Shown here: positions 1-64,000 of the stretch, one piece after another
Layout: every line of letters begins with the position of its first letter
How positions within the stretch are numbered: position 1 is the stretch's first letter
Assembly: GCA_963708025.1 (NCBI GenBank)
Contig: CAVPSB010000037.1
Span: forward strand, 10,200 to 74,199
Origin: an uncultured Candidatus Rokubacteria bacterium
GTDB lineage: Bacteria > Methylomirabilota > Methylomirabilia > Rokubacteriales > DASRDR01
Length of the DNA stretch: 64,000 nucleotides
Direction of reading: 5' to 3'
Translations under genes and position numbers: made by a program
Notes under the pieces: model-generated
Databases searched by the model: none
What the model saw: the letters and a program-made list of their open reading frames with translations, nothing else
What the model was told of the DNA's origin: nothing

Positions 1-698
1 ACCTGACGCTGCAGTTCGGCATGCATCAGGCCGTGGCCTGCGCCGAGGCCGGGGTCACGCTCATCTCGCCGTTCGTGGGGCGCATTCTCGACTGGTACAA
101 GAAGGCCGAGAAGCGCGACAGCTACCCGCCGGCCGAGGATCCGGGCGTGAAGTCCGTCACCACGATCTACAACTACTACAAGAAGTTCGGGTACAAGACC
201 GAGGTCATGGGGGCGAGCTTCCGCAACAAGGACGAGATCATCGAGCTCGCCGGCTCTGACCTGCTGACGATCGCGCCCAAGCTGCTCGACGAGCTCCGGA
301 ACGGAACCGGGACGCTCGTGCGCAAGCTCGATCCGGCCAAGGCCAAGGCGATGCCCATCGAGCGGATCAAGATGGACGAGCCGACCTTCCGCGCGATGCA
401 TGCCAAGGACCGGATGGCCCAGGAGAAGCTCGAGGAAGGCATCGTGGGATTCTCGAAGGCCATCGAAGCCCTGGAGAAGCTGCTGACCGAGCGCTACCAC
501 GTGATGCACGACCGGGTCGTGGCGGGAGAGGCCGCGCGCGCGTTCTTCAAGGCCTACGACCACGACGGCGACGGCCACATCACCCGGGAGGAGTGGGCGG
601 GGAACGCGGCCGTCTTCGAGGCGCTGGACGGCGACCACGACGGCAGCATCACGGTGGAGGAGCTGGCCGCCGGCCTGGGGGCCGCGCACCATCTGTGA
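1..698 (+). CDS. tal: Transaldolase with C-terminal EF-hand pair (5' end outside window)
   Basis: [13 protein letters not shown] and EVMGASFRN motifs; C-terminal [12 protein letters not shown] and [12 protein letters not shown] loops. Confidence 0.93.
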
Positions 699-718
699 TC
701 GGACCCGCGCCGTCCCGG

Positions 719-733
719 GGGCCCTTCGGGCCC
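719..733. terminator. Short hairpin after tal (GGGCCC-TTC-GGGCCC)
   Basis: Perfect 6-bp stem 20 nt after the stop; no U-tract. Confidence 0.35.
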
Positions 734-766
734 AACGGTGACCGCGAGGTCCGGCAACGAGGAGCG

Positions 767-800
767 CCAGGGGGTCACGGCGCAGGCCGTGACCCCCTGG
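767..800. repeat. Perfect 15-bp-stem intergenic hairpin
   Basis: CCAGGGGGTCACGGC-GCAG-GCCGTGACCCCCTGG. Confidence 0.8.
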
Positions 801-855
801 TCGTCTCGGGATCCCGGCGACGCCAGCGGCCAGATGTGCCCGGCGAGGCCGCCCC

Positions 856-1641
856 GTGACCGCCCGCGGTCCCGGCCCCGACGAGGCCCAGGCCCGGCTG
901 ATCGACACCGTCCGGAGCTGGATCGCCGCGGCGCGTCGGATCGTCGTGCTCACCGGCGCCGGCATCTCGACGGACTCCGGCATCCCGGATTTTCGCGGCC
1001 CCCAGGGTGTCTGGACGAAGAACCCGGAGGCCGAGAAGCTGGCGACCATCCAGCACTACGTGGCCGACCCCGAGATCCGGAAGCGCGCCTGGCGTACCCG
1101 CGTGGACTCGGGCGCCTGGCAGGCGGGACCCAACGCCGGCCACCTGGCGCTGGTGGCCCTCGAACGCCGCGGGATCCTCGACACGCTCATCACCCAGAAC
1201 GTGGACGGCCTGCACGGGCTGGCCGGCTCCTCGCCCGGGCGCGTGATCGAGATCCACGGCACGATCCGCGCGGTGGTGTGCCTGGACTGCGGCGAGCGGG
1301 CGCCCACCGAGCGACTGCTGGCCCGGCTGAGGGACGGCGAGGAGGATCCGCCCTGCCGCTCGTGCGGCGGTATCCTGAAGACGGCCACCATCTCGTTCGG
1401 CCAGGCCCTGGTCCCCGAGGACCTGAGACGGGCCGAGGCCGCCGCGCGCCGGGCGGACCTGCTGCTGGCCGTCGGCACCAAGCTCTCGGTGTGGCCGATC
1501 GCCGGCGTGGTGCCGGTGGCGAAGGAAGCCCACGCCCGGGTGGTGATCGTCAACGCGGAGCCCACCGAGATGGACGGGCTCGCCGACGCCGTCCTGCGCG
1601 GCTCGATCAGCGACCTGCTCCCGCGCCTCGTCGGAGACTAG
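856..1641 (+). CDS. cobB: Sir2-family NAD-dependent deacylase
   Basis: GAGISTDSGIPDFRG, TQNVDGLH, HG and two CxxC motifs. Confidence 0.92.
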   Translation: MTARGPGPDEAQARLIDTVRSWIAAARRIVVLTGAGISTDSGIPDFRGPQGVWTKNPEAEKLATIQHYVADPEIRKRAWRTRVDSGAWQAGPNAGHLALVALERRGILDTLITQNVDGLHGLAGSSPGRVIEIHGTIRAVVCLDCGERAPTERLLARLRDGEEDPPCRSCGGILKTATISFGQALVPEDLRRAEAAARRADLLLAVGTKLSVWPIAGVVPVAKEAHARVVIVNAEPTEMDGLADAVLRGSISDLLPRLVGD

Positions 1642-1797
1642 CGCGCCTCGTTACCGGCCCGCGTCGCCCGGTCCCACCGGGTTCCGTCGGCCGGTCCGGC
1701 GCCAGCCGACGTCGGTCGAGCACTCGACCACGCGGAGGTGTATCGTGAAGCCGTGTCTCGACATCGAGTCCAGGGGCGCCGATTCCAGGAGGGAGTC

Positions 1798-2397
1798 ATG
1801 CGGAACGTGACGGCAGGGCTGATCGTGAGCGGGATGCTGGTGGGGCTGGCCGGGGCCACGTGGGCGGACGCGCCCCGGGTGGCGCAGGCGACGGGGGCGC
1901 CGAAGGCGATGCCGGGCAAGGCGGTGGCGAGCTCGGTGAAGGTCCGGGGGACGATCGACGCCATCGACAAGGAGAAGGGCACGGTCACTCTGAAGGGGCC
2001 CAAGGGCCGTACCGTCACCCTCGAGGTCAGGGACCCGTCGAAGCTCGAGGCAATCAAGGTGGGAGATCCGGTCGTGGCCACTTACATGGAGGCGGTGGCC
2101 TTCCAGGTCCGGAAGGCGGGGACCGCGGCGCCCGGCGCCAGCGTGCAGGAGGCCCGGGTCGGCTCCAAGCCGGGCGAGAACCCGGCCGGGGCCGTCGGCC
2201 GCGAGGTCACGGTGACCGCGACCATCACCGCGATCGACAAGAAGGCGAAGACCGTCACCCTCAAGGGTCCTCAGGGCAATAGCGAGACCGTCAAGGTCCA
2301 GGACCCGAAGAACCTCGAGGGCGTCAAGGCGGGCGACCTGGTCGACATCACCTACACCCAGGCCCTCGCCGTCGCGCTCGACAAGCCGGCGAAGTAG
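1798..2397 (+). CDS. Secreted protein with two tandem OB-fold-like repeats
   Basis: Signal peptide; duplicated AIDKxxxTVTLKGPxG...KVGD/KAGD module; RBS before ATG 1798. Confidence 0.75.
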   Translation: MRNVTAGLIVSGMLVGLAGATWADAPRVAQATGAPKAMPGKAVASSVKVRGTIDAIDKEKGTVTLKGPKGRTVTLEVRDPSKLEAIKVGDPVVATYMEAVAFQVRKAGTAAPGASVQEARVGSKPGENPAGAVGREVTVTATITAIDKKAKTVTLKGPQGNSETVKVQDPKNLEGVKAGDLVDITYTQALAVALDKPAK

Positions 2398-2594
2398 CCG
2401 GGCTCGGCCTGCCGTCGGCCCTCGCCCCGGGGACGGGCGTGCGGTATGCCGCCTCGGCGCCGGCGGCCGGGGTGGGCGGACTACCCGGTGCGGCGGTGGA
2501 GGACCTCTGCTTGATCAGGGCCGCCACGGGCCGGGGTTGCCGGGCAGGGACCGGCGAGCGAGGAGAAGGGGCATCGTCATGACTACCGCCCCGC

Positions 2595-3098
2595 TCACGG
2601 CCCGATCGCCCGGCGGTAGTCCTCGAAGAACTCCGCAACCAGCGCGTCCGTGAGCGGGATGACCCCGGAGCCCGACCGGTGCCAGGGCACCCGGACGGGG
2701 CGCTCCGCCTGCCAGACGATCGCGCGCACGGGCCCGGCCACCCCTGGCACCGTCACCGCGCGCTCCACCGCGAGACGGACGAAGCCGAGCCCATAATGCC
2801 CCGAGAACGGCAGGTAGAAGCCCCGCAGCTCGGTCGCGCTCACCCGGTGGATCGAGACCGTCAGCCGGAGCGTGTCGGAGCTGCCGGGATCGACGGCGAG
2901 GGCCGGTCAACCGGCGCGCAGGGCGGCATCCAGGCGGCCCACCAGCTCCTCGGCGGCCACGCCGGGGTGATCGGGGGACACGACGACCTCGAGCGCCAGC
3001 CGATCGAGCGCCCCGAGGCCGGCGGCCGGCGCCTGCGTCGCTGCCGCGATCAGCAGCGCTGCGAGCAGCAATGGGAGGATCGTCCGTGTCGGGTACAA
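2595..3098 (-). pseudogene. Putative exported protein interrupted by an in-frame TGA at 2907-2909
   Basis: ORFs 2907..3203 and 2595..2843 share a frame and read continuously across one TGA; signal-like N-terminus; start uncertain. Confidence 0.55.
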
Positions 3099-3525
3099 CA
3101 GGTGAGTCCCAACGCAAGGCGTGACCGGGCGCGGCCTCCCGTCCCGGACGGTCCCGCCGGGAGGACCGGATGGCGCCTTCGCCTCGGCTAGACTAGCCGG
3201 CATTCGAGATGAGCGTCCCAGCGTTCCGTGTTCGCCGGTGTACGCGGCTGCGAGCAGTGACGGCTGGTTACACGAACGACCGGGCGCAATAATACCAAGG
3301 ATGCGGCGAACGAGGCGAGGTCAGCGATGACGCCGCCCGGACGAGGCGATGCAGCGGACGAAGCGTGGCCCGACTGGACACGATGAAGCGCCACGACCGA
3401 TCGAACCGGGCGATCCCGGGGAAGCCCTTCGGCGAGCTGGCGGCGGTGCCGAAGGATGCGGCGCCGTTGCCCGGCGAGGTGGCGCCACGCCCCCGGCTGC
3501 GCCCGGCGCTGACGACGGATTGCCG

Positions 3526-4098
3526 GTGACGGCCCCCGCGCCGCGCCTGCTCTCCACGCCCGACCTGGTCGGCGAGCTGCTGCGCCTCGCCGACCGAGGG
3601 TTTCCCCGGGACGACGTCCACCGCCTGCTCGCGACGACGCGCCTCGAGCCCGCCTCGCTCGATCGCCACGTCCGCTTCGCGCCGGGGCGATACACCCGGC
3701 ACCTGGTGCACAAGAGCCCGGAGGTCGAGGTCCTCGTCCTGTGTTGGGCGCGGGGCAGCCGGGCCCCGATCCATGGTCACGAGGGGGAGCTGTGCTGGGC
3801 GCGGGTTGAGCGCGGGGCGCTGCGCTTTGCGAGCTGGCGGGAGGTATCGCGGACCCCGCTCCGGGTCATCCCGGTGGGCGAGCCGGTGCAGGGCGGTCCC
3901 GGTCACCTCGACGGCCCGGCCGAGCTCCACTCGGTCGAGAACCCGGCGGCGCTGGACCAGGATGCCGTGAGCCTCCACGTCTACTCGAAGCCGTACGACG
4001 AGTGCGACATCTACGATGTGGAGCGAGGTGAGGTACGGCGGGTCCGCCTCCGGTACGACTCGGTCGCGCACCTCGAGCCCCCCGACAGAGGCGCCTGA
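3526..4098 (+). CDS. Cysteine dioxygenase family protein
   Basis: RYTRHL, IHGH...LHSVEN three-His set and SLHVYS motif; GTG start inferred. Confidence 0.85.
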   Translation: MTAPAPRLLSTPDLVGELLRLADRGFPRDDVHRLLATTRLEPASLDRHVRFAPGRYTRHLVHKSPEVEVLVLCWARGSRAPIHGHEGELCWARVERGALRFASWREVSRTPLRVIPVGEPVQGGPGHLDGPAELHSVENPAALDQDAVSLHVYSKPYDECDIYDVERGEVRRVRLRYDSVAHLEPPDRGA

Positions 4099-4362
4099 GA
4101 CGGCCACCTCTGGAGCAGCGCCCCGCTCGCCGCGGTGACGGGCTCGAGCCGGGCGGCGCCGCCCGTCGCCGAGCGAGCACGACCCACGAATCCAGAGAGA
4201 CACGCGTCTCTTCGGCAATCCGTCCCAGCCGGAGACTCTGCCATCGTACTGCCCCTTCTTGAGCGCGACCGCCCAGAACACGGCGGGCGATGGCGCTCAT
4301 CCTGACCTCCCGTGCTTGGCCGAGTCTGGGGCGTTGGACCGGGTCGGGCGGGGTGACCGCGG

Positions 4363-4390
4363 CCTGGCTGCACCTTACAATGGTGCGACG
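4363..4390 (+). repeat. 28-bp direct repeat, copy 1
   Basis: CCTGGCTGCACCTTACAATGGTGCGACG; 25/28 identical to 7292-7319. Confidence 0.8.
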
Positions 4391-4658
4391 GAAGGAGTTC
4401 AAGTCGAAGTCGGACCACAACGGCAGCAAGGGCGACACCGGCATGTACGTGGTGAAGGCGGTGACGGACAAGATGGGCAAGCTCGACAAGAAGGGCCTCG
4501 CCCAGGCGATCAAGAGCTCCTGCTTCAGCGCCGAGCAGACGCCGGGGCTGCTGATGGACGTGTGCTTCGACGACGAGGGCGACATCGACCGCCTGGTCGA
4601 GGTGAAGGGCGGCAAGCAGGTGGTGGTGGAGACGCTGCTCCCGCCAGGGAAAAAGTAG
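4391..4658 (+). pseudogene. C-terminal fragment of a branched-chain amino-acid-type ABC substrate-binding protein
   Basis: SDHNGxKG..GMYVVKAVTDKMGKLD...LLMDVCFDDEGDIDR resembles LivJ-like C-termini; N-terminal part absent. Confidence 0.65.
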
Positions 4659-5429
4659 TTGAAAAGGAAGGTCGGGCTGGCGGCACTGACTTGCATCGAG
4701 TTGGCGCCGCCGGACCTCGTTTCCGCCGCGGCCGGTGCCGGCTACGACTACGTCGGCCTGCGGCTGATCCCGGTGGCGGGACAGACGTTGCCGGTGTTCG
4801 AGCAGCGCGACCTGGAGCGCCGCCTCGCCGACACCGGGGTCCGCGTTCTCGATGTCGAAGTGTTTCGTCTCTCTCCAGACGCCAACATCAATGAGTTCGA
4901 GCCAGCCATGGCCGTCGCCGCCCGCCTGTCGGCCACCGAGCTCCTGGTCCATGGTGCCGACCCGGACGAGGGCAGGCTGGTCGAATCCTTCTCGCGGCTT
5001 TGGGAGCTTGCGGCCCGCTACGGCCTGAACGCGAATCTCGAACCGATGCCCTGGGTCGAAGTCTCGACCGTGGCGAAGGCGAAGCGGATCATCAATGCTG
5101 CACGTAAGAAGAACGCCGCGATTCTGGTGGACGCGATCCATTTCTACCGCGCCGACAATAGCCTCGACGAGCTGAAAGGCGCCCCGCTGCGCTACATGCA
5201 GCTTTGCGACGCGCATCCCGGGCGCCCGACGGAAGTGCAGGAGCTCATGCGCCAGGCGCGCGGCGACCGGCTGTTTCCCGGCGAGGGCGCGCTCGACCTG
5301 CGCGGGCTGATGCGCGCGCTACCCGCCGACCTGCCGTTGAGCCTCGAAGTGCCGATCGCGCGGAAGATCGAGCCGTTCGAACGTGCCAGGCTCGCTTTGG
5401 AAGCGACCAAGAGATTCCTGGGTGAATGA
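4659..5429 (+). CDS. Sugar phosphate isomerase/epimerase-like TIM-barrel protein
   Basis: LEPMPW, VDAIHF, QLCDA, RLFPGEG, SLEVP motifs; TTG start; more AT-rich codons. Confidence 0.85.
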   Translation: MKRKVGLAALTCIELAPPDLVSAAAGAGYDYVGLRLIPVAGQTLPVFEQRDLERRLADTGVRVLDVEVFRLSPDANINEFEPAMAVAARLSATELLVHGADPDEGRLVESFSRLWELAARYGLNANLEPMPWVEVSTVAKAKRIINAARKKNAAILVDAIHFYRADNSLDELKGAPLRYMQLCDAHPGRPTEVQELMRQARGDRLFPGEGALDLRGLMRALPADLPLSLEVPIARKIEPFERARLALEATKRFLGE

Positions 5430-5615
5430 GGGGAGGACTCGCAGGCAAACCCGCGGACGTCACCGGCTATCGCTGAGCGGCCCCTTCTGGCGTCGTGACG
5501 ACGGCCCTCTGGGCGCCCGGCGCGTCCGCTGATTGGGCATCACGATTGCCGGGGAGCTCTGATGCGGATGAGAATCCCGCCGGATTCGCGCTCGAAGCGA
5601 GCGGGGGGGTAGGGC

Positions 5616-5777
5616 ATGGGAGTGTGGACGCCCGAGGGCTATCTCGAAGCCCTCCGGTTTGCAGCCGAGGCGCACGCAGGGCAGACCGTGCCGGGCACCA
5701 ACCTGCCGTACCTCCTCCACGTCACCTCGGTGGCCATGGAGGTCATCGCTGCTCTGCGGACGGAGGCTGGGCGGTAG
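5616..5777 (+). pseudogene. N-terminal fragment of an HD-domain (Mesh1/SpoT hydrolase-like) protein
   Basis: Manual translation MGVWTPEGYLEALRFAAEAHAGQTVPGTNLPYLLHVTSVAMEVIAALRTEAGR*; stops before the HD motif. Confidence 0.7.
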
Positions 5778-5998
5778 CCGCCAGCATTGCCGGCAGCGAT
5801 CACCGCGCCCGGGTCGGTGACGATCCGAACCGTGTCTGCCCATGTGGGCGCTCTGTATCGGAGCGAATAGATCCTCCTCCTCGTGAGAGTTTGGGCCGTC
5901 AGGGCCCCAGATCGGGCCCGGCCAGCCTCACCAATACGACGCCGGTGCCTGGCCCGAATCGACATTCGCCGGATGCGTTCCGCTGGTAGGATACGCGC

Positions 5999-6943
5999 AT
6001 GCCGGCCGGCGCCGTCGATCGCATCCGCGTCACCACCGTCGTCGACAACTACATCGACAACCTGCGCCAGGACGACGCGGTAGCCCGCCGGTACAGCGCG
6101 TTCGTGGCTGGGAAGATGCCGGATCTTCGGGCCGAGCACGGCCTCGCCCACATGGTCGAGGTCACCCGGGGCGGCGACCGGTTCACGATGGCCCTCGACT
6201 TCGGGCTTACGCCCGACACGATGAACCACAATTTCCGCGAGCTGGCGCTCGATCCGGCGGCGATCGACGCGCTCGCCCTCTCCCACGGCCACCGCGACCA
6301 TTGGGGCGGGCTGACCGGCTTCCTGCACGGGTGGCGGCGGCGGCTCCGCAGAGACTTGGCCTTCTACGGCGGCGTCGATCACTTCAGGCCCCGCTGGCAG
6401 CAGCGGGGGGAGCGCCGGGTCTACAGCGGCCGCCTGTCCCGAGACGAGATCGAGCGGTACGAGATCGACGTGCGGCTAGTCGCCCAGCCGACGCCGATCG
6501 CCGAGGGCTTGTGGCTCTCGGGCGAGATGCACGCCACCGAGGAGTGGGAGACCATTCCGTCGAATCTCCGCGTCGAGGAGGAAGGCGAGCTCCTCCAGGA
6601 CACGTTCATCGGCGAGCAGAGCCTCGTGGCCAACGTGCGCGACCGTGGCCTCGTCGTGGTCACGTCGTGCTCGCACCGGGGCATCGTCGGCATCTGCCGC
6701 AACGCCGTCCGCTTCACCGGGGTTCCGCGGGTGCACGCCGTCATCGGCGGCTTCCACCTGAGCGGTCTCGACGACGCGCGCATCACGCGGGTCGTCGACG
6801 CCTTTCGTGGCCTCGACGTGGAGCACATCGTGCCGCAGCACTGCACCGGCATCGAGGCCATCTGCGCGGTCATGCAACGGCTGCCCGGGCGCTTCACCGC
6901 CAGCTCGGTCGGCACCACGTTCGAGTTCGCAGCGCCCAACTGA
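5999..6943 (+). CDS. MBL-fold metallo-hydrolase
   Basis: AEHGL, LSHGHRDHWGG, CSHRG, GGFHL, PQHCTG motifs. Confidence 0.9.
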   Translation: MPAGAVDRIRVTTVVDNYIDNLRQDDAVARRYSAFVAGKMPDLRAEHGLAHMVEVTRGGDRFTMALDFGLTPDTMNHNFRELALDPAAIDALALSHGHRDHWGGLTGFLHGWRRRLRRDLAFYGGVDHFRPRWQQRGERRVYSGRLSRDEIERYEIDVRLVAQPTPIAEGLWLSGEMHATEEWETIPSNLRVEEEGELLQDTFIGEQSLVANVRDRGLVVVTSCSHRGIVGICRNAVRFTGVPRVHAVIGGFHLSGLDDARITRVVDAFRGLDVEHIVPQHCTGIEAICAVMQRLPGRFTASSVGTTFEFAAPN

Positions 6944-6986
6944 CATTTACAGCGCACACCACCACGCCAACCAGGAGGGATCGACC

Positions 6987-7190
6987 TTGGGCGAGCCGAA
7001 GCAGCTCTTCAGCGCAAGCCTGGCCCAGGACGCCGTCTACAAGACCGGTCTGCGCAGCTTCATGGAGTACCGCGACCTCGGCATCGAGAAGGCCACGCAT
7101 GGCAAGTTCCGGGCCCACACCATCCGGATCAAGAAGGAGTCGGCCGGCAACCACGGGCTGCACACGACCGGCCTGCACCAGCACAACTGC
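6987..7190 (+). pseudogene. Truncated cupin-domain protein
   Basis: RBS plus TTG; GLRSFMEYRDLGIEKATHGKFRAHTIR...TTGLHQH; similarity ends at CTAG 7191. Confidence 0.65.
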
Positions 7191-7291
7191 CTAGCCGCCC
7201 AGGACAGCTCACCGACGTGGTCGCTGGAGGCCATGACGAGCTTCAGGTCCACGCCGGCCTGGCGGCCCGCTAGCGCCGCCGGCGTGGCGAT

Positions 7292-7319
7292 CCTGGCTGC
7301 GCCTCACAATGGTGCTACG
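7292..7319 (+). repeat. 28-bp direct repeat, copy 2
   Basis: CCTGGCTGCGCCTCACAATGGTGCTACG. Confidence 0.8.
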
Positions 7320-7378
7320 ATACCCGTCCAGGGCCGGTCTCGGGCTTCCGGAAACCCGTGGCGCAAGGGGGGTCGGCG

Positions 7379-7873
7379 ATGAGGATCGTCCAGGGCGACG
7401 CGGTCCCGTTCGAGGAGCGCAAGCACCAGCACCGCCAGGGCACCTTTCGCTTCCGGCGGCTGCTCGAGGGGGAGCCGGGCTCGCCCGGCAACTTCTACTT
7501 CTCTGAGCCGATCATGATGGAGCCCGAGCACTTCGCGTGGGTGCCGGTGGAGGGCGAGCCCGGGGTCTCGGAGAAGCTCCTCGGGGTCTTCACCGAGCGA
7601 CGCACCGAGGCGGGGTTGCTCTGGGTCGAGCCCGGGGCCCGCCACCGGGCCCGCGGGCGGCGGATCTACCTCGTCGTGTCCGGAAGCGGGCGCGTCGGGG
7701 GGGAGCCCTTCCGCGCGTACACCACCGTCCTCCTCGAGCGCGGCGAGACGGCGGACTTCTCGAGCGAGGAGACCGCGGAGATCCTGTTCCTCGGCCTGCC
7801 CCGGGTCGAGCGCCTGGCCGAGGCGGCGGTCGCCGCGGAGCGCCGCGAGCCGGCCGGGCAGCCCGCGAGCTGA
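7379..7873 (+). CDS. Cupin-like hypothetical protein, possibly internally deleted
   Basis: MRIVQGD...LLEGEPGSPGNF joined directly to PIMMEP...EKLLGVFTERRTEAG. Confidence 0.6.
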   Translation: MRIVQGDAVPFEERKHQHRQGTFRFRRLLEGEPGSPGNFYFSEPIMMEPEHFAWVPVEGEPGVSEKLLGVFTERRTEAGLLWVEPGARHRARGRRIYLVVSGSGRVGGEPFRAYTTVLLERGETADFSSEETAEILFLGLPRVERLAEAAVAAERREPAGQPAS

Positions 7874-7901
7874 CGAGAAGCATCGCGCTCCCGGAGGATC
7901 C

Positions 7902-9290
7902 GTGAAGACGGCGGCCGAGCGGCTGGCGGCGTTCGCGACGGAGCTCGCCTACGAGGCGATCCCGCCCGACGTCGTCGAGACGGCCAAGCTCCACCTCCTC
8001 GACACGCTGGGGTGTGGCCTCGCCGCGCACGGGCTCGACGTCGCGACCGCGGGGCGGGCAGTGGCGGCCGAGATGGGGGGCACGCCGGAGGCGACGGCGA
8101 TCGGCCTCGCCCGCCGGCTGCCGGCGGCGCAGGCGGCGCTGGCCAACGGCATGCTGTGCCACGGCCTCGACTTCGACGACACGCACGCCGACGCCGTCTG
8201 CCACGTGAGCGTCGTCGTCGGGCCGGCGGCGCTCGCGGTCGGCGAGGCGCGGGGCGCGCCGGGCCGGGACGTCGTCGCTGCCCTCGTCGGCGGCAACGAG
8301 ATCGTGGCGCGCCTCGGCATGGCCGCCGGCGGCCTCTTCCACCGCCGCGGCTTCCACCCGACCGGTGTCTGCGGCGTGTTCGGCGCCACCGCGGCCGCCG
8401 CGCGGCTCGACGGCCTCGATGACCGGGCCGCCGCCCGCGCCCTCGGCATCGCCGGGAGCCTGGCCTCGGGCCTCCTCGCCTTTCTCGAGGACGGCTCGCC
8501 GACCAAGCCGATCCATCCGGGCTGGGCGGCCCACGGCGCGGTCATGGCGGCGCGCCTGGTCGCCCACGGGGCCGCCGGCCCCGCGGCCGTCCTCGAGGGC
8601 CGCTACGGGCTCTACGACGCCTTCGTCGGCCAGGACGGCCGGGCCCTCGAGCGCGAGCTCGCCGACCTGGGCGCCCGGTGGGAGACCCGGCGGATCGCCT
8701 GCAAGCCCTATCCCGCCTGCCACTACGTGCACGGCGTGCTCGGGGCCGTCCGGGAGGCGACCGGCAGCCAGGCGCTGGCGCCCGACGAGATCGTGGAGGT
8801 CGTCGTCACCGTCCCCGAGGCGAGCGTGCCGATCGTGCTCGAGCCGGCCGCGGCGAAGGTCGCGCCCCGGACCGAGTACGAGGGGAAGTTCTCGCTCCCG
8901 TACTCGACGGCGGCGATGCTCGTGCACGGGACCGTCGGGGTGGCGACCTACACGGAGAAGGCGATCGGTGACCCGGTGGTCCTCGAGGTCGCGCGGCGCG
9001 TCCGCTACGAGACCCGGCCCTACCCGACCGCGGCGCGCGCGTTCCCCGGGGGCATCCGGATCCGCCTCCGGGATGGCCGCACGCTGGAGGCGGACTGCCC
9101 GTACCAGAAGGGCGCCCCCGAGAACCCGCTCTCGCCGGCGGAGGTCGTGACGAAGTTTCGCGGGAACGCCGGGCTCGCGCTCCCGCCCGCGGCGGTGGCG
9201 GCGCTCGAGGCTGCCGTCCTCGACCTCGAGGGCGTTGGCGATCTTCCTGCGGCGCTCGCGCCCCTCCGCGACGCCATCCGGATCCGGTGA
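7902..9290 (+). CDS. MmgE/PrpD family protein
   Basis: HGLDFDDTH, GFHPTG, KPYPACHY, KFSLPY motifs. Confidence 0.93.
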   Translation: MKTAAERLAAFATELAYEAIPPDVVETAKLHLLDTLGCGLAAHGLDVATAGRAVAAEMGGTPEATAIGLARRLPAAQAALANGMLCHGLDFDDTHADAVCHVSVVVGPAALAVGEARGAPGRDVVAALVGGNEIVARLGMAAGGLFHRRGFHPTGVCGVFGATAAAARLDGLDDRAAARALGIAGSLASGLLAFLEDGSPTKPIHPGWAAHGAVMAARLVAHGAAGPAAVLEGRYGLYDAFVGQDGRALERELADLGARWETRRIACKPYPACHYVHGVLGAVREATGSQALAPDEIVEVVVTVPEASVPIVLEPAAAKVAPRTEYEGKFSLPYSTAAMLVHGTVGVATYTEKAIGDPVVLEVARRVRYETRPYPTAARAFPGGIRIRLRDGRTLEADCPYQKGAPENPLSPAEVVTKFRGNAGLALPPAAVAALEAAVLDLEGVGDLPAALAPLRDAIRIR

Positions 9291-9309
9291 GAGACGGCCT
9301 AGTCATCAG

Positions 9310-9345
9310 CCGCTCCGGCTGGGCGGTGGGCGGGAGGTCCCGAAC
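9310..9345 (+). repeat. Palindromic intergenic repeat family, short copy
   Basis: CTCCGGCT-GGGCGGTGGGCGGGAGGTCCCGAA, matches 12888-12920. Confidence 0.65.
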
Positions 9346-10554
9346 GTGAGGCCGCTCGCGGACGTCCGCATCCTCGCGCTCGAGCAGTACGGCGCCGGCC
9401 CGTTCGGGACACTCCACCTCGCCGACCTGGGCGCCGAGGTCATCAAGATCGAGGAGCCCACGACCGGCGGAGACGTCTCCCGCTACGTGCCGCCCGGCCA
9501 GGCGGGCGAGGACAGCCTCTTCTTCGAGACCTTCAACCGCAACAAGCGGAGCCTGTCGCTCGACCTCGGGACCGCGGCCGGCCGGCGGGTCTTCGAGGAC
9601 CTGGTGCGCGTCTCCGACGTCGTGTACTCGAACCTCCGGGGCGACGTCCCGGGGCGGCTCCGCATCCGGTACGCGGACCTCCGGTCCCTGAACCCGGCGA
9701 TCGTCTGCTGCTCGCTCTCGGGGTTCGGCATGACCGGCCCCCGCCGGAGCGAGCCGGCCTACGACTACCTCCTCCAGGGGCTGGCCGGCTGGATGAGCCT
9801 CACCGGCGAGCCCGACGGGCCGCCGACCAAGTCGGGGCTGTCGCTGGTGGACTACTGCGGCGGCTTCGTCGGCGCGCTGGCCGTCCTGGCCGGGGTCCAC
9901 GCCGCGCGGCGCGACGGCGTGGGCATGGACTGCGACCTCGCCCTCTTTGACACCGCGGTGAGCCTCCTCACGTACGTGGGGACCTGGTATCTCACCGCCG
10001 GCGTCGAGCCGAGGCGCGCCCCCCACTCCGCCCATCCCTCGCTGGTGCCCTTCCAGAACTTCCAGACGGCCGACGGCTGGATCGTGGTGGCCTGCCCCAA
10101 GGAGAAGTTCTGGCGGCGTCTCTGCGAGGCGATCGGCCAGCCCGGGCTGGCCGACGACCCGCGCTTCGCCGACTTCGCCGCCCGGCACGCCCACGCCGGC
10201 GAGCTGCGGGATCTCCTGGGCAAGGCCTTCGCGGCGGCGGCCTCGGCCGAGTGGCTCGAGCGCCTCGCGGCTGGCGGCGTGCCGTGCGCCCCGGTGCACT
10301 CGGTCGCGGAGGCCCTGGCCGACCCGCAGACGGTGGCGCGAGGCCTCGTGGTGGAGACGGCCCACCCGCGCTTCGGCACGGTGCGGCAGCTCCGGAGCCC
10401 CGTCCGCGTCGGCGGCGAGCCCCCGCCCGACCGGCGGGCCCCGCGGCGCCACGAGGACGGCGACGGACTCCTGGCGGCGCTGCTCGGCTACGACCGCGAC
10501 CGGATCGCCACCCTCGCGGCCGGCGGCGCCTTCGGCGTTCCGCCGCCCGCGTGA
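9346..10554 (+). CDS. CaiB/BaiF family III CoA-transferase
   Basis: AGPFGTLHLADLGAEVIKIE, NRNKRSLSLDL, AYD motifs. Confidence 0.93.
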   Translation: MRPLADVRILALEQYGAGPFGTLHLADLGAEVIKIEEPTTGGDVSRYVPPGQAGEDSLFFETFNRNKRSLSLDLGTAAGRRVFEDLVRVSDVVYSNLRGDVPGRLRIRYADLRSLNPAIVCCSLSGFGMTGPRRSEPAYDYLLQGLAGWMSLTGEPDGPPTKSGLSLVDYCGGFVGALAVLAGVHAARRDGVGMDCDLALFDTAVSLLTYVGTWYLTAGVEPRRAPHSAHPSLVPFQNFQTADGWIVVACPKEKFWRRLCEAIGQPGLADDPRFADFAARHAHAGELRDLLGKAFAAAASAEWLERLAAGGVPCAPVHSVAEALADPQTVARGLVVETAHPRFGTVRQLRSPVRVGGEPPPDRRAPRRHEDGDGLLAALLGYDRDRIATLAAGGAFGVPPPA

Positions 10555-10567
10555 CGGAGTCGAGCCC

Positions 10568-11719
10568 ATGGACTTCGAGCTGAGCGAGGAGCAGCAGCTC
10601 TTCCGCAAGACCCTCCGGGACTTCGTCCGCGACCGGATCGCCCCGGTGGCGCGGGAGTGGGAGCAGGCGGGCCGGTATCCGACCGAGATCGTCGAGGGCA
10701 TGAAGGGGCTGGGGCTCTTCGGCCTGACGGTCCCCGAGGCGTACGGCGGGCTGGCCGTCGATCTCGTCTCCTACGCCATCGCGTTCGAGGAGATCGCCCG
10801 GGGGTGGATGGGGATCGCCGGCATCCTCGGCAGCCACTCCCTGGCCTGCTGGCTGCTGGCGCGGCACGGGACGGAGGCGCAGCGGGGGCGCTGGCTCCCC
10901 GACCTCGCGACCGGCCGGCGGCGGTCGGGGCTGGCCCTGACCGAGCCGGGGGTGGGGAGCGATCTCCAGGCGATCACGACGCGCGCCGTCCGGGACGGCG
11001 ACGCCTACGTGCTCAGCGGGACCAAGATGTGGATCACGAACGCGCGCCACGCCGATCCCCTCCCGGTCCTCTGCGTGACCGATCCGGCGGCGGCGCCGCG
11101 CCATCGCGGCATCAGCGTGCTGATGGTCGAGGCCGGCACCCCGGGGTTCACGGTGGGCCGTGACCTGGGTAAGCTCGGCTACAAGGGCACCGAGTCGTGC
11201 GAGGTCCACTTCGAGTCCGCCCGGGTCCCGGCGGCCAACCTCCTCGGCGGCGCCGAGGGGCAGGGCTTCCGGCAGGTCATGACCGTGCTCGAGATCGGCC
11301 GCCTCAACGTCGCCGGGCGCAGCATCGGCATCGCCCAGGCCGCCTGCGACGCCGCGCTCCGCTACTCGCGCGAGCGTCACGCCTTCGGTCAGCCCATCGG
11401 CGACTTCCAGGCCGTGCAGCTCAAGCTCGCCGACATGGCCACCGGGATCCAGGCCGCCCGGCTCCTCACGTGGTGGGCCGCCGCCCGCACGGACCGCGGG
11501 GAGCGGGCCGACGCCGAGACCGCGATGGCCAAGCTCTTCGCCTCCGAGCTCGCCCTCCGGGCCGCGCTCGACTCGATGCGGATCCACGGCGGCTACGGCT
11601 ACTCGACGGAGTTCGAGGTGGAGCGCCTCTACCGGGACGCCCCGCTGATGGCGATCGGCGAGGGCACCAACGACATCCTGCGGGTCCTGATCGCCCGCGC
11701 CCTCGCCCGGGAGGCCTGA
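10568..11719 (+). CDS. Acyl-CoA dehydrogenase
   Basis: ALTEPGVGSD, GTKMWITN, HGGYGY, IGEGTNDI. Confidence 0.95.
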   Translation: MDFELSEEQQLFRKTLRDFVRDRIAPVAREWEQAGRYPTEIVEGMKGLGLFGLTVPEAYGGLAVDLVSYAIAFEEIARGWMGIAGILGSHSLACWLLARHGTEAQRGRWLPDLATGRRRSGLALTEPGVGSDLQAITTRAVRDGDAYVLSGTKMWITNARHADPLPVLCVTDPAAAPRHRGISVLMVEAGTPGFTVGRDLGKLGYKGTESCEVHFESARVPAANLLGGAEGQGFRQVMTVLEIGRLNVAGRSIGIAQAACDAALRYSRERHAFGQPIGDFQAVQLKLADMATGIQAARLLTWWAAARTDRGERADAETAMAKLFASELALRAALDSMRIHGGYGYSTEFEVERLYRDAPLMAIGEGTNDILRVLIARALAREA

Positions 11720-11724
11720 GCGCC

Positions 11725-11845
11725 TGTGAAGCGATCGGTTCCTCCGGCTCCCCCCTCCCCCACGGCCAAAGGCCGAAGGCCGTCGAAAGGTAGGGGAGGG
11801 GGGCCAAAGGCCGAAGGCCGTCGAAGGATCGGGTGGGCGGGAGGA
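11725..11845 (+). repeat. Palindromic repeat family, long copy with two GGCCGAAGGCC units
   Basis: GGCCAAAGGCCGAAGGCCGTCGAA twice; C-tract/G-tract stem. Confidence 0.85.
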
Positions 11846-11850
11846 GATCG

Positions 11851-12843
11851 ATGACCTCCACCGCGCGCATCATCGACGTCCACGCCCACGTGACGCCGCT
11901 GCGCTTCCAGCGGGCGGTCCTCTCCGGCTCCGACTGGTTCGGGATGACCCCGGCCGACGGCGAGCTCGGCAACATCCGGAACCGCTGGGGTCCGGCCCAG
12001 CGCATCGAGGCGATGGACGCGGCCCTGGTCGACGTCCAGCTCCTGTCGCCGACCGACTGCTTCTACCAGTACCACCGCGAGCCCTCCGTCACCGCGCGTA
12101 TCGCCGCCGAGTGCAACGACGAGGTCGCGGCGATGGTGCGGGATCACCCGGCGCGCTTCATGGGGCTGGGGACCTTGCCGATGCAGGACCCGGACCTGGC
12201 GGTGGCCGAGATGGAGCGCGGCCGGCGCCAGCTCGGACTCAGCGGCTTCATGATCGACGACCACGTCAACGGGCTGACCCACGACCACGACCTGTTCGAC
12301 CCGTTCTGGGCCGCCGCCGAGGCCCTGGGGGCGTTCGTCTTCGTGCACCAGGGCGCGCCCACCTCCGTGACCTACCGGACGCAGAGCTACTTCCTGCTCA
12401 ACTCGGTAGGGAACCTCGTGGATCGCACGCTGACATATGGCTGTCTGGTCTACGGCGGCGTCATGGACCGATACCCGGCGCTCACGGTGTGCCTGGCCCA
12501 CGCCGGCGGGTACGTCCCCTACGCCATGGACCGCATGGACCACGGCTGGAAGGTCCGGCCGGCTTCGCGGGGCCGATCCCGCGACGTGCCGAGCAGCTAT
12601 CTCCGGCGCTTCTACTACGACACCGTGACGTACACCGACCGGAACCTCCGGACGCTGGTCGACATGGTGGGGGCCGACCGCGTGGTCTTCGGAACCGACT
12701 GGCCCGCGCCCATGGCGGTCGAGGACGCGGTCCGCCGCATCCGGTCATCGACCGCGCTGACCGACGAGGAGCGACGCTTGATCCTGACGGACAACACGGA
12801 GCGGATCTTCGCCAGCACCGGCGCCGCCGCCGGCCGGGGCTGA
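11851..12843 (+). CDS. Amidohydrolase_2 family protein (ACMSD-like)
   Basis: IDVHAH, FVH, AHAGG, FYYDT, FGTDWP. Confidence 0.9.
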   Translation: MTSTARIIDVHAHVTPLRFQRAVLSGSDWFGMTPADGELGNIRNRWGPAQRIEAMDAALVDVQLLSPTDCFYQYHREPSVTARIAAECNDEVAAMVRDHPARFMGLGTLPMQDPDLAVAEMERGRRQLGLSGFMIDDHVNGLTHDHDLFDPFWAAAEALGAFVFVHQGAPTSVTYRTQSYFLLNSVGNLVDRTLTYGCLVYGGVMDRYPALTVCLAHAGGYVPYAMDRMDHGWKVRPASRGRSRDVPSSYLRRFYYDTVTYTDRNLRTLVDMVGADRVVFGTDWPAPMAVEDAVRRIRSSTALTDEERRLILTDNTERIFASTGAAAGRG

Positions 12844-12870
12844 CGGAGACTCCCCGAAGATCTCAGAGGG

Positions 12871-12920
12871 TGTGAAGGAATCGGGTCCTCCGGCTCGGGG
12901 GGTGGGAGGGAGGTCCCGAA
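12871..12920 (+). repeat. Palindromic repeat family, minimal copy
   Basis: TCGGGTCCTCC...GGAGGTCCCGA inverted arms; CCCGAAGATCTCAG occurs at 12853 and 12915. Confidence 0.75.
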
Positions 12921-12924
12921 GATC

Positions 12925-13485
12925 TCAGCGACCCAGGACGAGGCGACGGACCTCGGCGGCGGCGGCGGAGACCGCCGCCGGGTCCCGGAAGTTGGTGGTG
13001 TTCATGAACCGCTCGGTCAGCGTCTCGAGCCGGAGGATGAGGTTCCCGGTCACCTGGGATCCGGTGATGATGCCCTGCGTGACGGCCGAGATGCCGGCCT
13101 CGCAGGCGATGTCGGTCTGGCCGGTCAGCGGCTTCTCGGATCCCGTCTCGCTGGGCCGGGAAAGCCCGCTCACCCGGACACGCTGGGCATTGTCGGAGGC
13201 CTGGAAGACGACGGCCAGGGTCAGCCCCTTCGCGTCCGGGACGGACCAGTTGCCGAAGGCGTCGCTCATGCCCTGGGCCACCACCGGCACACCGGGTTGA
13301 TTCAGGTCGAGCACGACGAACCGGGAGTTGGCGACGGGACCGCCCCCGACCAGCTCCGGGAACGTCGCGGTGCCGCGGAGCGTCGACTGGGAACCCGAGC
13401 CGCCGCCGCCGCAGCCCAGCGTGACGAGCAGACAGAAAACGACCAGCGAGCCAGCCGTGGCCGACCGACGCACGCCCCCCCGCAT
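12925..13485 (-). CDS. Putative lipoprotein
   Basis: Signal peptide with lipobox-like TLGC followed by a Gly linker. Confidence 0.65.
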   Translation of the reverse strand: MRGGVRRSATAGSLVVFCLLVTLGCGGGGSGSQSTLRGTATFPELVGGGPVANSRFVVLDLNQPGVPVVAQGMSDAFGNWSVPDAKGLTLAVVFQASDNAQRVRVSGLSRPSETGSEKPLTGQTDIACEAGISAVTQGIITGSQVTGNLILRLETLTERFMNTTNFRDPAAVSAAAAEVRRLVLGR

Positions 13486-13516
13486 GACCTTCCCCCCGTG
13501 AGCGAGAGCGTCAGGG

Positions 13517-14410
13517 TCATGGGTCCACCGTTCCCTCCCGAGGACCCGCGGACAAGACACCCCGACAGGGTACGGCAGGCGATACGGCTACACCAAGGAA
13601 CCTGTCAAGCGAGGGCGAGGCAGAGGGCGGGCGGTCAATGCGTCGCGGCGGGGGGCGGCGCCCCGTCGTGACCGGCATGGACCCCGCCGTCCCGGACCGG
13701 TAGTCGAAGCCAACCGGCGCGTCGGATCGTCCGCCGCGCGGCTCCGGGGCGAGGTTCAAGCTCTCCTTGACCGGCGCGGTGTGCTCGCGCATGAGCGCCT
13801 CCGCCCGCGCGCCTTCGCCGGCTTCGAGCGCCTCGACGATCGCGTGATGCTGGCGGTGAGCGTACCGGAGGATGTCGAACATCGAGGCCTTGTCGAGCCG
13901 GTCGAAGGCCACCGCCCGGGCGGCCGCGAACGGCACGTGGTCGTTCCGGGCGAGGGCGTCGGCGATGGCGCGGCTGCCGGCGGTCTCGACGACGAGCGCG
14001 TGAAAGCGCCCGTTCAGCTCGCTGTATCGCGACTCGTCGGTCTCGAGCAGGTGGCCGCGGGCGAAGATCTCGTCACCGTCCGCCAGGCAGCGTCGCAGCT
14101 CCCGCAAGAGGTCCGGTGACGCGCCGCGCTCGGCCACCAGGCGGGCGGCCAGCCCTTCCAGCACCCCCCGCACGTCGAGCGCCTCGAGAACGTCGCGGGC
14201 GCTGAAGGCGCGGACCACGTAGCCGCGCGCGCCCGCGGGGGCAAGGAGCCCTTCCCGGGCCAGAGCGGGGAGCGCCTGCCGGATCGGCGTGCGCGAGACG
14301 CCGAGTCGCTCGGCCAGGGCGACCTCCCCGAGCCGCTCCCCGGGCGCCAGGTCGCCCCGCAGGATCATCTCCCGCAGCTCCACGACGATGCGCGACTCTC
14401 GGGTGGCCAT
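13517..14410 (-). CDS. GntR/FCD transcriptional regulator, VanR-like (true 3' end uncertain)
   Basis: LREMILRGDLAPGERL..LGVSRTPIRQAL HTH; NGRFH and QHHAIVEAL FCD motifs. Confidence 0.88.
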   Translation of the reverse strand: MATRESRIVVELREMILRGDLAPGERLGEVALAERLGVSRTPIRQALPALAREGLLAPAGARGYVVRAFSARDVLEALDVRGVLEGLAARLVAERGASPDLLRELRRCLADGDEIFARGHLLETDESRYSELNGRFHALVVETAGSRAIADALARNDHVPFAAARAVAFDRLDKASMFDILRYAHRQHHAIVEALEAGEGARAEALMREHTAPVKESLNLAPEPRGGRSDAPVGFDYRSGTAGSMPVTTGRRPPPRRIDRPPSASPSLDRFLGVAVSPAVPCRGVLSAGPREGTVDP

Positions 14411-14436
14411 GTCTCTCTGCCGCTCGGCGGCGCCGT

Positions 14437-14498
14437 TTGTATCCATTCATGCCATACGAGCCGTCATCCGGCCACGTCGTGGGCTGGTTTGGATCCAA
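14437..14498. promoter_or_regulatory. Two vanO-like operator boxes
   Basis: TTGGATCCAA (14489-14498) and TTGTATCCAT (14437-14446); core matches Caulobacter VanR operator ATTGGATCCAAT. Confidence 0.65.
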
Positions 14499-14617
14499 CT
14501 TTTCGGTTAGAGTAGCCATCCGAGGCCCCAACGGTCAAGAGCGGGAGGGTGGGACGCCGGCCCCGCGGTCCGGGAACCCGACCCCACGCGGCGGAGGTCC
14601 CGGCAAGGAGACCCGAC

Positions 14618-15740
14618 ATGCACGCGAGATCGATTCCACCATTTCGCGCCGACCACGTCGGCAGCCTGCTGCGGCCGCCCGAGCTGCTGGCGGCCCGGGA
14701 CCGGTACGCGCGCGAGGAGATCCCCGCGGCCGAGCTCCGCCAGGCGGAGGACCGCTCGATCCGCGACGCGGTGCGGCTTCAGGAAGAGCTGGGGTTCCGG
14801 GCCGCCACGGACGGCGAGCACCGGCGGACGTTCTTCCACATCGACTTCCTCGAGAAGCTGGAGGGGGTCGCGGTGCGGGGCGGGCTGGCGACGCGGTTCC
14901 ACGGCGCGAAGGGTGACGTGGACTTCGCCCCGCCCCGCCTGGAAGTGACCGGCAAGCTCCGCCGCGTCCGGCCGATCCAGCTCGAGGACTTCCGCTACCT
15001 CCAGTCGGTGGCGCGCGTGGTTCCCGAAGGTCTGCATCCCCTCGCCGACCATGGTACATTTCCGCGGAGGGCGGGGGGCGATCAGCCGCGAGGCGTACCC
15101 GGACCTGGAGGAGTTCTTCGGCGACCTGGCCCGCTGCTACCGGGAAGAGCTCGCCGACCTGGCCGGCGCCGGCTGCCGGTATGTCCAGCTCGACGACACC
15201 AACCTGGCCTACCTCTGCGATCCGAAGCTCCGCGAGGGGGCGCGGGAGCGGGGCGACGATCCCGAGGCGCTGCCGCGCCGGTACGCCCGGCTCATCAACG
15301 CGGCGCTGCGCGATCGCCCGGCCGGCCTCACCGTGGGCATCCACCTGTGCCGCGGTAACTTCAAGAGCGCCTGGGTCGCCGAGGGAGGCTACGAGCCGGT
15401 GGCCGAGGTCCTCTTCAACGAGCTCGACGTTGACGGGTACTTCCTGGAGTACGACGACCATCGATCGGGGGACTTCGCCCCGCTCCGGTTCGTCCCGCGC
15501 GGCAAGAAGCTGGTGGTGCTCGGGCTCGTCACCTCCAAGGTGGGCGCACTCGAGCCGAAGGCCGAGCTGGCGCGGCGAATCCAGGACGCCGGCCGCTACG
15601 TGCCGCTGGAGCAGCTCGCGCTGAGCCCCCAGTGCGGCTTCTCCAGCACGGTGCACGGGAACCAGGTGACCTTCGAGGAGCAGCGGGCGAAGCTCGGGCT
15701 GGTGGTGGAGACCGCGGCCGAGGTCTGGGGCTCTCTCTGA
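14618..15740 (+). CDS. Cobalamin-independent methionine synthase family, catalytic domain only; frameshift near 15025
   Basis: PFRADHVGSLLRP, TDGEHRR, HLCRGN, LEYD, SPQCGF (Zn ligands intact). Confidence 0.88.
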
Positions 15741-15745
15741 GAGCC

Positions 15746-15843
15746 TGAAGGACTCGGGTCTTCGGCTCCCGCTCCCCCCGGCCACAGGCCGAAGGCCGTG
15801 AAGGGTGGGGGAGGGGGGCTGGGGGGGTAGGCGGGAGGCCCGA
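15746..15843 (+). repeat. Palindromic repeat family copy
   Basis: CTCCCCCCGGCCACAGGCCGAAGGCCGT..GGGTGGGGGAGGGGGGCTGGGGGGGTAGG..GGGAGG. Confidence 0.88.
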
Positions 15844-15859
15844 TCAGGAGGACGCCGTC

Positions 15860-16513
15860 ATGGCGATCGACGTCGAGAAGCTGAGGCGGACGGGGACGCC
15901 GAGCGACCTGCCGTTCTCGATCCGGAAGATCGGACACGTCGTCCTCCGCGCCTCCGACCTCCAGCGCTCGGTTGACTTCTACACGAAGGTGCTCGGGTTC
16001 GAGATCTCCGACGTCTACCCCGAGGAGATGGTGCCGGGCGGGATGGTCTTCATGCGCTGCAACGCGGACCACCACGGCGTCGCCCTCGTGGGCGGCATGT
16101 CCGGTCCCGCCGCCAAACGGGAGCTCGACCACTTCGCGTTCGAGGTCGCCACGCTCGACGAGGTATTCCGTGCCCGCCGGCACCTGCGGGAGCGCGGGGT
16201 GCCCGTCGTCTTCGAAGGCCGCCGCCGGGCCGGCGTGCAGATCGCCATCGAGTTCAACGACCCCGACGGGCACCACCTCGAGATCTACTGGGGGGTGGAC
16301 CAGGTCGGCCCCGACGGCCGGGTCCGCCCCGCCGCGGAGTGGCGGGGCGCCAAGACGCTGGAGGAGGCGGTGGCGAACCCCGTGCCCGGCCAGCATCCGG
16401 CGCTCTCCGACCCAACCCTCCTCCAACCGGGGGCCATCGTTCCGGCCCCCCCCTCCCCCCCGGCCACAGGCCGAAGGCCGTCGAAGGGTGGGGGAGGGGG
16501 GCTGGGGGGGTAG
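15860..16513 (+). CDS. VOC family protein (glyoxalase/extradiol dioxygenase-like)
   Basis: IGHVVL, DHHGVAL, LDHFAFEV, DPDGHHLEIY; repeat-derived C-terminal tail. Confidence 0.85.
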   Translation: MAIDVEKLRRTGTPSDLPFSIRKIGHVVLRASDLQRSVDFYTKVLGFEISDVYPEEMVPGGMVFMRCNADHHGVALVGGMSGPAAKRELDHFAFEVATLDEVFRARRHLRERGVPVVFEGRRRAGVQIAIEFNDPDGHHLEIYWGVDQVGPDGRVRPAAEWRGAKTLEEAVANPVPGQHPALSDPTLLQPGAIVPAPPSPPATGRRPSKGGGGGLGG

Positions 16514-16527
16514 GAGGGAGGTCCCGA
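16445..16527 (+). repeat. Palindromic repeat family copy overlapping the VOC 3' end
   Basis: Near-identical to 15772-15843. Confidence 0.88.
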
Positions 16528-17235
16528 ATGACGGCCCTCGTGGTGAGCGCGCACGCGGCGGACTTCGTCTGGCGCTGCGCCGGCGCGATCGCTCTGTACG
16601 CCCGGCGCGGTTACGAGGTCACCATCCTGTGCCTGTCCTACGGCGAGCGCGGCGAGTCGGCCAAGCTCTGGCGCGAGCCGGGGATGACCCTGGAGCGGGT
16701 CAAGCAGAGTCGCCACCAGGAGGCGCAGGCGGCGGCGGACGTCCTGGGGGGGCGGCTCGTCACGTTCGACGCCGGCGACTACCCGCTCCGGCTCACCGAC
16801 GAGCTGTTCGCCCGGCTGGTCGACCTGTACCGGGACGTCCGCCCGGCGTTCGTGCTGACCCACGCGCTCGAGGACCCCTACAACCGCGACCACCCGGACG
16901 CCGCGCGGCTGGCCCAGGAGGCGCGCATCGTCGCCCAGGCGCACGGCCACCGGCCAGAGCAGAAGGTGATCGGCGCGCCGCCCGTGTTCCTGTTCGAGCC
17001 CCACCAGCCGGAGCAGTGCAACTTCCGGCCGCAGGTGCTGCTCGCGATCGACGAGGTGTGGGAGGTCAAGCGGAAGGCGATGGAGTGCATGGCGGCCCAG
17101 GAGCACTTGTGGGAGTACTACACGCGCGTCGCGCTGCAGCGAGGCGTGCAGGCCGCCCGCAACTCGGACCGCCAGGTGAAGTACGCCGAGGCCTACCAGC
17201 GGATCTACCCCCAGGTCACGGACGCCCTGGCATGA
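16528..17235 (+). CDS. galB: 4-oxalomesaconate hydratase (PIG-L family)
   Basis: ALVVSAHAADFVWR, SYGERGESAKLW, DPYNRDH, FEPHQPEQC. Confidence 0.82.
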   Translation: MTALVVSAHAADFVWRCAGAIALYARRGYEVTILCLSYGERGESAKLWREPGMTLERVKQSRHQEAQAAADVLGGRLVTFDAGDYPLRLTDELFARLVDLYRDVRPAFVLTHALEDPYNRDHPDAARLAQEARIVAQAHGHRPEQKVIGAPPVFLFEPHQPEQCNFRPQVLLAIDEVWEVKRKAMECMAAQEHLWEYYTRVALQRGVQAARNSDRQVKYAEAYQRIYPQVTDALA

Positions 17236-17246
17236 ACGGCGGACCG

Positions 17247-18386
17247 ATGGGGCAGACCCGGATTCCCTGCCTGATGATGCGAGGCGGCACCTCGAAGGGT
17301 GCGTACTTCCTCGCCGCCGACGTCCCCGCGGATCCCGCGCGGCTCGAGCGGGTCCTGCTCGCCGTCATGGGCTCGCCCGACCGGCGGCAGATCGACGGGC
17401 TGGGCGGCGCGGATCCGCTGACCAGCAAGGTGGCCATCGTCGGCCCGCCGACCCGGGCCGACGCCGACGTTGACTACCTGTTCGCGCAGGTGGTCGTTGA
17501 CGAGCCGCGGATCGACCTCAACCAGAACTGCGGGAACCTCCTGGCCGGGGTGGCGCCGTTCGCGATCGAGCGCGGCCTGGTCGAGGCACGCGAGGGCGAG
17601 ACGCGGGTCCGCATCCACATGGTCAACAGCGCGAGCCTGGCCGAGGCCACCGTGCAGACGCCGGACGGGCGCGTCCGGTACGACGGCGAGGCCCGCATCG
17701 ACGGCGTGCCGGGGACGCACGCCCCGGTGCTGATCGACTTCCTGGACGTCGCCGGCTCGTCCTGCGGCGCCCTGCTGCCGACCGGCAACGCCGTTGACGT
17801 TCTCGATGGCGTCCCCTGCACGCTGATCGACAACGGGATGCCGGTGGTCGTGGTGGCGGCGGCCGCCCTCGGCCGCACGGGCTACGAGTCCAAGCCGGAG
17901 CTGGACGCGGACGACGAGCTCAAGCGTCGCGTCGAGGCGGTCCGCCTGAAGGCGGGACCGCTGATGAACCTGGGCGACGTCGCGCGGAAGAACGTGCCGA
18001 AGGTGTCGCTGGTGGCGCCGCCCCGGGCGGGCGGCGCCCTGTGCACCCGGACCTTCATTCCCCGCGACTGCCACGCGGCGATCGGCGTGCTCGGCGCGGT
18101 GACGGTGGCGGCCGCCTGCGTGTGGCCGGGCTCGGTCGCGGCCGGGGTGGCGGTGGTGCCCGCCGGCGCCCGCAAGCGCCTGGCGATCGAGCACCCCAGC
18201 GGCGAGTTCACCGTCGAGCTGGACGTCGAGGAAGCCGGCGGCCGTCCCCGGCTCCGGCGCTCGGCGCTGCTGCGGACCGCCCGGCTCCTGTTCGACGGCT
18301 ACGTGCACGTGCCGGCCGGCGTCTGGGACGGCCGGAGCGGTCGGCCGGGGCCGGAGCAGCGGGCGGCCGCGGCGCCGGGACGCTGA
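17247..18386 (+). CDS. galD: 4-oxalomesaconate tautomerase (PrpF family)
   Basis: MRGGTSKG, QIDGLGGADPLTSKVAI, NCGN, EHPSG, LLRTAR. Confidence 0.87.
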   Translation: MGQTRIPCLMMRGGTSKGAYFLAADVPADPARLERVLLAVMGSPDRRQIDGLGGADPLTSKVAIVGPPTRADADVDYLFAQVVVDEPRIDLNQNCGNLLAGVAPFAIERGLVEAREGETRVRIHMVNSASLAEATVQTPDGRVRYDGEARIDGVPGTHAPVLIDFLDVAGSSCGALLPTGNAVDVLDGVPCTLIDNGMPVVVVAAAALGRTGYESKPELDADDELKRRVEAVRLKAGPLMNLGDVARKNVPKVSLVAPPRAGGALCTRTFIPRDCHAAIGVLGAVTVAAACVWPGSVAAGVAVVPAGARKRLAIEHPSGEFTVELDVEEAGGRPRLRRSALLRTARLLFDGYVHVPAGVWDGRSGRPGPEQRAAAAPGR

Positions 18387-18398
18387 CCGGGCGCCGCC

Positions 18399-19877
18399 GT
18401 GATCCTCCACGCCAACCACATCGGGCCAGGCGGCGCTGCGCTGCCGGCGCTCAGTGAGAAGGCCGGCGAGGTCGTCCGGACGGTGCTGGGCCTCGTCGGG
18501 GAGGGGCGGTTCGACCCGCGCGTGGTGTCGGGTCTCCGCCTCCACCTCGACTGGATCCAGTACCGGGCCAACTTCCGGGAGCCGGTGACCGTCCGCCGGG
18601 CGACCGATCCGCGCGGGGGGACGGCCGCCCTCGCCGAGATCGCCGTCGACCTCCGCCGGGTCGAGCCGGCGTCCCTCCGCACCGCCCTCGCCGACGCCTT
18701 CCGCGCCGTGAGCGACGACGCGGCCCTCGATCCCTCCGGCGCGTCCGGGCGCCTCTACCTCGACGACTGGGTGCCGCTGCGCGACAGCGTGATCTGGCGG
18801 TTCAACCACCTCTTCTGGCAGCACGTGGCCGACTGGGAGGCCGCCGTCGGGCGGCGGTTCGAGGAGGCGCTGCCGAGCGGTCGCTCCGACGCCAACCACC
18901 CGGAGGCGGTGGCGGATTCGGTGGCCGACTTCTGGACCCTCCTGCGCGACCTGGAGAAGCGGGGGCGGCTTCCCGCCGAGCTGTTCGTGCTGGAGATCGG
19001 CGTGGGATCCGGGATGCGCGCCGGGCTCTGGCTGGACCGCTTCCGCGCGCTGGACGAGGAGCGGGGCACGACCTACTACCCGCGCCTGCGGTTCCTGCTC
19101 GGCGACTACTCGCTGCCGACGCTGGACCGCGCCCTGGCGGCGGTGGCGTCCCACGGCGACATCGTGAGCGTCATCGCCATGGACGCGCTGAACCCGCTCA
19201 AGACGCTTGCCTTCTTGCGATACAAGATCCTCTACGTCCACCTCACGAACGTCTACGACAACCTGCCCCACGACGAGCTGGTCCGTCGCGATGGCCGCCT
19301 CTACCTGGTCGAGGCCCGCGGCTACCTCTCGCGGGAGGACGCCGAGCGGATCGCGGCCGCCGCCGGGCTGGCGCCCGAGGCCGTCGGCCCGACGGTGGAG
19401 CACCTGCTCCGGATCGGCCCCGGGGCCCTGGGGACGACGGATCGGGGGGTCGCGTTCTGGCGGGCGGTGTGGGACGCCCTCCGCCTGGAGGAGCGGCTCG
19501 TACAGCTGGACGACGTCGCCCAGGCGCCCATCCCGCCCGGGCTCGACCGGAGCCATCTCGAGGACCTGCTGGGCGAGGCCCCGGACGACGTGCGCTTCCA
19601 CCTCTCGCGGGGCGCCGCCGAGAGCTTCGTCCACACCGTGCCCCTCCTCCATCCGCGCGGCTACCTCCAGGTCCAGGACATCTTCGTGACCGACATGCAC
19701 GAGTACCGGCAGGGCTTCCGCGGGCCCGGCAAGCTCGACGGGTCGGTCGTGAACTGGGTCAACGGCGCCCTCCTGCGCGCGATCGGGGCGCGCGCGGGCT
19801 ACGACGTCCACTTCGCGCCGTTCCGGTACCGGGCGGGGTCGCGGACGTCGATCCTCTACACCACCCCGCGGGAGTGA
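18399..19877 (+). CDS. Uncharacterised class I SAM-methyltransferase-like protein
   Basis: VLEIGVGSG motif-I-like sequence; long host-like ORF within the operon. Confidence 0.65.
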   Translation: MILHANHIGPGGAALPALSEKAGEVVRTVLGLVGEGRFDPRVVSGLRLHLDWIQYRANFREPVTVRRATDPRGGTAALAEIAVDLRRVEPASLRTALADAFRAVSDDAALDPSGASGRLYLDDWVPLRDSVIWRFNHLFWQHVADWEAAVGRRFEEALPSGRSDANHPEAVADSVADFWTLLRDLEKRGRLPAELFVLEIGVGSGMRAGLWLDRFRALDEERGTTYYPRLRFLLGDYSLPTLDRALAAVASHGDIVSVIAMDALNPLKTLAFLRYKILYVHLTNVYDNLPHDELVRRDGRLYLVEARGYLSREDAERIAAAAGLAPEAVGPTVEHLLRIGPGALGTTDRGVAFWRAVWDALRLEERLVQLDDVAQAPIPPGLDRSHLEDLLGEAPDDVRFHLSRGAAESFVHTVPLLHPRGYLQVQDIFVTDMHEYRQGFRGPGKLDGSVVNWVNGALLRAIGARAGYDVHFAPFRYRAGSRTSILYTTPRE

Positions 19878-19882
19878 CGTCG

Positions 19883-20881
19883 ATGTCGGAGCTCTTGCCC
19901 ACCGCCGTCGTCGGAAGCTACGCGATGCCCGGGTGGCTCGAACGGGTGAAGAACGACTACCTGCACCGCCGGCTGTCCCGCCACGACCTCGACGACATCC
20001 ACGACACCGCGGTGAAGGCGGCGATCAAGGACCAGGAAGTGGCCGGCGTCGACATCGTCTCGGACGGGGAGCTCCGCCGGGAGAACATGATCGATCACTT
20101 CACGACCCGGCTCCCCGGGGTCGAGATCGACCACGCGTCGAAGCGCTCCTACTACGATCTGTACGACTGCGTGGTGCGCGGGCGGCTCCCCACCGGCTCG
20201 CTCGGGCTGGTCGAGGAGTTCCGCTTCCTCCGGCGCTTCACCGACCGGCGCGCGAAGATCTCCGTCACCGGCCCCCACTCGCTCGTCAAGCGCATCCGCA
20301 ACGCCCACTACCCGAGCGACGAGGCCTTCGCCCTCGACATCGCCCGCGTCCTGAACGTCGAGCTGCGCGAGCTGGTGCGGGCGGGGGCGACCGACATCCA
20401 GATCGACGAGCCGTACTACTCGGGGTTCCCCGAGGACCTGCCGTGGGGCGTGCGCGCGATCAACGCGCTCGTCGAGGGCGTGGGGGCGTGGCTGTCGCTC
20501 CACGTCTGCTACGGGAACCGCTACGGCAAACCCTCGTGGGAGGGGAGCTACCGCTACCTGTTCCCGGCGATCCTCGACGCGCGCGTGAACCAGCTCACGC
20601 TGGAGTTCGCGCGACGAGGCGACGAGGACGTCCGGCTCTTCAAGGAGTTCGATCCGCCGTTCACTCTTGGCCTCGGCGTCATCGACGTGAAGAGCCACGA
20701 GGTCGAGACCCCGGGGATGGTCGCCGAGCGGGTCCGCGCCGGCCTCGACGTCGTGCCGGCGGCCCGGCTCGCGATCAACCCGGACTGCGGGCTCCTGCAC
20801 CTCCCCCGGGCCGTCGCGTTCGCGAAGCTGGGGGCGATGGTGGACGGGACGCGGATCGTGCGCCGGGAGGTCGGCGGCTGA
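19883..20881 (+). CDS. Second cobalamin-independent methionine synthase family protein (catalytic domain only)
   Basis: TAVVGSY, SDGELRRE, QIDEP, HVCYGN, LEF, NPDCGL. Confidence 0.88.
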   Translation: MSELLPTAVVGSYAMPGWLERVKNDYLHRRLSRHDLDDIHDTAVKAAIKDQEVAGVDIVSDGELRRENMIDHFTTRLPGVEIDHASKRSYYDLYDCVVRGRLPTGSLGLVEEFRFLRRFTDRRAKISVTGPHSLVKRIRNAHYPSDEAFALDIARVLNVELRELVRAGATDIQIDEPYYSGFPEDLPWGVRAINALVEGVGAWLSLHVCYGNRYGKPSWEGSYRYLFPAILDARVNQLTLEFARRGDEDVRLFKEFDPPFTLGLGVIDVKSHEVETPGMVAERVRAGLDVVPAARLAINPDCGLLHLPRAVAFAKLGAMVDGTRIVRREVGG

Positions 20882-22400
20882 ACAGTCTGGCGGCGGCGCT
20901 CCAGGGTGGCCGCTTCTGCTACGTCGTGGAGCTGGTCGCCTCGGCCCTCAGTCGCGAGGCGAAGCTCCTCGAGGTGGCCTCGGGCCTCGCCCGTCTCCCT
21001 GACGTGGTGGCCGGGAGCGTCACCAGCTACGCGGGGGGCGCCATGGGCCACGACCCGATCCGGGTCGGCGCCGCCGCCCGCGCCCGGGGGCTCACGCCCA
21101 ACGTCCACCTGACGTGCGTCAGCCAGGACCGCCAGGCCGTGCGCAAGACGCTCGAGGACCTCCACGCCCTCGGGATCGAGAACGTCTTCGCGCTCACCGG
21201 CGACTATCCGCGATCCGGGCCCGCCGGGAAAGACCGGCCGGCCGAGCCGCCGGTGTTCGACCTCGACTCGGTCCAGCTCGTCCGCCTGATCGACGACCTC
21301 CGCCGGGCGGGCCGGGGCTTCCACGTCTCGGTCGCGGTCTCCCCGTTCAAGTACATCGAGGCGGACTGCCTCTGGCAGTACCTGAAGCTCGAGAAGAAGA
21401 TCGCCGCCGGCGCCGACTGCGCCATCACCCAGGTCGGCTGGGACGCGGAGAAGTTCCGCGAGCTCAAGCGCTACCTCGGCGAGCGCGGGCTGACCACGCC
21501 GCTCCTCGGCAACGTCTACGTCCTCGGCCCGCGCACCGCCGAGCGGATGAGCCGGGGCGAGCCGCCGGGGTGCTGGGTGTCGCCGGCGCTGCTGGCTACC
21601 GTCCAGCAGGAGAGCCGGGCCCCGGACGGCGGCCGGCGCGCCCGCCTGGAGCGCGCCGCGCGGACGGTCGCGGTGCTCCGCGGCCTCGGGTACGCCGGCG
21701 CCTACATCGGCGGCACCCACGACCCCGCGCACATCGAATGGATCGTCCGCCGGGCGGCGGAGCTGGCCCCGCGCTGGGAGGAGCTGGCCGTGGAGCTAGC
21801 CTACGGCGCCGAGGACGGGTTCTACCTGTACGCGGATCGCGGCCGCGGCGCCCGGTCGGCGACGCCGGCCGGCGCGCCCCCGCTCCGCCCGCCGCCGGGC
21901 CAGGGGCGGCTGGTCACGGCGATCGTGCCGCGCGCCCTCGACCTCCTGGGCCGGCTCTTCCCGGTGACGCGCGACACCTGGCTCCGCCGGGCCCTCCGCC
22001 GGCTCGGCGCGCGGGTGGACCGGATCCCGGCGCTGGCGGGCGCGGTCGAGCGCGTCGAGCGGGCGGTGAAGACGCCCCTCTTCGGCTGCCAGTCCTGCGG
22101 CAACTGCGTGCTCGGCCACCTGGAGTACGTCTGCCCGCAGACGTGCCCGAAGCAGCTCCGGAACGGCCCGTGCGGGGGCACTCACCTCGGGCGCTGCGAG
22201 GTGGTGCCGGACCAGCCGTGCATCTGGGTCGGGATGTACGAGCGCGCCCGCGCGGGCGGCCGGGTCCACGGGCCTGCTCACCTACGTGCCGCCGCCGGCC
22301 CGGTCGCTCCAGGGCACCAGCTCCTGGCTCAACTACCTCCTCGAGCGCGACAGCCGACCCTCGACCCTCGCCCCCGACCCGTAGCTGGCCCGACCTCCTC
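20878..22400 (+). CDS. metF: Methylenetetrahydrofolate reductase fused to a C-terminal Cys-rich MTHFR_C/MetV-like domain; frameshift near 22270, end approximate
   Basis: VHLTC, ALTGDY, KKIAAGADCAITQ; CQSCGNC...CPQTCPKQLRNGPCGG...CEV...CIW. Confidence 0.8.
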
Positions 22401-22503
22401 ACGGACGCGCCCTGCAAGCTGGTCCCCAATGCCCACATTGAGAGCTTCCGCAGTCGATTCCGTGCTCCCTCTCCCTCCCGTGGGAGGGCGAGGTTAAGAA
22501 GGG

Positions 22504-23493
22504 TCAGCCGTCGCCCACCTCGAGGAGGAGCTTGCCGCTGACGCCCCGCCCCTCCAGGTGCCGGTGCATGTCCGAGCAGGCCGCCATCGGATAGCGCGCT
22601 TCGATCGGGATCGCGAGCCGCCCCTGGAGCAGCGCATCCAGGACGTAGCGGACCCCGCGCCGCCAGCGCGGCGAGCCCGGCCGGGCGTGCAGGAGCTCGA
22701 ACCCGGCCAGGCTCGTGGAGCGCTCGTAGAGCTTGGGTCGGACGGGGAAGTCGGGATAGCCGGCCGCCTCGCCGATGTTGATCACCCGGCCGAAGGGTCG
22801 CAGCAGTTCGAAGCTGCGCGGCAGCACGTCGGCCCCCAGCGAGTCGATCACCAGATCCACGCCGCGCCCCCGGGTGAAGGCCATCGTGGCGGCGACGAAG
22901 TCCTCCCGGCTCCGGTCGATCACGCGGTCGGCGCCGAAGGCCAGCGCGCGGGCGGCCTTGGCCGCCGACCCGGTGGTCCCGATGACGCGGGCCCCGAACG
23001 CCTTGGCGAGCTGCGTGAGGCAGAGCCCGACGCCGCCGCCGATGGCGTGCACGAGGATCGTCTCGCCCTCCCGCACCCGGTGGGCGGTGCGCAGGAGGTG
23101 ATACGCGGTGAGCGCGACGACCGGAAAGGCGGCGCCGAGCTCGAGCGGTAGCGCCTCGGGAAGCGGAACGACGTAGGACGCCGGTACCGCCACGCGCTCG
23201 GCGTAGCCCCCCAGCATGCGGGGACCGGTCAGGGCCGCCACGCGGGCGCCGACCGTCACGTCGCGCACGGCCGACCCGACGGCCGCCACCCGCCCGGAGA
23301 CTTCGAGCCCGATGATCGCCGGGTAGCTGACCGGCTCGGGATAGACCCCTTGCCGCTTCTGGACGTCGCTCCAGTTACAGCCGGCCCAGGCGACCTCGAT
23401 CAGCACCTCGTCGGGCTCGGGGAGCGGCGCCGGGAGCTCGCGCAGGGCGAGCGCCTCGGGGTCGCCCGGGGACTCGACCACGATGGCCCGCAT
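22504..23493 (-). CDS. NADPH:quinone oxidoreductase (MDR family)
   Basis: YPAIIGLEVSG, GGYAE, HAIGGGVG, GRGVDLVIDSLG, GKLLL. Confidence 0.9.
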   Translation of the reverse strand: MRAIVVESPGDPEALALRELPAPLPEPDEVLIEVAWAGCNWSDVQKRQGVYPEPVSYPAIIGLEVSGRVAAVGSAVRDVTVGARVAALTGPRMLGGYAERVAVPASYVVPLPEALPLELGAAFPVVALTAYHLLRTAHRVREGETILVHAIGGGVGLCLTQLAKAFGARVIGTTGSAAKAARALAFGADRVIDRSREDFVAATMAFTRGRGVDLVIDSLGADVLPRSFELLRPFGRVINIGEAAGYPDFPVRPKLYERSTSLAGFELLHARPGSPRWRRGVRYVLDALLQGRLAIPIEARYPMAACSDMHRHLEGRGVSGKLLLEVGDG

Positions 23494-23528
23494 CCGGTCG
23501 GAGGCGACTCGGCGATCTCCGGCGACGG

Positions 23529-24335
23529 TCACGCTGGGCGGGCAGGGGGCCGGGCGCCCGCGCGGGGGAACGCGGCCTCGAGCGAGTGGACCACGAGCTC
23601 CACGCACTCGTCGGTCAGCAGCCGGCCGATCTCGGCCGTCGCGGCCTTCGCCGGGGACAGCACCCCCGTCGGCGGGATCCAGCTCGTGTCCGTGGGGTAG
23701 ACGTCGTAGGGTGGGGGCGCCGCCGGGGGATCGTTCGGGACCTGGCCCATGTCTACGCGGTCCGGGAAGAGGTGGAGCATCAGCGCGGTCTCGAGGACGC
23801 CGGCGTGCTCGAGATCGAGGCCGGGGAAGCCGTGCGGGAAGATCCGGGCCAGGGTCTCCGGCCGGATCGTCTCGCAGTACCGCATCTTGAGGACGCGGAG
23901 GTCCTCCGGTCCCTCGGCCCGGGCGTCGCGGATCGCGAGGTCGATCCCCTCGGTGAGGAACATCTGGTTCTCGTAGTGACCGTCGATCAGGGCGATCCGC
24001 CGGGCGCCGTGGCGGGCGAACTCGCGGAGGAGGTCGCGGACGGTTGACGTCAGGGTCCCGCCGTCCAGGCTGGTGGTGCCGCAGAAGTGGTTGCCGCCGC
24101 CGGTGCGCGGCTGGGACTTGTAGCCGTAGGTCAGCGCGGGGGCGACGACGCCGCCGAGCCGCTCGGCCACCCGGCGCGCCATCTCCGTCGCCAGGATGGC
24201 GTCGGTCCCCAGCGGGAGGTGCGGGCCGTGCTGCTCGAGGGCGCCGACCGGAAGCAGCACGACGGCGCCCTCCGTCGCCACCCGCTCCCGGTACTCGATC
24301 CACGACATCTCCGACATGAAGACCGAACGGGCCAT
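23529..24335 (-). CDS. Creatininase (creatinine amidohydrolase family)
   Basis: PVGALEQHGPHLPLGTD, DGHYEN, EHAGVLET. Confidence 0.9.
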   Translation of the reverse strand: MARSVFMSEMSWIEYRERVATEGAVVLLPVGALEQHGPHLPLGTDAILATEMARRVAERLGGVVAPALTYGYKSQPRTGGGNHFCGTTSLDGGTLTSTVRDLLREFARHGARRIALIDGHYENQMFLTEGIDLAIRDARAEGPEDLRVLKMRYCETIRPETLARIFPHGFPGLDLEHAGVLETALMLHLFPDRVDMGQVPNDPPAAPPPYDVYPTDTSWIPPTGVLSPAKAATAEIGRLLTDECVELVVHSLEAAFPRAGARPPARPA

Positions 24336-24455
24336 CGGCTCCTCCTCCTTGGTCGCGCGGTGTCGGCTGTGTGCCGCCGCCCCGTATTGCACGGCGGGGG
24401 CGCGGTGGTGTCAAGCCGTCCGTCCCCGCGGTTCCCGTCCGTGCGGGCGGGCGGG

Positions 24456-24484
24456 TTGACACTCTCTCGATGCCCTCCTAGAGT
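24456..24484 (+). promoter_or_regulatory. Sigma70-type promoter
   Basis: TTGACA-17 bp-TAGAGT upstream of the ureohydrolase. Confidence 0.65.
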
Positions 24485-24531
24485 GAGTCGTCAGCTTCGT
24501 CGCAGCGCACGCTCATCGCGGGAGGGCGCGG

Positions 24532-25587
24532 ATGTCCCAGGGTCCGATGCACCACCATCACGGCGCGGGACGGCTGAACATGCCGTTCGTCGGCATCCCC
24601 TCGTTCCTGCGGGCGGCGATCTGCACCAACCTGGGCGCGCTCGATGCCGACATCGCCGTCATGGGCGTCCCCACCGACGAGGGCTCGCCGTTCATGCCCG
24701 GCTCGCGTTTCGGCCCCCGCGCGATCCGGGAGCACTCGATGCGCTTCGTCACCGGCGACCCCGGCTACTACGACCCCGAGGCGCGGCGTCACTTCCTCGA
24801 GCACGAGATGGGGGAGGGCCGGATCGTCGACGTCGGCGACGCCGACATCCTGCCGACCAACGTGGTCGACACCTTCCACAACGTCACCGGCATGACCGGC
24901 CTGGTCCTCGGGCAGGGGGCGATGCCGGTCGCCATCGGCGGCGACCACGCCATCAGCTTCCCCATCGTGCGGGCGTTCAGCGAGCCGCTCCACGTCGTGC
25001 ACTTCGACGCCCACCTGGACTACGCCCCCTTCATCCACGGGCTCGAGTACACGAACTCCCACGCCTTCCGCCACATCACCCGCCTGCCCCACGTCCAGAG
25101 CCTGACCCAGGTCGGGATCCGCAGCCTCCGCAACACCCAGGCGATGATGGAAGACTCGCTGCGTGACGGCAACCGCGTGGTGACGATGGAGGAGTTCCGC
25201 GACGTCTCCTACCGGGGGTTCCTCGACCGGATCCCGCGGAACGCGCGCTGCTACGTGAGCCTCGACATCGACGTGCTCGACCTGCCGCTCGTCCCCGGCT
25301 GTGTCTCGGCCGAGCCCAACGGCCTCCTGTACGCCGAGCTGCGCGACACCCTCTTCGCGCTGGCCGAGCACGCCGAGATCGTCGGCTTCGACCTGGTCGA
25401 GGTGAACCCCTTGCTCGACGTCGGCACCGGCATCACCTCCTACCTGGCCGCCCACACGATGGTCGAGTTCCTGGGGCGCATCTGCGACCAGCCCCGGTGG
25501 ATCGCCGGCCGAGACGCCCGGGCCGCCCGGCGGGAGGCCGCCGCCCGGCAACGTTTGGACGTGGGAGACGCGGGCCCCGGGGCCTGA
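24532..25587 (+). CDS. Arginase/agmatinase-family ureohydrolase
   Basis: GSRFGPRAIR, GGDHAI, DAHLD, SLDIDVLD, DLVEVNP. Confidence 0.9.
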   Translation: MSQGPMHHHHGAGRLNMPFVGIPSFLRAAICTNLGALDADIAVMGVPTDEGSPFMPGSRFGPRAIREHSMRFVTGDPGYYDPEARRHFLEHEMGEGRIVDVGDADILPTNVVDTFHNVTGMTGLVLGQGAMPVAIGGDHAISFPIVRAFSEPLHVVHFDAHLDYAPFIHGLEYTNSHAFRHITRLPHVQSLTQVGIRSLRNTQAMMEDSLRDGNRVVTMEEFRDVSYRGFLDRIPRNARCYVSLDIDVLDLPLVPGCVSAEPNGLLYAELRDTLFALAEHAEIVGFDLVEVNPLLDVGTGITSYLAAHTMVEFLGRICDQPRWIAGRDARAARREAAARQRLDVGDAGPGA

Positions 25588-25612
25588 CGCGCAGGAGAGA
25601 GGAAACCACCGG

Positions 25613-26554
25613 ATGGCCAGCCCGATCGTCGTCGACGCCCACATGCACGTCTACGAGACCAAGGCCGAGGGGGCGCGGCAGAAGGCCGGCTACGAGATCT
25701 GGGAGTACGGCGAGAAGCCCGGGGTGCCGTTCAGCCGGTACGCCGGCGACGTCGACGACGTGGTGGCCGCCATGCGCCAGGCCGGCTACGCGCACGCCGT
25801 CTCGGTCAACCTGTTCGCGGCCGACCTGGCCCGCGAGGAGGCGCTGGCGACGCTCCCGCCCGGCGCCGACCGGGCGCGGGCGCTCGCCGAGGTCGACGCC
25901 ACCATGGGGGACCGGCTGCGCGCGTTCAACCGGTGGGCCTGCGGCGTGGCCGGGACGCACCCGGAGATCACGCCGTTCGTGGCGGTGGATCCCGGGGTCC
26001 TGAGCGTCGAGGCCAACGTGGCCCACCTCCGGGAGTTGGCGACGCTGGGTGCCCGTGGCGTCAAGCTCCACCCGGTGGTCCAGCGGTTCTCGCCCGACGA
26101 TCCGCGGATGCTGCCCGTCTATCGCGCCTGCGTCGAGCTGGGCCTGGTCGTGCTCTCCCACTCGGGCACGGCCCGGGGCGCGGCCCAGTACGCCGAGCCG
26201 CGGGCGTTCGCCGAGGTGCTGCGGCGGTTCCCCGACCTCACCGTGGTCCTGGCCCACCTGGGCGGCGGCTCGTGGCGCCAGACCGCGGAGCTGGCGCGGA
26301 CCTTCCCGAACGTCACCTTCGATTGCTGCGAGATCGTCGAGTGGACGGGGGCGCCGAACGCCCCCAGCGACGAGGCGCTGGCCCGCCTGATCCGCGACGT
26401 CGGCCCGCACCGGGTCATGCTCGGCACCGACTTCCCCTGGTACGATCTCGATCACACCGTCGAGCGCGTCATGGCGCTGCCCCTCCTCTCCCGGGAGGAG
26501 AAGGAAGGCATGCTCGGCGCCAACGCGGTCCGGATCCTGCGCCTCCGGCTGTGA
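25613..26554 (+). CDS. Amidohydrolase_2 family protein
   Basis: DAHMH, GVKLHP, HSG, AHLGG, GTDFPW. Confidence 0.88.
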   Translation: MASPIVVDAHMHVYETKAEGARQKAGYEIWEYGEKPGVPFSRYAGDVDDVVAAMRQAGYAHAVSVNLFAADLAREEALATLPPGADRARALAEVDATMGDRLRAFNRWACGVAGTHPEITPFVAVDPGVLSVEANVAHLRELATLGARGVKLHPVVQRFSPDDPRMLPVYRACVELGLVVLSHSGTARGAAQYAEPRAFAEVLRRFPDLTVVLAHLGGGSWRQTAELARTFPNVTFDCCEIVEWTGAPNAPSDEALARLIRDVGPHRVMLGTDFPWYDLDHTVERVMALPLLSREEKEGMLGANAVRILRLRL

Positions 26555-26583
26555 GCCGGACGGCCGACGAGGTCAGGGCGACC

Positions 26584-27199
26584 ATGAGCATCGCCGAGGG
26601 GCTGAAGGTCGGGGCGCGAGCATCACGTTCCGGCCCGGACCGGGATCGCGTTCCGCGTGGACGCCGGCGACCACATCCGGATCGTTGACCTCCAGGGCGA
26701 GCAGGCCGCCGACTTCTGGGCCTTCCACGAGAACGACCTGACCGAGTACCTGTCGGCCCCGCACACGCGGATCGGCCTGATGCGGCTCCTGCCGCGTCCG
26801 GGCGAGTGCTTCCTGACCAACCAGCGCCGGCCGATCATCCGCGTCGTCGAGGATCCCGTCGGCGTCCACGACTTCCTCTCGGCCGCCTGCGACCGCTGGC
26901 GCTACGAGGAGCTCGGCCACAAGGGCTGGCACGCCTCCTGCCAGGAGAACCTCGAGCTGGCCATGAAGCGCGCAGGCTACGGCTGGGTCGTCACGCCCCA
27001 GCCCTTCAACGTCTGGACGAACTTCCACCTCCACCCGGACGGGACGTTCGAGATCCGGCGTCCCCGCAGCAAGGCCGGAGACCACATCCTGCTGCGGGCG
27101 GAGATGCCGTCCGTCATCGGCATCTCCGCGTGCCCCCAGGACATCACGCTCACCTGCGGCCAGCACCCGACCGACCTGCTGGTCCAGATCCTCCGATGA
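26584..27199 (+). CDS. Urea carboxylase-associated DUF1989 family protein; frameshift near 26615
   Basis: IVDLQGEQAADF, HDFLSAAC, SCQENL, PFNVW, SACPQD. Confidence 0.82.
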
Positions 27200-27261
27200 G
27201 ACCTCCGGTGCCGGCCTTCTCGACCCGCCCGCGCCACGCTGCGTCGGGACGGCGCGGCGCC

Positions 27262-27353
27262 ACCCCTCCCCCCGCCACAGGCCGAAGGCCGTCCGATCAG
27301 TGGGGAGGGGTCGCCAAAGGCCGGAGGCCGTCGAAGGGTGGGGGAGGACCCGA
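27262..27353 (+). repeat. Palindromic repeat family copy
   Basis: GCCACAGGCCGAAGGCCGT and GCCAAAGGCCGGAGGCCGTCGAAGGGTGGGGGAGGACCCGA then ATG. Confidence 0.82.
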
Positions 27354-28713
27354 ATGACCGCGCCGGCCGGCCGCACGGCGCTCTTCACCAACGCCCACGT
27401 CGTCACCATGGACGACGCCGGCACCGAGCACCCGGGCGGCTGGCTCCTGGTCGGCCAGGGCCGGATCCAGGCGGTGGGCGGCGGGCGGCCGCCGGCGGCC
27501 GACGAGACCGTGGACCTCGGGGGCGCCGTCGTCACCCCGGGCCTCGTCAACGTGCACCACCACATCTACCAGAACCTCACCCGGACCCGGGCCCAGGAAG
27601 GCAACCTCCTCGAGTGGCTCCAGGCCCTGCTCCCGATCTGGGCGGGTCTCGACGCCGAGGCCGAGTACGCCGCCGCCCGCGCCGGGCTGGCCGAGCTCGC
27701 GCTCTCGGGCTGCACGACCGTCTTCGACCATCACTACGTGTTCCCCCACGGCCGCCCCGGCCTCGTGGAGGCCGAGGTCCAGGCCGCGCGGGAGCTGGGC
27801 GTCCGCATCGTGGCCGCCCGGGGCTCGATGGACCTGGGGCAGTCGCGGGGCGCGCTGCCGCCGGACTCGATCGTGGAGGACGTCGACCGGATCCTCGCCG
27901 ACACCGAGCGGGTGGCCCGGCTCCACGAGCCGGGCCCCGGCGCGTGGGTGCAGATCGTGGTGGCGCCCTGCACGCCGTTCACGGCGTCGCGGGAGCTCAT
28001 GCTCGAGTCCGCCCGGCTCGCGCGACGGCTGGGGCTGCGGCTCCACACCCACCTGGCCGAGACGGTCGAGGACGAGGCCCTCTGCGTGCAGCAGTACGGC
28101 TACCGGCCGATCGACTACCTGGCGGACGTCGAGTGGCTGGCGCCGGACGTCTGGTGCGCCCACTCCATCCACCTCGGGTTCGCGGACGTGCAGCGGCTCG
28201 CCCGGACGCGCACCGGGGTCGCCCACTGCCCCACGTCGAACCTGCGCCTCGGGCGCCGGGGTGGCCCCCATCCGGGCCATGCTCGACGCCGGCGTTCCGG
28301 TGGGCCTCGGGGTGGACGGCCCGGCGTCCAACGAGCGGAGCGACATGCTGGCCGAGGCGCGCCAGGCGCTCCTGGTGGCCCGCGGTCACGGCGGCCCGGC
28401 GGCCATGACCGTCCGCCAGGCGCTCCGGCTGGCGACGCGGGGCGGGGCGACCGTGCTGGGGCGCGCGGACATCGGCGCCCTCGAGCCGGGCAAGTGCGCG
28501 GACTTCGCCGTCTGGCGGACCGACGGCCTGGCCTTCGGCGGCGCCGACGATCCGGTGGCCGCCCTCCTCCTCTCCGGCCCCTACCGGGTCGACCGGCTGT
28601 ACGTCGGGGGCGCGGCGGTCGTGGCCGACGGCGCCCTCGTGCGCGCCGACGAGCGGGAGATCATCCGGTTACACCGCCAGCAGGCCCGCCGCTTCGTGGG
28701 GCAGGGCCGATGA
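27354..28713 (+). CDS. 8-oxoguanine deaminase-like amidohydrolase; frameshift near 28255
   Basis: PGLVNVHHHIYQNLTR, LHTHLAET, AHCPTSNLRLG, GVDGPASN. Confidence 0.85.
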
Positions 28714-28775
28714 GCTTCGCATCACGTCGTGGTTCGGACCCTTCGGCCTTTGGGTCGTCGTCCGTCCTCCGCCTC

Positions 28776-28949
28776 CTACTTGTCCTTGATGGCCGCCTGG
28801 ACCTTCTTGGCCACGTCGGGCGGGATACTGGACATGCCGTGCGCCTTCTTGGCGTGCTCGGCGCCCTTGGCCATCACCTCGGCCTCGTCCTTGCCCTCGA
28901 TCACGGCGTTGCAGCCGGGCATGAGATCCCCGCATCGAAGTTGCTTCAT
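28776..28949 (-). CDS. Small metal-binding protein, DUF1059 family
   Basis: MKQLRCGDLMPGC...AEHAKKAHG. Confidence 0.8.
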   Translation of the reverse strand: MKQLRCGDLMPGCNAVIEGKDEAEVMAKGAEHAKKAHGMSSIPPDVAKKVQAAIKDK

Positions 28950-28960
28950 GTCGTTCCTCA

Positions 28961-30577
28961 CTACTTCGCCAGGAATGCCTTCGCCTGGCGAATCTCGGGT
29001 CGTTCGGAGTCCGCCTTGTCGGCCAGCGCCAGCACGCGGTCGTAGTACGCGCGCGCCCGGGCGCGGTCGCCGGCGGCCTCGGCGGCACGGGCGGCGCCGA
29101 AGAGACCGCGGAAGCGGTTCGGGTCGTTCTTCTGCGAGCGGTCGAACTCGGCGAGCGCCGCCGCCGGCTGCCCCAGGTCGAGCAGCATGTCGGCGAGCAT
29201 CTCGCGGGCCGGGAAGAGCGCGCCCGGCGTCACCGGGTGCTTCTCGGTCGCGTCCTCGCGGTCGGCCGCCTGCCGCATCAGCATCAGCGCTTCCTCGTTC
29301 CGGCTCTCGGCGCGCGCGATCCAGGCGGAGACCGCCAGCCGCTGGATCTCGCTCTGCTCGGCCCAGTAGCCGACCTTGGCGGCGGTGAGGGCGTCCCGGA
29401 GCGCCTCCAGGCGCGCCGCGCTCTGTTGCGCGTCGGCCACGTTGCCGCTGCGGGCGGCGCCGATGCCGCGCGCGAACCAGGTGATCGACTCCGCCTGCGG
29501 GTACTTGTTCCACGGCAGCTCCTTCGGCGTCGGCGTCAGCGCCGCCGCCGAGACCCAGTCGCCGCGCTCGAGCGTGTAGCGCGCAGGGATGGCGGCCAGC
29601 GCGAAGGCGCCCGCGAAGTGGTCGACGTTGACCTTGCGCGTGGCGAGGACCTCCTCCACGAGCGCCCTGGCCTCGCGGTCCCTCGCCAGCTGCATGTACG
29701 CGTACATCATGTAGTCGTAGGCGTGCAGCGCCTCGTAGGAGCGCAAGCCGGTGGTGTTGTCGCGGAGCGCCTCCTGGGCGGCGCGGGCGGAGGCGCGGTT
29801 GGAGTCGATCGACTCCTGCCAGGCGCCCACGCGCGTGAAGATGTGCGAGGGCATGTGCTGGGCGTGGGGCGCGGCCGGCGCGATGGACGCGTAGCGCCGC
29901 GCGGCGCCGAGGCCCTTCTGCGCGATCGGCGGGAAGTCGTAGGAGTGGATGAGGTAGTGCGCCACGCCGGGATGGTTCGGCTGCTCGGCGAAGACCTTCT
30001 CGAGGATCGAGGCGGCCTTGAGCTGGTTGGCGTAGGTCTTGTCGGCGGGATTGAGCGTCATGTTGAGCGCGAGCGAGTAGAAGACCGCCGCCTCCCGATC
30101 GTCCGGATAGCGCGCGGCCAGCTGCTCCATCGCCTTCTCGTACGCCGTCGCGCGCGTCTTGTGGTCGACCTTGTCGGCGTCCTTGTAGATCTGCTCGATG
30201 GCCGCCACGTAGTCTCGCTCGCGCTGGGTCTTCGCCCCGGCCGCCTTCGCCTTCTCCACCGCCGCCCAGCCTTCCTTGAGGCCCTGCGCGCTCGGCGGCG
30301 CCGCCAGCGGGTTCCCCATCCACGCCATCGCCACGCCCCACCAGGCGATGCCGCAGCTGGGGTCGGTCTGCGCCGCCTCTGTGAAGGACTTCATGGCGGC
30401 GTCGAGCCAGAAGGAGTGCAGCAGGGCGACGCCCCGAGTGAAGGACGGCTGCGCCGCCGCCGCGCACGAGGTCTGGAAGCTGACCTGCCCGAGACGATCC
30501 GCCGACGGCGCCTGCGCGAACACCACGCCGGCCACGATAACGACGAGGACGCTCAGCAGCCCGATGACTCTCCGCAT
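28961..30577 (-). CDS. Secreted TPR-repeat protein
   Basis: Signal peptide; HPGVAHYLIHSYD, APHAQHMPSHIF; helical repeats. Confidence 0.8.
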   Translation of the reverse strand: MRRVIGLLSVLVVIVAGVVFAQAPSADRLGQVSFQTSCAAAAQPSFTRGVALLHSFWLDAAMKSFTEAAQTDPSCGIAWWGVAMAWMGNPLAAPPSAQGLKEGWAAVEKAKAAGAKTQRERDYVAAIEQIYKDADKVDHKTRATAYEKAMEQLAARYPDDREAAVFYSLALNMTLNPADKTYANQLKAASILEKVFAEQPNHPGVAHYLIHSYDFPPIAQKGLGAARRYASIAPAAPHAQHMPSHIFTRVGAWQESIDSNRASARAAQEALRDNTTGLRSYEALHAYDYMMYAYMQLARDREARALVEEVLATRKVNVDHFAGAFALAAIPARYTLERGDWVSAAALTPTPKELPWNKYPQAESITWFARGIGAARSGNVADAQQSAARLEALRDALTAAKVGYWAEQSEIQRLAVSAWIARAESRNEEALMLMRQAADREDATEKHPVTPGALFPAREMLADMLLDLGQPAAALAEFDRSQKNDPNRFRGLFGAARAAEAAGDRARARAYYDRVLALADKADSERPEIRQAKAFLAK

Positions 30578-30625
30578 GGGACCCTCCTGGAGATATGCCG
30601 GTCGATACGAGCGAGTGGTGGAGAA

Positions 30626-30654
30626 ACTATAGGCCCGGGTGCGGGAAGTGTCAA
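30626..30654 (-). promoter_or_regulatory. Sigma70-type promoter for the TPR gene
   Basis: TTGACA-17 bp-TATAGT on minus strand. Confidence 0.7.
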
Positions 30655-30750
30655 CGCCGCCATGGTCTCTTTGCCGCTGTGACGGTGGGCAAGAGGCGCG
30701 AGTCGAGGAGCGGCCCCTGCTGACAGGGTGGACGATCTCTCGAGCCGCGA

Positions 30751-30858
30751 CTAGTGCCGTTCCAACTTGATGCGGCTATTGCTCGGCGCCAGGTCGCACG
30801 GCGCCGCGCCCGTGACAGGGCCGTCGGCAACTCGTTGAGAAAGCTCGAACGGCACTAG
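30751..30858. mobile_element. MITE-like element with terminal inverted repeats, CTAG at both ends
   Basis: Left CTAGTGCCGTTCCAACTT vs reverse complement of right CTAGTGCCGTTCGAGCTT (16/18). Confidence 0.7.
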
Positions 30859-31794
30859 CTCTCTTCCTTCCGGTAGGGGATCCCCGCCGCCGCCGGGGCC
30901 GGTGAGCGCCCGACCAGCCCGCACATGGCCAGGAGGGCGAGGACGTAGGGGAGCATGACCGGGAGCTGGTAGGGGATCCCGAGGTCGTAGGTCTGGATCC
31001 GGAGCTGGAGGGCGTCGGCGGCCCCGAAGATGAGGCAGGCCGCGAAGGCCCCGACCGGGTGCCACTTCCCGAAGATGATCGCGGTCAGCGCGATGAAGCC
31101 CCGGCCGGCGCTCATGTTCTCCGTGAACATGTTGACGTGGGAGATCGACAGGAACGCGCCGCCGATCCCGGCCATGATGCCGCTGACGATGACGCAGGTG
31201 TAGCGGATCCCGGCGACGCTCAGCCCCGCGGTGTCGGCCGCCCGCGGGTACTCGCCGACGGCGCGCACCGCCAGACCCCAGGGCGTCTTCAGCAGCACCA
31301 CGGTGGCGATCGGGAGCAGGACGGCGAGGAGGTAGACGAGCGGGGTCTGGCGGAAGAGCGATCGGACCGAGCACCGGGATGTCGCCGAGCAGAGGGATCG
31401 GCAGCATCTCGAAGGCCCGCACCCGCTCGACGTTGGCGCCGCGCAGGATGACGCGGCTCAGATACGTCGTGCCGCCGAGTGCGAGCAGGTTGAGCGAGAC
31501 GCCCGTCACGACCTGGTTCGCCCCGAACGAGACGCAGGCGACCGCGTGCACCAGCGCGAGGGCCCCGCCGGCCAGCCCCGCCACCAGGACGGCCACCCAG
31601 AGGTTCCCGGTCAGGTGGCTCCCCATGACCGCGCCGAACGCCCCGCCCAGCATCATGCCCTCGAGCGCGATGTTGAACACGCCGGAGCGCTCGGAGAACA
31701 CCCCGCCGACGGCGGCGAACCCCAGCGGCGTGGCCATCCGGACGTGGCGGTCGAGGAAGTCGACCAGGACCTGGAAGCTAAGAAAGCTCGACAT
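30855..31794 (-). CDS. Nucleoside/purine-type ABC permease; frameshift near 31360
   Basis: SERSGVFNIALEG, AGRGFIAL, LPYVL. Confidence 0.87.
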
Positions 31795-32883
31795 TCGTCC
31801 GACTCGACGGCCGGCGCCGGCGCCGGCCGGCCGTCGCCGCCGCGGAGGAAGCGCCGGGCCGGCTGCCAGTGATGGAGCACGAGCCCGAGGGTCAGGAGGA
31901 AGATGGACAGGCCCTGGATGACGATGACGATGGCGACCGGCGTCCCCACCGCCCGCTGCATGAGGCTGCCGCCGCTCCGGAGCGCGCCGAAGAACAGCGA
32001 CGTGGCGATGACGAGCAGGGGCTCGTTGCCGGCCAGGAAGGCAGCGGCGATCGCGTCGAAGCCGTAGCCGGGCGAGAACCGGTCGAAGAGCCGATACTTC
32101 AGGCCCATGACCTCACCGGCGCCCGCGAGTCCCGCGAGGGCGCCGGAGCGAACATGACGCCGAGCATCGTCCGCCGCACCGACATGCCGCCGTAGGCCGC
32201 CGCCGACGGGTTGAAGCCGACCGCGCGGATCCGGTAGCCGAGGGCGGCCCGGTGGAGCACCCAGTGCAGCACGACCGCGGCCGCCGAGGCCGAGCAGGAT
32301 CCCGGCGTGGGCGTCGGCCTCGGGCAGGATGAGCGGCAGGTGCGCCGACTCGAGCAGCACCGGCGAGAAGGGGTACGGCGCGCCGGGCTCCATCATGGGA
32401 CCGTTCACCACGTAGCCGACCCCGTAGATCGCGATGTAGTTCATGAGCAGGGTGGTGATGACCTCGTTCACGCCCCGGCTGACGCGCAGGTAGGCCGGCA
32501 GGAGCGCCCACAGCCCGCCAGCCACGCCGCTGGCGGCCAGCGCGAGCGGGATGTGGAGCAGCGGCCGGGAGCCCGGGAACGTAGAGTCCGACCCACGCCG
32601 CGCCCAGGCCGCCCAGGTAGATCTGCCCCTCGGCGCCGATGTTGAAGAGGCCGACACGCGCGGCCAGGGCGACGCCGAGGCCGGCCAGGAGGATCGGGGC
32701 CATCTTGGTGAGGGTGGCGCCGAAGCCGAAGACGTCGCCGAAGGCGCCGTGGGCGACCGCCCAGTAGGCGGTCCACGGATTCCCGCCGGCCAGGCTGATG
32801 AAGGCCGCGCCGAGTCCGAGCGCGAGACAGAGCGCCCAGACCGGGACCAGCCGGAAGACGAACCGCCGCCAGCGCCCGCTCAC
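31780..32883 (-). CDS. Nucleoside/purine-type ABC permease; two or more frameshifts, end approximate
   Basis: FNIGAEGQ, NEVITTLLMNY, GYGFDAI. Confidence 0.82.
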
Positions 32884-32936
32884 CGGTTTCCCCTCGGGTC
32901 AGCCATGGCAGGAGCGCCGGCCCGGGCCCGGGCCGC

Positions 32937-34440
<1,504 letters not shown>

Positions 34441-34501
34441 TCGCTGCGGTGGGGAGGGCCGGCCCCCGCGCTTCCGCTCGAGGACCGGCCTCGCCGGTCG
34501 C

Positions 34502-35466
34502 CTACTGTCTGCTTGAGCTTACCGTCCAGCATCATCTTCTTGGCCTCGGCCACCTTGTCCTTGACCTTCTGGGGCACCGTGTCGCCGAACTTGCCGTAGC
34601 CGGCGGCCTTCTCGTTCTCGACCCCGATCAGGTACGACTTGCCCTGGAGCTTGCCGCCCTGCGCGAGCTTCGCGACCTCGAGCATGCCGATGTCGATGTT
34701 CTCGATCGCGCTCGTCAGGATCGTCTTCGGGGCCAGCGCGTACTGGTCGCCCACGAAGCCGATGGCGAAGACGCCCTTCTCCCGGGCCGCGTCGATCCCG
34801 CCCTGCTGGGCCAGGTCCAGGTTCGGGGCGATGACGTCGGCCCCCTTGGCGATGTGGGCCAGCGCCGCCTCCTTCGCCTTGCCGACGTCGTCCCAGTCGC
34901 CGGTGTACGACATCGTCGCCTCGACCTTCGGGTTGACCCACTTCGCCCCGTCGCGGAACCCGGCGAAGGCGTCGTCCATCGCCTTGAACTTCTGGGCGGT
35001 GATCAACGCCAGCTTGTTCGTCTTGGTCATCATGCCGGCCGCCACGCCGCCCAGGAAGGCGACCTGCCAGTGGTTGATCTGCATGGAGGCGATGTTGGTC
35101 CCGGAGATGTTGCCGTTCGTCACCACGAACCACGCCTTGGGGAACTTCGCCCCGACCTGCTTGGCCGCGGCGTCGAACTCGCCGCCGTGCCCGAAGACGA
35201 GGTCGAACCCCCGCCGGGCGAAGTCCCCCATGGCCTCCGCCTGGTCGGGCTGGGCGACCTTCTCGACGAACGCCACCTCGGCGCCCAGATCCTTCTCGAT
35301 CGCCTTGATCCCCTTGTGCCCCAGCTCGTTCCACGCCTTGTCGGTGATGACGCCCGGCAAGCACGATCGCGACCTTGAGCTTCTTGGCCTGGGCCTCGCT
35401 GTCGGTGGCGCTGCCCACCAAGAGCAAGGCGAGCCCGGCCATCAGCACGATCCATGTCCGCTTCAT
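34502..35466 (-). CDS. BMP-family ABC substrate-binding protein; frameshift near 35360, end approximate
   Basis: Signal peptide; PGVITDKAWN, FGHGGEF, YTGDWDD. Confidence 0.85.
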
Positions 35467-35834
35467 TGACTCCTCCCTTTTTGGCGCTCTCGTCGGATCT
35501 CGCATCGCACCGCCGTGACGGTGCGGCACCTTCGGAAGGGCTGGCGGTGCTCGCGATGCCTCGAGGGCCGTGCGCCGCGCCCGATCGACGAGGCGAGTCC
35601 TGCGGAACTTCACGACACGCCTCCTTGATAGGACGCTGGTCGGAGACGCGCGGTACCCGAGAGCGTGAGACCGACTGGACCTGAGGCTACTTGGACGCTG
35701 CTCTCGGTGTCAAGGCGGCCCGAGGCCGCTCGAGGTCCCACCGGGCCGTGTCGCCTCGATCGGGGCTGCTGCCGGCCTCGCCGGTGTCGTGACCGGCGCC
35801 GCCGCTCGAACCGCGGAAACCACGGGTGCGCGGC

Positions 35835-35863
35835 TTGACAGGGCCGGGGCCGCCCTCTAAGGT
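35835..35863 (+). promoter_or_regulatory. Sigma70-type promoter
   Basis: TTGACA-17 bp-TAAGGT. Confidence 0.65.
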
Positions 35864-35906
35864 GAAACGCACTCTTCCGATCACACTTGACGGAGGTGGC
35901 ACGCCG

Positions 35907-36908
35907 ATGCGACTCGCCTGGAGATGGGTCGGGACGGGGATCCTGGGGCTCGCTCTCGCGCTGGCGCCGGTGGTGGGCCGGCCGGCCGACAAGCCGACGA
36001 AGAAGGTCACGTTCCTCACCAACTACGTCTTCCACGGCCGGCACTCTCCGTACTTCGTCGGCCTCGAGAAGGGCTTCTACCGCGACGCCGGCTTCGACGT
36101 CACCATCGCGCCGGCCACCGGCAGCGGCTTCGTCATCACCGCGCTGGAGGGCGGCAAGGCCGACTACGGGATGGCGGAGTCAACCTCGGTCGTGCAGGCG
36201 GTGGCCAAGGGCGCCAAGGTGCGCGGCTTCGGCGTGTTCATGGACGTCACCACCAGCGGCCTGGCGTCGCTGACGCCGTACCCCACGCCCGAGTCGCTGG
36301 CCGGCAAGACGATCGCGGCGGGGCTGACCGACAGCGCGCGCGTCATCCTGCCGATCGTCTTCAGCCTGAAGGGCCTCGACGCCGGCGCGATCAAGTGGCA
36401 GGCGGCCGACCCCGGCGTCTACGCGTCGCTCCTGCTGGAAGGCAAGGTCGATCTCTACACCGCCTCCATCGACGGCGACGTGCCCGCCCTGATGCGGGTG
36501 GCCACGCCCCGCGGCAAGACCGTGCACTTCGCCGCGTTCGCCGACTGGGGCTACGACGTCTTCGGCTACCTCCTGGTCACGACCGCCGACCGGATCGCCG
36601 GCCAGCCGGACGAGGTGCGGGCGTTCGCGGCGGCGACCGTGAAGACGGTGCGGTACTCCATCGAGCACCCCGAGGAGACCGCCCAGATCATGGTGAAGCA
36701 CAACCCCACCCTGAACTACGACACGACGCTGGCCCAGTGGCGCCAGTCGATCAAGGCGATCGAGACCGCCTACGTCAAGCAGCACGGCTACGGGATCGCC
36801 ACCCCCGACCGGCTCCAGCGGACCATCGACCTCGTGAAGCAGGCATTCAAGCTGGACCTGGCCCTAACGCCGGGCGACGTCTACGCCACCGGGTTCATCG
36901 CCCGATGA
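35907..36908 (+). CDS. NMT1/THI5-like ABC substrate-binding protein
   Basis: GRHSPYFVGLEKGFYRDAGFDV; signal peptide. Confidence 0.85.
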   Translation: MRLAWRWVGTGILGLALALAPVVGRPADKPTKKVTFLTNYVFHGRHSPYFVGLEKGFYRDAGFDVTIAPATGSGFVITALEGGKADYGMAESTSVVQAVAKGAKVRGFGVFMDVTTSGLASLTPYPTPESLAGKTIAAGLTDSARVILPIVFSLKGLDAGAIKWQAADPGVYASLLLEGKVDLYTASIDGDVPALMRVATPRGKTVHFAAFADWGYDVFGYLLVTTADRIAGQPDEVRAFAAATVKTVRYSIEHPEETAQIMVKHNPTLNYDTTLAQWRQSIKAIETAYVKQHGYGIATPDRLQRTIDLVKQAFKLDLALTPGDVYATGFIAR

Positions 36909-36921
36909 CGGCCGGCCCGGC

Positions 36922-37683
36922 ATGCCTGCGACGGCGGCGATCACCGTCGAGCGCCTGACCAAGGTCTTCGACACGCGGGCGGCGCTCGAGCGGCTCTCGT
37001 TCGAGGTCGGCGAGAACGAGTTCGTCACGCTGGTCGGCCCCAGCGGCTGCGGCAAGTCGACCGCGCTCCGGATCGTGGCCGGGCTGGTGGCGCCGACGGA
37101 CGGCGCGGTGCGAATCCGGGGCCGCGTCGTGGACCGGCCGATCCGGGACGTGGGCATGGTCTTCCAGGCCCCCGTGCTCCTGCCCTGGCGGTCCACCCTG
37201 GCCAACATCCTCTTCCCGGCCGAGATGGCCGGCCGGCGCCCGGGCGCCTACCGCGACCGCGCGCGCGAGCTGATCCGGCTGGCCAGCCTGGAGGGCTTCG
37301 AGGGCAGCTACCCCCACCAGCTCTCGGGCGGAATGCAGCAGCGGGTGGCCATCTGCCGGGCCCTGCTCCTCGGCCCGTCGCTCCTGCTCATGGACGAGCC
37401 GTTCGGCGCGCTCGACATCATGACCCGGGAGAAGATGGGCTTCGAGCTCCTGCGCATCTGGGGCGCGAGCCGGACTGCCGTCCTCTTCGTCACCCACAGC
37501 ATCACCGAGGCCGTCCTGCTCTCCGACACCATCGTCGTGATGACGGCCCGGCCGGGCACCGCGAAGGCGGTGATCCGGGTGGATCTGCCGCGGCCCCGCG
37601 ACGTGAAGATCCTCCAGGACCCCCGCTTCGTCGAGCTGGCCGGCGCGGTGCGCGACAACATCGAGGCGCAATGGATCGAGTGA
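36922..37683 (+). CDS. NitT/TauT-type ABC ATP-binding protein
   Basis: GPSGCGKST, LSGGMQQR, LLMDEPFGALD. Confidence 0.93.
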   Translation: MPATAAITVERLTKVFDTRAALERLSFEVGENEFVTLVGPSGCGKSTALRIVAGLVAPTDGAVRIRGRVVDRPIRDVGMVFQAPVLLPWRSTLANILFPAEMAGRRPGAYRDRARELIRLASLEGFEGSYPHQLSGGMQQRVAICRALLLGPSLLLMDEPFGALDIMTREKMGFELLRIWGASRTAVLFVTHSITEAVLLSDTIVVMTARPGTAKAVIRVDLPRPRDVKILQDPRFVELAGAVRDNIEAQWIE

Positions 37684-37743
37684 GCGACTCGGGATCGCCC
37701 CTCTTGCTTCGCCGGGCGCGTCCCGGTTGGGCGCAGCAGGTCG

Positions 37744-37816
37744 CCCCCCCTCCCCCCGGCCAAAGGCCGAAGGCCGTCAATGGGTCGGGAGGGGTCGGGG
37801 GTGGGGGGGGTCCCAA
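37744..37816 (+). repeat. Palindromic repeat family copy
   Basis: CCCCCTCCCCCCGGCCAAAGGCCGAAGGCCGTC...G-tract...GTCCCAA then ATG. Confidence 0.8.
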
Positions 37817-38590
37817 ATGATCGCCCGGCGGGAGCGGCTCCGGCGAGCCGGCGAGGCGCTGGCCGGGCTGGCCGGGCTCCTCCTGGCCTGGGAGGTCGGC
37901 GTGCGGCTGGCCGGCACGCCCGAGTACATCCTGCCGGTCCCGTCCGTCGTCGTGGCGAAGTTCTGGCAGACGCTCCCGGTCCAGGTCCACCACCTCGGGA
38001 TGACGGCCCTGACGACGGTCATCGGCCTGGCGCTGGCGCTCGTCGTCGGCGTGCTGCTGGCGCTGGCCGTCGTCTACGTCCGACCCCTCCGGACGCTGAT
38101 GCTGCCGGCCCTCGCCGCGTTCAACAGCATCCCCAAGATCGCCATCGCGCCCCTCTTCGTCATCTGGTTCGGCCTGGGCGCCGAGCCCAAGGTGCTGCTC
38201 GCCTTCCTCCTCGGGCTGTTCCCGGTGTTCGTGAATTCGGTGACGGGGCTGGGGGAGATCGAGCCGGACGTGCTGGACCTCGCCCGGCTCTGTGGGGGGA
38301 CGGGGTGGCGGATCTTCGCCAAGGTCCGCCTGATGAACGCCCTGCCGTACATCACCGACGCGGTCAAGGTGGCCCTCCCGCTCGCCCTGGTCGGCTCGAT
38401 CGTGGGCGAGTTCATCGGCGGGAACGCCGGCGTGGGCTACCTGGTGCTGTCGGCACAGTTCAATCTGGACACCCCGCTGGTCTTCGCCTGCCTGATGTCC
38501 ATCACGCTGTTCACCACGCTGGCCATCGGCGCCGTCGTGCTGCTGGAGCGCGTCTTTCTCGTCTGGCGCCCGTCCCAGCGCAAGCGCTGA
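37817..38590 (+). CDS. NitT/TauT-type ABC permease
   Basis: IPKIAIAPLFVIWFG, VGEFIG..GVGYL. Confidence 0.9.
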   Translation: MIARRERLRRAGEALAGLAGLLLAWEVGVRLAGTPEYILPVPSVVVAKFWQTLPVQVHHLGMTALTTVIGLALALVVGVLLALAVVYVRPLRTLMLPALAAFNSIPKIAIAPLFVIWFGLGAEPKVLLAFLLGLFPVFVNSVTGLGEIEPDVLDLARLCGGTGWRIFAKVRLMNALPYITDAVKVALPLALVGSIVGEFIGGNAGVGYLVLSAQFNLDTPLVFACLMSITLFTTLAIGAVVLLERVFLVWRPSQRKR

Positions 38591-38593
38591 CCC

Positions 38594-39649
38594 ATGGCGC
38601 GGCTGAGAATCGGGATCCTCGGGCTCAGCCACGACCACGTGTGGGACAACCTCGCCACGCTCGCCACGAGCGACCTCGGCCGGGCGGTCGCGGCGGCCGA
38701 CCCCGATCCGCGCCTCCGGGAGCGGCTCGAGGGCCTGCACGCGGGCGTCCAGGTCCACGCGACCTACGAGGCGCTCCTCGAGCGAGCCGACCTCGACGGC
38801 GTCCTGGTGTTCGCCGACAACCGCGCGTCCGCGGAGCTCGGGGTCGCGGCGCTGGGACGGGGGCTCGCGGTGATGCTGGAGAAGCCCATGGCGGCGGACC
38901 TCGCGGGCGCGGAGGCGCTGCTGGCGGCGGCGCGCGCGGCCCGCGCCCCGCTCATGATCAACTGGCCGACGGCGTGGCGCCCGGCCCTGCGTCACGGGCT
39001 CGCGCTCGTCGCGTCCGGGGTCGTGGGGGAGCCGGTCCAGGTCAGCCACCGCGGCGGGCATGCCGGCCCGCGGGAGTTCGGCTGCTCGGCGCAGTTCGTC
39101 GACTGGCTCTACGACCCCCATCGCAACGGGGGCGGGGCCCTGGTCGACTACTGCGGCTACGGGGCGGTCCTCTGCCGCACCCTCCTCGGCCGGCCGGCCG
39201 CCGTCACCGCCGTCGCCGCGCACCTGCGCAAGGAGGGGCTGGCCGCCGAGGACAACGCCGTCGTCGTCCTCCGGTATCCGCGGGCGCTCGGGCTGCTCGA
39301 GGCCAGCTGGACGCAGATCGGCGCCGAGCCCGCGCTGGCCATGGTCGTGTACGGCGACGCCGGCAGCCTGCTGGTGCACCAGCCAAGGCCCACCCGCGCG
39401 GGACGGGCGGCCGGGCCCGGGAAGGTCCAGCTCGTGACCGGCGACCACGACGAGTGGATCGATCCGCCCGCCCTGCCGGCGGCCGAGCGGGACGGGCCGA
39501 CCTACTTCATGTCCCGGCTCGGGGCCGGGCGGCCGGTCGAAGGGCTGTGCGCGCCGGAGGTGGGGCGGGACGTCCAGGAGGTGCTCGCGGCCGCGCTCCG
39601 CTCCAGCGCGACTGGCCGCGAGGTCACCCTTCCGTTCGCCGGCGACTGA
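38594..39649 (+). CDS. Gfo/Idh/MocA family oxidoreductase
   Basis: LRIGILGL, LEKPMA, GGGALVD. Confidence 0.88.
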   Translation: MARLRIGILGLSHDHVWDNLATLATSDLGRAVAAADPDPRLRERLEGLHAGVQVHATYEALLERADLDGVLVFADNRASAELGVAALGRGLAVMLEKPMAADLAGAEALLAAARAARAPLMINWPTAWRPALRHGLALVASGVVGEPVQVSHRGGHAGPREFGCSAQFVDWLYDPHRNGGGALVDYCGYGAVLCRTLLGRPAAVTAVAAHLRKEGLAAEDNAVVVLRYPRALGLLEASWTQIGAEPALAMVVYGDAGSLLVHQPRPTRAGRAAGPGKVQLVTGDHDEWIDPPALPAAERDGPTYFMSRLGAGRPVEGLCAPEVGRDVQEVLAAALRSSATGREVTLPFAGD

Positions 39650-39687
39650 CTCACGGTCACACCGAACCCGAGGCAGGAGAGATCGGC

Positions 39688-41070
39688 ATGGCGAAGGACC
39701 TGCGGCACTTCCTGACGACAGTGGAGGAGCGGGCGCCGGAGCTGCTGCTCCGCATCCCCAAGCCGGTGAGCCCGCGGTGGGAGGTCTCGGCCGTCCAGAA
39801 GCGGCTGGAGGCGGCGGAGCGGCTGCCGGTCCTGCTCTTCGAGCAGCTCGACGGCCACGATCTCCGGCTGGTGACCAACCTCTTCGCCACCAAGCGTCAC
39901 CTCGCGCTGGCCCTCGACACGGAGCCCGCCCAGGTGGCCGCGCGCTTCGCCGAGGCCCAGGCCCGGCGCATCCCCCCCCGCGCGGTGGACGGCGGCCCGG
40001 TCAAGGAGGTCGTGCTGACCGGCCCGCGCGCCGACCTCCGGAGCCTCCCCATCGTCACCCACTGCGAGAAGGACGCGGGCCCCTACCTGACGGCCGGGGT
40101 GACGATCCTCCGAGATCCCGCCTCCGGGCAGCTCAACGCCGGCATCTACCGCAATCGAGTCCTCTCGCCGACCCGGGTCACCGTCAACATGGCGCCCCTC
40201 TGTCACGCGGCCGAGGTCACCCGGCAGGCCGAGGCCCGCGGCGAGCACGTCGAGGCGGCGATCGTGCTCGGCCACCACCCGGCGATGGGCATGGCGTCCC
40301 AGCAGCGCGGCACCCTCGGCGAGTTCGAGCTGGAGACGATGGGCGGGCTGCTCGGCGAGCCGGTGGAGGTCGTCCGGGGCGAGACCGTCGACGTGCCGGT
40401 GCCGGCTCACGCCGAGATCGTGATCGAGGGACGGATCCGCACCGACCTCTGGGAGGACGACGGCCCGTTCGGAGACTACTGGCTCTACTACGCGCCGGCC
40501 AAGAAGGCCCGCGTGCTCGAGGTCACCGCGATCACCCGCCGGCACGACGCGATCTTCCACGACGTCTTCAACGTCGGCCCCGAGCACCTGGTCCTCTTCT
40601 CCCTCGGCATGGAGGGCGTGGCCCTCGGCCAGCTCCGGCAGCTCATTCCCCAGATCACGGCCATCAACGTCCCCGTCTCCGGCTCCGGCAACCTGGTCTA
40701 CGTCCAGATCCGGAAGGACATGGAGGGGCTGGGGGTCAACGCGGCCCTGGCCGCCCTCGGCGCCTACCGGTTCAAGTGCGCGATCGTGGTCGACGAGGAT
40801 GTGGACATCCAGGACGACCGGAAGGTCATCTGGGCGGTGATGACGCGGACCCAGGCCGACCGCTCGTTCTTCACCGTGCCCGGCTCCTACATCTCGCGCG
40901 TCGATCCCACCGGCTACCCGGCGTGGCACGGCGGCGGCCAGGGGGCCCGTCTCCTCAGCACGCGGCTCGGCGTCGACGCGACGAAGCCGCTCGACCCCTC
41001 CTTTCCGGAGGTCGCCGAGCCGCCCCGCGATCTCTGGACGCGCCTCGACCTCGGCCAGTATCTCGGGTAG
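39688..41070 (+). CDS. UbiD-family (prFMN-dependent) decarboxylase
   Basis: DAGPYLT, NAGIYR, AEIVIEG, GPFGD, VVDEDVD, GVDATKP. Confidence 0.9.
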   Translation: MAKDLRHFLTTVEERAPELLLRIPKPVSPRWEVSAVQKRLEAAERLPVLLFEQLDGHDLRLVTNLFATKRHLALALDTEPAQVAARFAEAQARRIPPRAVDGGPVKEVVLTGPRADLRSLPIVTHCEKDAGPYLTAGVTILRDPASGQLNAGIYRNRVLSPTRVTVNMAPLCHAAEVTRQAEARGEHVEAAIVLGHHPAMGMASQQRGTLGEFELETMGGLLGEPVEVVRGETVDVPVPAHAEIVIEGRIRTDLWEDDGPFGDYWLYYAPAKKARVLEVTAITRRHDAIFHDVFNVGPEHLVLFSLGMEGVALGQLRQLIPQITAINVPVSGSGNLVYVQIRKDMEGLGVNAALAALGAYRFKCAIVVDEDVDIQDDRKVIWAVMTRTQADRSFFTVPGSYISRVDPTGYPAWHGGGQGARLLSTRLGVDATKPLDPSFPEVAEPPRDLWTRLDLGQYLG

Positions 41071-41131
41071 GTCCATCGATCGGGGAGTGGCCAGACCCGG
41101 CGAAGCCCGAGGGCGCCTTCCTGGAACCAGG

Positions 41132-42487
41132 CTACCTGGGGGAGCGGCCGGCCAGGCGGGACGCGAGCGGATTGGCCGCGGGGTGTAGCACGTCGATCGC
41201 CCAGCCCAGGTCGAGGCGCTCGCCCAGCCAGCTCGGGCACCCCGTCCGCGCGCCGATCGCCAGGCCGCGCGCTCGATTCGCCGTGACCAGCGCCCAGATC
41301 GGGTCGGCCGGCACCCCCGGCGGCGCCGGGACTTCGGGGATCGGTCGGCCGCCCGGCGTGCGGAAATGGAGCGTCCCGTCGGCGTCCCGCTCGACCTGGT
41401 AGCCCTCCTCGTGGACGGCCCCGTGGTGACGGCGACACAGAAGGGCAAGATTGTCCAGCCGCGTCGGGCCGCCGTTGGCCCAGTGGTGGAGGTGGTGCCC
41501 CTGGGCGTGGCGCACCCCGCAGCCCGGGAAGCGGCAGCCGTGGTCCCGCGCCTGGAGCGCTCGGCGTAGCGCCGGCGGGATTGCTCTGGTCCGCCGCCCG
41601 ACGTCGAGCACCGAGCCGTCGCCCGCGTGGTGCATCACGACCCGGGTCGCGTCACACGCCAGCCGCCGGGACGTTTCCGCGGGAACGCGCACGCCGTCCT
41701 CGAGCGCCGACTGGCCCGGCTGATTGGGGTCGGCCAGCACCGGCGCATCGACGTGGACCACGACCTGGTACCGCTCGCTCCCCGCGCCGGGATCGAGCCC
41801 GTGCGCGAGGGCCGTCTCTGCCACCAGCGCCAGGGCATCCGCCCGCTGCTGGCCCTGCGTCGGCCGGTCCCCGTCGGCCCCCGCCTCGGGCGTGGCCCGG
41901 GCCCGCGCGTACAGCGCCTCCCGCGCCGCCTCCAGCGCCCGCACCAGCACCGCCCCCACCTCCGGCTCCAGCCGCCCCCGCACCACCAGCATCCCGTCCT
42001 CGTCCGGGTACACCTGGAGCGACCGGCCCCGGTGACGCGCTTCTGCCTCCCGCCCCTCCACCTGCCGGTCCACCCGCCGCCACGCCCGCACGATCCGCTC
42101 CACGTGGGAGGCCGTCCCCGCCCGCCCCACCGCCAGCAGCCGCGCCTCCGTCTCCGGCGTCGCGACCCGCGTGATCGCGCGAACCTTCGAGTAGGACAGC
42201 TCCCCTCGCTCCAGGGCCGTGGCCAACTGAGGCAGCGCCCCCAGCGCCCGCGCCACCCGCACGCGCTCCCGGGCCGCCCCCAGATCCAGTCCGACGCGCC
42301 AGCTCAACCACTCGGCGCAGGAGCGGGCGCCGTTCGCCCAGCCGCCCCGCGCATCGAACTCGCGGATCAGATCCAGCAGCCGGGCGGTGGCGGCGTCGAG
42401 GTGGGCCGAGAGCGTGGCGATCTCGTCGCCGAGCCGGTCGAGATCGGCCGCGGGGGTGGCGGGCGCGAGCGTCGGCGCGAGCTGCAT
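41132..42487 (-). CDS. DUF222-domain HNH endonuclease (13E12-repeat-like)
   Basis: RDHGCRFPGC, HHLHHWANGGPTRLDNLALLCRRHH, RRLACDA; RBS before ATG 42487. Confidence 0.88.
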   Translation of the reverse strand: MQLAPTLAPATPAADLDRLGDEIATLSAHLDAATARLLDLIREFDARGGWANGARSCAEWLSWRVGLDLGAARERVRVARALGALPQLATALERGELSYSKVRAITRVATPETEARLLAVGRAGTASHVERIVRAWRRVDRQVEGREAEARHRGRSLQVYPDEDGMLVVRGRLEPEVGAVLVRALEAAREALYARARATPEAGADGDRPTQGQQRADALALVAETALAHGLDPGAGSERYQVVVHVDAPVLADPNQPGQSALEDGVRVPAETSRRLACDATRVVMHHAGDGSVLDVGRRTRAIPPALRRALQARDHGCRFPGCGVRHAQGHHLHHWANGGPTRLDNLALLCRRHHGAVHEEGYQVERDADGTLHFRTPGGRPIPEVPAPPGVPADPIWALVTANRARGLAIGARTGCPSWLGERLDLGWAIDVLHPAANPLASRLAGRSPR

Positions 42488-42837
42488 GGCGAGCCTCCTC
42501 GCTCGCACCCTACCACGCGATTTTCGACCGCCCTGGGAGGCTGCCTGGCCGCGGTCTATTGGACGGGAATGATTTTCGCCTCGACATGGCCGGCGCGCGG
42601 GGCGGCGGGCCGGGGCAGCCCGCTGGGCGCCATTGAAGGTGCTGGCCGCGACTGCCGCCAGCGCCCGGTCAGAAACCGTGTCAAGCAGAAAGTGCGGCAC
42701 CTGATGGGCGCGAAGGGTTCCGCTCGTGGAAGTGGTACGGCGCCCGATCCGGGCCTGGATCAGCTCCCCACCGCTCGCTTGCGCGCGTCCTGACCTCCTC
42801 TGGCGCCGTGTGGCCGGATGGCCTATTCTGTCCGGCG

Positions 42838-44161
42838 ATGACGACACGCCACGCCCGGCAGGCTCTCCTGGACCGCTACGTGCGCATCCCCACCGTGAGC
42901 CGGCGCGTGACGCCGGAGATGGTCGAGCAGATCCGCGCCTTCTGGGGAGAGCAGGGACTGGCCCTCGAGCCGCTCTCGCCCCCCGACGGGAAAGGCACCC
43001 CCGCGCTGTGGGGCGAGATCCCGGGTCCGGCCGGCGCGCCGACGGTCCTGCTGTACGGTCACTACGACGTCCAGCCGACCGGCGAGCTCTCGCGGTGGGT
43101 ATGGAACGACGTCGCCTGCGACCCGTTCGTCCCCACCTACTTCCACGCGGACCGCCGCGTCGATCCGGCGAGCCTCGACGAGGCCGCGCTCGACGCCGTC
43201 ACGATGGTGGCGCGCGGCGGCGCCGACAACAAGGGCCAGCACGTCGCCAACGTGCTCGGCGCCCTCGACGCCGCGCGGGCGGGCACGCTCCGCTGGCGCG
43301 TGCGGATCATCCTCGACGGCGAGGAGGAGCACGGGAGCCCCAACCTCGGCGCGATCGCCGGCGCCCACCGCGATCGCCTCGCCGCCGACGTCATCGATCT
43401 GCTCGGACGGGCCCAAGCAGAAGAACCGGCCCACCCTGGTGATGGGCGTGCGCGGGATGCTCGAGGTGCACCTCACGGTCGAGAACGGCCAGCGGACGGC
43501 CGTCCACTCCGGCAACTACGGCAACATCGTGGCGAACCCGGTGCTCCCGCTGGCGCGGCTCATCGAGGACCTCCAGGTGCGCGCGACCGACCTCGCCCGC
43601 GAGAACGGGGCGTTCCGGGAGGAGGCCGAGGTGGCGTTCGGGCAGTGGGAGCGCGAGGCGGTCTGGAAGCCGTTCCTCTGGCCCTACGTCAACGCCAACC
43701 ACTTCGCGAGCGACGGCACCTCGCTCGAGCAGCGGCGCACGGTCATCCCGCGCGCCGCCCACGCCCGGGTGGACATCCGGCTCACGCCCGACACCTCGCC
43801 CGAGGCGATGGCCGCGCTCGTCCACCGCGCGGTGGCCGACCACGCGAAGGCCGCCGAGGGCGTCACCTTCGACGTCCGGACCCACGGCCAGCCCGCCAGC
43901 TACACCTCGCCGGCGCGGCCCGAGTTCGCCTGGCTGCTGCGCCTGCTCGGCGAGCAGGGCGACGGCCCGCCGGTCGCGCTCCCCATCCTGGGCGGCACCC
44001 TGCCGACCTGGGTCTTCACCCAGCTCCTCGGCATGCCGGGCTTCGTCATCCCCTCGGCCAACAGCGACAACCAGCAGCACGACGTCAACGAGCACTACGT
44101 GCTGCGCCACTTCTTCGCGCAGACGAGGCTGTACAACCAGATCGTGTCCTCGCGGCCGTAG
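42838..44161 (+). CDS. M20/M25/M40 family metallo-hydrolase; frameshift near 43395
   Basis: LYGHYDVQP, ARGGADNKG, GEEEHGSP, HSGNYG, QHDVNE. Confidence 0.87.
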
Positions 44162-44191
44162 GTCTGGCGCCGGGCCGCTGGAGGCTCGGGG

Positions 44192-47100
44192 ATGCAGTGC
44201 CCCAAGTGCCGGCGGGAGAATCCTCCGCAGTCGCTCTTCTGCCTCGAGTGCGGGAGCCGACTGGGCCTCGCCTGCGGCTCCTGTGGCTCCGACCTGCCCG
44301 CCGGCGCCCGGTTCTGCAATCGGTGCGGCAGCCCCGTCGCCGCCGGGCCGGCTCCATCCCGATTCGCCTCCCCGGAGGCGTACACGCCGCGGCACCTCGC
44401 CGAGAAGATCCTCTCCACGAAGGGCGCGCTCGAAGGGGAGCGCAAGCAGGTCACGGTCCTCTTCGCCGACCTCAAGGGGTCGATGGAGCTGCTGGCCGAC
44501 CGCGACCCCGAGGAGGCGCGGAAGCTGCTCGATCCGGTCCTCGATCGCATGATGGACGCCGTCCATCGCTACGAGGGGACCGTGAACCAGGTGATGGGCG
44601 ACGGGATCATGGCGCTGTTCGGCGCGCCGGTGGCCCACGAGGACCACGCGGTCCGCGCCTGCTACGCGGCCCTCGACATGCAGGCGACCATCCGCCGCTA
44701 CGCCGACGAGGTACGCAGATCACAGGGCGTCCGGGTGGAGGCGCGGGTCGGGCTGAATTCCGGCGAGGTCGTGGTGCGGGCGATCGGGGGCGACCTCCGG
44801 ACCGACTACACGGCGGTGGGCCAGACGACGCACCTGGCGGCCCGGATGGAGCAGCTCGCCAGCCCCGGCACCACGCTGCTGACGGCGGACACGCTGCGGC
44901 TGGCGGAGGGGTACGTCGAGGTGCGGCCGCTGGGGCCGGTGCCGGTGAAGGGCCTGGATGGCCCCGTGGAGCTCTACGAGCTGACCGGGGCCGGCCCCCG
45001 GCGCTCCCGGCTCCACGCGGCCGCCGCGCGGGGGCTCACGCGGTTCGTCGGCCGGGACGCCGAGCTGGAGCAGCTCCGCGAGGCCCTGGCCCGCGTCGCG
45101 ACCGGCCACGGGCAGGTCGTGGCTCTGGTCGGGGAGCCCGGCGTCGGCAAGTCGCGCCTCGTGTGGGAGGTGACCCATTCTCACCGCACCCACGGCTGGC
45201 TGATCCTCGAGGCCGGCTCCGTCTCGTACGGCAAGGCCACGCCGTACCTGCCGGTGGTCAGCCTCCTCCGGGGCTACCTCCAGGTCGGCGACCGGGACGA
45301 GCCCCGCGCCATCCGGGAGAAGGTCACGGGCAAGCTCCTCGCGCTCGACCGCGCCCTCGAGCCGGCGCTGCCGGCCTTCCTCGCGCTCCTCGACGTGCCG
45401 GTGGAGGACCGCCGGTGGGAGGTCCTGGACCCGCCCCAGCGCCGGCAGCGCACGCTCGACGCCCTGAAGCGGCTCCTCCTGCGGGAGAGCCAGGTCCAGC
45501 CGCTCCTGGTCGTGTTCGAGGACCTCCACTGGATCGACGCCGAGACGCAGGCGGTGCTCGACCGCCTGGTCGAGAGCCTGCCGACGGCCCGGCTCCTGCT
45601 CCTCGTCAACTACCGCCCGGAGTACCGGCACGACTGGGGCGGGAAGACCTACTACCGCCAGCTCCGGCTGGACCCGCTCGCACCGGAGAATGCGACCGCG
45701 CTGCTGGAGACCCTGCTCGGGGGCGACGCCGGCCTCGAGCCCCTGAAGCGGCTCCTCCTCGCGCGGACCGAGGGCAACCCGCTCTTCCTCGAGGAGAGCG
45801 TGCGGAGTCTCGCGGACGACGGGGTGCTCGCGGGCGAGCGCGGCGCGTATCGGCTCGGGAAGGCACCGGAGACCATCCACGTGCCGGCGACGGTGCAGGC
45901 GATCCTGGCGGCGCGCATCGACCGGCTGCCGGCCGGAGGACAAGGACCTCCTCCAGACGGCCTCGGTCGTCGGCACCGACGTCCCGGTGGCCGTCCTCGC
46001 GGCCGTGACCGGAACGTCGGCGGACGCGCTCGGCCGAGGGCCTCGCCCGGCTCCAGGCCGCCGAGTTCCTCTACGAGACGAGCCTGTTCCCCGACGTCGA
46101 GTACACCTTCAAGCACGCGCTCACCCACGAGGTGGCCTACGGAAGCCTCCTCCAGGATCGTCGGCGCGCGCTCCACGCCCGGGCCGTCGCGGCCATCGAG
46201 GGCGCTCTACCCCGAGCGGCTCGCGGAGCACGTCGAGCGCCTGGCCCACCACGCGCTCCGCGGCGAGGCGTGGGAGAAGGCGGTGGCCTACCTCCATCAG
46301 GCCGGGGGGAAGGCGACGGAGCGCTCGGCCCACCGGGAGGCGGCCGCCTGCTTCGAGCAGGCGCTCGAGGCGCTCGAGCATCTCCCGCCGCAGACGGAGT
46401 GGCGGGAGCGGGCGATCGACCTCCATTTCGACGCCAGCAACGACCTGGTGATGTTGGGGGAGCGGGCGAAGAGCATCGATCACGCCCGACGGGCCGAGGC
46501 TCTCGCGGGGTCGCTGGGCGACGAGCGCCGGCTGGGGCGGGCCCTCGTGCTCCTCGCGCGCGGAAGCCAGAACTGGGGTGACCCGGATCGCGGGCTCGCG
46601 CTGGCCCGGCGGGCTCTGGCCATCGCCATCGGCCTCGGTGACGTCTCGCTCCAGGCATCGGTGAACTACCAGCTCGGCGCGATCGGGCACAGCACGGGGG
46701 ACTCTCGACAGAGCGCGGAGACTCTCGGCCGGCTGGTCGAGACTCTGCAGGGCGATCGGCGTTACGAGCGGTGCCATGGCCGGTCGTCATTTCGCGAGGA
46801 CGGCTCGCCTGGTGCCTCGCCGAGCTGGGCGAGTTCGCGGAAGCGACGGCGCACGCCGAGGAGGCCGTCCGGATCGCGAGCGAGGCCGATCATCTCGGCA
46901 GCCTCGTCTTCTCGTACCGAGGCCTGGGCTTCGTCTTCCTCCGCCGGGGCGCGATCCCCCAGGCCATTCCGCCGCTCGAGCGTGCCGTGGAGCTGTGCCG
47001 GGTCGCCGTGCGGGTCTCTCTTCGACATCACGGCCGCGCATCTCGGTTACGCGTATGCGCTGTCGGGCCGCCTCCCGGAGGGCGTGGCCCTCATGGAGGA

Positions 47101-47540
47101 GGCGCTCGCCGACCCCGAGTCGACGGGCACCGCCCTCCATCCGCTCCTCCTGGCCTACCTCGGGGAGGCGCACCTCCTGGCCGGCCGCCCGGACGACGCG
47201 CTCGCCGTCGCCCGGCGCGCCCTCGACCTCGCCCACCGGCAGAAGGAGCGCGGCAGCGAGGCCTGGGTCCTTCGTCTCCTGGCCGAGATCGCCGCCCGCC
47301 ACGATCCGCCGGACGCCGAGGCTGCCGAGCGCTACTACCGCGAGGCCCTGGCCCGGGTCGAGGAGCTCGGGATGCGCCCCCTGGCGGCCCACTGCCACCT
47401 GGGCCTGGGCCAGCTCTACTCCCGAGCCGGGGACCGCGCGAAGGCGCGCGAGCACCTGACCACGGCGGCCGACGATGTACCGTGGGATGGACATGCAGTC
47501 CTGGCTGGCGCGAGCCGAGGCCGAGGGCGCGATGCTATAG
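44192..47540 (+). CDS. Double zinc-ribbon, class III nucleotide cyclase, AAA ATPase, TPR protein; several frameshifts after 45930
   Basis: Four CxxC; TVLFADLKGS, MGDG; GEPGVGKS; FEDLHWID; GNPLFLEE; FKHAL. Confidence 0.88.
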
Positions 47541-47563
47541 TGTCGGGGCCAAGGAGGCCAACC

Positions 47564-48766
47564 ATGGGTGCCAACAAGCGCTACGCGGGTTACCGATCCT
47601 ACCAGTACCTCGAGGAGAACGCCGACTACCGGGGGTTCCACCTGACCAAGGAGATCGGGCGGGTGCCGTCCCGGCAGGTGGACGTGACGCCGGCCGAGGA
47701 GGCGCGCGTCCAGGACCTGATGGCCCGGAACGTCGTCGTCTCCATGCACGACCACCCGGTCGTGTCGCCCGAGGACATCTCGCTGATCTTCGAGCAGAAG
47801 CGGCGGGGCCGCGACTTCACCGGGTTCGAGGGGCTGGCCGCCTCCGGCCTGGACTGCGTCTTCGACAACCTGATGGACGGCATCTGCACGATCACCGGGC
47901 CGGCCGGCTGGAAGTGGAACGACATCCTGTTCGACCTGGGCATGCGGCTCAGCGACCTGGCCCACCAGGAGTTCGTGGTCGTGTGCGACGGCGTGCGCGA
48001 CATCGTGAAGGCGCACGCGGAGGGCCGGATCGCGCTGGTCCCCACGCTGGAGGCGGCCACCCCCATCGAGAACGAGGTGGACCGGGTGGACGTGCTCTAC
48101 GGCTTCGGCGTCCGCAGCATGGGCATCGTCTACAGCGAGGCCAACGCCCTCGGCTGCGGGCTCCGCGAGTCGTTCGACGGGGGGCTCACCGACCTCGGCC
48201 GGGCGGTGGTGCGCCGCATGAACAAGCTCGGCATGCAGATCGACGCCGCCCACGTCGGCGACCGGTCGACCCTCGACATCATCGAGGCCAGCGAGCACCC
48301 GATCGTCATCTCCCACGCCGGCTGCCGGTCGCTCTGGAACACCCGCCGCATGAAGCCGGACAACGTGCTGGAGGCGATGGCGAAGAAGGGTGGCGTCCTG
48401 GGGATCGAGGCGGCGCCCCACACCACGCTCACCGAGCGCCACCGGCTCCACAGCATCGAGTCCTACATGGAGCACTTCGAGCACGCCGTGAAGCTCATCG
48501 GCATCGATCACGTCGGGTTCGGGCCGGACACGCTCTTCGGCGACCACGTGGGGCTCCACCACGCCTTCGCCACCCAGCTCTCGATCGGCAAGGCCCACGC
48601 CGGCGTGAAGTTCCAGGAGGTGCCGTACGTGGACGGGCTCGAGAACCCGGCCGACTATCCCAACATCGTGCGCTGGCTCGTCAAGCACGGCTACAAGGAC
48701 GAGGACATCGTCAAGGCGATCGGGGGGAACGCGCTCCGGGTCATGAAGCAGGTCTGGATTCGCTAG
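47564..48766 (+). CDS. Membrane dipeptidase (peptidase M19) family
   Basis: HDH, GLTDLG, IDAAH, ISHAG, GIDHVGFGPD, GGNALRV. Confidence 0.88.
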   Translation: MGANKRYAGYRSYQYLEENADYRGFHLTKEIGRVPSRQVDVTPAEEARVQDLMARNVVVSMHDHPVVSPEDISLIFEQKRRGRDFTGFEGLAASGLDCVFDNLMDGICTITGPAGWKWNDILFDLGMRLSDLAHQEFVVVCDGVRDIVKAHAEGRIALVPTLEAATPIENEVDRVDVLYGFGVRSMGIVYSEANALGCGLRESFDGGLTDLGRAVVRRMNKLGMQIDAAHVGDRSTLDIIEASEHPIVISHAGCRSLWNTRRMKPDNVLEAMAKKGGVLGIEAAPHTTLTERHRLHSIESYMEHFEHAVKLIGIDHVGFGPDTLFGDHVGLHHAFATQLSIGKAHAGVKFQEVPYVDGLENPADYPNIVRWLVKHGYKDEDIVKAIGGNALRVMKQVWIR

Positions 48767-48779
48767 CGGGAACGGCGAT

Positions 48780-48820
48780 CCCCCTCACCCTGGCCCTCTC
48801 CCCCCGAGGGGGAGAGGGAA
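48780..48820. repeat. BoxC/REP-like hairpin between convergent genes
   Basis: CCCCTCACCCTGGCCCTCTCCCCC-CGA-GGGGGAGAGGG; degenerate relative at 22467-22503. Confidence 0.75.
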
Positions 48821-48836
48821 AAGGGAATGCATCCGA

Positions 48837-50846
48837 TCAGCGGGGGGGTGACCCCGGGGGCTCGTCCGGGCCGAGCCCGAGCACCGCGCCGGCCGCGACG
48901 GGGAGCTCCACCGTGAAGAGCGCGCCGCCGCCGGGCGCCGACCCGACGCGGATGGTCCCGCCGTGCGCGCTGACGAACATGTGACACAGCGCGAGCCCGA
49001 GCCCCGTTCCCTCTCCCGGCGGCTTGGTCGTGAAGAACGGCTCGAAGACCCGGGCCCGGATCTCCTCCGGAACCCCCGGGCCCGAGTCCCCCACCTCCAG
49101 GACGATCCGATCGGCCGCCTCATCGAAGCGGGTGGCGATCCGCAGCCACCGGGGTGGTGGCCCTCCCCGAAGGGTCTGCGTGGCGTTCCGGACCAGGTTC
49201 GTGACCACCTGGTGGAGCTGGTCGGGGTCGCCGGAGAGAGTGGGCAAAGCCGGGGCCAGCGCCCGGATGACCTCGATGCCGTCGTTCCCGAGCGAGCGCA
49301 CAACCGCGTCCAGGGCACACGAGACCACGTCGTTGAGCGCCACGGGCCGTGGCTCGGGCGTCCCCCGGCGGGCGAGGCCGTGGAACGCCTTGACGATCCG
49401 GAAACACCCGGTGGCCGAGTCGAGGATCCGCTGGGCCATGGCGCTGAGAGGGCTGTCCCCGCGATTCGCGGCCGCGACGCCGAGCAGCTCGGCCTGGGCG
49501 ACCACCGCGGCCAGCGGGTTGGTCAGCTCGTGGGCCACGCCCCCCAGCAGCGCCAGCTTCTCGGCCTGCTGGAGGCTGCGCTGGACCCGCGTCTGCTCGG
49601 TCATGTCCCGGATGATCGCGACGCCGCCGCTGACCTGGCCGGCCGAGTCGCGTAGCGGTGCGACGGCGGCACTCGCCTCCAGGCAGCGGCCGTCGGGGGT
49701 GCTGATGAGGGTCTCGTAGCCCTTCACGGTCTGGCCGGCGGCGATCCGGCCGGCGAGGCCGCCGAACGCGCGCGGTCCATCACGCCAGCACGCATCGAGC
49801 TCCCGGACGCTCCGGCCCACCAGCCGCACCGCCTGGCACCCGAACAGCTCCTCGGCGCGGCCGCTGACATAGGTCACGCGGCCCTCGAGGTCCGTCGCGA
49901 CGATCGCGTCGACCGAGGTCTCCGCGATCGAGTGGATCAGGTCCCGGGCCGCCCGGAGCTCTTCGCGAAGTCGGGCGTTCCGGATGACGACCGCGGCCTG
50001 GGCGACGAATCCCTCGAGCAGATCGTGTTCGTCCGGGGCGAGCATGAACGGCGCCGGGCCGGCCAGGGCCAGCACCCCCAGCAGGTCGTCCCCGTGCGAC
50101 ACCGGCAGCGCGAGGACGCTGGCGAAGCCGCGCGCCCGGAACCACTCGCGGTCGAGCACCCACGGATCGGCCCCGACGTCCGGGACGTGCAGCGCCTGCC
50201 GGTGCGTCGCCACCCAGCCGACGACGACCTGCCCGTAGGGCGCGATCCGGCGCGGATAGGGGGCGCCCCCGGTGGTGTCCGACCAGGCGCGCAGGGTAAG
50301 TGTCCGGGCGGCCTCGTCAGCCAGCCACAGCGACACGAAGCGCGCGCTCGTCGTCGGGCCGACCGCCTTCGCGATGGCGCCCAGCGCCTCATCGACGTCC
50401 TGACAGGACGCGATCAGGTTCGTGACGTCCACGAGCGCTCGGAGCCCGGCGGCCCGGGCATCCCGCCCGCCGGCAGCCGCCGAGGGCTCCGACCCTCGCA
50501 CGGCCTCGACGACACTCGACGCGAACGCCCACTTCCCGACGTACCCGTCGGCCCCGGCCGCCTCGGCCATCCGTCGCAGCTCGTGGCTGTCGTGCATGCT
50601 GACCACGACGATCCGCGGGGGGACCGGTCGGGCCTTGATCCGGCGGGTCGCCTCCAGGCCGCCCATGCCCGGCATGCTCACATCCATGAGCACGACGTCG
50701 GGATCGAGCCGCTCCACCTGCCGGATGGCCTCCTCACCCGAGCCCGCGCACCCGACGATGTCCAAGCCAGGCTGGCCTGCCAGGAACCGGGCCGCCACTT
50801 CCAGAAACTGGTTGCTGTCGTCAACGAGCAGAATCCGCACCGCCAT
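48837..50846 (-). CDS. Hybrid sensor kinase REC-GAF-PAS-HisKA-HATPase
   Basis: ILLVDD, LMDVSMP, AHELTNPL, NLVRNA, DSGPG, GTGLGL. Confidence 0.88.
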   Translation of the reverse strand: MAVRILLVDDSNQFLEVAARFLAGQPGLDIVGCAGSGEEAIRQVERLDPDVVLMDVSMPGMGGLEATRRIKARPVPPRIVVVSMHDSHELRRMAEAAGADGYVGKWAFASSVVEAVRGSEPSAAAGGRDARAAGLRALVDVTNLIASCQDVDEALGAIAKAVGPTTSARFVSLWLADEAARTLTLRAWSDTTGGAPYPRRIAPYGQVVVGWVATHRQALHVPDVGADPWVLDREWFRARGFASVLALPVSHGDDLLGVLALAGPAPFMLAPDEHDLLEGFVAQAAVVIRNARLREELRAARDLIHSIAETSVDAIVATDLEGRVTYVSGRAEELFGCQAVRLVGRSVRELDACWRDGPRAFGGLAGRIAAGQTVKGYETLISTPDGRCLEASAAVAPLRDSAGQVSGGVAIIRDMTEQTRVQRSLQQAEKLALLGGVAHELTNPLAAVVAQAELLGVAAANRGDSPLSAMAQRILDSATGCFRIVKAFHGLARRGTPEPRPVALNDVVSCALDAVVRSLGNDGIEVIRALAPALPTLSGDPDQLHQVVTNLVRNATQTLRGGPPPRWLRIATRFDEAADRIVLEVGDSGPGVPEEIRARVFEPFFTTKPPGEGTGLGLALCHMFVSAHGGTIRVGSAPGGGALFTVELPVAAGAVLGLGPDEPPGSPPR

Positions 50847-51134
50847 GCTCACCCTCACCCTCCGCCGGACCGTCTTCGGGACGCGGTCCGGTGATGGTGA
50901 AACGGTACGCGCGCCGGGGGGCGGCGCCAATCGGGTGGACCCTGACGGCGCGGGGAGATAAGCCCGAGAAGGCCCGACGGCGGGGACCTCCGGGAGGCCA
51001 CTCGGGGAATCCCCGAGTAGGCCCTCGGGGAAAGCCTGATGGCCGCGTCAGGCGCCGCCAAGAAATGGCCGGCAGCCCCCGGTCCGGACCGCGCACGGGC
51101 TTCTCGCAGCCCGCTGACTCTGGCCACGCGGTCG

Positions 51135-51234
51135 TGGCGTTCCACTTCGAGCCGCGGCCCACAGGCCGAAGGCCGTCGAACAGTCGCGGCCTCCGAGGGG
51201 GGCATCGGGGGGGTCTTCCGAGACCCCCCCGAAG
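51135..51234 (-). repeat. Post-stop stem-loop repeat (inverted copy of 56011-56090) with an extra GGCCGAAGGCC unit
   Basis: CGGGGGGGTCTTCCGAGACCCCCCCGAAG and TGGCGTTCCACTxCGAGCCGCGG shared. Confidence 0.85.
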
Positions 51235-51235
51235 A

Positions 51236-51889
51236 TCAAGCGTCCGGGGACACGAGGCCCATCCGGACGGCGAAGCGGACCAGCCCGGCGAGGTCGTGGA
51301 TGTCGAGCCGGTCCATGATCTGCGCGCGGTGAGTCTCGACCGTCTTGCCGCTGACCCGGAGGCGAAAGGCGATTTCCTTGGTGGAGTGCCCCTCGGCGAG
51401 GAGCTGGAGCACCTCCCGCTGGCGCGGGGTCAGACGCGCCAGCGCATCGGGGGCCTCGGCCAGTCGTCGCCGGTAGTCCGCGACGACGTGCGTTGACACG
51501 GCGGGGCTCAGGTACGTCTCCCCCCGGGCCACCGCCTCGATGGCGAGCTCCAGCTCCCTCAGGTCGGCGTCCTTCGGCAGGTAGCCGGCGCCACCGGCCC
51601 GGAGCGCCCGCGCCGCGTACTCCTCGCTCACGTGCATCGACAGGATGATCACGCGGGTCTCGGGGTGGTCGCGGGCGATCCGGGCCGTGGCCTCCAGCCC
51701 GTTGAGGCCCGGCATGGCGATGTCCATGAGCACGATGCGAGGACGCAGGGTCTCGACGAGGTCAAGGGCCTCCTGCCCGTCGCGGGCCTCGCCGACGACC
51801 TCGACGCCCGGCAGCGTGCCGAGCAGCGACCGGATCCCGGCGCGCACCAGCAGGTGGTCGTCGGCGAGCAGGACCCGGACGCCCGTCAT
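51236..51889 (-). CDS. NarL/LuxR family response regulator
   Basis: LLADDH, LMDIAMP, LTPRQREVL, KTVETHR. Confidence 0.95.
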   Translation of the reverse strand: MTGVRVLLADDHLLVRAGIRSLLGTLPGVEVVGEARDGQEALDLVETLRPRIVLMDIAMPGLNGLEATARIARDHPETRVIILSMHVSEEYAARALRAGGAGYLPKDADLRELELAIEAVARGETYLSPAVSTHVVADYRRRLAEAPDALARLTPRQREVLQLLAEGHSTKEIAFRLRVSGKTVETHRAQIMDRLDIHDLAGLVRFAVRMGLVSPDA

Positions 51890-54225
51890 GGCCGCGCCTC
51901 GAGGCGGGCCTCGCCGGCCGGCGACGCTTCCAGGGGAAGCCACACTCGGACCGTCGTGCCCCGTCCCGGGCCGGACTCGATCACGCTCCGTCCCCCCGCC
52001 AGCTCCACGCGCTCCTCCAGGCTCAGGAGGCCGAGGCTGGTGCCGCTCCGGGCCCGCCGATAGGCGGCCTCCACGTCGAAGCCCACCCCGTCGTCCCGAA
52101 TGACCAGCTCGAGCTCGCCGGCCCGACGTCGCAGCTCGACCCACAGTTGCGTGGCGCGGGCGTGGCGCATGACGTTGGTCACCGCCTCCTGGACGACCCG
52201 GAAGCACGTGATCGCGAGGTCGTCGGGCACCGCGCCCTCGGGGAGATCCGCCACGACGGCGCCGACCAGGCCGGCGCGTTCCCCCCGCACGCGAACGAGC
52301 CACTGGAGCGCGGGGATCAGTCCCAGATCGTCCAGGAGCGACGGCCGGAGGTCGAGCGACAGCTGGCGGACGTCCTGGAGGGTCCGGTCGACGATGCCCA
52401 GGGTCTCGTCGATGCGGGCTTCCGTCACACCGGGCGCCGGCGGAGGCTGCTTCAGCAACTGGAGGTTGATCTTGACCGCGGTCAGCGCCTGGCCCACCTC
52501 GTCGTGCAGCTCCCGCGCGATGCGCCGCCGCTCGGCTTCCTGCACCGCCAGCATGCGCGCCGACAGGGTCTGGAGCCGCTGGCGGGCCTCCCGGGTCTCG
52601 GCGAAGAGCTGGGCGTCGTGGATCGCCAGGGCCGCGTGGTCGGCGAGCTGCATCAGCACCGCCTCGTCCCGGTCGGTGAAGGGACGGCGGACCCGGTTGT
52701 CCACGTACAGCAGGCCCTCGACCCGCTCCTCGATGCGGATCGGTACCGCCAGCATGGCCACGATCTCCTCGGCCTCGACGCTCGGGAGGGCCTCCTTGCT
52801 GATCCGGGGATCGTGCAGCCAGTCGTCGGTCCGGAAGGGCTGCCCGGTGACCATGACCTGCCCGCCGACGCCCTGGCCGCGCTCCACGGGGACCGGTTCG
52901 TACCCGGGGTAGCGGGCGTTGACCCAGTACCGGAGCACCATCGCGCCGGACTTGGGGTCGCGGAGGGCGATCCGGGCCAGGTCGCTCGCGCACAGCTCGC
53001 GGGCCCCGTCCGCCACCTTCTGGAGGATCGCGTCGAGGCTCAGGGACCCGCTGACGGTCCGGGCGATGCGGGCGACCACCTCCGCTTCCCGCCGCTGCCG
53101 CTGGGCCTCCTCGAACGACTGCGCGTTCGCGAGGGCGATGGCCGCGTGGGCGGCGGCGGTCTCGAGCAGCCGCACCTCCTCGCCGGTGAACCGCCCGGGC
53201 TCCCCGCGCGCGGTGATGAGCGCGCCCAGGACCTGCTCCCGGGCGACGATCGGCACGGCCAGGACCGCCCGCTGGCCGGTGCTCTCGATGAACCGGCGAG
53301 TGGACGGCGACAGGTCGAAGGCCGGGTCGTTCAGGATGTCGACGGACCCCACGGGCCGCCGCTCGGCGATGGCGGTGGCGATGGCGCCGTCGCGCGGATG
53401 GCGGGGCTCGAACGCCAGGAACGTTGCCGGAATGCCCTTGAGGGACGCGAAGCGCCACAGGCCATGCGAGACGAGCGCCACCGCCACCGGCGCCCCGAGG
53501 AGGTCGGGGACCCGGGCGACGATCGTGTCGAGCACCTGTTGCGTGTCGAGCGAGGCGACCGACCGGGCCAGGTCGGCCAGACCCTCGGCCTCCCGGCGCC
53601 GCTGCCGGGCATCCTCGAAGAGCGTGGCGTTCCGCAGCGCCAGGGCCGCCTGGCCGGCGAAGCGCGCGAGCACGGCGTGGTCCTCGTCGCCGAACGGGGG
53701 CGCCTCGTCGCCACGCCGGCTCATCGAGATCACGCCGAGCAAGGCGTCGGCCACCCGGAGCGGCTGGACCATGACCCGGCGGACGCCGCGCGCCAGCGAT
53801 TCGGGCAGCGCGGCGGGCCAGCCCGCGTAGTCGTTCACGACCAGGCCTTCGCCCGTCCTCGCGCACCGGCCGGTCGCCCCGGCCCCCACGGCGATCGGTG
53901 AGTCCAGGACATCCTCCGACGTGCGGGCGGCGAGGACGGCGTGATCGCCGGCGAGGAGATAGATCGCTCCTTCGGCGCCGACGAGTTCACCGGCGCGGTC
54001 GGCGATCAGCCGCATCAGACGGTCGCGGTCCAGCTCGGCGAGGAGCTCGCGCTCCACGGCCGCCAGGGCTCGAACCACCTCCGGGACCGTCAGGGGAGGG
54101 TCCGGAGATCCGCGGTGTCGCGACGTGACCCCCGCCGGTCCCTCCCGTGGAGCCAGGTGGGCGCCGCAGGTGGGGCACGACACAACGTTTCTCGGGCTTT
54201 CCTGCCGGAACTCCGGGCACGTCAT
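51886..54225 (-). CDS. Multi-GAF HisKA_3 sensor histidine kinase
   Basis: ERRRIARELHDEVGQ, QEAVTNVMRHA, DDGVGF; three GAF-like repeats. Confidence 0.9.
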   Translation of the reverse strand: MTCPEFRQESPRNVVSCPTCGAHLAPREGPAGVTSRHRGSPDPPLTVPEVVRALAAVERELLAELDRDRLMRLIADRAGELVGAEGAIYLLAGDHAVLAARTSEDVLDSPIAVGAGATGRCARTGEGLVVNDYAGWPAALPESLARGVRRVMVQPLRVADALLGVISMSRRGDEAPPFGDEDHAVLARFAGQAALALRNATLFEDARQRRREAEGLADLARSVASLDTQQVLDTIVARVPDLLGAPVAVALVSHGLWRFASLKGIPATFLAFEPRHPRDGAIATAIAERRPVGSVDILNDPAFDLSPSTRRFIESTGQRAVLAVPIVAREQVLGALITARGEPGRFTGEEVRLLETAAAHAAIALANAQSFEEAQRQRREAEVVARIARTVSGSLSLDAILQKVADGARELCASDLARIALRDPKSGAMVLRYWVNARYPGYEPVPVERGQGVGGQVMVTGQPFRTDDWLHDPRISKEALPSVEAEEIVAMLAVPIRIEERVEGLLYVDNRVRRPFTDRDEAVLMQLADHAALAIHDAQLFAETREARQRLQTLSARMLAVQEAERRRIARELHDEVGQALTAVKINLQLLKQPPPAPGVTEARIDETLGIVDRTLQDVRQLSLDLRPSLLDDLGLIPALQWLVRVRGERAGLVGAVVADLPEGAVPDDLAITCFRVVQEAVTNVMRHARATQLWVELRRRAGELELVIRDDGVGFDVEAAYRRARSGTSLGLLSLEERVELAGGRSVIESGPGRGTTVRVWLPLEASPAGEARLEARP

Positions 54226-54404
54226 GCGGGCACTCAGTGTCCTGTGTACGGCGAGCTTAGCACCACCGGCCATTCCGTCAACGGCGGCCAACGGGCTTGA
54301 CGCGGCCTGCGCCACCGGTGCTTAATCTCCCCGTCGATGGAATCGCCGCGTCGTCTGATCCCGACGGTGGGAATTCCCTGATCGGTCGAGAGGAGGCGGG
54401 TTCG

Positions 54405-56006
54405 ATGCGCGCACGGTCGGTGAGGCGGGTAGCCCGCGCGGTGGTCGGCCTCGTGGTCGGGGTCCTCCTGGTCGCCGGCCTGAGCCCGGCGCCGCCGGCC
54501 TTCGCCCAGGGCAGCGGAGGGACGTTCTCGCTGCCGATCATCGACAACGCCCGGATGTGGCCGATCGTGGGCGGCCTGCCCAACATCCTCGTCAACAAGG
54601 CGCTCTACAGCACGCTGGTCCGGTACGACGCCCGGAACTGGACGCCGGTCGGTGACCTGGCCGAGCGCTGGTCGGTCGGCGACGACAAGCTGACCTGGAC
54701 GTTCACCCTGCGCCGCAACGTCACCTGGCACGACGGCCGGCCGTTCACCGCCCGCGACGTCAAGTTCACGATCGAGCGGCTCTGGCTGAACCCCCAGGTG
54801 CCGTTCTTCCAGCGGGCCAACATCCAGGACATCTCCCGGGTCGACGCCGTGGACGACCTCACCGTCCGCATCGTCACCAAGGTCCCCTTCGCAACGCTCC
54901 CGGTCATGCTGGGGTACCTGGCCAACATCCTGCCCGAGCACATCCTCGGCAGCTACACGGTCGAGCAGCTCCGCAACCCGGTCGACTTCCTGCGCAACCC
55001 CGTCGGCACCGGCCCGTTCCGCTTCGCCGAGGCCGTGCTCGGCTCCCACGTCCGGCTGGTCGCCTACGATCGCTACTTCCTGGGTCGCCCCAAGCTGGAC
55101 GCCGTCGTCTTCCGCGTCGTCGCCGACATCGAGCAGCAGCTGGCGCAGCTCCAGACCGGCCAGCTCGACCTCATGATCATCGAGCCGCACCAGGTGGCGG
55201 CGGTGCAGGGCATGCCCAACGTCCAGATCGTGGACGCGCCGCAGGTGAACTACACGTTCATCGGCTTCAACCACAAGGCCGAGCCCTTCGGCGACCGGAA
55301 GGTGCGCCAGGCGCTCGTCCACGCCGTCGACCGCAAGTCGATCCTCGACAAGATCTACCTCGGCCGGGGCAAGCCGGCGACCGGCCCCATCAACCCGCTG
55401 GTGTCGTGGGCCTACACCGACGCGGTGGAGCAGTTCCCGTACAACCCGGCCCTCGCCCAGAGGCTCCTCGACGAGGCCGGGTGGACGAAGGGCCCCGACG
55501 GGATCCGCCGGAAGGGCGGGCAGCCGCTCCGGTTCACGCTCGACTTCGACCGCGGCAACCCGGTCCGCGAGCAGACCGCCGTCGTCGCCCGGCAGCACTG
55601 GCGGGATGTGGGGGTCGACGTCGAGCTGCGCGTCAGCGAGTTCAATGCCATGCTGTCCCGGATCCGCACCCGGCCGAACGCCCTGCAGAGCTGGGTCCTG
55701 TGGTACATCACGCCGCCGGAGGCCGACCTGCTCGCCTACTACCACAGCCAGGGCACCCTCAACGAGTTCGGCTACGCCAATCCCGAGGTGGACCAGCTCC
55801 TGGAAAAGGGGCGCGCGACGTTCGACCAGAAGGAGCGCGCCCGCATCTACCAGCAGGCGCAGAAGCTGATCGCCGCCGACGCCCCGGTCGTCTTCTTCGT
55901 GTACCCGGCCGAGATCCAGGCCCTCAACAAGCGGATCCAGGGCTGGGTCCCGATGGGGTACCGGGACGCGCTGACGCACATGGGCGGGGTCTCCACGGCC
56001 CGCTGA
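54405..56006 (+). CDS. Peptide/nickel-type ABC substrate-binding protein (family 5)
   Basis: DLAERW, WHDGRPFTARDVKFT, PVGTGPF, VRQAL. Confidence 0.92.
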   Translation: MRARSVRRVARAVVGLVVGVLLVAGLSPAPPAFAQGSGGTFSLPIIDNARMWPIVGGLPNILVNKALYSTLVRYDARNWTPVGDLAERWSVGDDKLTWTFTLRRNVTWHDGRPFTARDVKFTIERLWLNPQVPFFQRANIQDISRVDAVDDLTVRIVTKVPFATLPVMLGYLANILPEHILGSYTVEQLRNPVDFLRNPVGTGPFRFAEAVLGSHVRLVAYDRYFLGRPKLDAVVFRVVADIEQQLAQLQTGQLDLMIIEPHQVAAVQGMPNVQIVDAPQVNYTFIGFNHKAEPFGDRKVRQALVHAVDRKSILDKIYLGRGKPATGPINPLVSWAYTDAVEQFPYNPALAQRLLDEAGWTKGPDGIRRKGGQPLRFTLDFDRGNPVREQTAVVARQHWRDVGVDVELRVSEFNAMLSRIRTRPNALQSWVLWYITPPEADLLAYYHSQGTLNEFGYANPEVDQLLEKGRATFDQKERARIYQQAQKLIAADAPVVFFVYPAEIQALNKRIQGWVPMGYRDALTHMGGVSTAR

Positions 56007-56010
56007 GGTG

Positions 56011-56090
56011 CTTCGGGGGGGTCTCGGAAGACCCCCCCGATTCCCCCCCTCGGAGGCCGCGGCGAAGCCGCGGCTCGGAGTGGAACGCCA
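56011..56090 (+). repeat. Post-stop stem-loop repeat
   Basis: CGGGGGGGTCT-CGGA-AGACCCCCCCG and GCCGCGGC-GAA-GCCGCGGC hairpins. Confidence 0.85.
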
Positions 56091-56159
56091 GGTCCGCGCG
56101 GCCTGGGCCGAGTGCGATGCGAGGAGCCAGCGGCCGGCGGAGTTCGCGCTCCGGCCGAC

Positions 56160-56236
56160 CGGCCCCCTCCCCCCCGGTGGGTGGGGGAGGGGGCCAAGGC
56201 CGAAGGCCCTCGAGGCGGGTGGGCGGGAGGTCTCGA
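56160..56236 (+). repeat. Palindromic repeat family copy
   Basis: GGCCCCCTCCCCC...GGGGGAGGGGGCC, GGCCGAAGGCC, GGGTGGGCGGGAGG. Confidence 0.8.
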
Positions 56237-56239
56237 CCA

Positions 56240-57187
56240 GTGGCCGGTATCTGGTCCGCCGGCTGCTCCAGACCGTCGTGCTGCTCCTGGTGGTGAGCCT
56301 GGTCGTGTTCGCGCTCGTCACCCAGGCGCCCGGCGGCCCGGCGATCCTCCTGGACCGCAACATGGGCCCGGCCGAGATCGAGGCGATGCGCGCCATCCTG
56401 GGCCTCGACCAGCCGCTGTCCGTGCAGTACGTCCGCTGGCTGGCCCAGGTGCTCCGCGGCAACCTGGGGGTGTCCTACCAGGCCGGCATCCCCGTGCTGG
56501 AGATCATCGGGCAGATGCTGCCCAACACGCTCCTCCTGTCGGCCGCCGCGCTGGCGCTGTCGCTGATCGTCGCGATCCCGGCCGGCGTGATCTCGGCGGC
56601 GCGACCCTACTCGGTGACCGACAACGCCCTGACGTTCCTGGCTCTGTTCGGCATCTCGGTGCCGACGTTCTGGTACGGGCTCATGCTGATCGTCCTGTTC
56701 TCCATCGCGCTCGGCTGGCTCCCGCCGGGCGGCATGCAGACCATCGGCGCGCCGCCGTCGCTGGTGGACCTGGCCCGCCACCTGGTCCTGCCCGCGGTCG
56801 TCCTCGGCACCGCCAACATGGCGCTCTTCGCCCGCTACACGCGCTCGTCCACGCTGGCGGTGCTCCGGGAGGACTACGTCCGCACCGCCCGCGCCAAGGG
56901 CCTGGGCGAGGGCGCGGTGATCGGCCGGCACGCGCTGCGCAACGCCCTGCTGACCATCGTGACCGTGGTCGGCGTCCAGGTGCCGCGCCTGCTGGGCGGC
57001 GCCGCGATCACCGAGACCGTCTTCGCCTGGCCGGGGATGGGGAGCCTGGCCGTGCGGGCGGCGTTCGAGCGCGACTACCCGATGATCATGGGCATCACGC
57101 TGGTCGATCTCGACGGTGGTCGCGGCCAGCAGCCTGCTGGTGGACCTCCTCTACGTGTGCATCGATCCGCGCGTCCATGCCGAGTAG
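56240..57187 (+). CDS. Peptide ABC permease (DppB/OppB-like); indels at the start and near 57105
   Basis: RYLVRRLLQ, EDYVRTARAKGL, ETVFAWPG, IDPR. Confidence 0.88.
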
Positions 57188-58049
57188 CGGGCCGGGCGGG
57201 CGCCGGACGGGGATCGAGGCCGGCCGGGCCGTGGCCCGGTTCCGGCGGAACCGGCTGGCCGTGGTCGCCCTGGTCGTCCTCGGCGCGGTGCACCTGCTGG
57301 CGGCCGTGGCGCCGTGGATCGCGCCGTACGGCCCCGAGGCCGTGGAGCTGGTCAAGCGGCTGCAGCCGCCGAGCCGCGCGCACTGGCTGGGCACCGACGA
57401 GTACGGCCGCGACGTCCTGACCCGGCTGCTCTATGGCGGGCAGGTGTCGCTGGCCGTCGCCCTGGCCTCGATGGCCACGTCGATCGCGATCGGCGTGGCG
57501 GTGGGAGCCGTCGCCGGCTACGTCGGCGGGCTGACCGACGCCGTGCTGATGCGCATCACCGACGGGATGCTGGCCGTCCCCCTCTTCTTCATCGCCCTGC
57601 TGGCGCTCGCCATGCTGGGGACCACCATGCTGAACCTGGTGGCCGTCATCGCGCTGTCCTCGTGGATGACGGTGGCCCGGGCGGTGCGGGCCGAGGCGCT
57701 GCGGACGCGCGAGCTGGAGTTCGTCCTGGCGGCCCGGGCGGTCGGGGGCGGCCGCCTGCGCATCCTGGCCCGCCACGTGGTGCCGCAGTCGATCCCCTCG
57801 ATCACGGTGGCGGCCACCATCGGCGTGGCGTTCGCGGTGCTCCTGGAGTCGTCGCTGTCCTTCCTGGGCCTCGGCGTCCAGCCGCCGGCCGCCTCGTGGG
57901 GCAACATGCTCAGCGGCGCCCGCGGCTACCTCCGGACGGTGCCGGGGCTGGCGGTGTTCCCCGGGGTCCTGATCTTCGTCACGGTGCTCTGCTACAACTG
58001 GTTCGGCGACGGCCTCCGCGACGCGATCGACCCCACGCAGTCGCGCTAG
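57177..58049 (+). CDS. Peptide ABC permease (DppC/OppC-like)
   Basis: HWLGTDEYGRD, ESSLSFLGLG, GDGLRDAIDP. Confidence 0.92.
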   Translation: MPSSGPGGRRTGIEAGRAVARFRRNRLAVVALVVLGAVHLLAAVAPWIAPYGPEAVELVKRLQPPSRAHWLGTDEYGRDVLTRLLYGGQVSLAVALASMATSIAIGVAVGAVAGYVGGLTDAVLMRITDGMLAVPLFFIALLALAMLGTTMLNLVAVIALSSWMTVARAVRAEALRTRELEFVLAARAVGGGRLRILARHVVPQSIPSITVAATIGVAFAVLLESSLSFLGLGVQPPAASWGNMLSGARGYLRTVPGLAVFPGVLIFVTVLCYNWFGDGLRDAIDPTQSR

Positions 58050-58065
58050 CCCCGCCGGCCGCGGC

Positions 58066-58095
58066 TTGACAGGGCCCGGCGGCGCCGCCTAGGGT
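58066..58095 (+). promoter_or_regulatory. Sigma70-type promoter
   Basis: TTGACA-18 bp-TAGGGT. Confidence 0.6.
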
Positions 58096-58135
58096 GAGGC
58101 ACCCCGACCGACGCTCCGCCGCGAGGAGGACCGCG

Positions 58136-59146
58136 ATGGACAGACGATGGCTCACCCCGCTCGTCGCGCTCGCGCTCGGCGCCGCGGCCCTGGGGCCGCA
58201 TCCGGTCCCGGCCGCCGCCCAGGTCAAGCTGAAGTTCGGCATGCCGACCACGCCGCCGAACCTCGTGCACCTCACGCCCTGGGTGGCCAGGGAGCAGGGC
58301 TTCTTCGCCGAGGAAGGCCTCGACGTCGAGCTGGTCACCTTCGAGGGAGGCGTCTACGTGATCCGCAACGTCGTCAGCGGCGCCCTCGACGCCGGCTCGG
58401 GCGTCGGAGCGTCGGTCGCCGTCTCGGTCGCCCGCAAGGCCGGCATCAAGGCGATCTACGGCATGGCGCCGCGGTTCGCCTCCACCATGACGGTGCGCTC
58501 GGACGTGAAGACGCCCCAGGACCTCAAGGGCAAGCGGCTCGGCGTCCAGGAGGTCGGCGGGTTCGCCGACGTGCTGAGCCGGATGGTGCTGCGCCAGGCC
58601 GGGATCAAGCCCGAGGAGGTGACGTTCGTCCCCATCGCGTCGGCCGACGTGCCGCCCCTGCTGGCCGGCGCCATCGACACCGCCATCCTCCACATCGACC
58701 AGATGATCACCGCCCGCCGGAAGGACCCGTCGCTGCACCCGCTCGTCCGGTTCTGGGAGCTCGAGCCGAACCAGCTCTTCCTGACCGTGGTGGCGCAGCA
58801 GAAGCGGCTCCAGGCCGAGCCGGCCCGCTTCCAGGCGCTGGTCCGGGCGCTGGCCCGGGCCAACCGCTTCATGTACGCGAACCGCGCGCGGACGGTCGAG
58901 GTCGCGGTCCAGCACGCCAAGCTCCCGCGCGACATCGCCGAGGAGGCGTACGACGAGCTGGTCCGCGGCCGGGTGTGGGCGCAGAACGACGGCCTGCCGC
59001 GGGAGAAGGTGGAGTACACCATCGACCGCATGGTGCGGGTCGGCAACCTCAAGCCCGAGGAGCGGCCGACCTACGAGGACTACGTCGCGCTCCCGATCCT
59101 CCAGGAGGCGTTCAGGACGCTGCCGCGCGTGCCCGACTTCGACTGA
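58136..59146 (+). CDS. NitT/TauT-type ABC substrate-binding protein
   Basis: Signal peptide; GFFAEEGLDVE, DLKGKRLGV. Confidence 0.88.
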   Translation: MDRRWLTPLVALALGAAALGPHPVPAAAQVKLKFGMPTTPPNLVHLTPWVAREQGFFAEEGLDVELVTFEGGVYVIRNVVSGALDAGSGVGASVAVSVARKAGIKAIYGMAPRFASTMTVRSDVKTPQDLKGKRLGVQEVGGFADVLSRMVLRQAGIKPEEVTFVPIASADVPPLLAGAIDTAILHIDQMITARRKDPSLHPLVRFWELEPNQLFLTVVAQQKRLQAEPARFQALVRALARANRFMYANRARTVEVAVQHAKLPRDIAEEAYDELVRGRVWAQNDGLPREKVEYTIDRMVRVGNLKPEERPTYEDYVALPILQEAFRTLPRVPDFD

Positions 59147-59165
59147 CGGCGGCACGGAGGCGGCC

Positions 59166-59948
59166 ATCGCGGCCAAGATCGTCGTCCGCCACCTCACCAA
59201 GCGCTTCGCCGACGTCGGCGTCGTCGCCTTCGAGGACCTGTCCTTCGACGCCGAGGAGGGCGAGGTCCTCTGCATCCTGGGACCCTCGGGCTGCGGAAAG
59301 ACGACGCTCCTGCGCGTGCTCGACGGCCTGGTGGAGGCCGACGCCGGCGAGGTGGCCATCGACGGCCGGCGGGTGCGCGGCCCGTCGCGGGACGTGGCCA
59401 TGGTGTTCCAGCACTTCGGCCTGTTCCCCTGGAAGCGCCTCGACCAGAACATCGGCTACGCGCTCCGGCTCCACGGGCGGCCGCGCGCCGAGATCGAGCA
59501 GGCCGTCGCCCACTACGCGCGCCTGGTCGGCCTCGACGGGTTCGAGCGCTTCTTCCCGTACCAGCTCTCGGGGGGCATGCAGCAGCGGGCCGGGCTGGCC
59601 CGCGCCCTCGCCGCGAACCCGTCGGTCCTCCTGATGGACGAGCCCTTCGGGGCGCTCGACGCCCAGACCCGCGAGACGCTCCAGGAGGAGCTGCTCGGCA
59701 TCCTCGAGCGGGAGCCGAAGACGGTGCTCTTCGTCACCCACTCGGTGGACGAGGCGATCGTGCTGGGCGACCGCATCCTCCTCCTGACCGGACGCCCGGG
59801 GCGGCTGCACGAGACCCTCCGGGTGGAGATCCCGCGCCCGCGCGACCCCGTCCGGGTGCGCGGCCACGAGCACGCCCTCGAGCTCCGGCAGCACATCTGG
59901 GCCGAGCTGCGCCGCACCGCCGGACCCCGACGGGGAGCGCCCCGGTGA
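59166..59948 (+). CDS. NitT/TauT-type ABC ATP-binding protein (apparent ATC start)
   Basis: GPSGCGKTT lies upstream of and in frame with ORF 59316; LSGGMQQR; GGAGG before ATC 59166. Confidence 0.88.
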   Translation: MAAKIVVRHLTKRFADVGVVAFEDLSFDAEEGEVLCILGPSGCGKTTLLRVLDGLVEADAGEVAIDGRRVRGPSRDVAMVFQHFGLFPWKRLDQNIGYALRLHGRPRAEIEQAVAHYARLVGLDGFERFFPYQLSGGMQQRAGLARALAANPSVLLMDEPFGALDAQTRETLQEELLGILEREPKTVLFVTHSVDEAIVLGDRILLLTGRPGRLHETLRVEIPRPRDPVRVRGHEHALELRQHIWAELRRTAGPRRGAPR

Positions 59949-60715
59949 GCCTGCGCCGCCGCGCCCTCGCCGTCCGGCTCGTCTCCCTGGCCGTCGTCCT
60001 CACGGCCTGGGAGCTCTACGGCCGCTCGGTGAACCCCATCCTCTTCACCTATCCGGCGGCCATCGCGGCGGCCGGGTGGGAGCTCGTGCAGACCGGCGAG
60101 CTCTTCGCCTACCTCGGCCAGAGCCTCCAGGTGCTGCTGATCGCGCTCCTGCTCTCGGCCGGCGTCGGGGTGCCCCTCGGCGTGCTGGTGGCCCGCTTCA
60201 CCACGGTGGAGCTCGCCACCGATCTCTACATCAACGCCCTCTACGCCACGCCGATGGTCGCGCTGGTGCCGCTCATCGTCCTCTGGTTCGGCTACGGCCT
60301 CCCGGCCAAGGTCGTCATCGTCTTCCTGTTCATGGTCTTCCCCCTGCTCATCAACACCCAGCAGGGGGTCAAGAACGTTGACCGCGCGCTGCTCGAGGTG
60401 GCGCGCTCCTTCTGCTCCACCGAGCGCCAGCTCTGGGGCGACGTCGTCCTGCCCTCCGCGCTGCCCTTCATCGCCGCCGGGGTGCGCCTGGCCATCGGCC
60501 GCGGGCTGGTGGGGATGGTCGTCGCCGAGTTCTACACGTCCATCGCGGGGCTGGGGTACATGATCGTCCGGTACGCCAACGCCTTCGAGACCGCCAAGCT
60601 CTTCGTGCCCATCGTGGTCCTCATGGTGATGGGCGTCGCCCTCGTCCAGGGCGCCCGCGCCCTCGAGTTGCGCCTCGCGCCCTGGCAGCGGCGGGGGGGC
60701 GGGGGCGAGCGCTGA
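59945..60715 (+). CDS. NitT/TauT-type ABC permease
   Basis: PMVALVPLIVLWFG, VVAEF..GLGY. Confidence 0.9.
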   Translation: MSLRRRALAVRLVSLAVVLTAWELYGRSVNPILFTYPAAIAAAGWELVQTGELFAYLGQSLQVLLIALLLSAGVGVPLGVLVARFTTVELATDLYINALYATPMVALVPLIVLWFGYGLPAKVVIVFLFMVFPLLINTQQGVKNVDRALLEVARSFCSTERQLWGDVVLPSALPFIAAGVRLAIGRGLVGMVVAEFYTSIAGLGYMIVRYANAFETAKLFVPIVVLMVMGVALVQGARALELRLAPWQRRGGGGER

Positions 60716-60965
60716 AGGATATCGGGGGTCTCGGCAGGGCAGGAAAGCGCCGCCGCGTCATCTCGGGAAGATCGTTCTCCAATCGTCCTTCAAGCTTCGG
60801 AACCCGGCTCAACACCGGCGACGCGGGGGTGGGCCGATGGCATCCATGTTACAGTCGTCTCGGGCGATCGGGGTCCTCGGAGACGCGTCCGAGCCAAACG
60901 AGAGGTGAACAGTGCTGACTGACAGCTGCCCCGCGGGCGGGCTTTAGCGGTCTCGGTCTCCGCCG

Positions 60966-61349
60966 ATGGAAGAACGCGAGTTTCTTGTCCGGATCCAGGA
61001 GCTGGGAGGCCTGCCGAGCCGAGAGGAGGCGGACCGGTGGGCGATGACGGTGCTTCTCGCCCTGATCCATCTCTTGCCGGACCGCCACAAGCGACGGCGG
61101 TTGATCACTCAGCTTCCCGGCACCGTCAAGGCGCGGCTCCGGGACGAGGCACCCGGTGCGGTTCTCATGGATCTGGATACCTTCCTGCAGCATGTCGCCG
61201 CAGGTCTCGGCACGCATGCGTCGGAGGGCGCACGCGCCGTCCGCATCGTGTACAGCGCGCTGCGGGAAGCCGTGTCTCCAGGTGAGTTGGTCAAGGTCGA
61301 GGCCCACCTCCCGAAGGACGTCGTTGGCTTCTTGACGCCCACCGCGTGA
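60966..61349 (+). CDS. DUF2267-like hypothetical protein
   Basis: EFLVRIQELGGL..REEA; LREAVSPGELVKVEAHLPKD. Confidence 0.7.
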   Translation: MEEREFLVRIQELGGLPSREEADRWAMTVLLALIHLLPDRHKRRRLITQLPGTVKARLRDEAPGAVLMDLDTFLQHVAAGLGTHASEGARAVRIVYSALREAVSPGELVKVEAHLPKDVVGFLTPTA

Positions 61350-61370
61350 GCCGCACGCATCTTGGCCATG

Positions 61371-63963
61371 TCACGCAGGCCGCTGACGGGCAGGCAAGAG
61401 CTCATGTGTTGGCGAGCCAGGGCGCCTTCGGTAGAACCATGCCTTCGCCCCTTCCGTCGCCGCGATGTAGCCTGCGACGATGATCAGTCCGGACCCGATC
61501 TCAAGCACCGACAGCGGCACAAAACCGAACGCCGAGGTAAACGGCCCGAGGAAGGGGATGGAAAGGGCGATGAGGCTGACGACGACGGTAGTCCAGAACA
61601 GCACCCGGCTCGGCCTGCTACGGAACGCCGGCCGATGCGTTCGCAGGACAAGGACAACGGCGAGTTCGGTCAACAGCGAAATGATGAACCACGTCGTCTG
61701 AAAGGTTGCTTCATCGGCGTGAAAGACAAGCAGCAAGGTCATGAACGTCAGCAGATCGAAGACAGAGCTGATCAGCCCGAAGACGATCATGAAGCGCTGC
61801 ACGTCTTTGATCTGCCAGCGTTGAGCCCGCGTAACGGTCTCCGGATCGACGTTGTCGGTCGAGATCGCAATCGACGGCACATCGGAGAGAAAATTGTTGA
61901 GCAGAATCTGCCTGGCGGCGAGCGGCAGGAACGGGAGCAGCGGCGTGGCGAGCGCCATGCTGACCATGTTGCCGAAATTCGCGCTGGTCGTGATGCAGAT
62001 GTATTTGAGCGTGTTGGCGAACGTGCGCCGACCGTCCTCGACACCGCGGCGGAGAACGTCAAGGTCGCGTTTGAGGAGGATGATGTCGGCGCTCTCGCGG
62101 GCGACGTCGACTGCCTGCTCGACCGAGATGCCTACATCGGCCGCATGCAGGGCGGGTGCATCATTGATGCCGTCGCCGAGATAGCCGACAGCATGTCCGG
62201 TCCGCTGCAAGGCGCGGACGATACGCTCCTTCTGCTGGGGATCGACCTCGACGAAGAGATCGGTGCGTGGCGCGAGATGCCACAGCGACTCATCCTTGAG
62301 CTTTGTCAGTTGCTCGCCGGTAATCATCGACTTCGGATCGAGCCCCACCGCTTCCGCCAGATGGCCGGTGACGTAACGATTGTCACCGCTGATCACCTTG
62401 ATGCGGATGCCGAGCTTGGTGAGGTCGCGGATCGTTTGTTGCGCATCTGACTTGGGCGGATCGGAAAAAAGCAGGAAGCCGGCAAACGTCATGGCGCTTT
62501 CGTCGCCGTGGACGTAGTGGTCTCTTCGCTGCGACCTTGCGTGTCGCCACCGCGAGGACGCGGAATCCTTCCGCGCTCTTGGCCTGGTAGAAAGCCTCGA
62601 GCTCCGCCTGCCGGGCCGCCGTGAGGGGAACGTCCGCGCCATCCTGGGCGACCGATGAGCAGATGGCCAGGACGTTGGCAAAAGCACCCTTGGTGACGAT
62701 CTGGTGCTGCGCCGGATCGACGTCCGCGGCCACGACGATGGTCAGCCGCTTGCGGAGGAAATCGTAGGGAATCTCGTCGATCTTGCGATAGCCGCTGGTG
62801 GTCAGTCCGCTGCTTTCGCCGACAGCTACGATGGCGGCGTCGAGCGGGTTGTCGATACCGGTCTCGAAGGCCGCATTGAGAAACGCCAGCTGCCTGACGT
62901 CGGTCGATGACCGGCCCCCGGCGTCCGTGGCATCCTGCAGAGCGACAACCCCCTCGGTCAGCGTGCCGGTCTTGTCCGTGCAGAGGATGTCCATGCTGCC
63001 GAGATTCTCGATTGCGTCGAGGCGCCGGACGATGACCCCTTGCATGGCCATCGCACGGGCTCCAGCGGCCAGCGTCACGCTGATGATGGCCGGAAGCAGC
63101 TCAGGTGACAGACCAACCGCAAGTGCGACCGCAAAGAGTAGCGACTCGATCCATGGGCGGCCAAGAAGCTGGTTCACGGTCAGGACGAACAGAACGATGA
63201 CGACCATCACCCGGATCAGAAGGTAGCCGAACTGGCGGATGCCCCGCCCGAACTCCGTCTCGGGCGGGCGCGCCTTGATCCGCGCTACGATCGCGCCGAA
63301 GGCGGTTCGGCGACCGGTCTCGACCGCAAGGACCTTCGCCGTGCCGCTTTGTACCGAAGCGCCGAGGTAGACCGCGTTGGTGCGTCCGGCGATGGGCGTC
63401 TCCGGCGGAACGGTCCCAGGTTGCTTCTCGACGGGGAAAGACTCCCCGGTCAGGCTGGCCTCGTTGACCAGAAAGTCCTCGGACTCGATCACGCGTCCGT
63501 CGGCGGGAATGAGGTTGCCGGCCGAGAGCACAATGACGTCGCCGGGCACGATGGCGCTCGCCGGGACCGTTGTTTCTAGACCGTCGCGGACCACACGGCA
63601 TGTCAAAGCCAGGCGGCGCTTGAGCTCTTCGACCGCGGTCGACGCCCGGTACTCCTGATAGAAGCCGAGCAGCGTACTGCCGAGCACGATCGTGAGAATG
63701 ATTCCTGCGTCCACCCATTGCCGCAGGACCAGCGAAATCACCGCTGCGAAGATAAGAATGAGGACAAGCGGACTTTCGAATTGCCGAAGAAGCAGGCGCA
63801 GAGCGCTCAGCCGCGGCGCGTCCTCAATGCTATTCGGACCAACCAGGCGAAGTTGCTCGGCGGCGTTCTCGGACGACAGGCCCTGCTCTCCCGAGCGAAG
63901 AGCCGCGCTCAGCTCTGCATGCTCACGACTCCAGTAGGGGGCATCGGGTCCGGGCTCAGCCAT
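61371..63963 (-). CDS. mgtA: Magnesium-translocating P-type ATPase; frameshift near 62520
   Basis: LTGES, PELLP, DKTGTLT, PYDFLRKR, KGA, GDGINDAPAL, SANFGN. Confidence 0.9.
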
Positions 63964-64000
63964 ATGCCATCCGTTCGACGTTCGCCAGCCGCAAGCTAAC

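What the first reader, a model, noticed from the sequence alone, without database searches (positions are those of the whole stretch)
13517..22400. VanR-like regulated operon joining oxalomesaconate catabolism to a two-MetE / methyltransferase / MetF-MetV methyl module
Seen: a GntR-FCD gene with a TTGGATCCAA palindrome faces a co-directional run of short MetE-like protein, VOC protein, galB, galD, SAM-methyltransferase-like ORF, second short MetE-like protein and MetF-MetV fusion. Known: VanR senses vanillate; GalB/GalD act on the gallate ring-cleavage product; Sphingobium links O-demethylation (LigM/DesA) to MetF. No vanAB, ligM/desA, galA/ligAB or galC lies in this window. Inference: an undescribed route for methoxylated aromatics in which Zn-thiol MetE-fold enzymes and the unknown ORF handle the methyl group, and the VOC protein may act on the ring.
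Basis: partly seen in the sequence, partly recalled or inferred. Interest (0 to 1): 0.78.

Follow-up and report, generated by a model that had tools for sequence, protein, structure and literature searches.

The report
Gallate genes spliced into methyl operon
In this soil bacterium a cut-down set of genes for breaking down a plant-phenol ring product sits inside an unrelated, widespread and still unexplained three-gene methyl-transfer unit, so the two are probably neighbours by accident and not one new pathway.

Summary
Two of them (first MetE-like gene, MetF-MetV) change frame at C/G homopolymers; related short-read contigs lack those letters, so both are probably intact. The proposed joint route for methoxylated aromatics fails its own refutation test. 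The 492-aa unknown ORF, the core MetE and MetF-MetV form a conserved unit (core MetE follows in 74 of 76 loci, MetF-MetV in 61 of 66) in Rokubacteria and Acidobacteriota, and 0 of 80 such loci carry GalB, with one weak VOC and one weak PrpF match. Conversely, 0 of 80 GalB loci carry the methyl unit. There GalB sits with GalC, GalD, a VOC protein and a GntR 54-59% identical to the window's. The window's GalD has no orthologue in 250 other genomes of its phylum, and GalC is missing. So this is a composite: an acquired, truncated gallate-type cassette inside a native methyl module. The unknown ORF folds (pLDDT 89) as a MidA/COG1565-like SAM-methyltransferase and occurs fused to MetF-MetV elsewhere. 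This scan noted the same module earlier on other DNA (e1-3174818). Its chemistry remains open.

The parts
13517..14446 (-). GntR-FCD regulator; belongs to the gal-type cassette
   Evidence: Pfam GntR 57.3 bits and FCD 56.6 bits. Homologues at 54-59% identity lie beside GalB-GalC-GalD in L112, L113, L115, L131 and L145. No NCBIfam model reached its cut-off.
14489..14498 (.). Perfect palindrome TTGGATCCAA in the 171-nt divergent spacer; candidate operator, unproven
   Evidence: Single match in the window. No exact copy in the 178 loci held at that point. 1260 of 5000 shuffles of the spacer give a perfect 10-nt palindrome.
14618..15740 (+). YxjG/1YPX-type short MetE paralogue (MetE1); read in two frames in the window because of one extra C at 15023-15025
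   Evidence: NCBIfam PRK06520: N part 93 bits (positions 3-130), C part 331.9 bits (positions 144-368; cut-off 313). 1YPX 257.3 bits. The HxC, E and C zinc motifs are visible in the translation. An X6 contig omits one letter at 15023; X1 record 2 and X10 record 9 are each one letter shorter over the site.
15860..16513 (+). One-domain VOC metalloprotein, candidate ring-cleaving dioxygenase; conserved part ends near 16426
   Evidence: Glyoxalase 91.1 bits. Aligns to the catalytic domain of BphC 1HAN with His/His/Glu kept. Relatives at 75% (L100) and 63% (L103) identity lie directly before GalB. Positions 16425-16531 are replaced by 33 letters in X1 and X6 contigs.
16528..17235 (+). GalB-type 4-oxalomesaconate hydratase (PIG-L family)
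   Evidence: PIG-L 72 bits. Homologues at 69-97% identity are named 4-oxalomesaconate hydratase by JGI. GalC follows GalB in 44 of 62 related loci.
17232..18386 (+). GalD, 4-oxalomesaconate tautomerase
   Evidence: NF033377 at 531.6 bits, cut-off 440. In the tree it groups with GalD of gal cassettes (sister to L103), far from the phylum's PrpF clade. No match at E<=1e-90 in 250 other genomes of the phylum.
18399..19877 (+). 492-aa MidA/COG1565-like class I methyltransferase-fold protein (UNK), first gene of the conserved methyl module
   Evidence: No Pfam or NCBIfam hit. AF2 model pLDDT 89. 1ZKD Z 19.7, MidA 5ZTZ Z 19.2, 4G67 Z 18.6 over residues 117-492. Foldseek E 6e-8. ExGxGxG and D236 are conserved. 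Fusions with MTHFR-DUF5981 exist.
19874..20881 (+). Core (C-terminal-domain-only) MetE, MesD-like (MetE2)
   Evidence: Meth_synt_2 136.4 bits. Best solved relative is 3RPD at 146 bits, with all Zn ligands and homocysteine-binding residues kept. It follows UNK in 74 of 76 loci.
20926..22384 (+). MetF-MetV fusion (MTHFR + DUF5981); frame change at the GGG run at 22270, so the window's own ORF runs on to 22497
   Evidence: PF02219 81.8 bits and PF12225 84.1 bits. Cys-rich MetV motif. The GC3 frame switches after about 22200. The protein-like C-terminus in the other frame stops at 22382. X1 and X6 contigs omit one letter at 22270.

Best explanation
The locus is a composite of two units with separate histories and, most likely, separate functions.

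Unit 1 is a horizontally acquired, trimmed gallate-type lower-pathway cassette: a GntR-FCD regulator, a one-domain VOC metalloenzyme that probably opens a trihydroxy- or dihydroxy-benzoate ring, the GalD tautomerase and the GalB hydratase. The GalC aldolase that normally lies between GalB and GalD has been lost.

Unit 2 is a module native to the lineage: a MidA-like methyltransferase-fold protein, a core MetE and MetF-MetV, here preceded by a YxjG-type MetE paralogue.

For unit 2 I commit to a methyl-cycle reading. MetF-MetV reduces methylene-THF to 5-methyl-THF. The Zn-dependent core MetE methylates homocysteine to methionine. The MidA-like protein is the SAM-binding third member, either the methyltransferase that spends the methyl group on an unknown acceptor or a required partner of the synthase.

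Shown: gene identities, synteny statistics, the fold, conserved catalytic residues, the fusions, and the reality of the junctions. Inferred: horizontal origin, the direction of the MetF-MetV reaction, the methyl donor of the core MetE, SAM binding, and all biochemistry. Co-transcription from one promoter is likely from the spacing but has not been observed.
For: Module:
- UNK relatives are encoded in 284 species genomes.
- In the best 80 loci the core MetE follows UNK in 74 of 76 and MetF-MetV in 61 of 66.
- The approximate UNK-to-MetE gap has a median of 11 nt.
- No other neighbour is shared by more than 19 of 80 loci, and the neighbours annotated are unrelated.
- Fusions MTHFR-DUF5981-UNK (P0162, P0176) and MTHFR-UNK (P0202) exist.
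- UNK is 75-79% identical in genomes of the same family.
- MetE2 keeps the Zn and homocysteine residues of 3RPD.

Cassette:
- GalD passes the equivalog model and groups with cassette GalDs, not the phylum's PrpF.
- It is absent at E<=1e-90 from 250 other genomes of the phylum; the best match in 40 relatives is 48% identical.
- The genome's second PrpF lies in a citrate synthase-aconitase-PrpF operon.
- The usual cassette is VOC-GalB-GalC-GalD-(dehydrogenase)-GntR.
- None of the 80 GalB loci has the module.

Junctions:
- X1 record 4 spans GalB-GalD and 38 letters of UNK.
- X1 record 3 spans VOC-GalB.
- X6 record 24 spans GntR-MetE1.
- X6 record 30 spans MetE2-MetF-MetV.
- L099 (GalB 97% identical) also has GalD directly after GalB.
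Against: - The eight genes are packed as one apparent operon with no terminator-like site inside, and the arrangement persists in related strains. That is what selection for co-expression would also give.
- A LigM-like gene follows the same module in L057 and in the earlier scan note, so links to lignin-type C1 flow recur.
- MetE1 lies between the GntR and the VOC gene, which a single block insertion does not explain. Its orthology to the YxjG-like gene upstream of UNK in relatives is ambiguous (51-55% identity to two paralogues).
- For the module, a SAM-type fold is an odd partner for making methionine.
- The genome already has a canonical metE-metF pair and a split MetE.
- UNK co-occurs with MetH in 24 of 50 genomes, so nothing shows that the module is needed for methionine.
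- No expression data: no RNA holder was listed.
Confidence: 0.6

Rival explanations
1. One reading: the fusion is functional. An O-demethylase encoded elsewhere loads methyl groups from syringate- or vanillate-type compounds onto THF. MetF-MetV (run in reverse) and the core MetE drain 5-methyl-THF, while VOC, GalD and GalB process the ring. All are under the aromatic-sensing GntR.
For: - Tight co-directional packing with no internal terminator-like site.
- The junctions are kept in related strains from other runs.
- A LigM-like gene lies right after the module in L057 (1 of 80) and in scan note e1-3174818.
- LigM-like genes lie in 9 of 80 GalB loci.
- A VanA_C-type oxygenase and four LigB-family genes exist elsewhere in the genome.
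- The coupling of LigM to MetF in Sphingobium SYK-6 is a recalled precedent.
Against: - There is no synteny in 80 + 80 loci.
- The genome has no LigM orthologue and no GalC orthologue by tblastn above 80 bits.
- LigK best score is 87 bits against a cut-off of 304.5.
- GalC has been lost from the cassette, so the ring branch looks incomplete.
- The module occurs in 50 of 251 genomes of the phylum without any gal genes beside it.
Confidence: 0.15
2. The module is a fifth kind of core methionine synthase. The MidA-like protein is the obligatory partner, as MesX is for MesD, that passes a methyl group originating from 5-methyl-THF to the core MetE. The gal genes are bystanders.
For: - MetE2's closest solved relative is the MesD structure 3RPD, with all functional residues kept.
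- It lacks the folate-side N-terminal domain.
- UNK-to-MetE2 adjacency holds in 74 of 76 loci, often overlapping.
- Fusions of UNK to MTHFR-MetV exist.
- Precedent: MesD requires MesX (PMC7857596, passages read).
- In the window's family, 16 of the 17 other genomes with UNK lack MetH.
Against: - UNK has a SAM-methyltransferase fold with its binding motifs kept, and no such fold is known to me to carry folate methyl groups.
- At phylum scale UNK and MetH co-occur in 24 of 50 genomes.
- Most UNK genomes of the family also have a split MetE.
- The own genome has a canonical MetE (1019.5 bits).
- No complex prediction could be run.
Confidence: 0.2
3. The apparent operon is an assembly chimera or a decaying region, and the frame breaks mark pseudogenes.
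For: - There are two frame changes within 9 kb.
- The genome has 8.18% estimated contamination.
- Several other genes in the window look truncated.
Against: - Independent short-read contigs bridge the GalD-UNK, VOC-GalB, GntR-MetE1 and MetE2-MetF-MetV junctions.
- Both breaks are at homopolymers and are absent from at least one related contig each.
- The coding signal (GC3 0.87-0.99) continues across both breaks.
Confidence: 0.05

Closest known systems
Gallate (gal) cluster of Pseudomonas putida KT2440: GalA dioxygenase, GalD tautomerase, GalB hydratase, GalC aldolase, GalR (recalled from Nogales et al. 2011; paper not held in the library. PMC5065237 seen only in a search listing)
   Same: A GalD equivalog and a PIG-L-type GalB lie next to each other.
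   Different: - No LigB-type GalA and no GalC in the window.
- A one-domain VOC protein stands where a dioxygenase would be.
- The regulator is GntR-FCD, not LysR.
- No transporter genes are adjacent.
MesD/MesX folate-independent core methionine synthase (Price et al. 2021, PMC7857596; abstract and passages read)
   Same: - A half-size MetE with Zn and homocysteine residues kept; its closest solved relative is the MesD structure 3RPD.
- It is always paired with an uncharacterised neighbour gene.
   Different: - Only 146 bits to 3RPD, while the paper's MesD threshold is 560 bits to ACIAD3523.
- The partner is a MidA-like methyltransferase fold, not DUF1852 (no PF08908 match in the genome, though that search rang in no control genome).
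- MetF-MetV is linked here, whereas MesD does not need MetF.
MidA / NDUFAF7 and other COG1565 (Methyltransf_28) proteins: PDB 5ZTZ/5ZU0, 1ZKD, 4G67
   Same: - Best structural matches: Z 18.6-19.7 over 275-290 aligned residues; Foldseek E 6e-8 to 1e-6.
- A GxGxG SAM motif is present.
   Different: - 9-14% identity.
- The window protein misses PF02636, and only 3 of 34 relatives hit it.
- An extra N-terminal domain (residues 1-116).
- The genomic partners are MetE and MTHFR, not complex I.
MetVF-type methylenetetrahydrofolate reductase of acetogens (PMC8760232, abstract seen in search listing)
   Same: An MTHFR domain plus the Cys-rich MetV (DUF5981) module.
   Different: - The two are fused in one chain.
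- The organism has no sign here of a Wood-Ljungdahl context.
- Linked to a core MetE and a MidA-like protein.
- The electron donor is unknown.
LigM/DesA-MetF-LigH C1 coupling of Sphingobium sp. SYK-6 (recalled, no paper read)
   Same: Genes for the catabolism of lignin-derived aromatics lie next to a methylene-THF reductase.
   Different: No GcvT-fold O-demethylase lies here or, by tblastn, anywhere in the genome. The association is not conserved.
Type I (VOC) extradiol dioxygenases such as BphC (1HAN)
   Same: The window VOC aligns to the catalytic domain with the metal-binding His, His and Glu kept.
   Different: - One domain of about 190 residues instead of two.
- The residue aligned to the catalytic Tyr (numbering recalled) is Glu.
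- The substrate is unknown.
- I found no paper describing a VOC-type gallate dioxygenase (2 papers hold both terms, neither read).

Membership tests
4-oxalomesaconate tautomerase GalD (NCBIfam NF033377, equivalog) | Score above the curated cut-off of the equivalog model | tested here: met
   531.6 bits against a cut-off of 440; PrpF TIGR02334 scores only 213.4 against 440.55.
4-oxalomesaconate tautomerase GalD | Lies with other gallate / protocatechuate-4,5 lower-pathway genes | tested here: met
   Overlaps GalB by 4 nt. In the tree it sits among GalDs of GalB-GalC-GalD cassettes.
GalB 4-oxalomesaconate hydratase (PIG-L/LmbE fold) | PIG-L domain, and close similarity to proteins annotated as GalB that lie beside GalC and GalD | tested here: met
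   PF02585 72 bits. Relatives at 69-97% identity are named 4-oxalomesaconate hydratase by JGI. GalC follows in 44 of 62 loci. No curated NCBIfam model for GalB matched. Activity not tested.
Complete gal pathway (GalA, GalB, GalC, GalD) | Ring-cleaving gallate dioxygenase of the LigB type (GalA) in the cluster | tested here: not met
   No PF02900 match on contig C37; the four matches lie on C2, C13 and C16.
Complete gal pathway (GalA, GalB, GalC, GalD) | CHA aldolase GalC/LigK | tested here: not met
   GalB and GalD overlap, leaving no room for GalC. TIGR02798 best score in the genome is 87 bits against 304.5. No tblastn hit above 80 bits with two cassette GalCs.
VanR (vanillate-responsive GntR regulator) | Orthology to a characterised VanR, and control of vanAB | not tested
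   No VanR sequence or model was available. No NCBIfam model reached its cut-off. There is no vanAB nearby: the only VanA_C match is on C14. The closest context is gal cassettes.
MesD core methionine synthase (Price et al. 2021) | At least 560 bits to ACIAD3523 (about 72% identity) | tested here: inconclusive
   ACIAD3523 itself was not available. Against the MesD structure 3RPD the score is only 146 bits, far below family level.
MesD core methionine synthase (Price et al. 2021) | Adjacent MesX (DUF1852) | tested here: not met
   The neighbours are UNK and MetF-MetV. PF08908 found nothing in the genome, but that search rang in no control genome either.
Core MetE (catalytic domain only, Zn-dependent homocysteine methyltransferase) | His-Cys-Glu-Cys zinc ligands, Ser/Glu/Asp substrate residues, and no N-terminal barrel | tested here: met
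   All are aligned and kept against 3RPD. The protein is 335 aa and covers Meth_synt_2 positions 1-321.
COG1565 / Methyltransf_28 (MidA, NDUFAF7) | Match to PF02636 | tested here: not met
   The window protein matches 0 families. 3 of 34 aligned relatives match PF02636 (best E 8.9e-7).
COG1565 / Methyltransf_28 (MidA, NDUFAF7) | Same fold and architecture beyond the generic Rossmann methyltransferase core | tested here: met
   1ZKD Z 19.7 (275 aligned residues), 5ZTZ Z 19.2 (290) and 4G67 Z 18.6 (279). Generic methyltransferases score Z 15-18 with 160-224 aligned. The margin in Z is small.
MetVF-type MTHFR | MTHFR domain plus the MetV (DUF5981) Cys-rich module | tested here: met
   PF02219 81.8 bits and PF12225 84.1 bits. 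A CxxCxxC...C...C motif is visible in the translation. Cofactors not testable.
Type I extradiol dioxygenase (VOC) | 2-His-1-carboxylate metal site in a VOC module | tested here: met
   The alignment to 1HAN keeps GH......HF.E... and ...E.yW. Residue numbers are recalled.
Type I extradiol dioxygenase (VOC) | Two-domain architecture and a catalytic Tyr | tested here: not met
   There is a single domain, residues 23-149. Glu aligns where I recall the Tyr. One-domain extradiol enzymes exist (recalled), so this does not exclude the activity.

The most novel reading that the evidence does not exclude
The MidA-like protein, the core MetE and MetF-MetV are an undescribed three-part methionine/methyl-transfer machine of soil Rokubacteria and Acidobacteriota, a fifth core-MetE system whose partner has a SAM-methyltransferase fold. 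In this lineage it has been placed behind a gallate-pathway regulator, so that methyl groups released from methoxylated lignin monomers are captured as methionine while the ring product is processed.
Probability: 0.12. Interest if true: 0.85.

Novelty: new variant of a known kind. Interest (0 to 1): 0.5.

Why it matters
If the composite reading holds, the window warns against reading a pathway from one operon: two unrelated units can be packed seamlessly.

Two things of wider interest remain.

First, a very conserved protein is locked to a half-size methionine synthase and an MTHFR in abundant, uncultured soil phyla:
- relatives are encoded in 284 species genomes;
- the 120 best hits are 70-93% identical;
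- it has no family assignment.
Working out what it does would fill a gap in how these organisms run one-carbon and methionine metabolism without B12.

Second, many environmental GalB-GalC-GalD cassettes carry a VOC-type protein instead of the LigB-type gallate dioxygenase. That points to an alternative ring-opening enzyme for gallate-like compounds.

Tried and rejected
- Complex prediction for UNK with MetE2 could not be run.
- No RNA holder was listed for the stretch, so there is no expression evidence either way.
- Riboswitch idea: no Rfam family reached its gathering score anywhere in the window.
- The promoter/terminator scan found no sigma-70-like site and no terminator-like site inside the run. 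This is a weak test in a 72% GC genome.
- The first AF2 model, from 23 close sequences, was poor (pLDDT 64.8), and its Foldseek search gave nothing at E<=0.001. It was replaced by the model.
- A profile of 34 UNK relatives against PDB sequences gave only chance-level hits (E 0.8).
- Idea that the module replaces MetH: within the order, UNK+/MetH- 18, UNK+/MetH+ 2, UNK-/MetH+ 16, neither 5. This follows family lines and dissolves at phylum scale (24 of 50 UNK genomes have MetH).
- The exact palindrome was sought in the 178 loci held at that point and none was found. Looser operator motifs were not searched.
- Orthology of MetE1 with the YxjG-like gene upstream of UNK in L001-L009 is undecided: 51-55% identity to both the window gene and the C19 paralogue.
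- Idea that contig C19 (three MetE paralogues, a GcvT-family gene, a PrpF) is an aromatic cluster: rejected. The PrpF sits in a citrate synthase-aconitase-PrpF operon, and the GcvT gene is of the DAO/FAO_M dehydrogenase type.
- Idea that the Amidohydro_2 gene at 11851-12843 is LigI or LigJ: rejected. It is closest to ACMSD (176.9 bits) and LigW (118.6 bits), with LigJ at only 52.6 bits.
- One search failed because of my own wrong coordinates for L057 and was not repeated.

Full report
**Anatomy.** The window has about 72% GC, so ORF lists are full of shadow frames. I called genes from third-position GC and a codon log-odds score. The run is:
- GntR-FCD, 13517-14446(-)
- a 171-nt spacer with TTGGATCCAA at 14489-14498
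- MetE1 from ATG 14618, behind an AAGGAG, to 15740
- VOC, 15860-16513
- PIG-L, 16528-17235
- PrpF, 17232-18386
- a 492-aa ORF (UNK), 18399-19877
- MetE2, 19874-20881
- MTHFR+DUF5981, from 20926

A convergent quinone-oxidoreductase gene follows at 22504-23493(-). The gaps are 119, 14, -4, 12, -4 and 44 nt. There is no terminator-like site inside the run.

**Two frame breaks.** MetE1 matches NCBIfam PRK06520 in two frames: positions 3-130 at 93 bits, then positions 144-368 at 331.9 bits against a cut-off of 313. The switch is at a CCC run, 15023-15025. MetF-MetV loses its coding signal after about 22200. In the neighbouring frame a protein-like C-terminus runs to a stop at 22382-22384, and the switch is at a GGG run at 22270.

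I laid Logan contigs of four runs on the stretch:
- X6 omits one letter at 15023 (depth 11 of 11).
- X1 record 2 (672 letters over 673 places) and X10 record 9 (429 letters over 430 places) are each one letter shorter across that site. The output does not list where.
- X1 (8.68 of 16.2) and X6 (9.88 of 81.6) omit one letter at 22270.
- X5 and X10 show no omission at 22270.

I read both breaks as homopolymer-length errors or strain variants. Both genes are probably intact.

**The methyl module.** UNK has no Pfam or NCBIfam match. Of 8000 candidates scored, 2433 proteins match it. The 120 best are 70-93% identical, carry no Pfam domain, and where named come from Methylomirabilota/Rokubacteria MAGs.

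In one genome per species, 284 stretches encode a relative. The best 80 loci are from Rokubacteria and from Acidobacteriota (Vicinamibacterales, Terriglobia, Bryobacteraceae). Across these loci:
- A close MetE2 follows UNK in 74 of 76 loci with enough downstream DNA. L035 has none. L043 has a 61% match that failed my length filter.
- MetF-MetV lies within 5 kb in 61 of 66.
- A YxjG-like MetE lies just upstream in 7 of 68.
- GalB and GntR matches: 0 of 80.
- PrpF: 1 of 80 (L024, 35% identity).
- VOC: 1 of 80 (L034, 30% identity).

Approximate gaps are a median of 11 nt for UNK to MetE2 and 51 nt for MetE2 to MetF-MetV. No other ORF cluster is shared by more than 19 loci. The clusters I annotated (21 of the top 40) are unrelated: AMP-binding, E1 dehydrogenase, PQQ dehydrogenase, TonB receptor and others.

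**What UNK is.** A search of every 50%-identity representative found 669 relatives, among them long fused forms. P0162 and P0176 are MTHFR + DUF5981 + UNK, and P0202 is MTHFR + UNK. P0176 aligns to the window's MetF-MetV in both parts. Five further long forms gave no Pfam hit in their extra part, and P0263 gave only a sub-threshold MTHFR match (22.5 bits against a cut-off of 24). P0243 showed no clear likeness to MetF-MetV.

A model built from 34 diverse sequences has pLDDT 89 and pTM 0.88. Its structural matches are:
- Foldseek: COG1565 proteins 4G67, 4F3N and 1ZKD, and MidA 5ZU0/5ZTZ, on top (E 6e-8 to 1e-6).
- An all-against-all structural search: 1ZKD Z 19.7 (275 aligned, 3.0 A), 5ZTZ Z 19.2 (290 aligned), 4G67 Z 18.6 (279 aligned).
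- Generic class I methyltransferases: Z 15-18 with 160-224 aligned residues.
- All matches fall on residues 117-492. Residues 1-116 were not tested alone.

The ExGxGxG motif, D236 and D262-A263 are invariant or nearly so. Only 3 of 34 relatives reach PF02636. The ESM Atlas places the protein next to clusters named SAM-dependent methyltransferase, in which PF02636 is carried by 15-18% of members.

**MetE2.** It is a core MetE. Its best solved relative is 3RPD (146 bits), which Price et al. treat as a MesD structure. The His, Cys, Glu and Cys zinc ligands and the Ser, Glu and Asp substrate residues are all aligned and kept (PMC7857596, passages read). By that paper's threshold it is not MesD. 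No DUF1852 was found in the genome, with the caveat that this search rang in no control genome.

**Genome context.** The genome (8.17 Mb, 49 contigs, 99.67% complete, 8.18% contamination) has:
- a canonical MetE (1019.5 bits) directly followed by a canonical MetF (251.8 bits) on C20;
- a split MetE on C10;
- 20 Meth_synt_2 matches in all.

Within the order, UNK and full-length MetH look complementary (18 / 2 / 16 / 5). Across 251 genomes of the phylum, however:
- UNK is in 50 and MetH (E<=1e-120) is in 161.
- 24 of the 50 UNK genomes have MetH, against 137 of 201 without UNK (hand-tallied from the tables).
- The 137 of 201 includes the unpublished genomes G038, G113 and G244. Without them it is 134 of 198.

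So the profile neither proves nor excludes a role in methionine synthesis.

**The gal cassette.** The PrpF protein passes the 4-oxalomesaconate tautomerase equivalog (531.6 bits against 440). The 120 best PIG-L relatives are 69-97% identical, and many are named 4-oxalomesaconate hydratase by JGI. That GalB belongs to the PIG-L family is recalled.

Evidence that the window's GalD is not native to the phylum:
- In 40 relatives the best PrpF match is 48% identical.
- At E<=1e-90, none of 250 other genomes of the phylum has one.
- The genome's second PrpF (44%) sits in a citrate synthase-aconitase-PrpF operon.
- In a FastTree of 37 sequences (all tblastn matches of at least 300 residues; shorter ones dropped), the window's GalD is sister to L103 among cassette GalDs. 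A long branch separates it from the clade holding the relatives' PrpF and the C19 copy.

I examined 80 metagenome loci of GalB (of 584 confirmed):
- GalC (RraA-like) follows GalB in 44 of 62 loci with at least 500 nt downstream. GalD follows directly in none of those 62.
- Upstream of GalB, in 59 loci with at least 700 nt: a two-domain VOC in 19, a window-type one-domain VOC in 2, GalD in 9, something else in 29.
- Pfam scans of L103, L113, L145 and L174 show VOC-GalB-GalC-GalD. L113, L145 and L174 also carry a GntR-FCD gene, L113 and L174 a DUF1932 dehydrogenase, L103 an FAD monooxygenase and L113 a GCV_T gene.
- The window's GntR has homologues at 54-59% identity in L112, L113, L115, L131 and L145.
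- None of the 80 loci has UNK or MetF-MetV. The only MetE2-like match is 25% identical, 4 kb away, in L102.
- L099 (GalB 97%, GalD 94% identical) has GalD directly after GalB, as in the window.

The genome has no tblastn match above 80 bits to two cassette GalCs or to the LigM-like protein of L113. Its best LigK score is 87 bits against a cut-off of 304.5. It has four LigB-family genes and one VanA_C gene on other contigs.

The VOC protein aligns to the catalytic domain of BphC (1HAN) with the metal-binding His, His and Glu kept.

**Is the junction real?** Short-read contigs from other runs, 95-99% alike, bridge several junctions:
- GalB-GalD-UNK: X1 record 4, 16971-18436
- VOC-GalB: X1 record 3
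- GntR-MetE1: X6 record 24
- MetE2-MetF-MetV: X6 record 30

The MetE1-VOC and UNK-MetE2 junctions are not bridged by any listed record.

**Reading.** The two units have independent distributions, and the gal unit is foreign to the phylum as sampled, so I take the locus as a composite. Three things keep a functional link alive at about 15%:
- the seamless packing;
- the odd position of MetE1 between the GntR and the VOC gene;
- a LigM-like gene right after the same module in L057 (1 of 80), also noted earlier by this scan on an acidobacterial operon (e1-3174818).

I found no paper that links COG1565 to methionine synthase (0 papers). A search on core-MetE, MTHFR, MetV and methyltransferase (43 papers, 12 listed, titles and abstract openings seen; one of them, PMC12366255, also read in passages) showed none describing this module.

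Noticed in passing
whole genome G000 (e.g. C19:96277-97380, C19:107851-108879, C19:120134-121168, C2:174355-176594, C26, C34, C14): Large expansion of short MetE-like (Meth_synt_2) genes: 20 matches in the genome. Several lie beside ABC transporters, a PhyH-type dioxygenase or metallo-beta-lactamase-fold genes. Relatives carry 2-13 matches each.
   Followed up: partly
G000:C20:64232-67413 and G000:C10:80451-82203: A canonical metE is directly followed by a canonical metF on C20. On C10 a split MetE (N-domain-like gene followed by catalytic-domain gene) is present; it is also seen in most genomes of the family.
   Followed up: partly
metagenome loci L113, L115, L116, L123-L127, L131, L135, L145, L174 and others: Many environmental GalB-GalC-GalD cassettes carry a two-domain VOC protein directly upstream of GalB (19 of 59) and sometimes a LigM-like GCV_T gene (9 of 80). 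This suggests a VOC-type ring-cleaving enzyme in place of the LigB-type gallate dioxygenase.
   Followed up: partly
L138:709-1014: Between GalB and GalD there is only a roughly 100-residue remnant matching the first half of GalC (53% identity). GalC decay may therefore recur in other lineages.
   Followed up: no
window 28261-28713, 30855-31301, 31653-32525, 33047-34440: Several genes look truncated or split: the C-terminal third of an 8-oxoguanine-deaminase-like gene, and pieces of ABC permease and ATPase genes. With the two homopolymer frame breaks in the studied run, this suggests more indel errors in the assembly.
   Followed up: no
window 23529-27199: Creatininase (347.3 bits, cut-off 235), an agmatinase/ureohydrolase-family gene, an unknown gene and a urea-amidolyase-associated-like gene form a guanidino-compound cluster just downstream. 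It is not conserved beside the module elsewhere.
   Followed up: no
window 7902-12843: A cluster of PrpD/MmgE-family, family III CoA-transferase and acyl-CoA dehydrogenase genes plus an ACMSD/LigW-like decarboxylase lies upstream of the GntR. The decarboxylase is closest to ACMSD (176.9 bits) and 5-carboxyvanillate decarboxylase (118.6 bits).
   Followed up: partly
window 39688-41070: UbiD-family decarboxylase (TIGR00148, 289.4 bits, above its cut-off of 244.85; VdcC-like at 234.8 bits), another possible aromatic-acid enzyme in the window.
   Followed up: no
window 16425-16531: The 3' end of the VOC ORF and the spacer before GalB are replaced by a 33-letter stretch in X1 and X6 contigs. The Gly/Pro-rich tail of the window's VOC protein is therefore strain-specific.
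   Followed up: no
G011:C11 and C5, G017, G142 (relatives): In some related genomes UNK is found in two pieces or with internal stops. These may be assembly errors or decay of the module.
   Followed up: no
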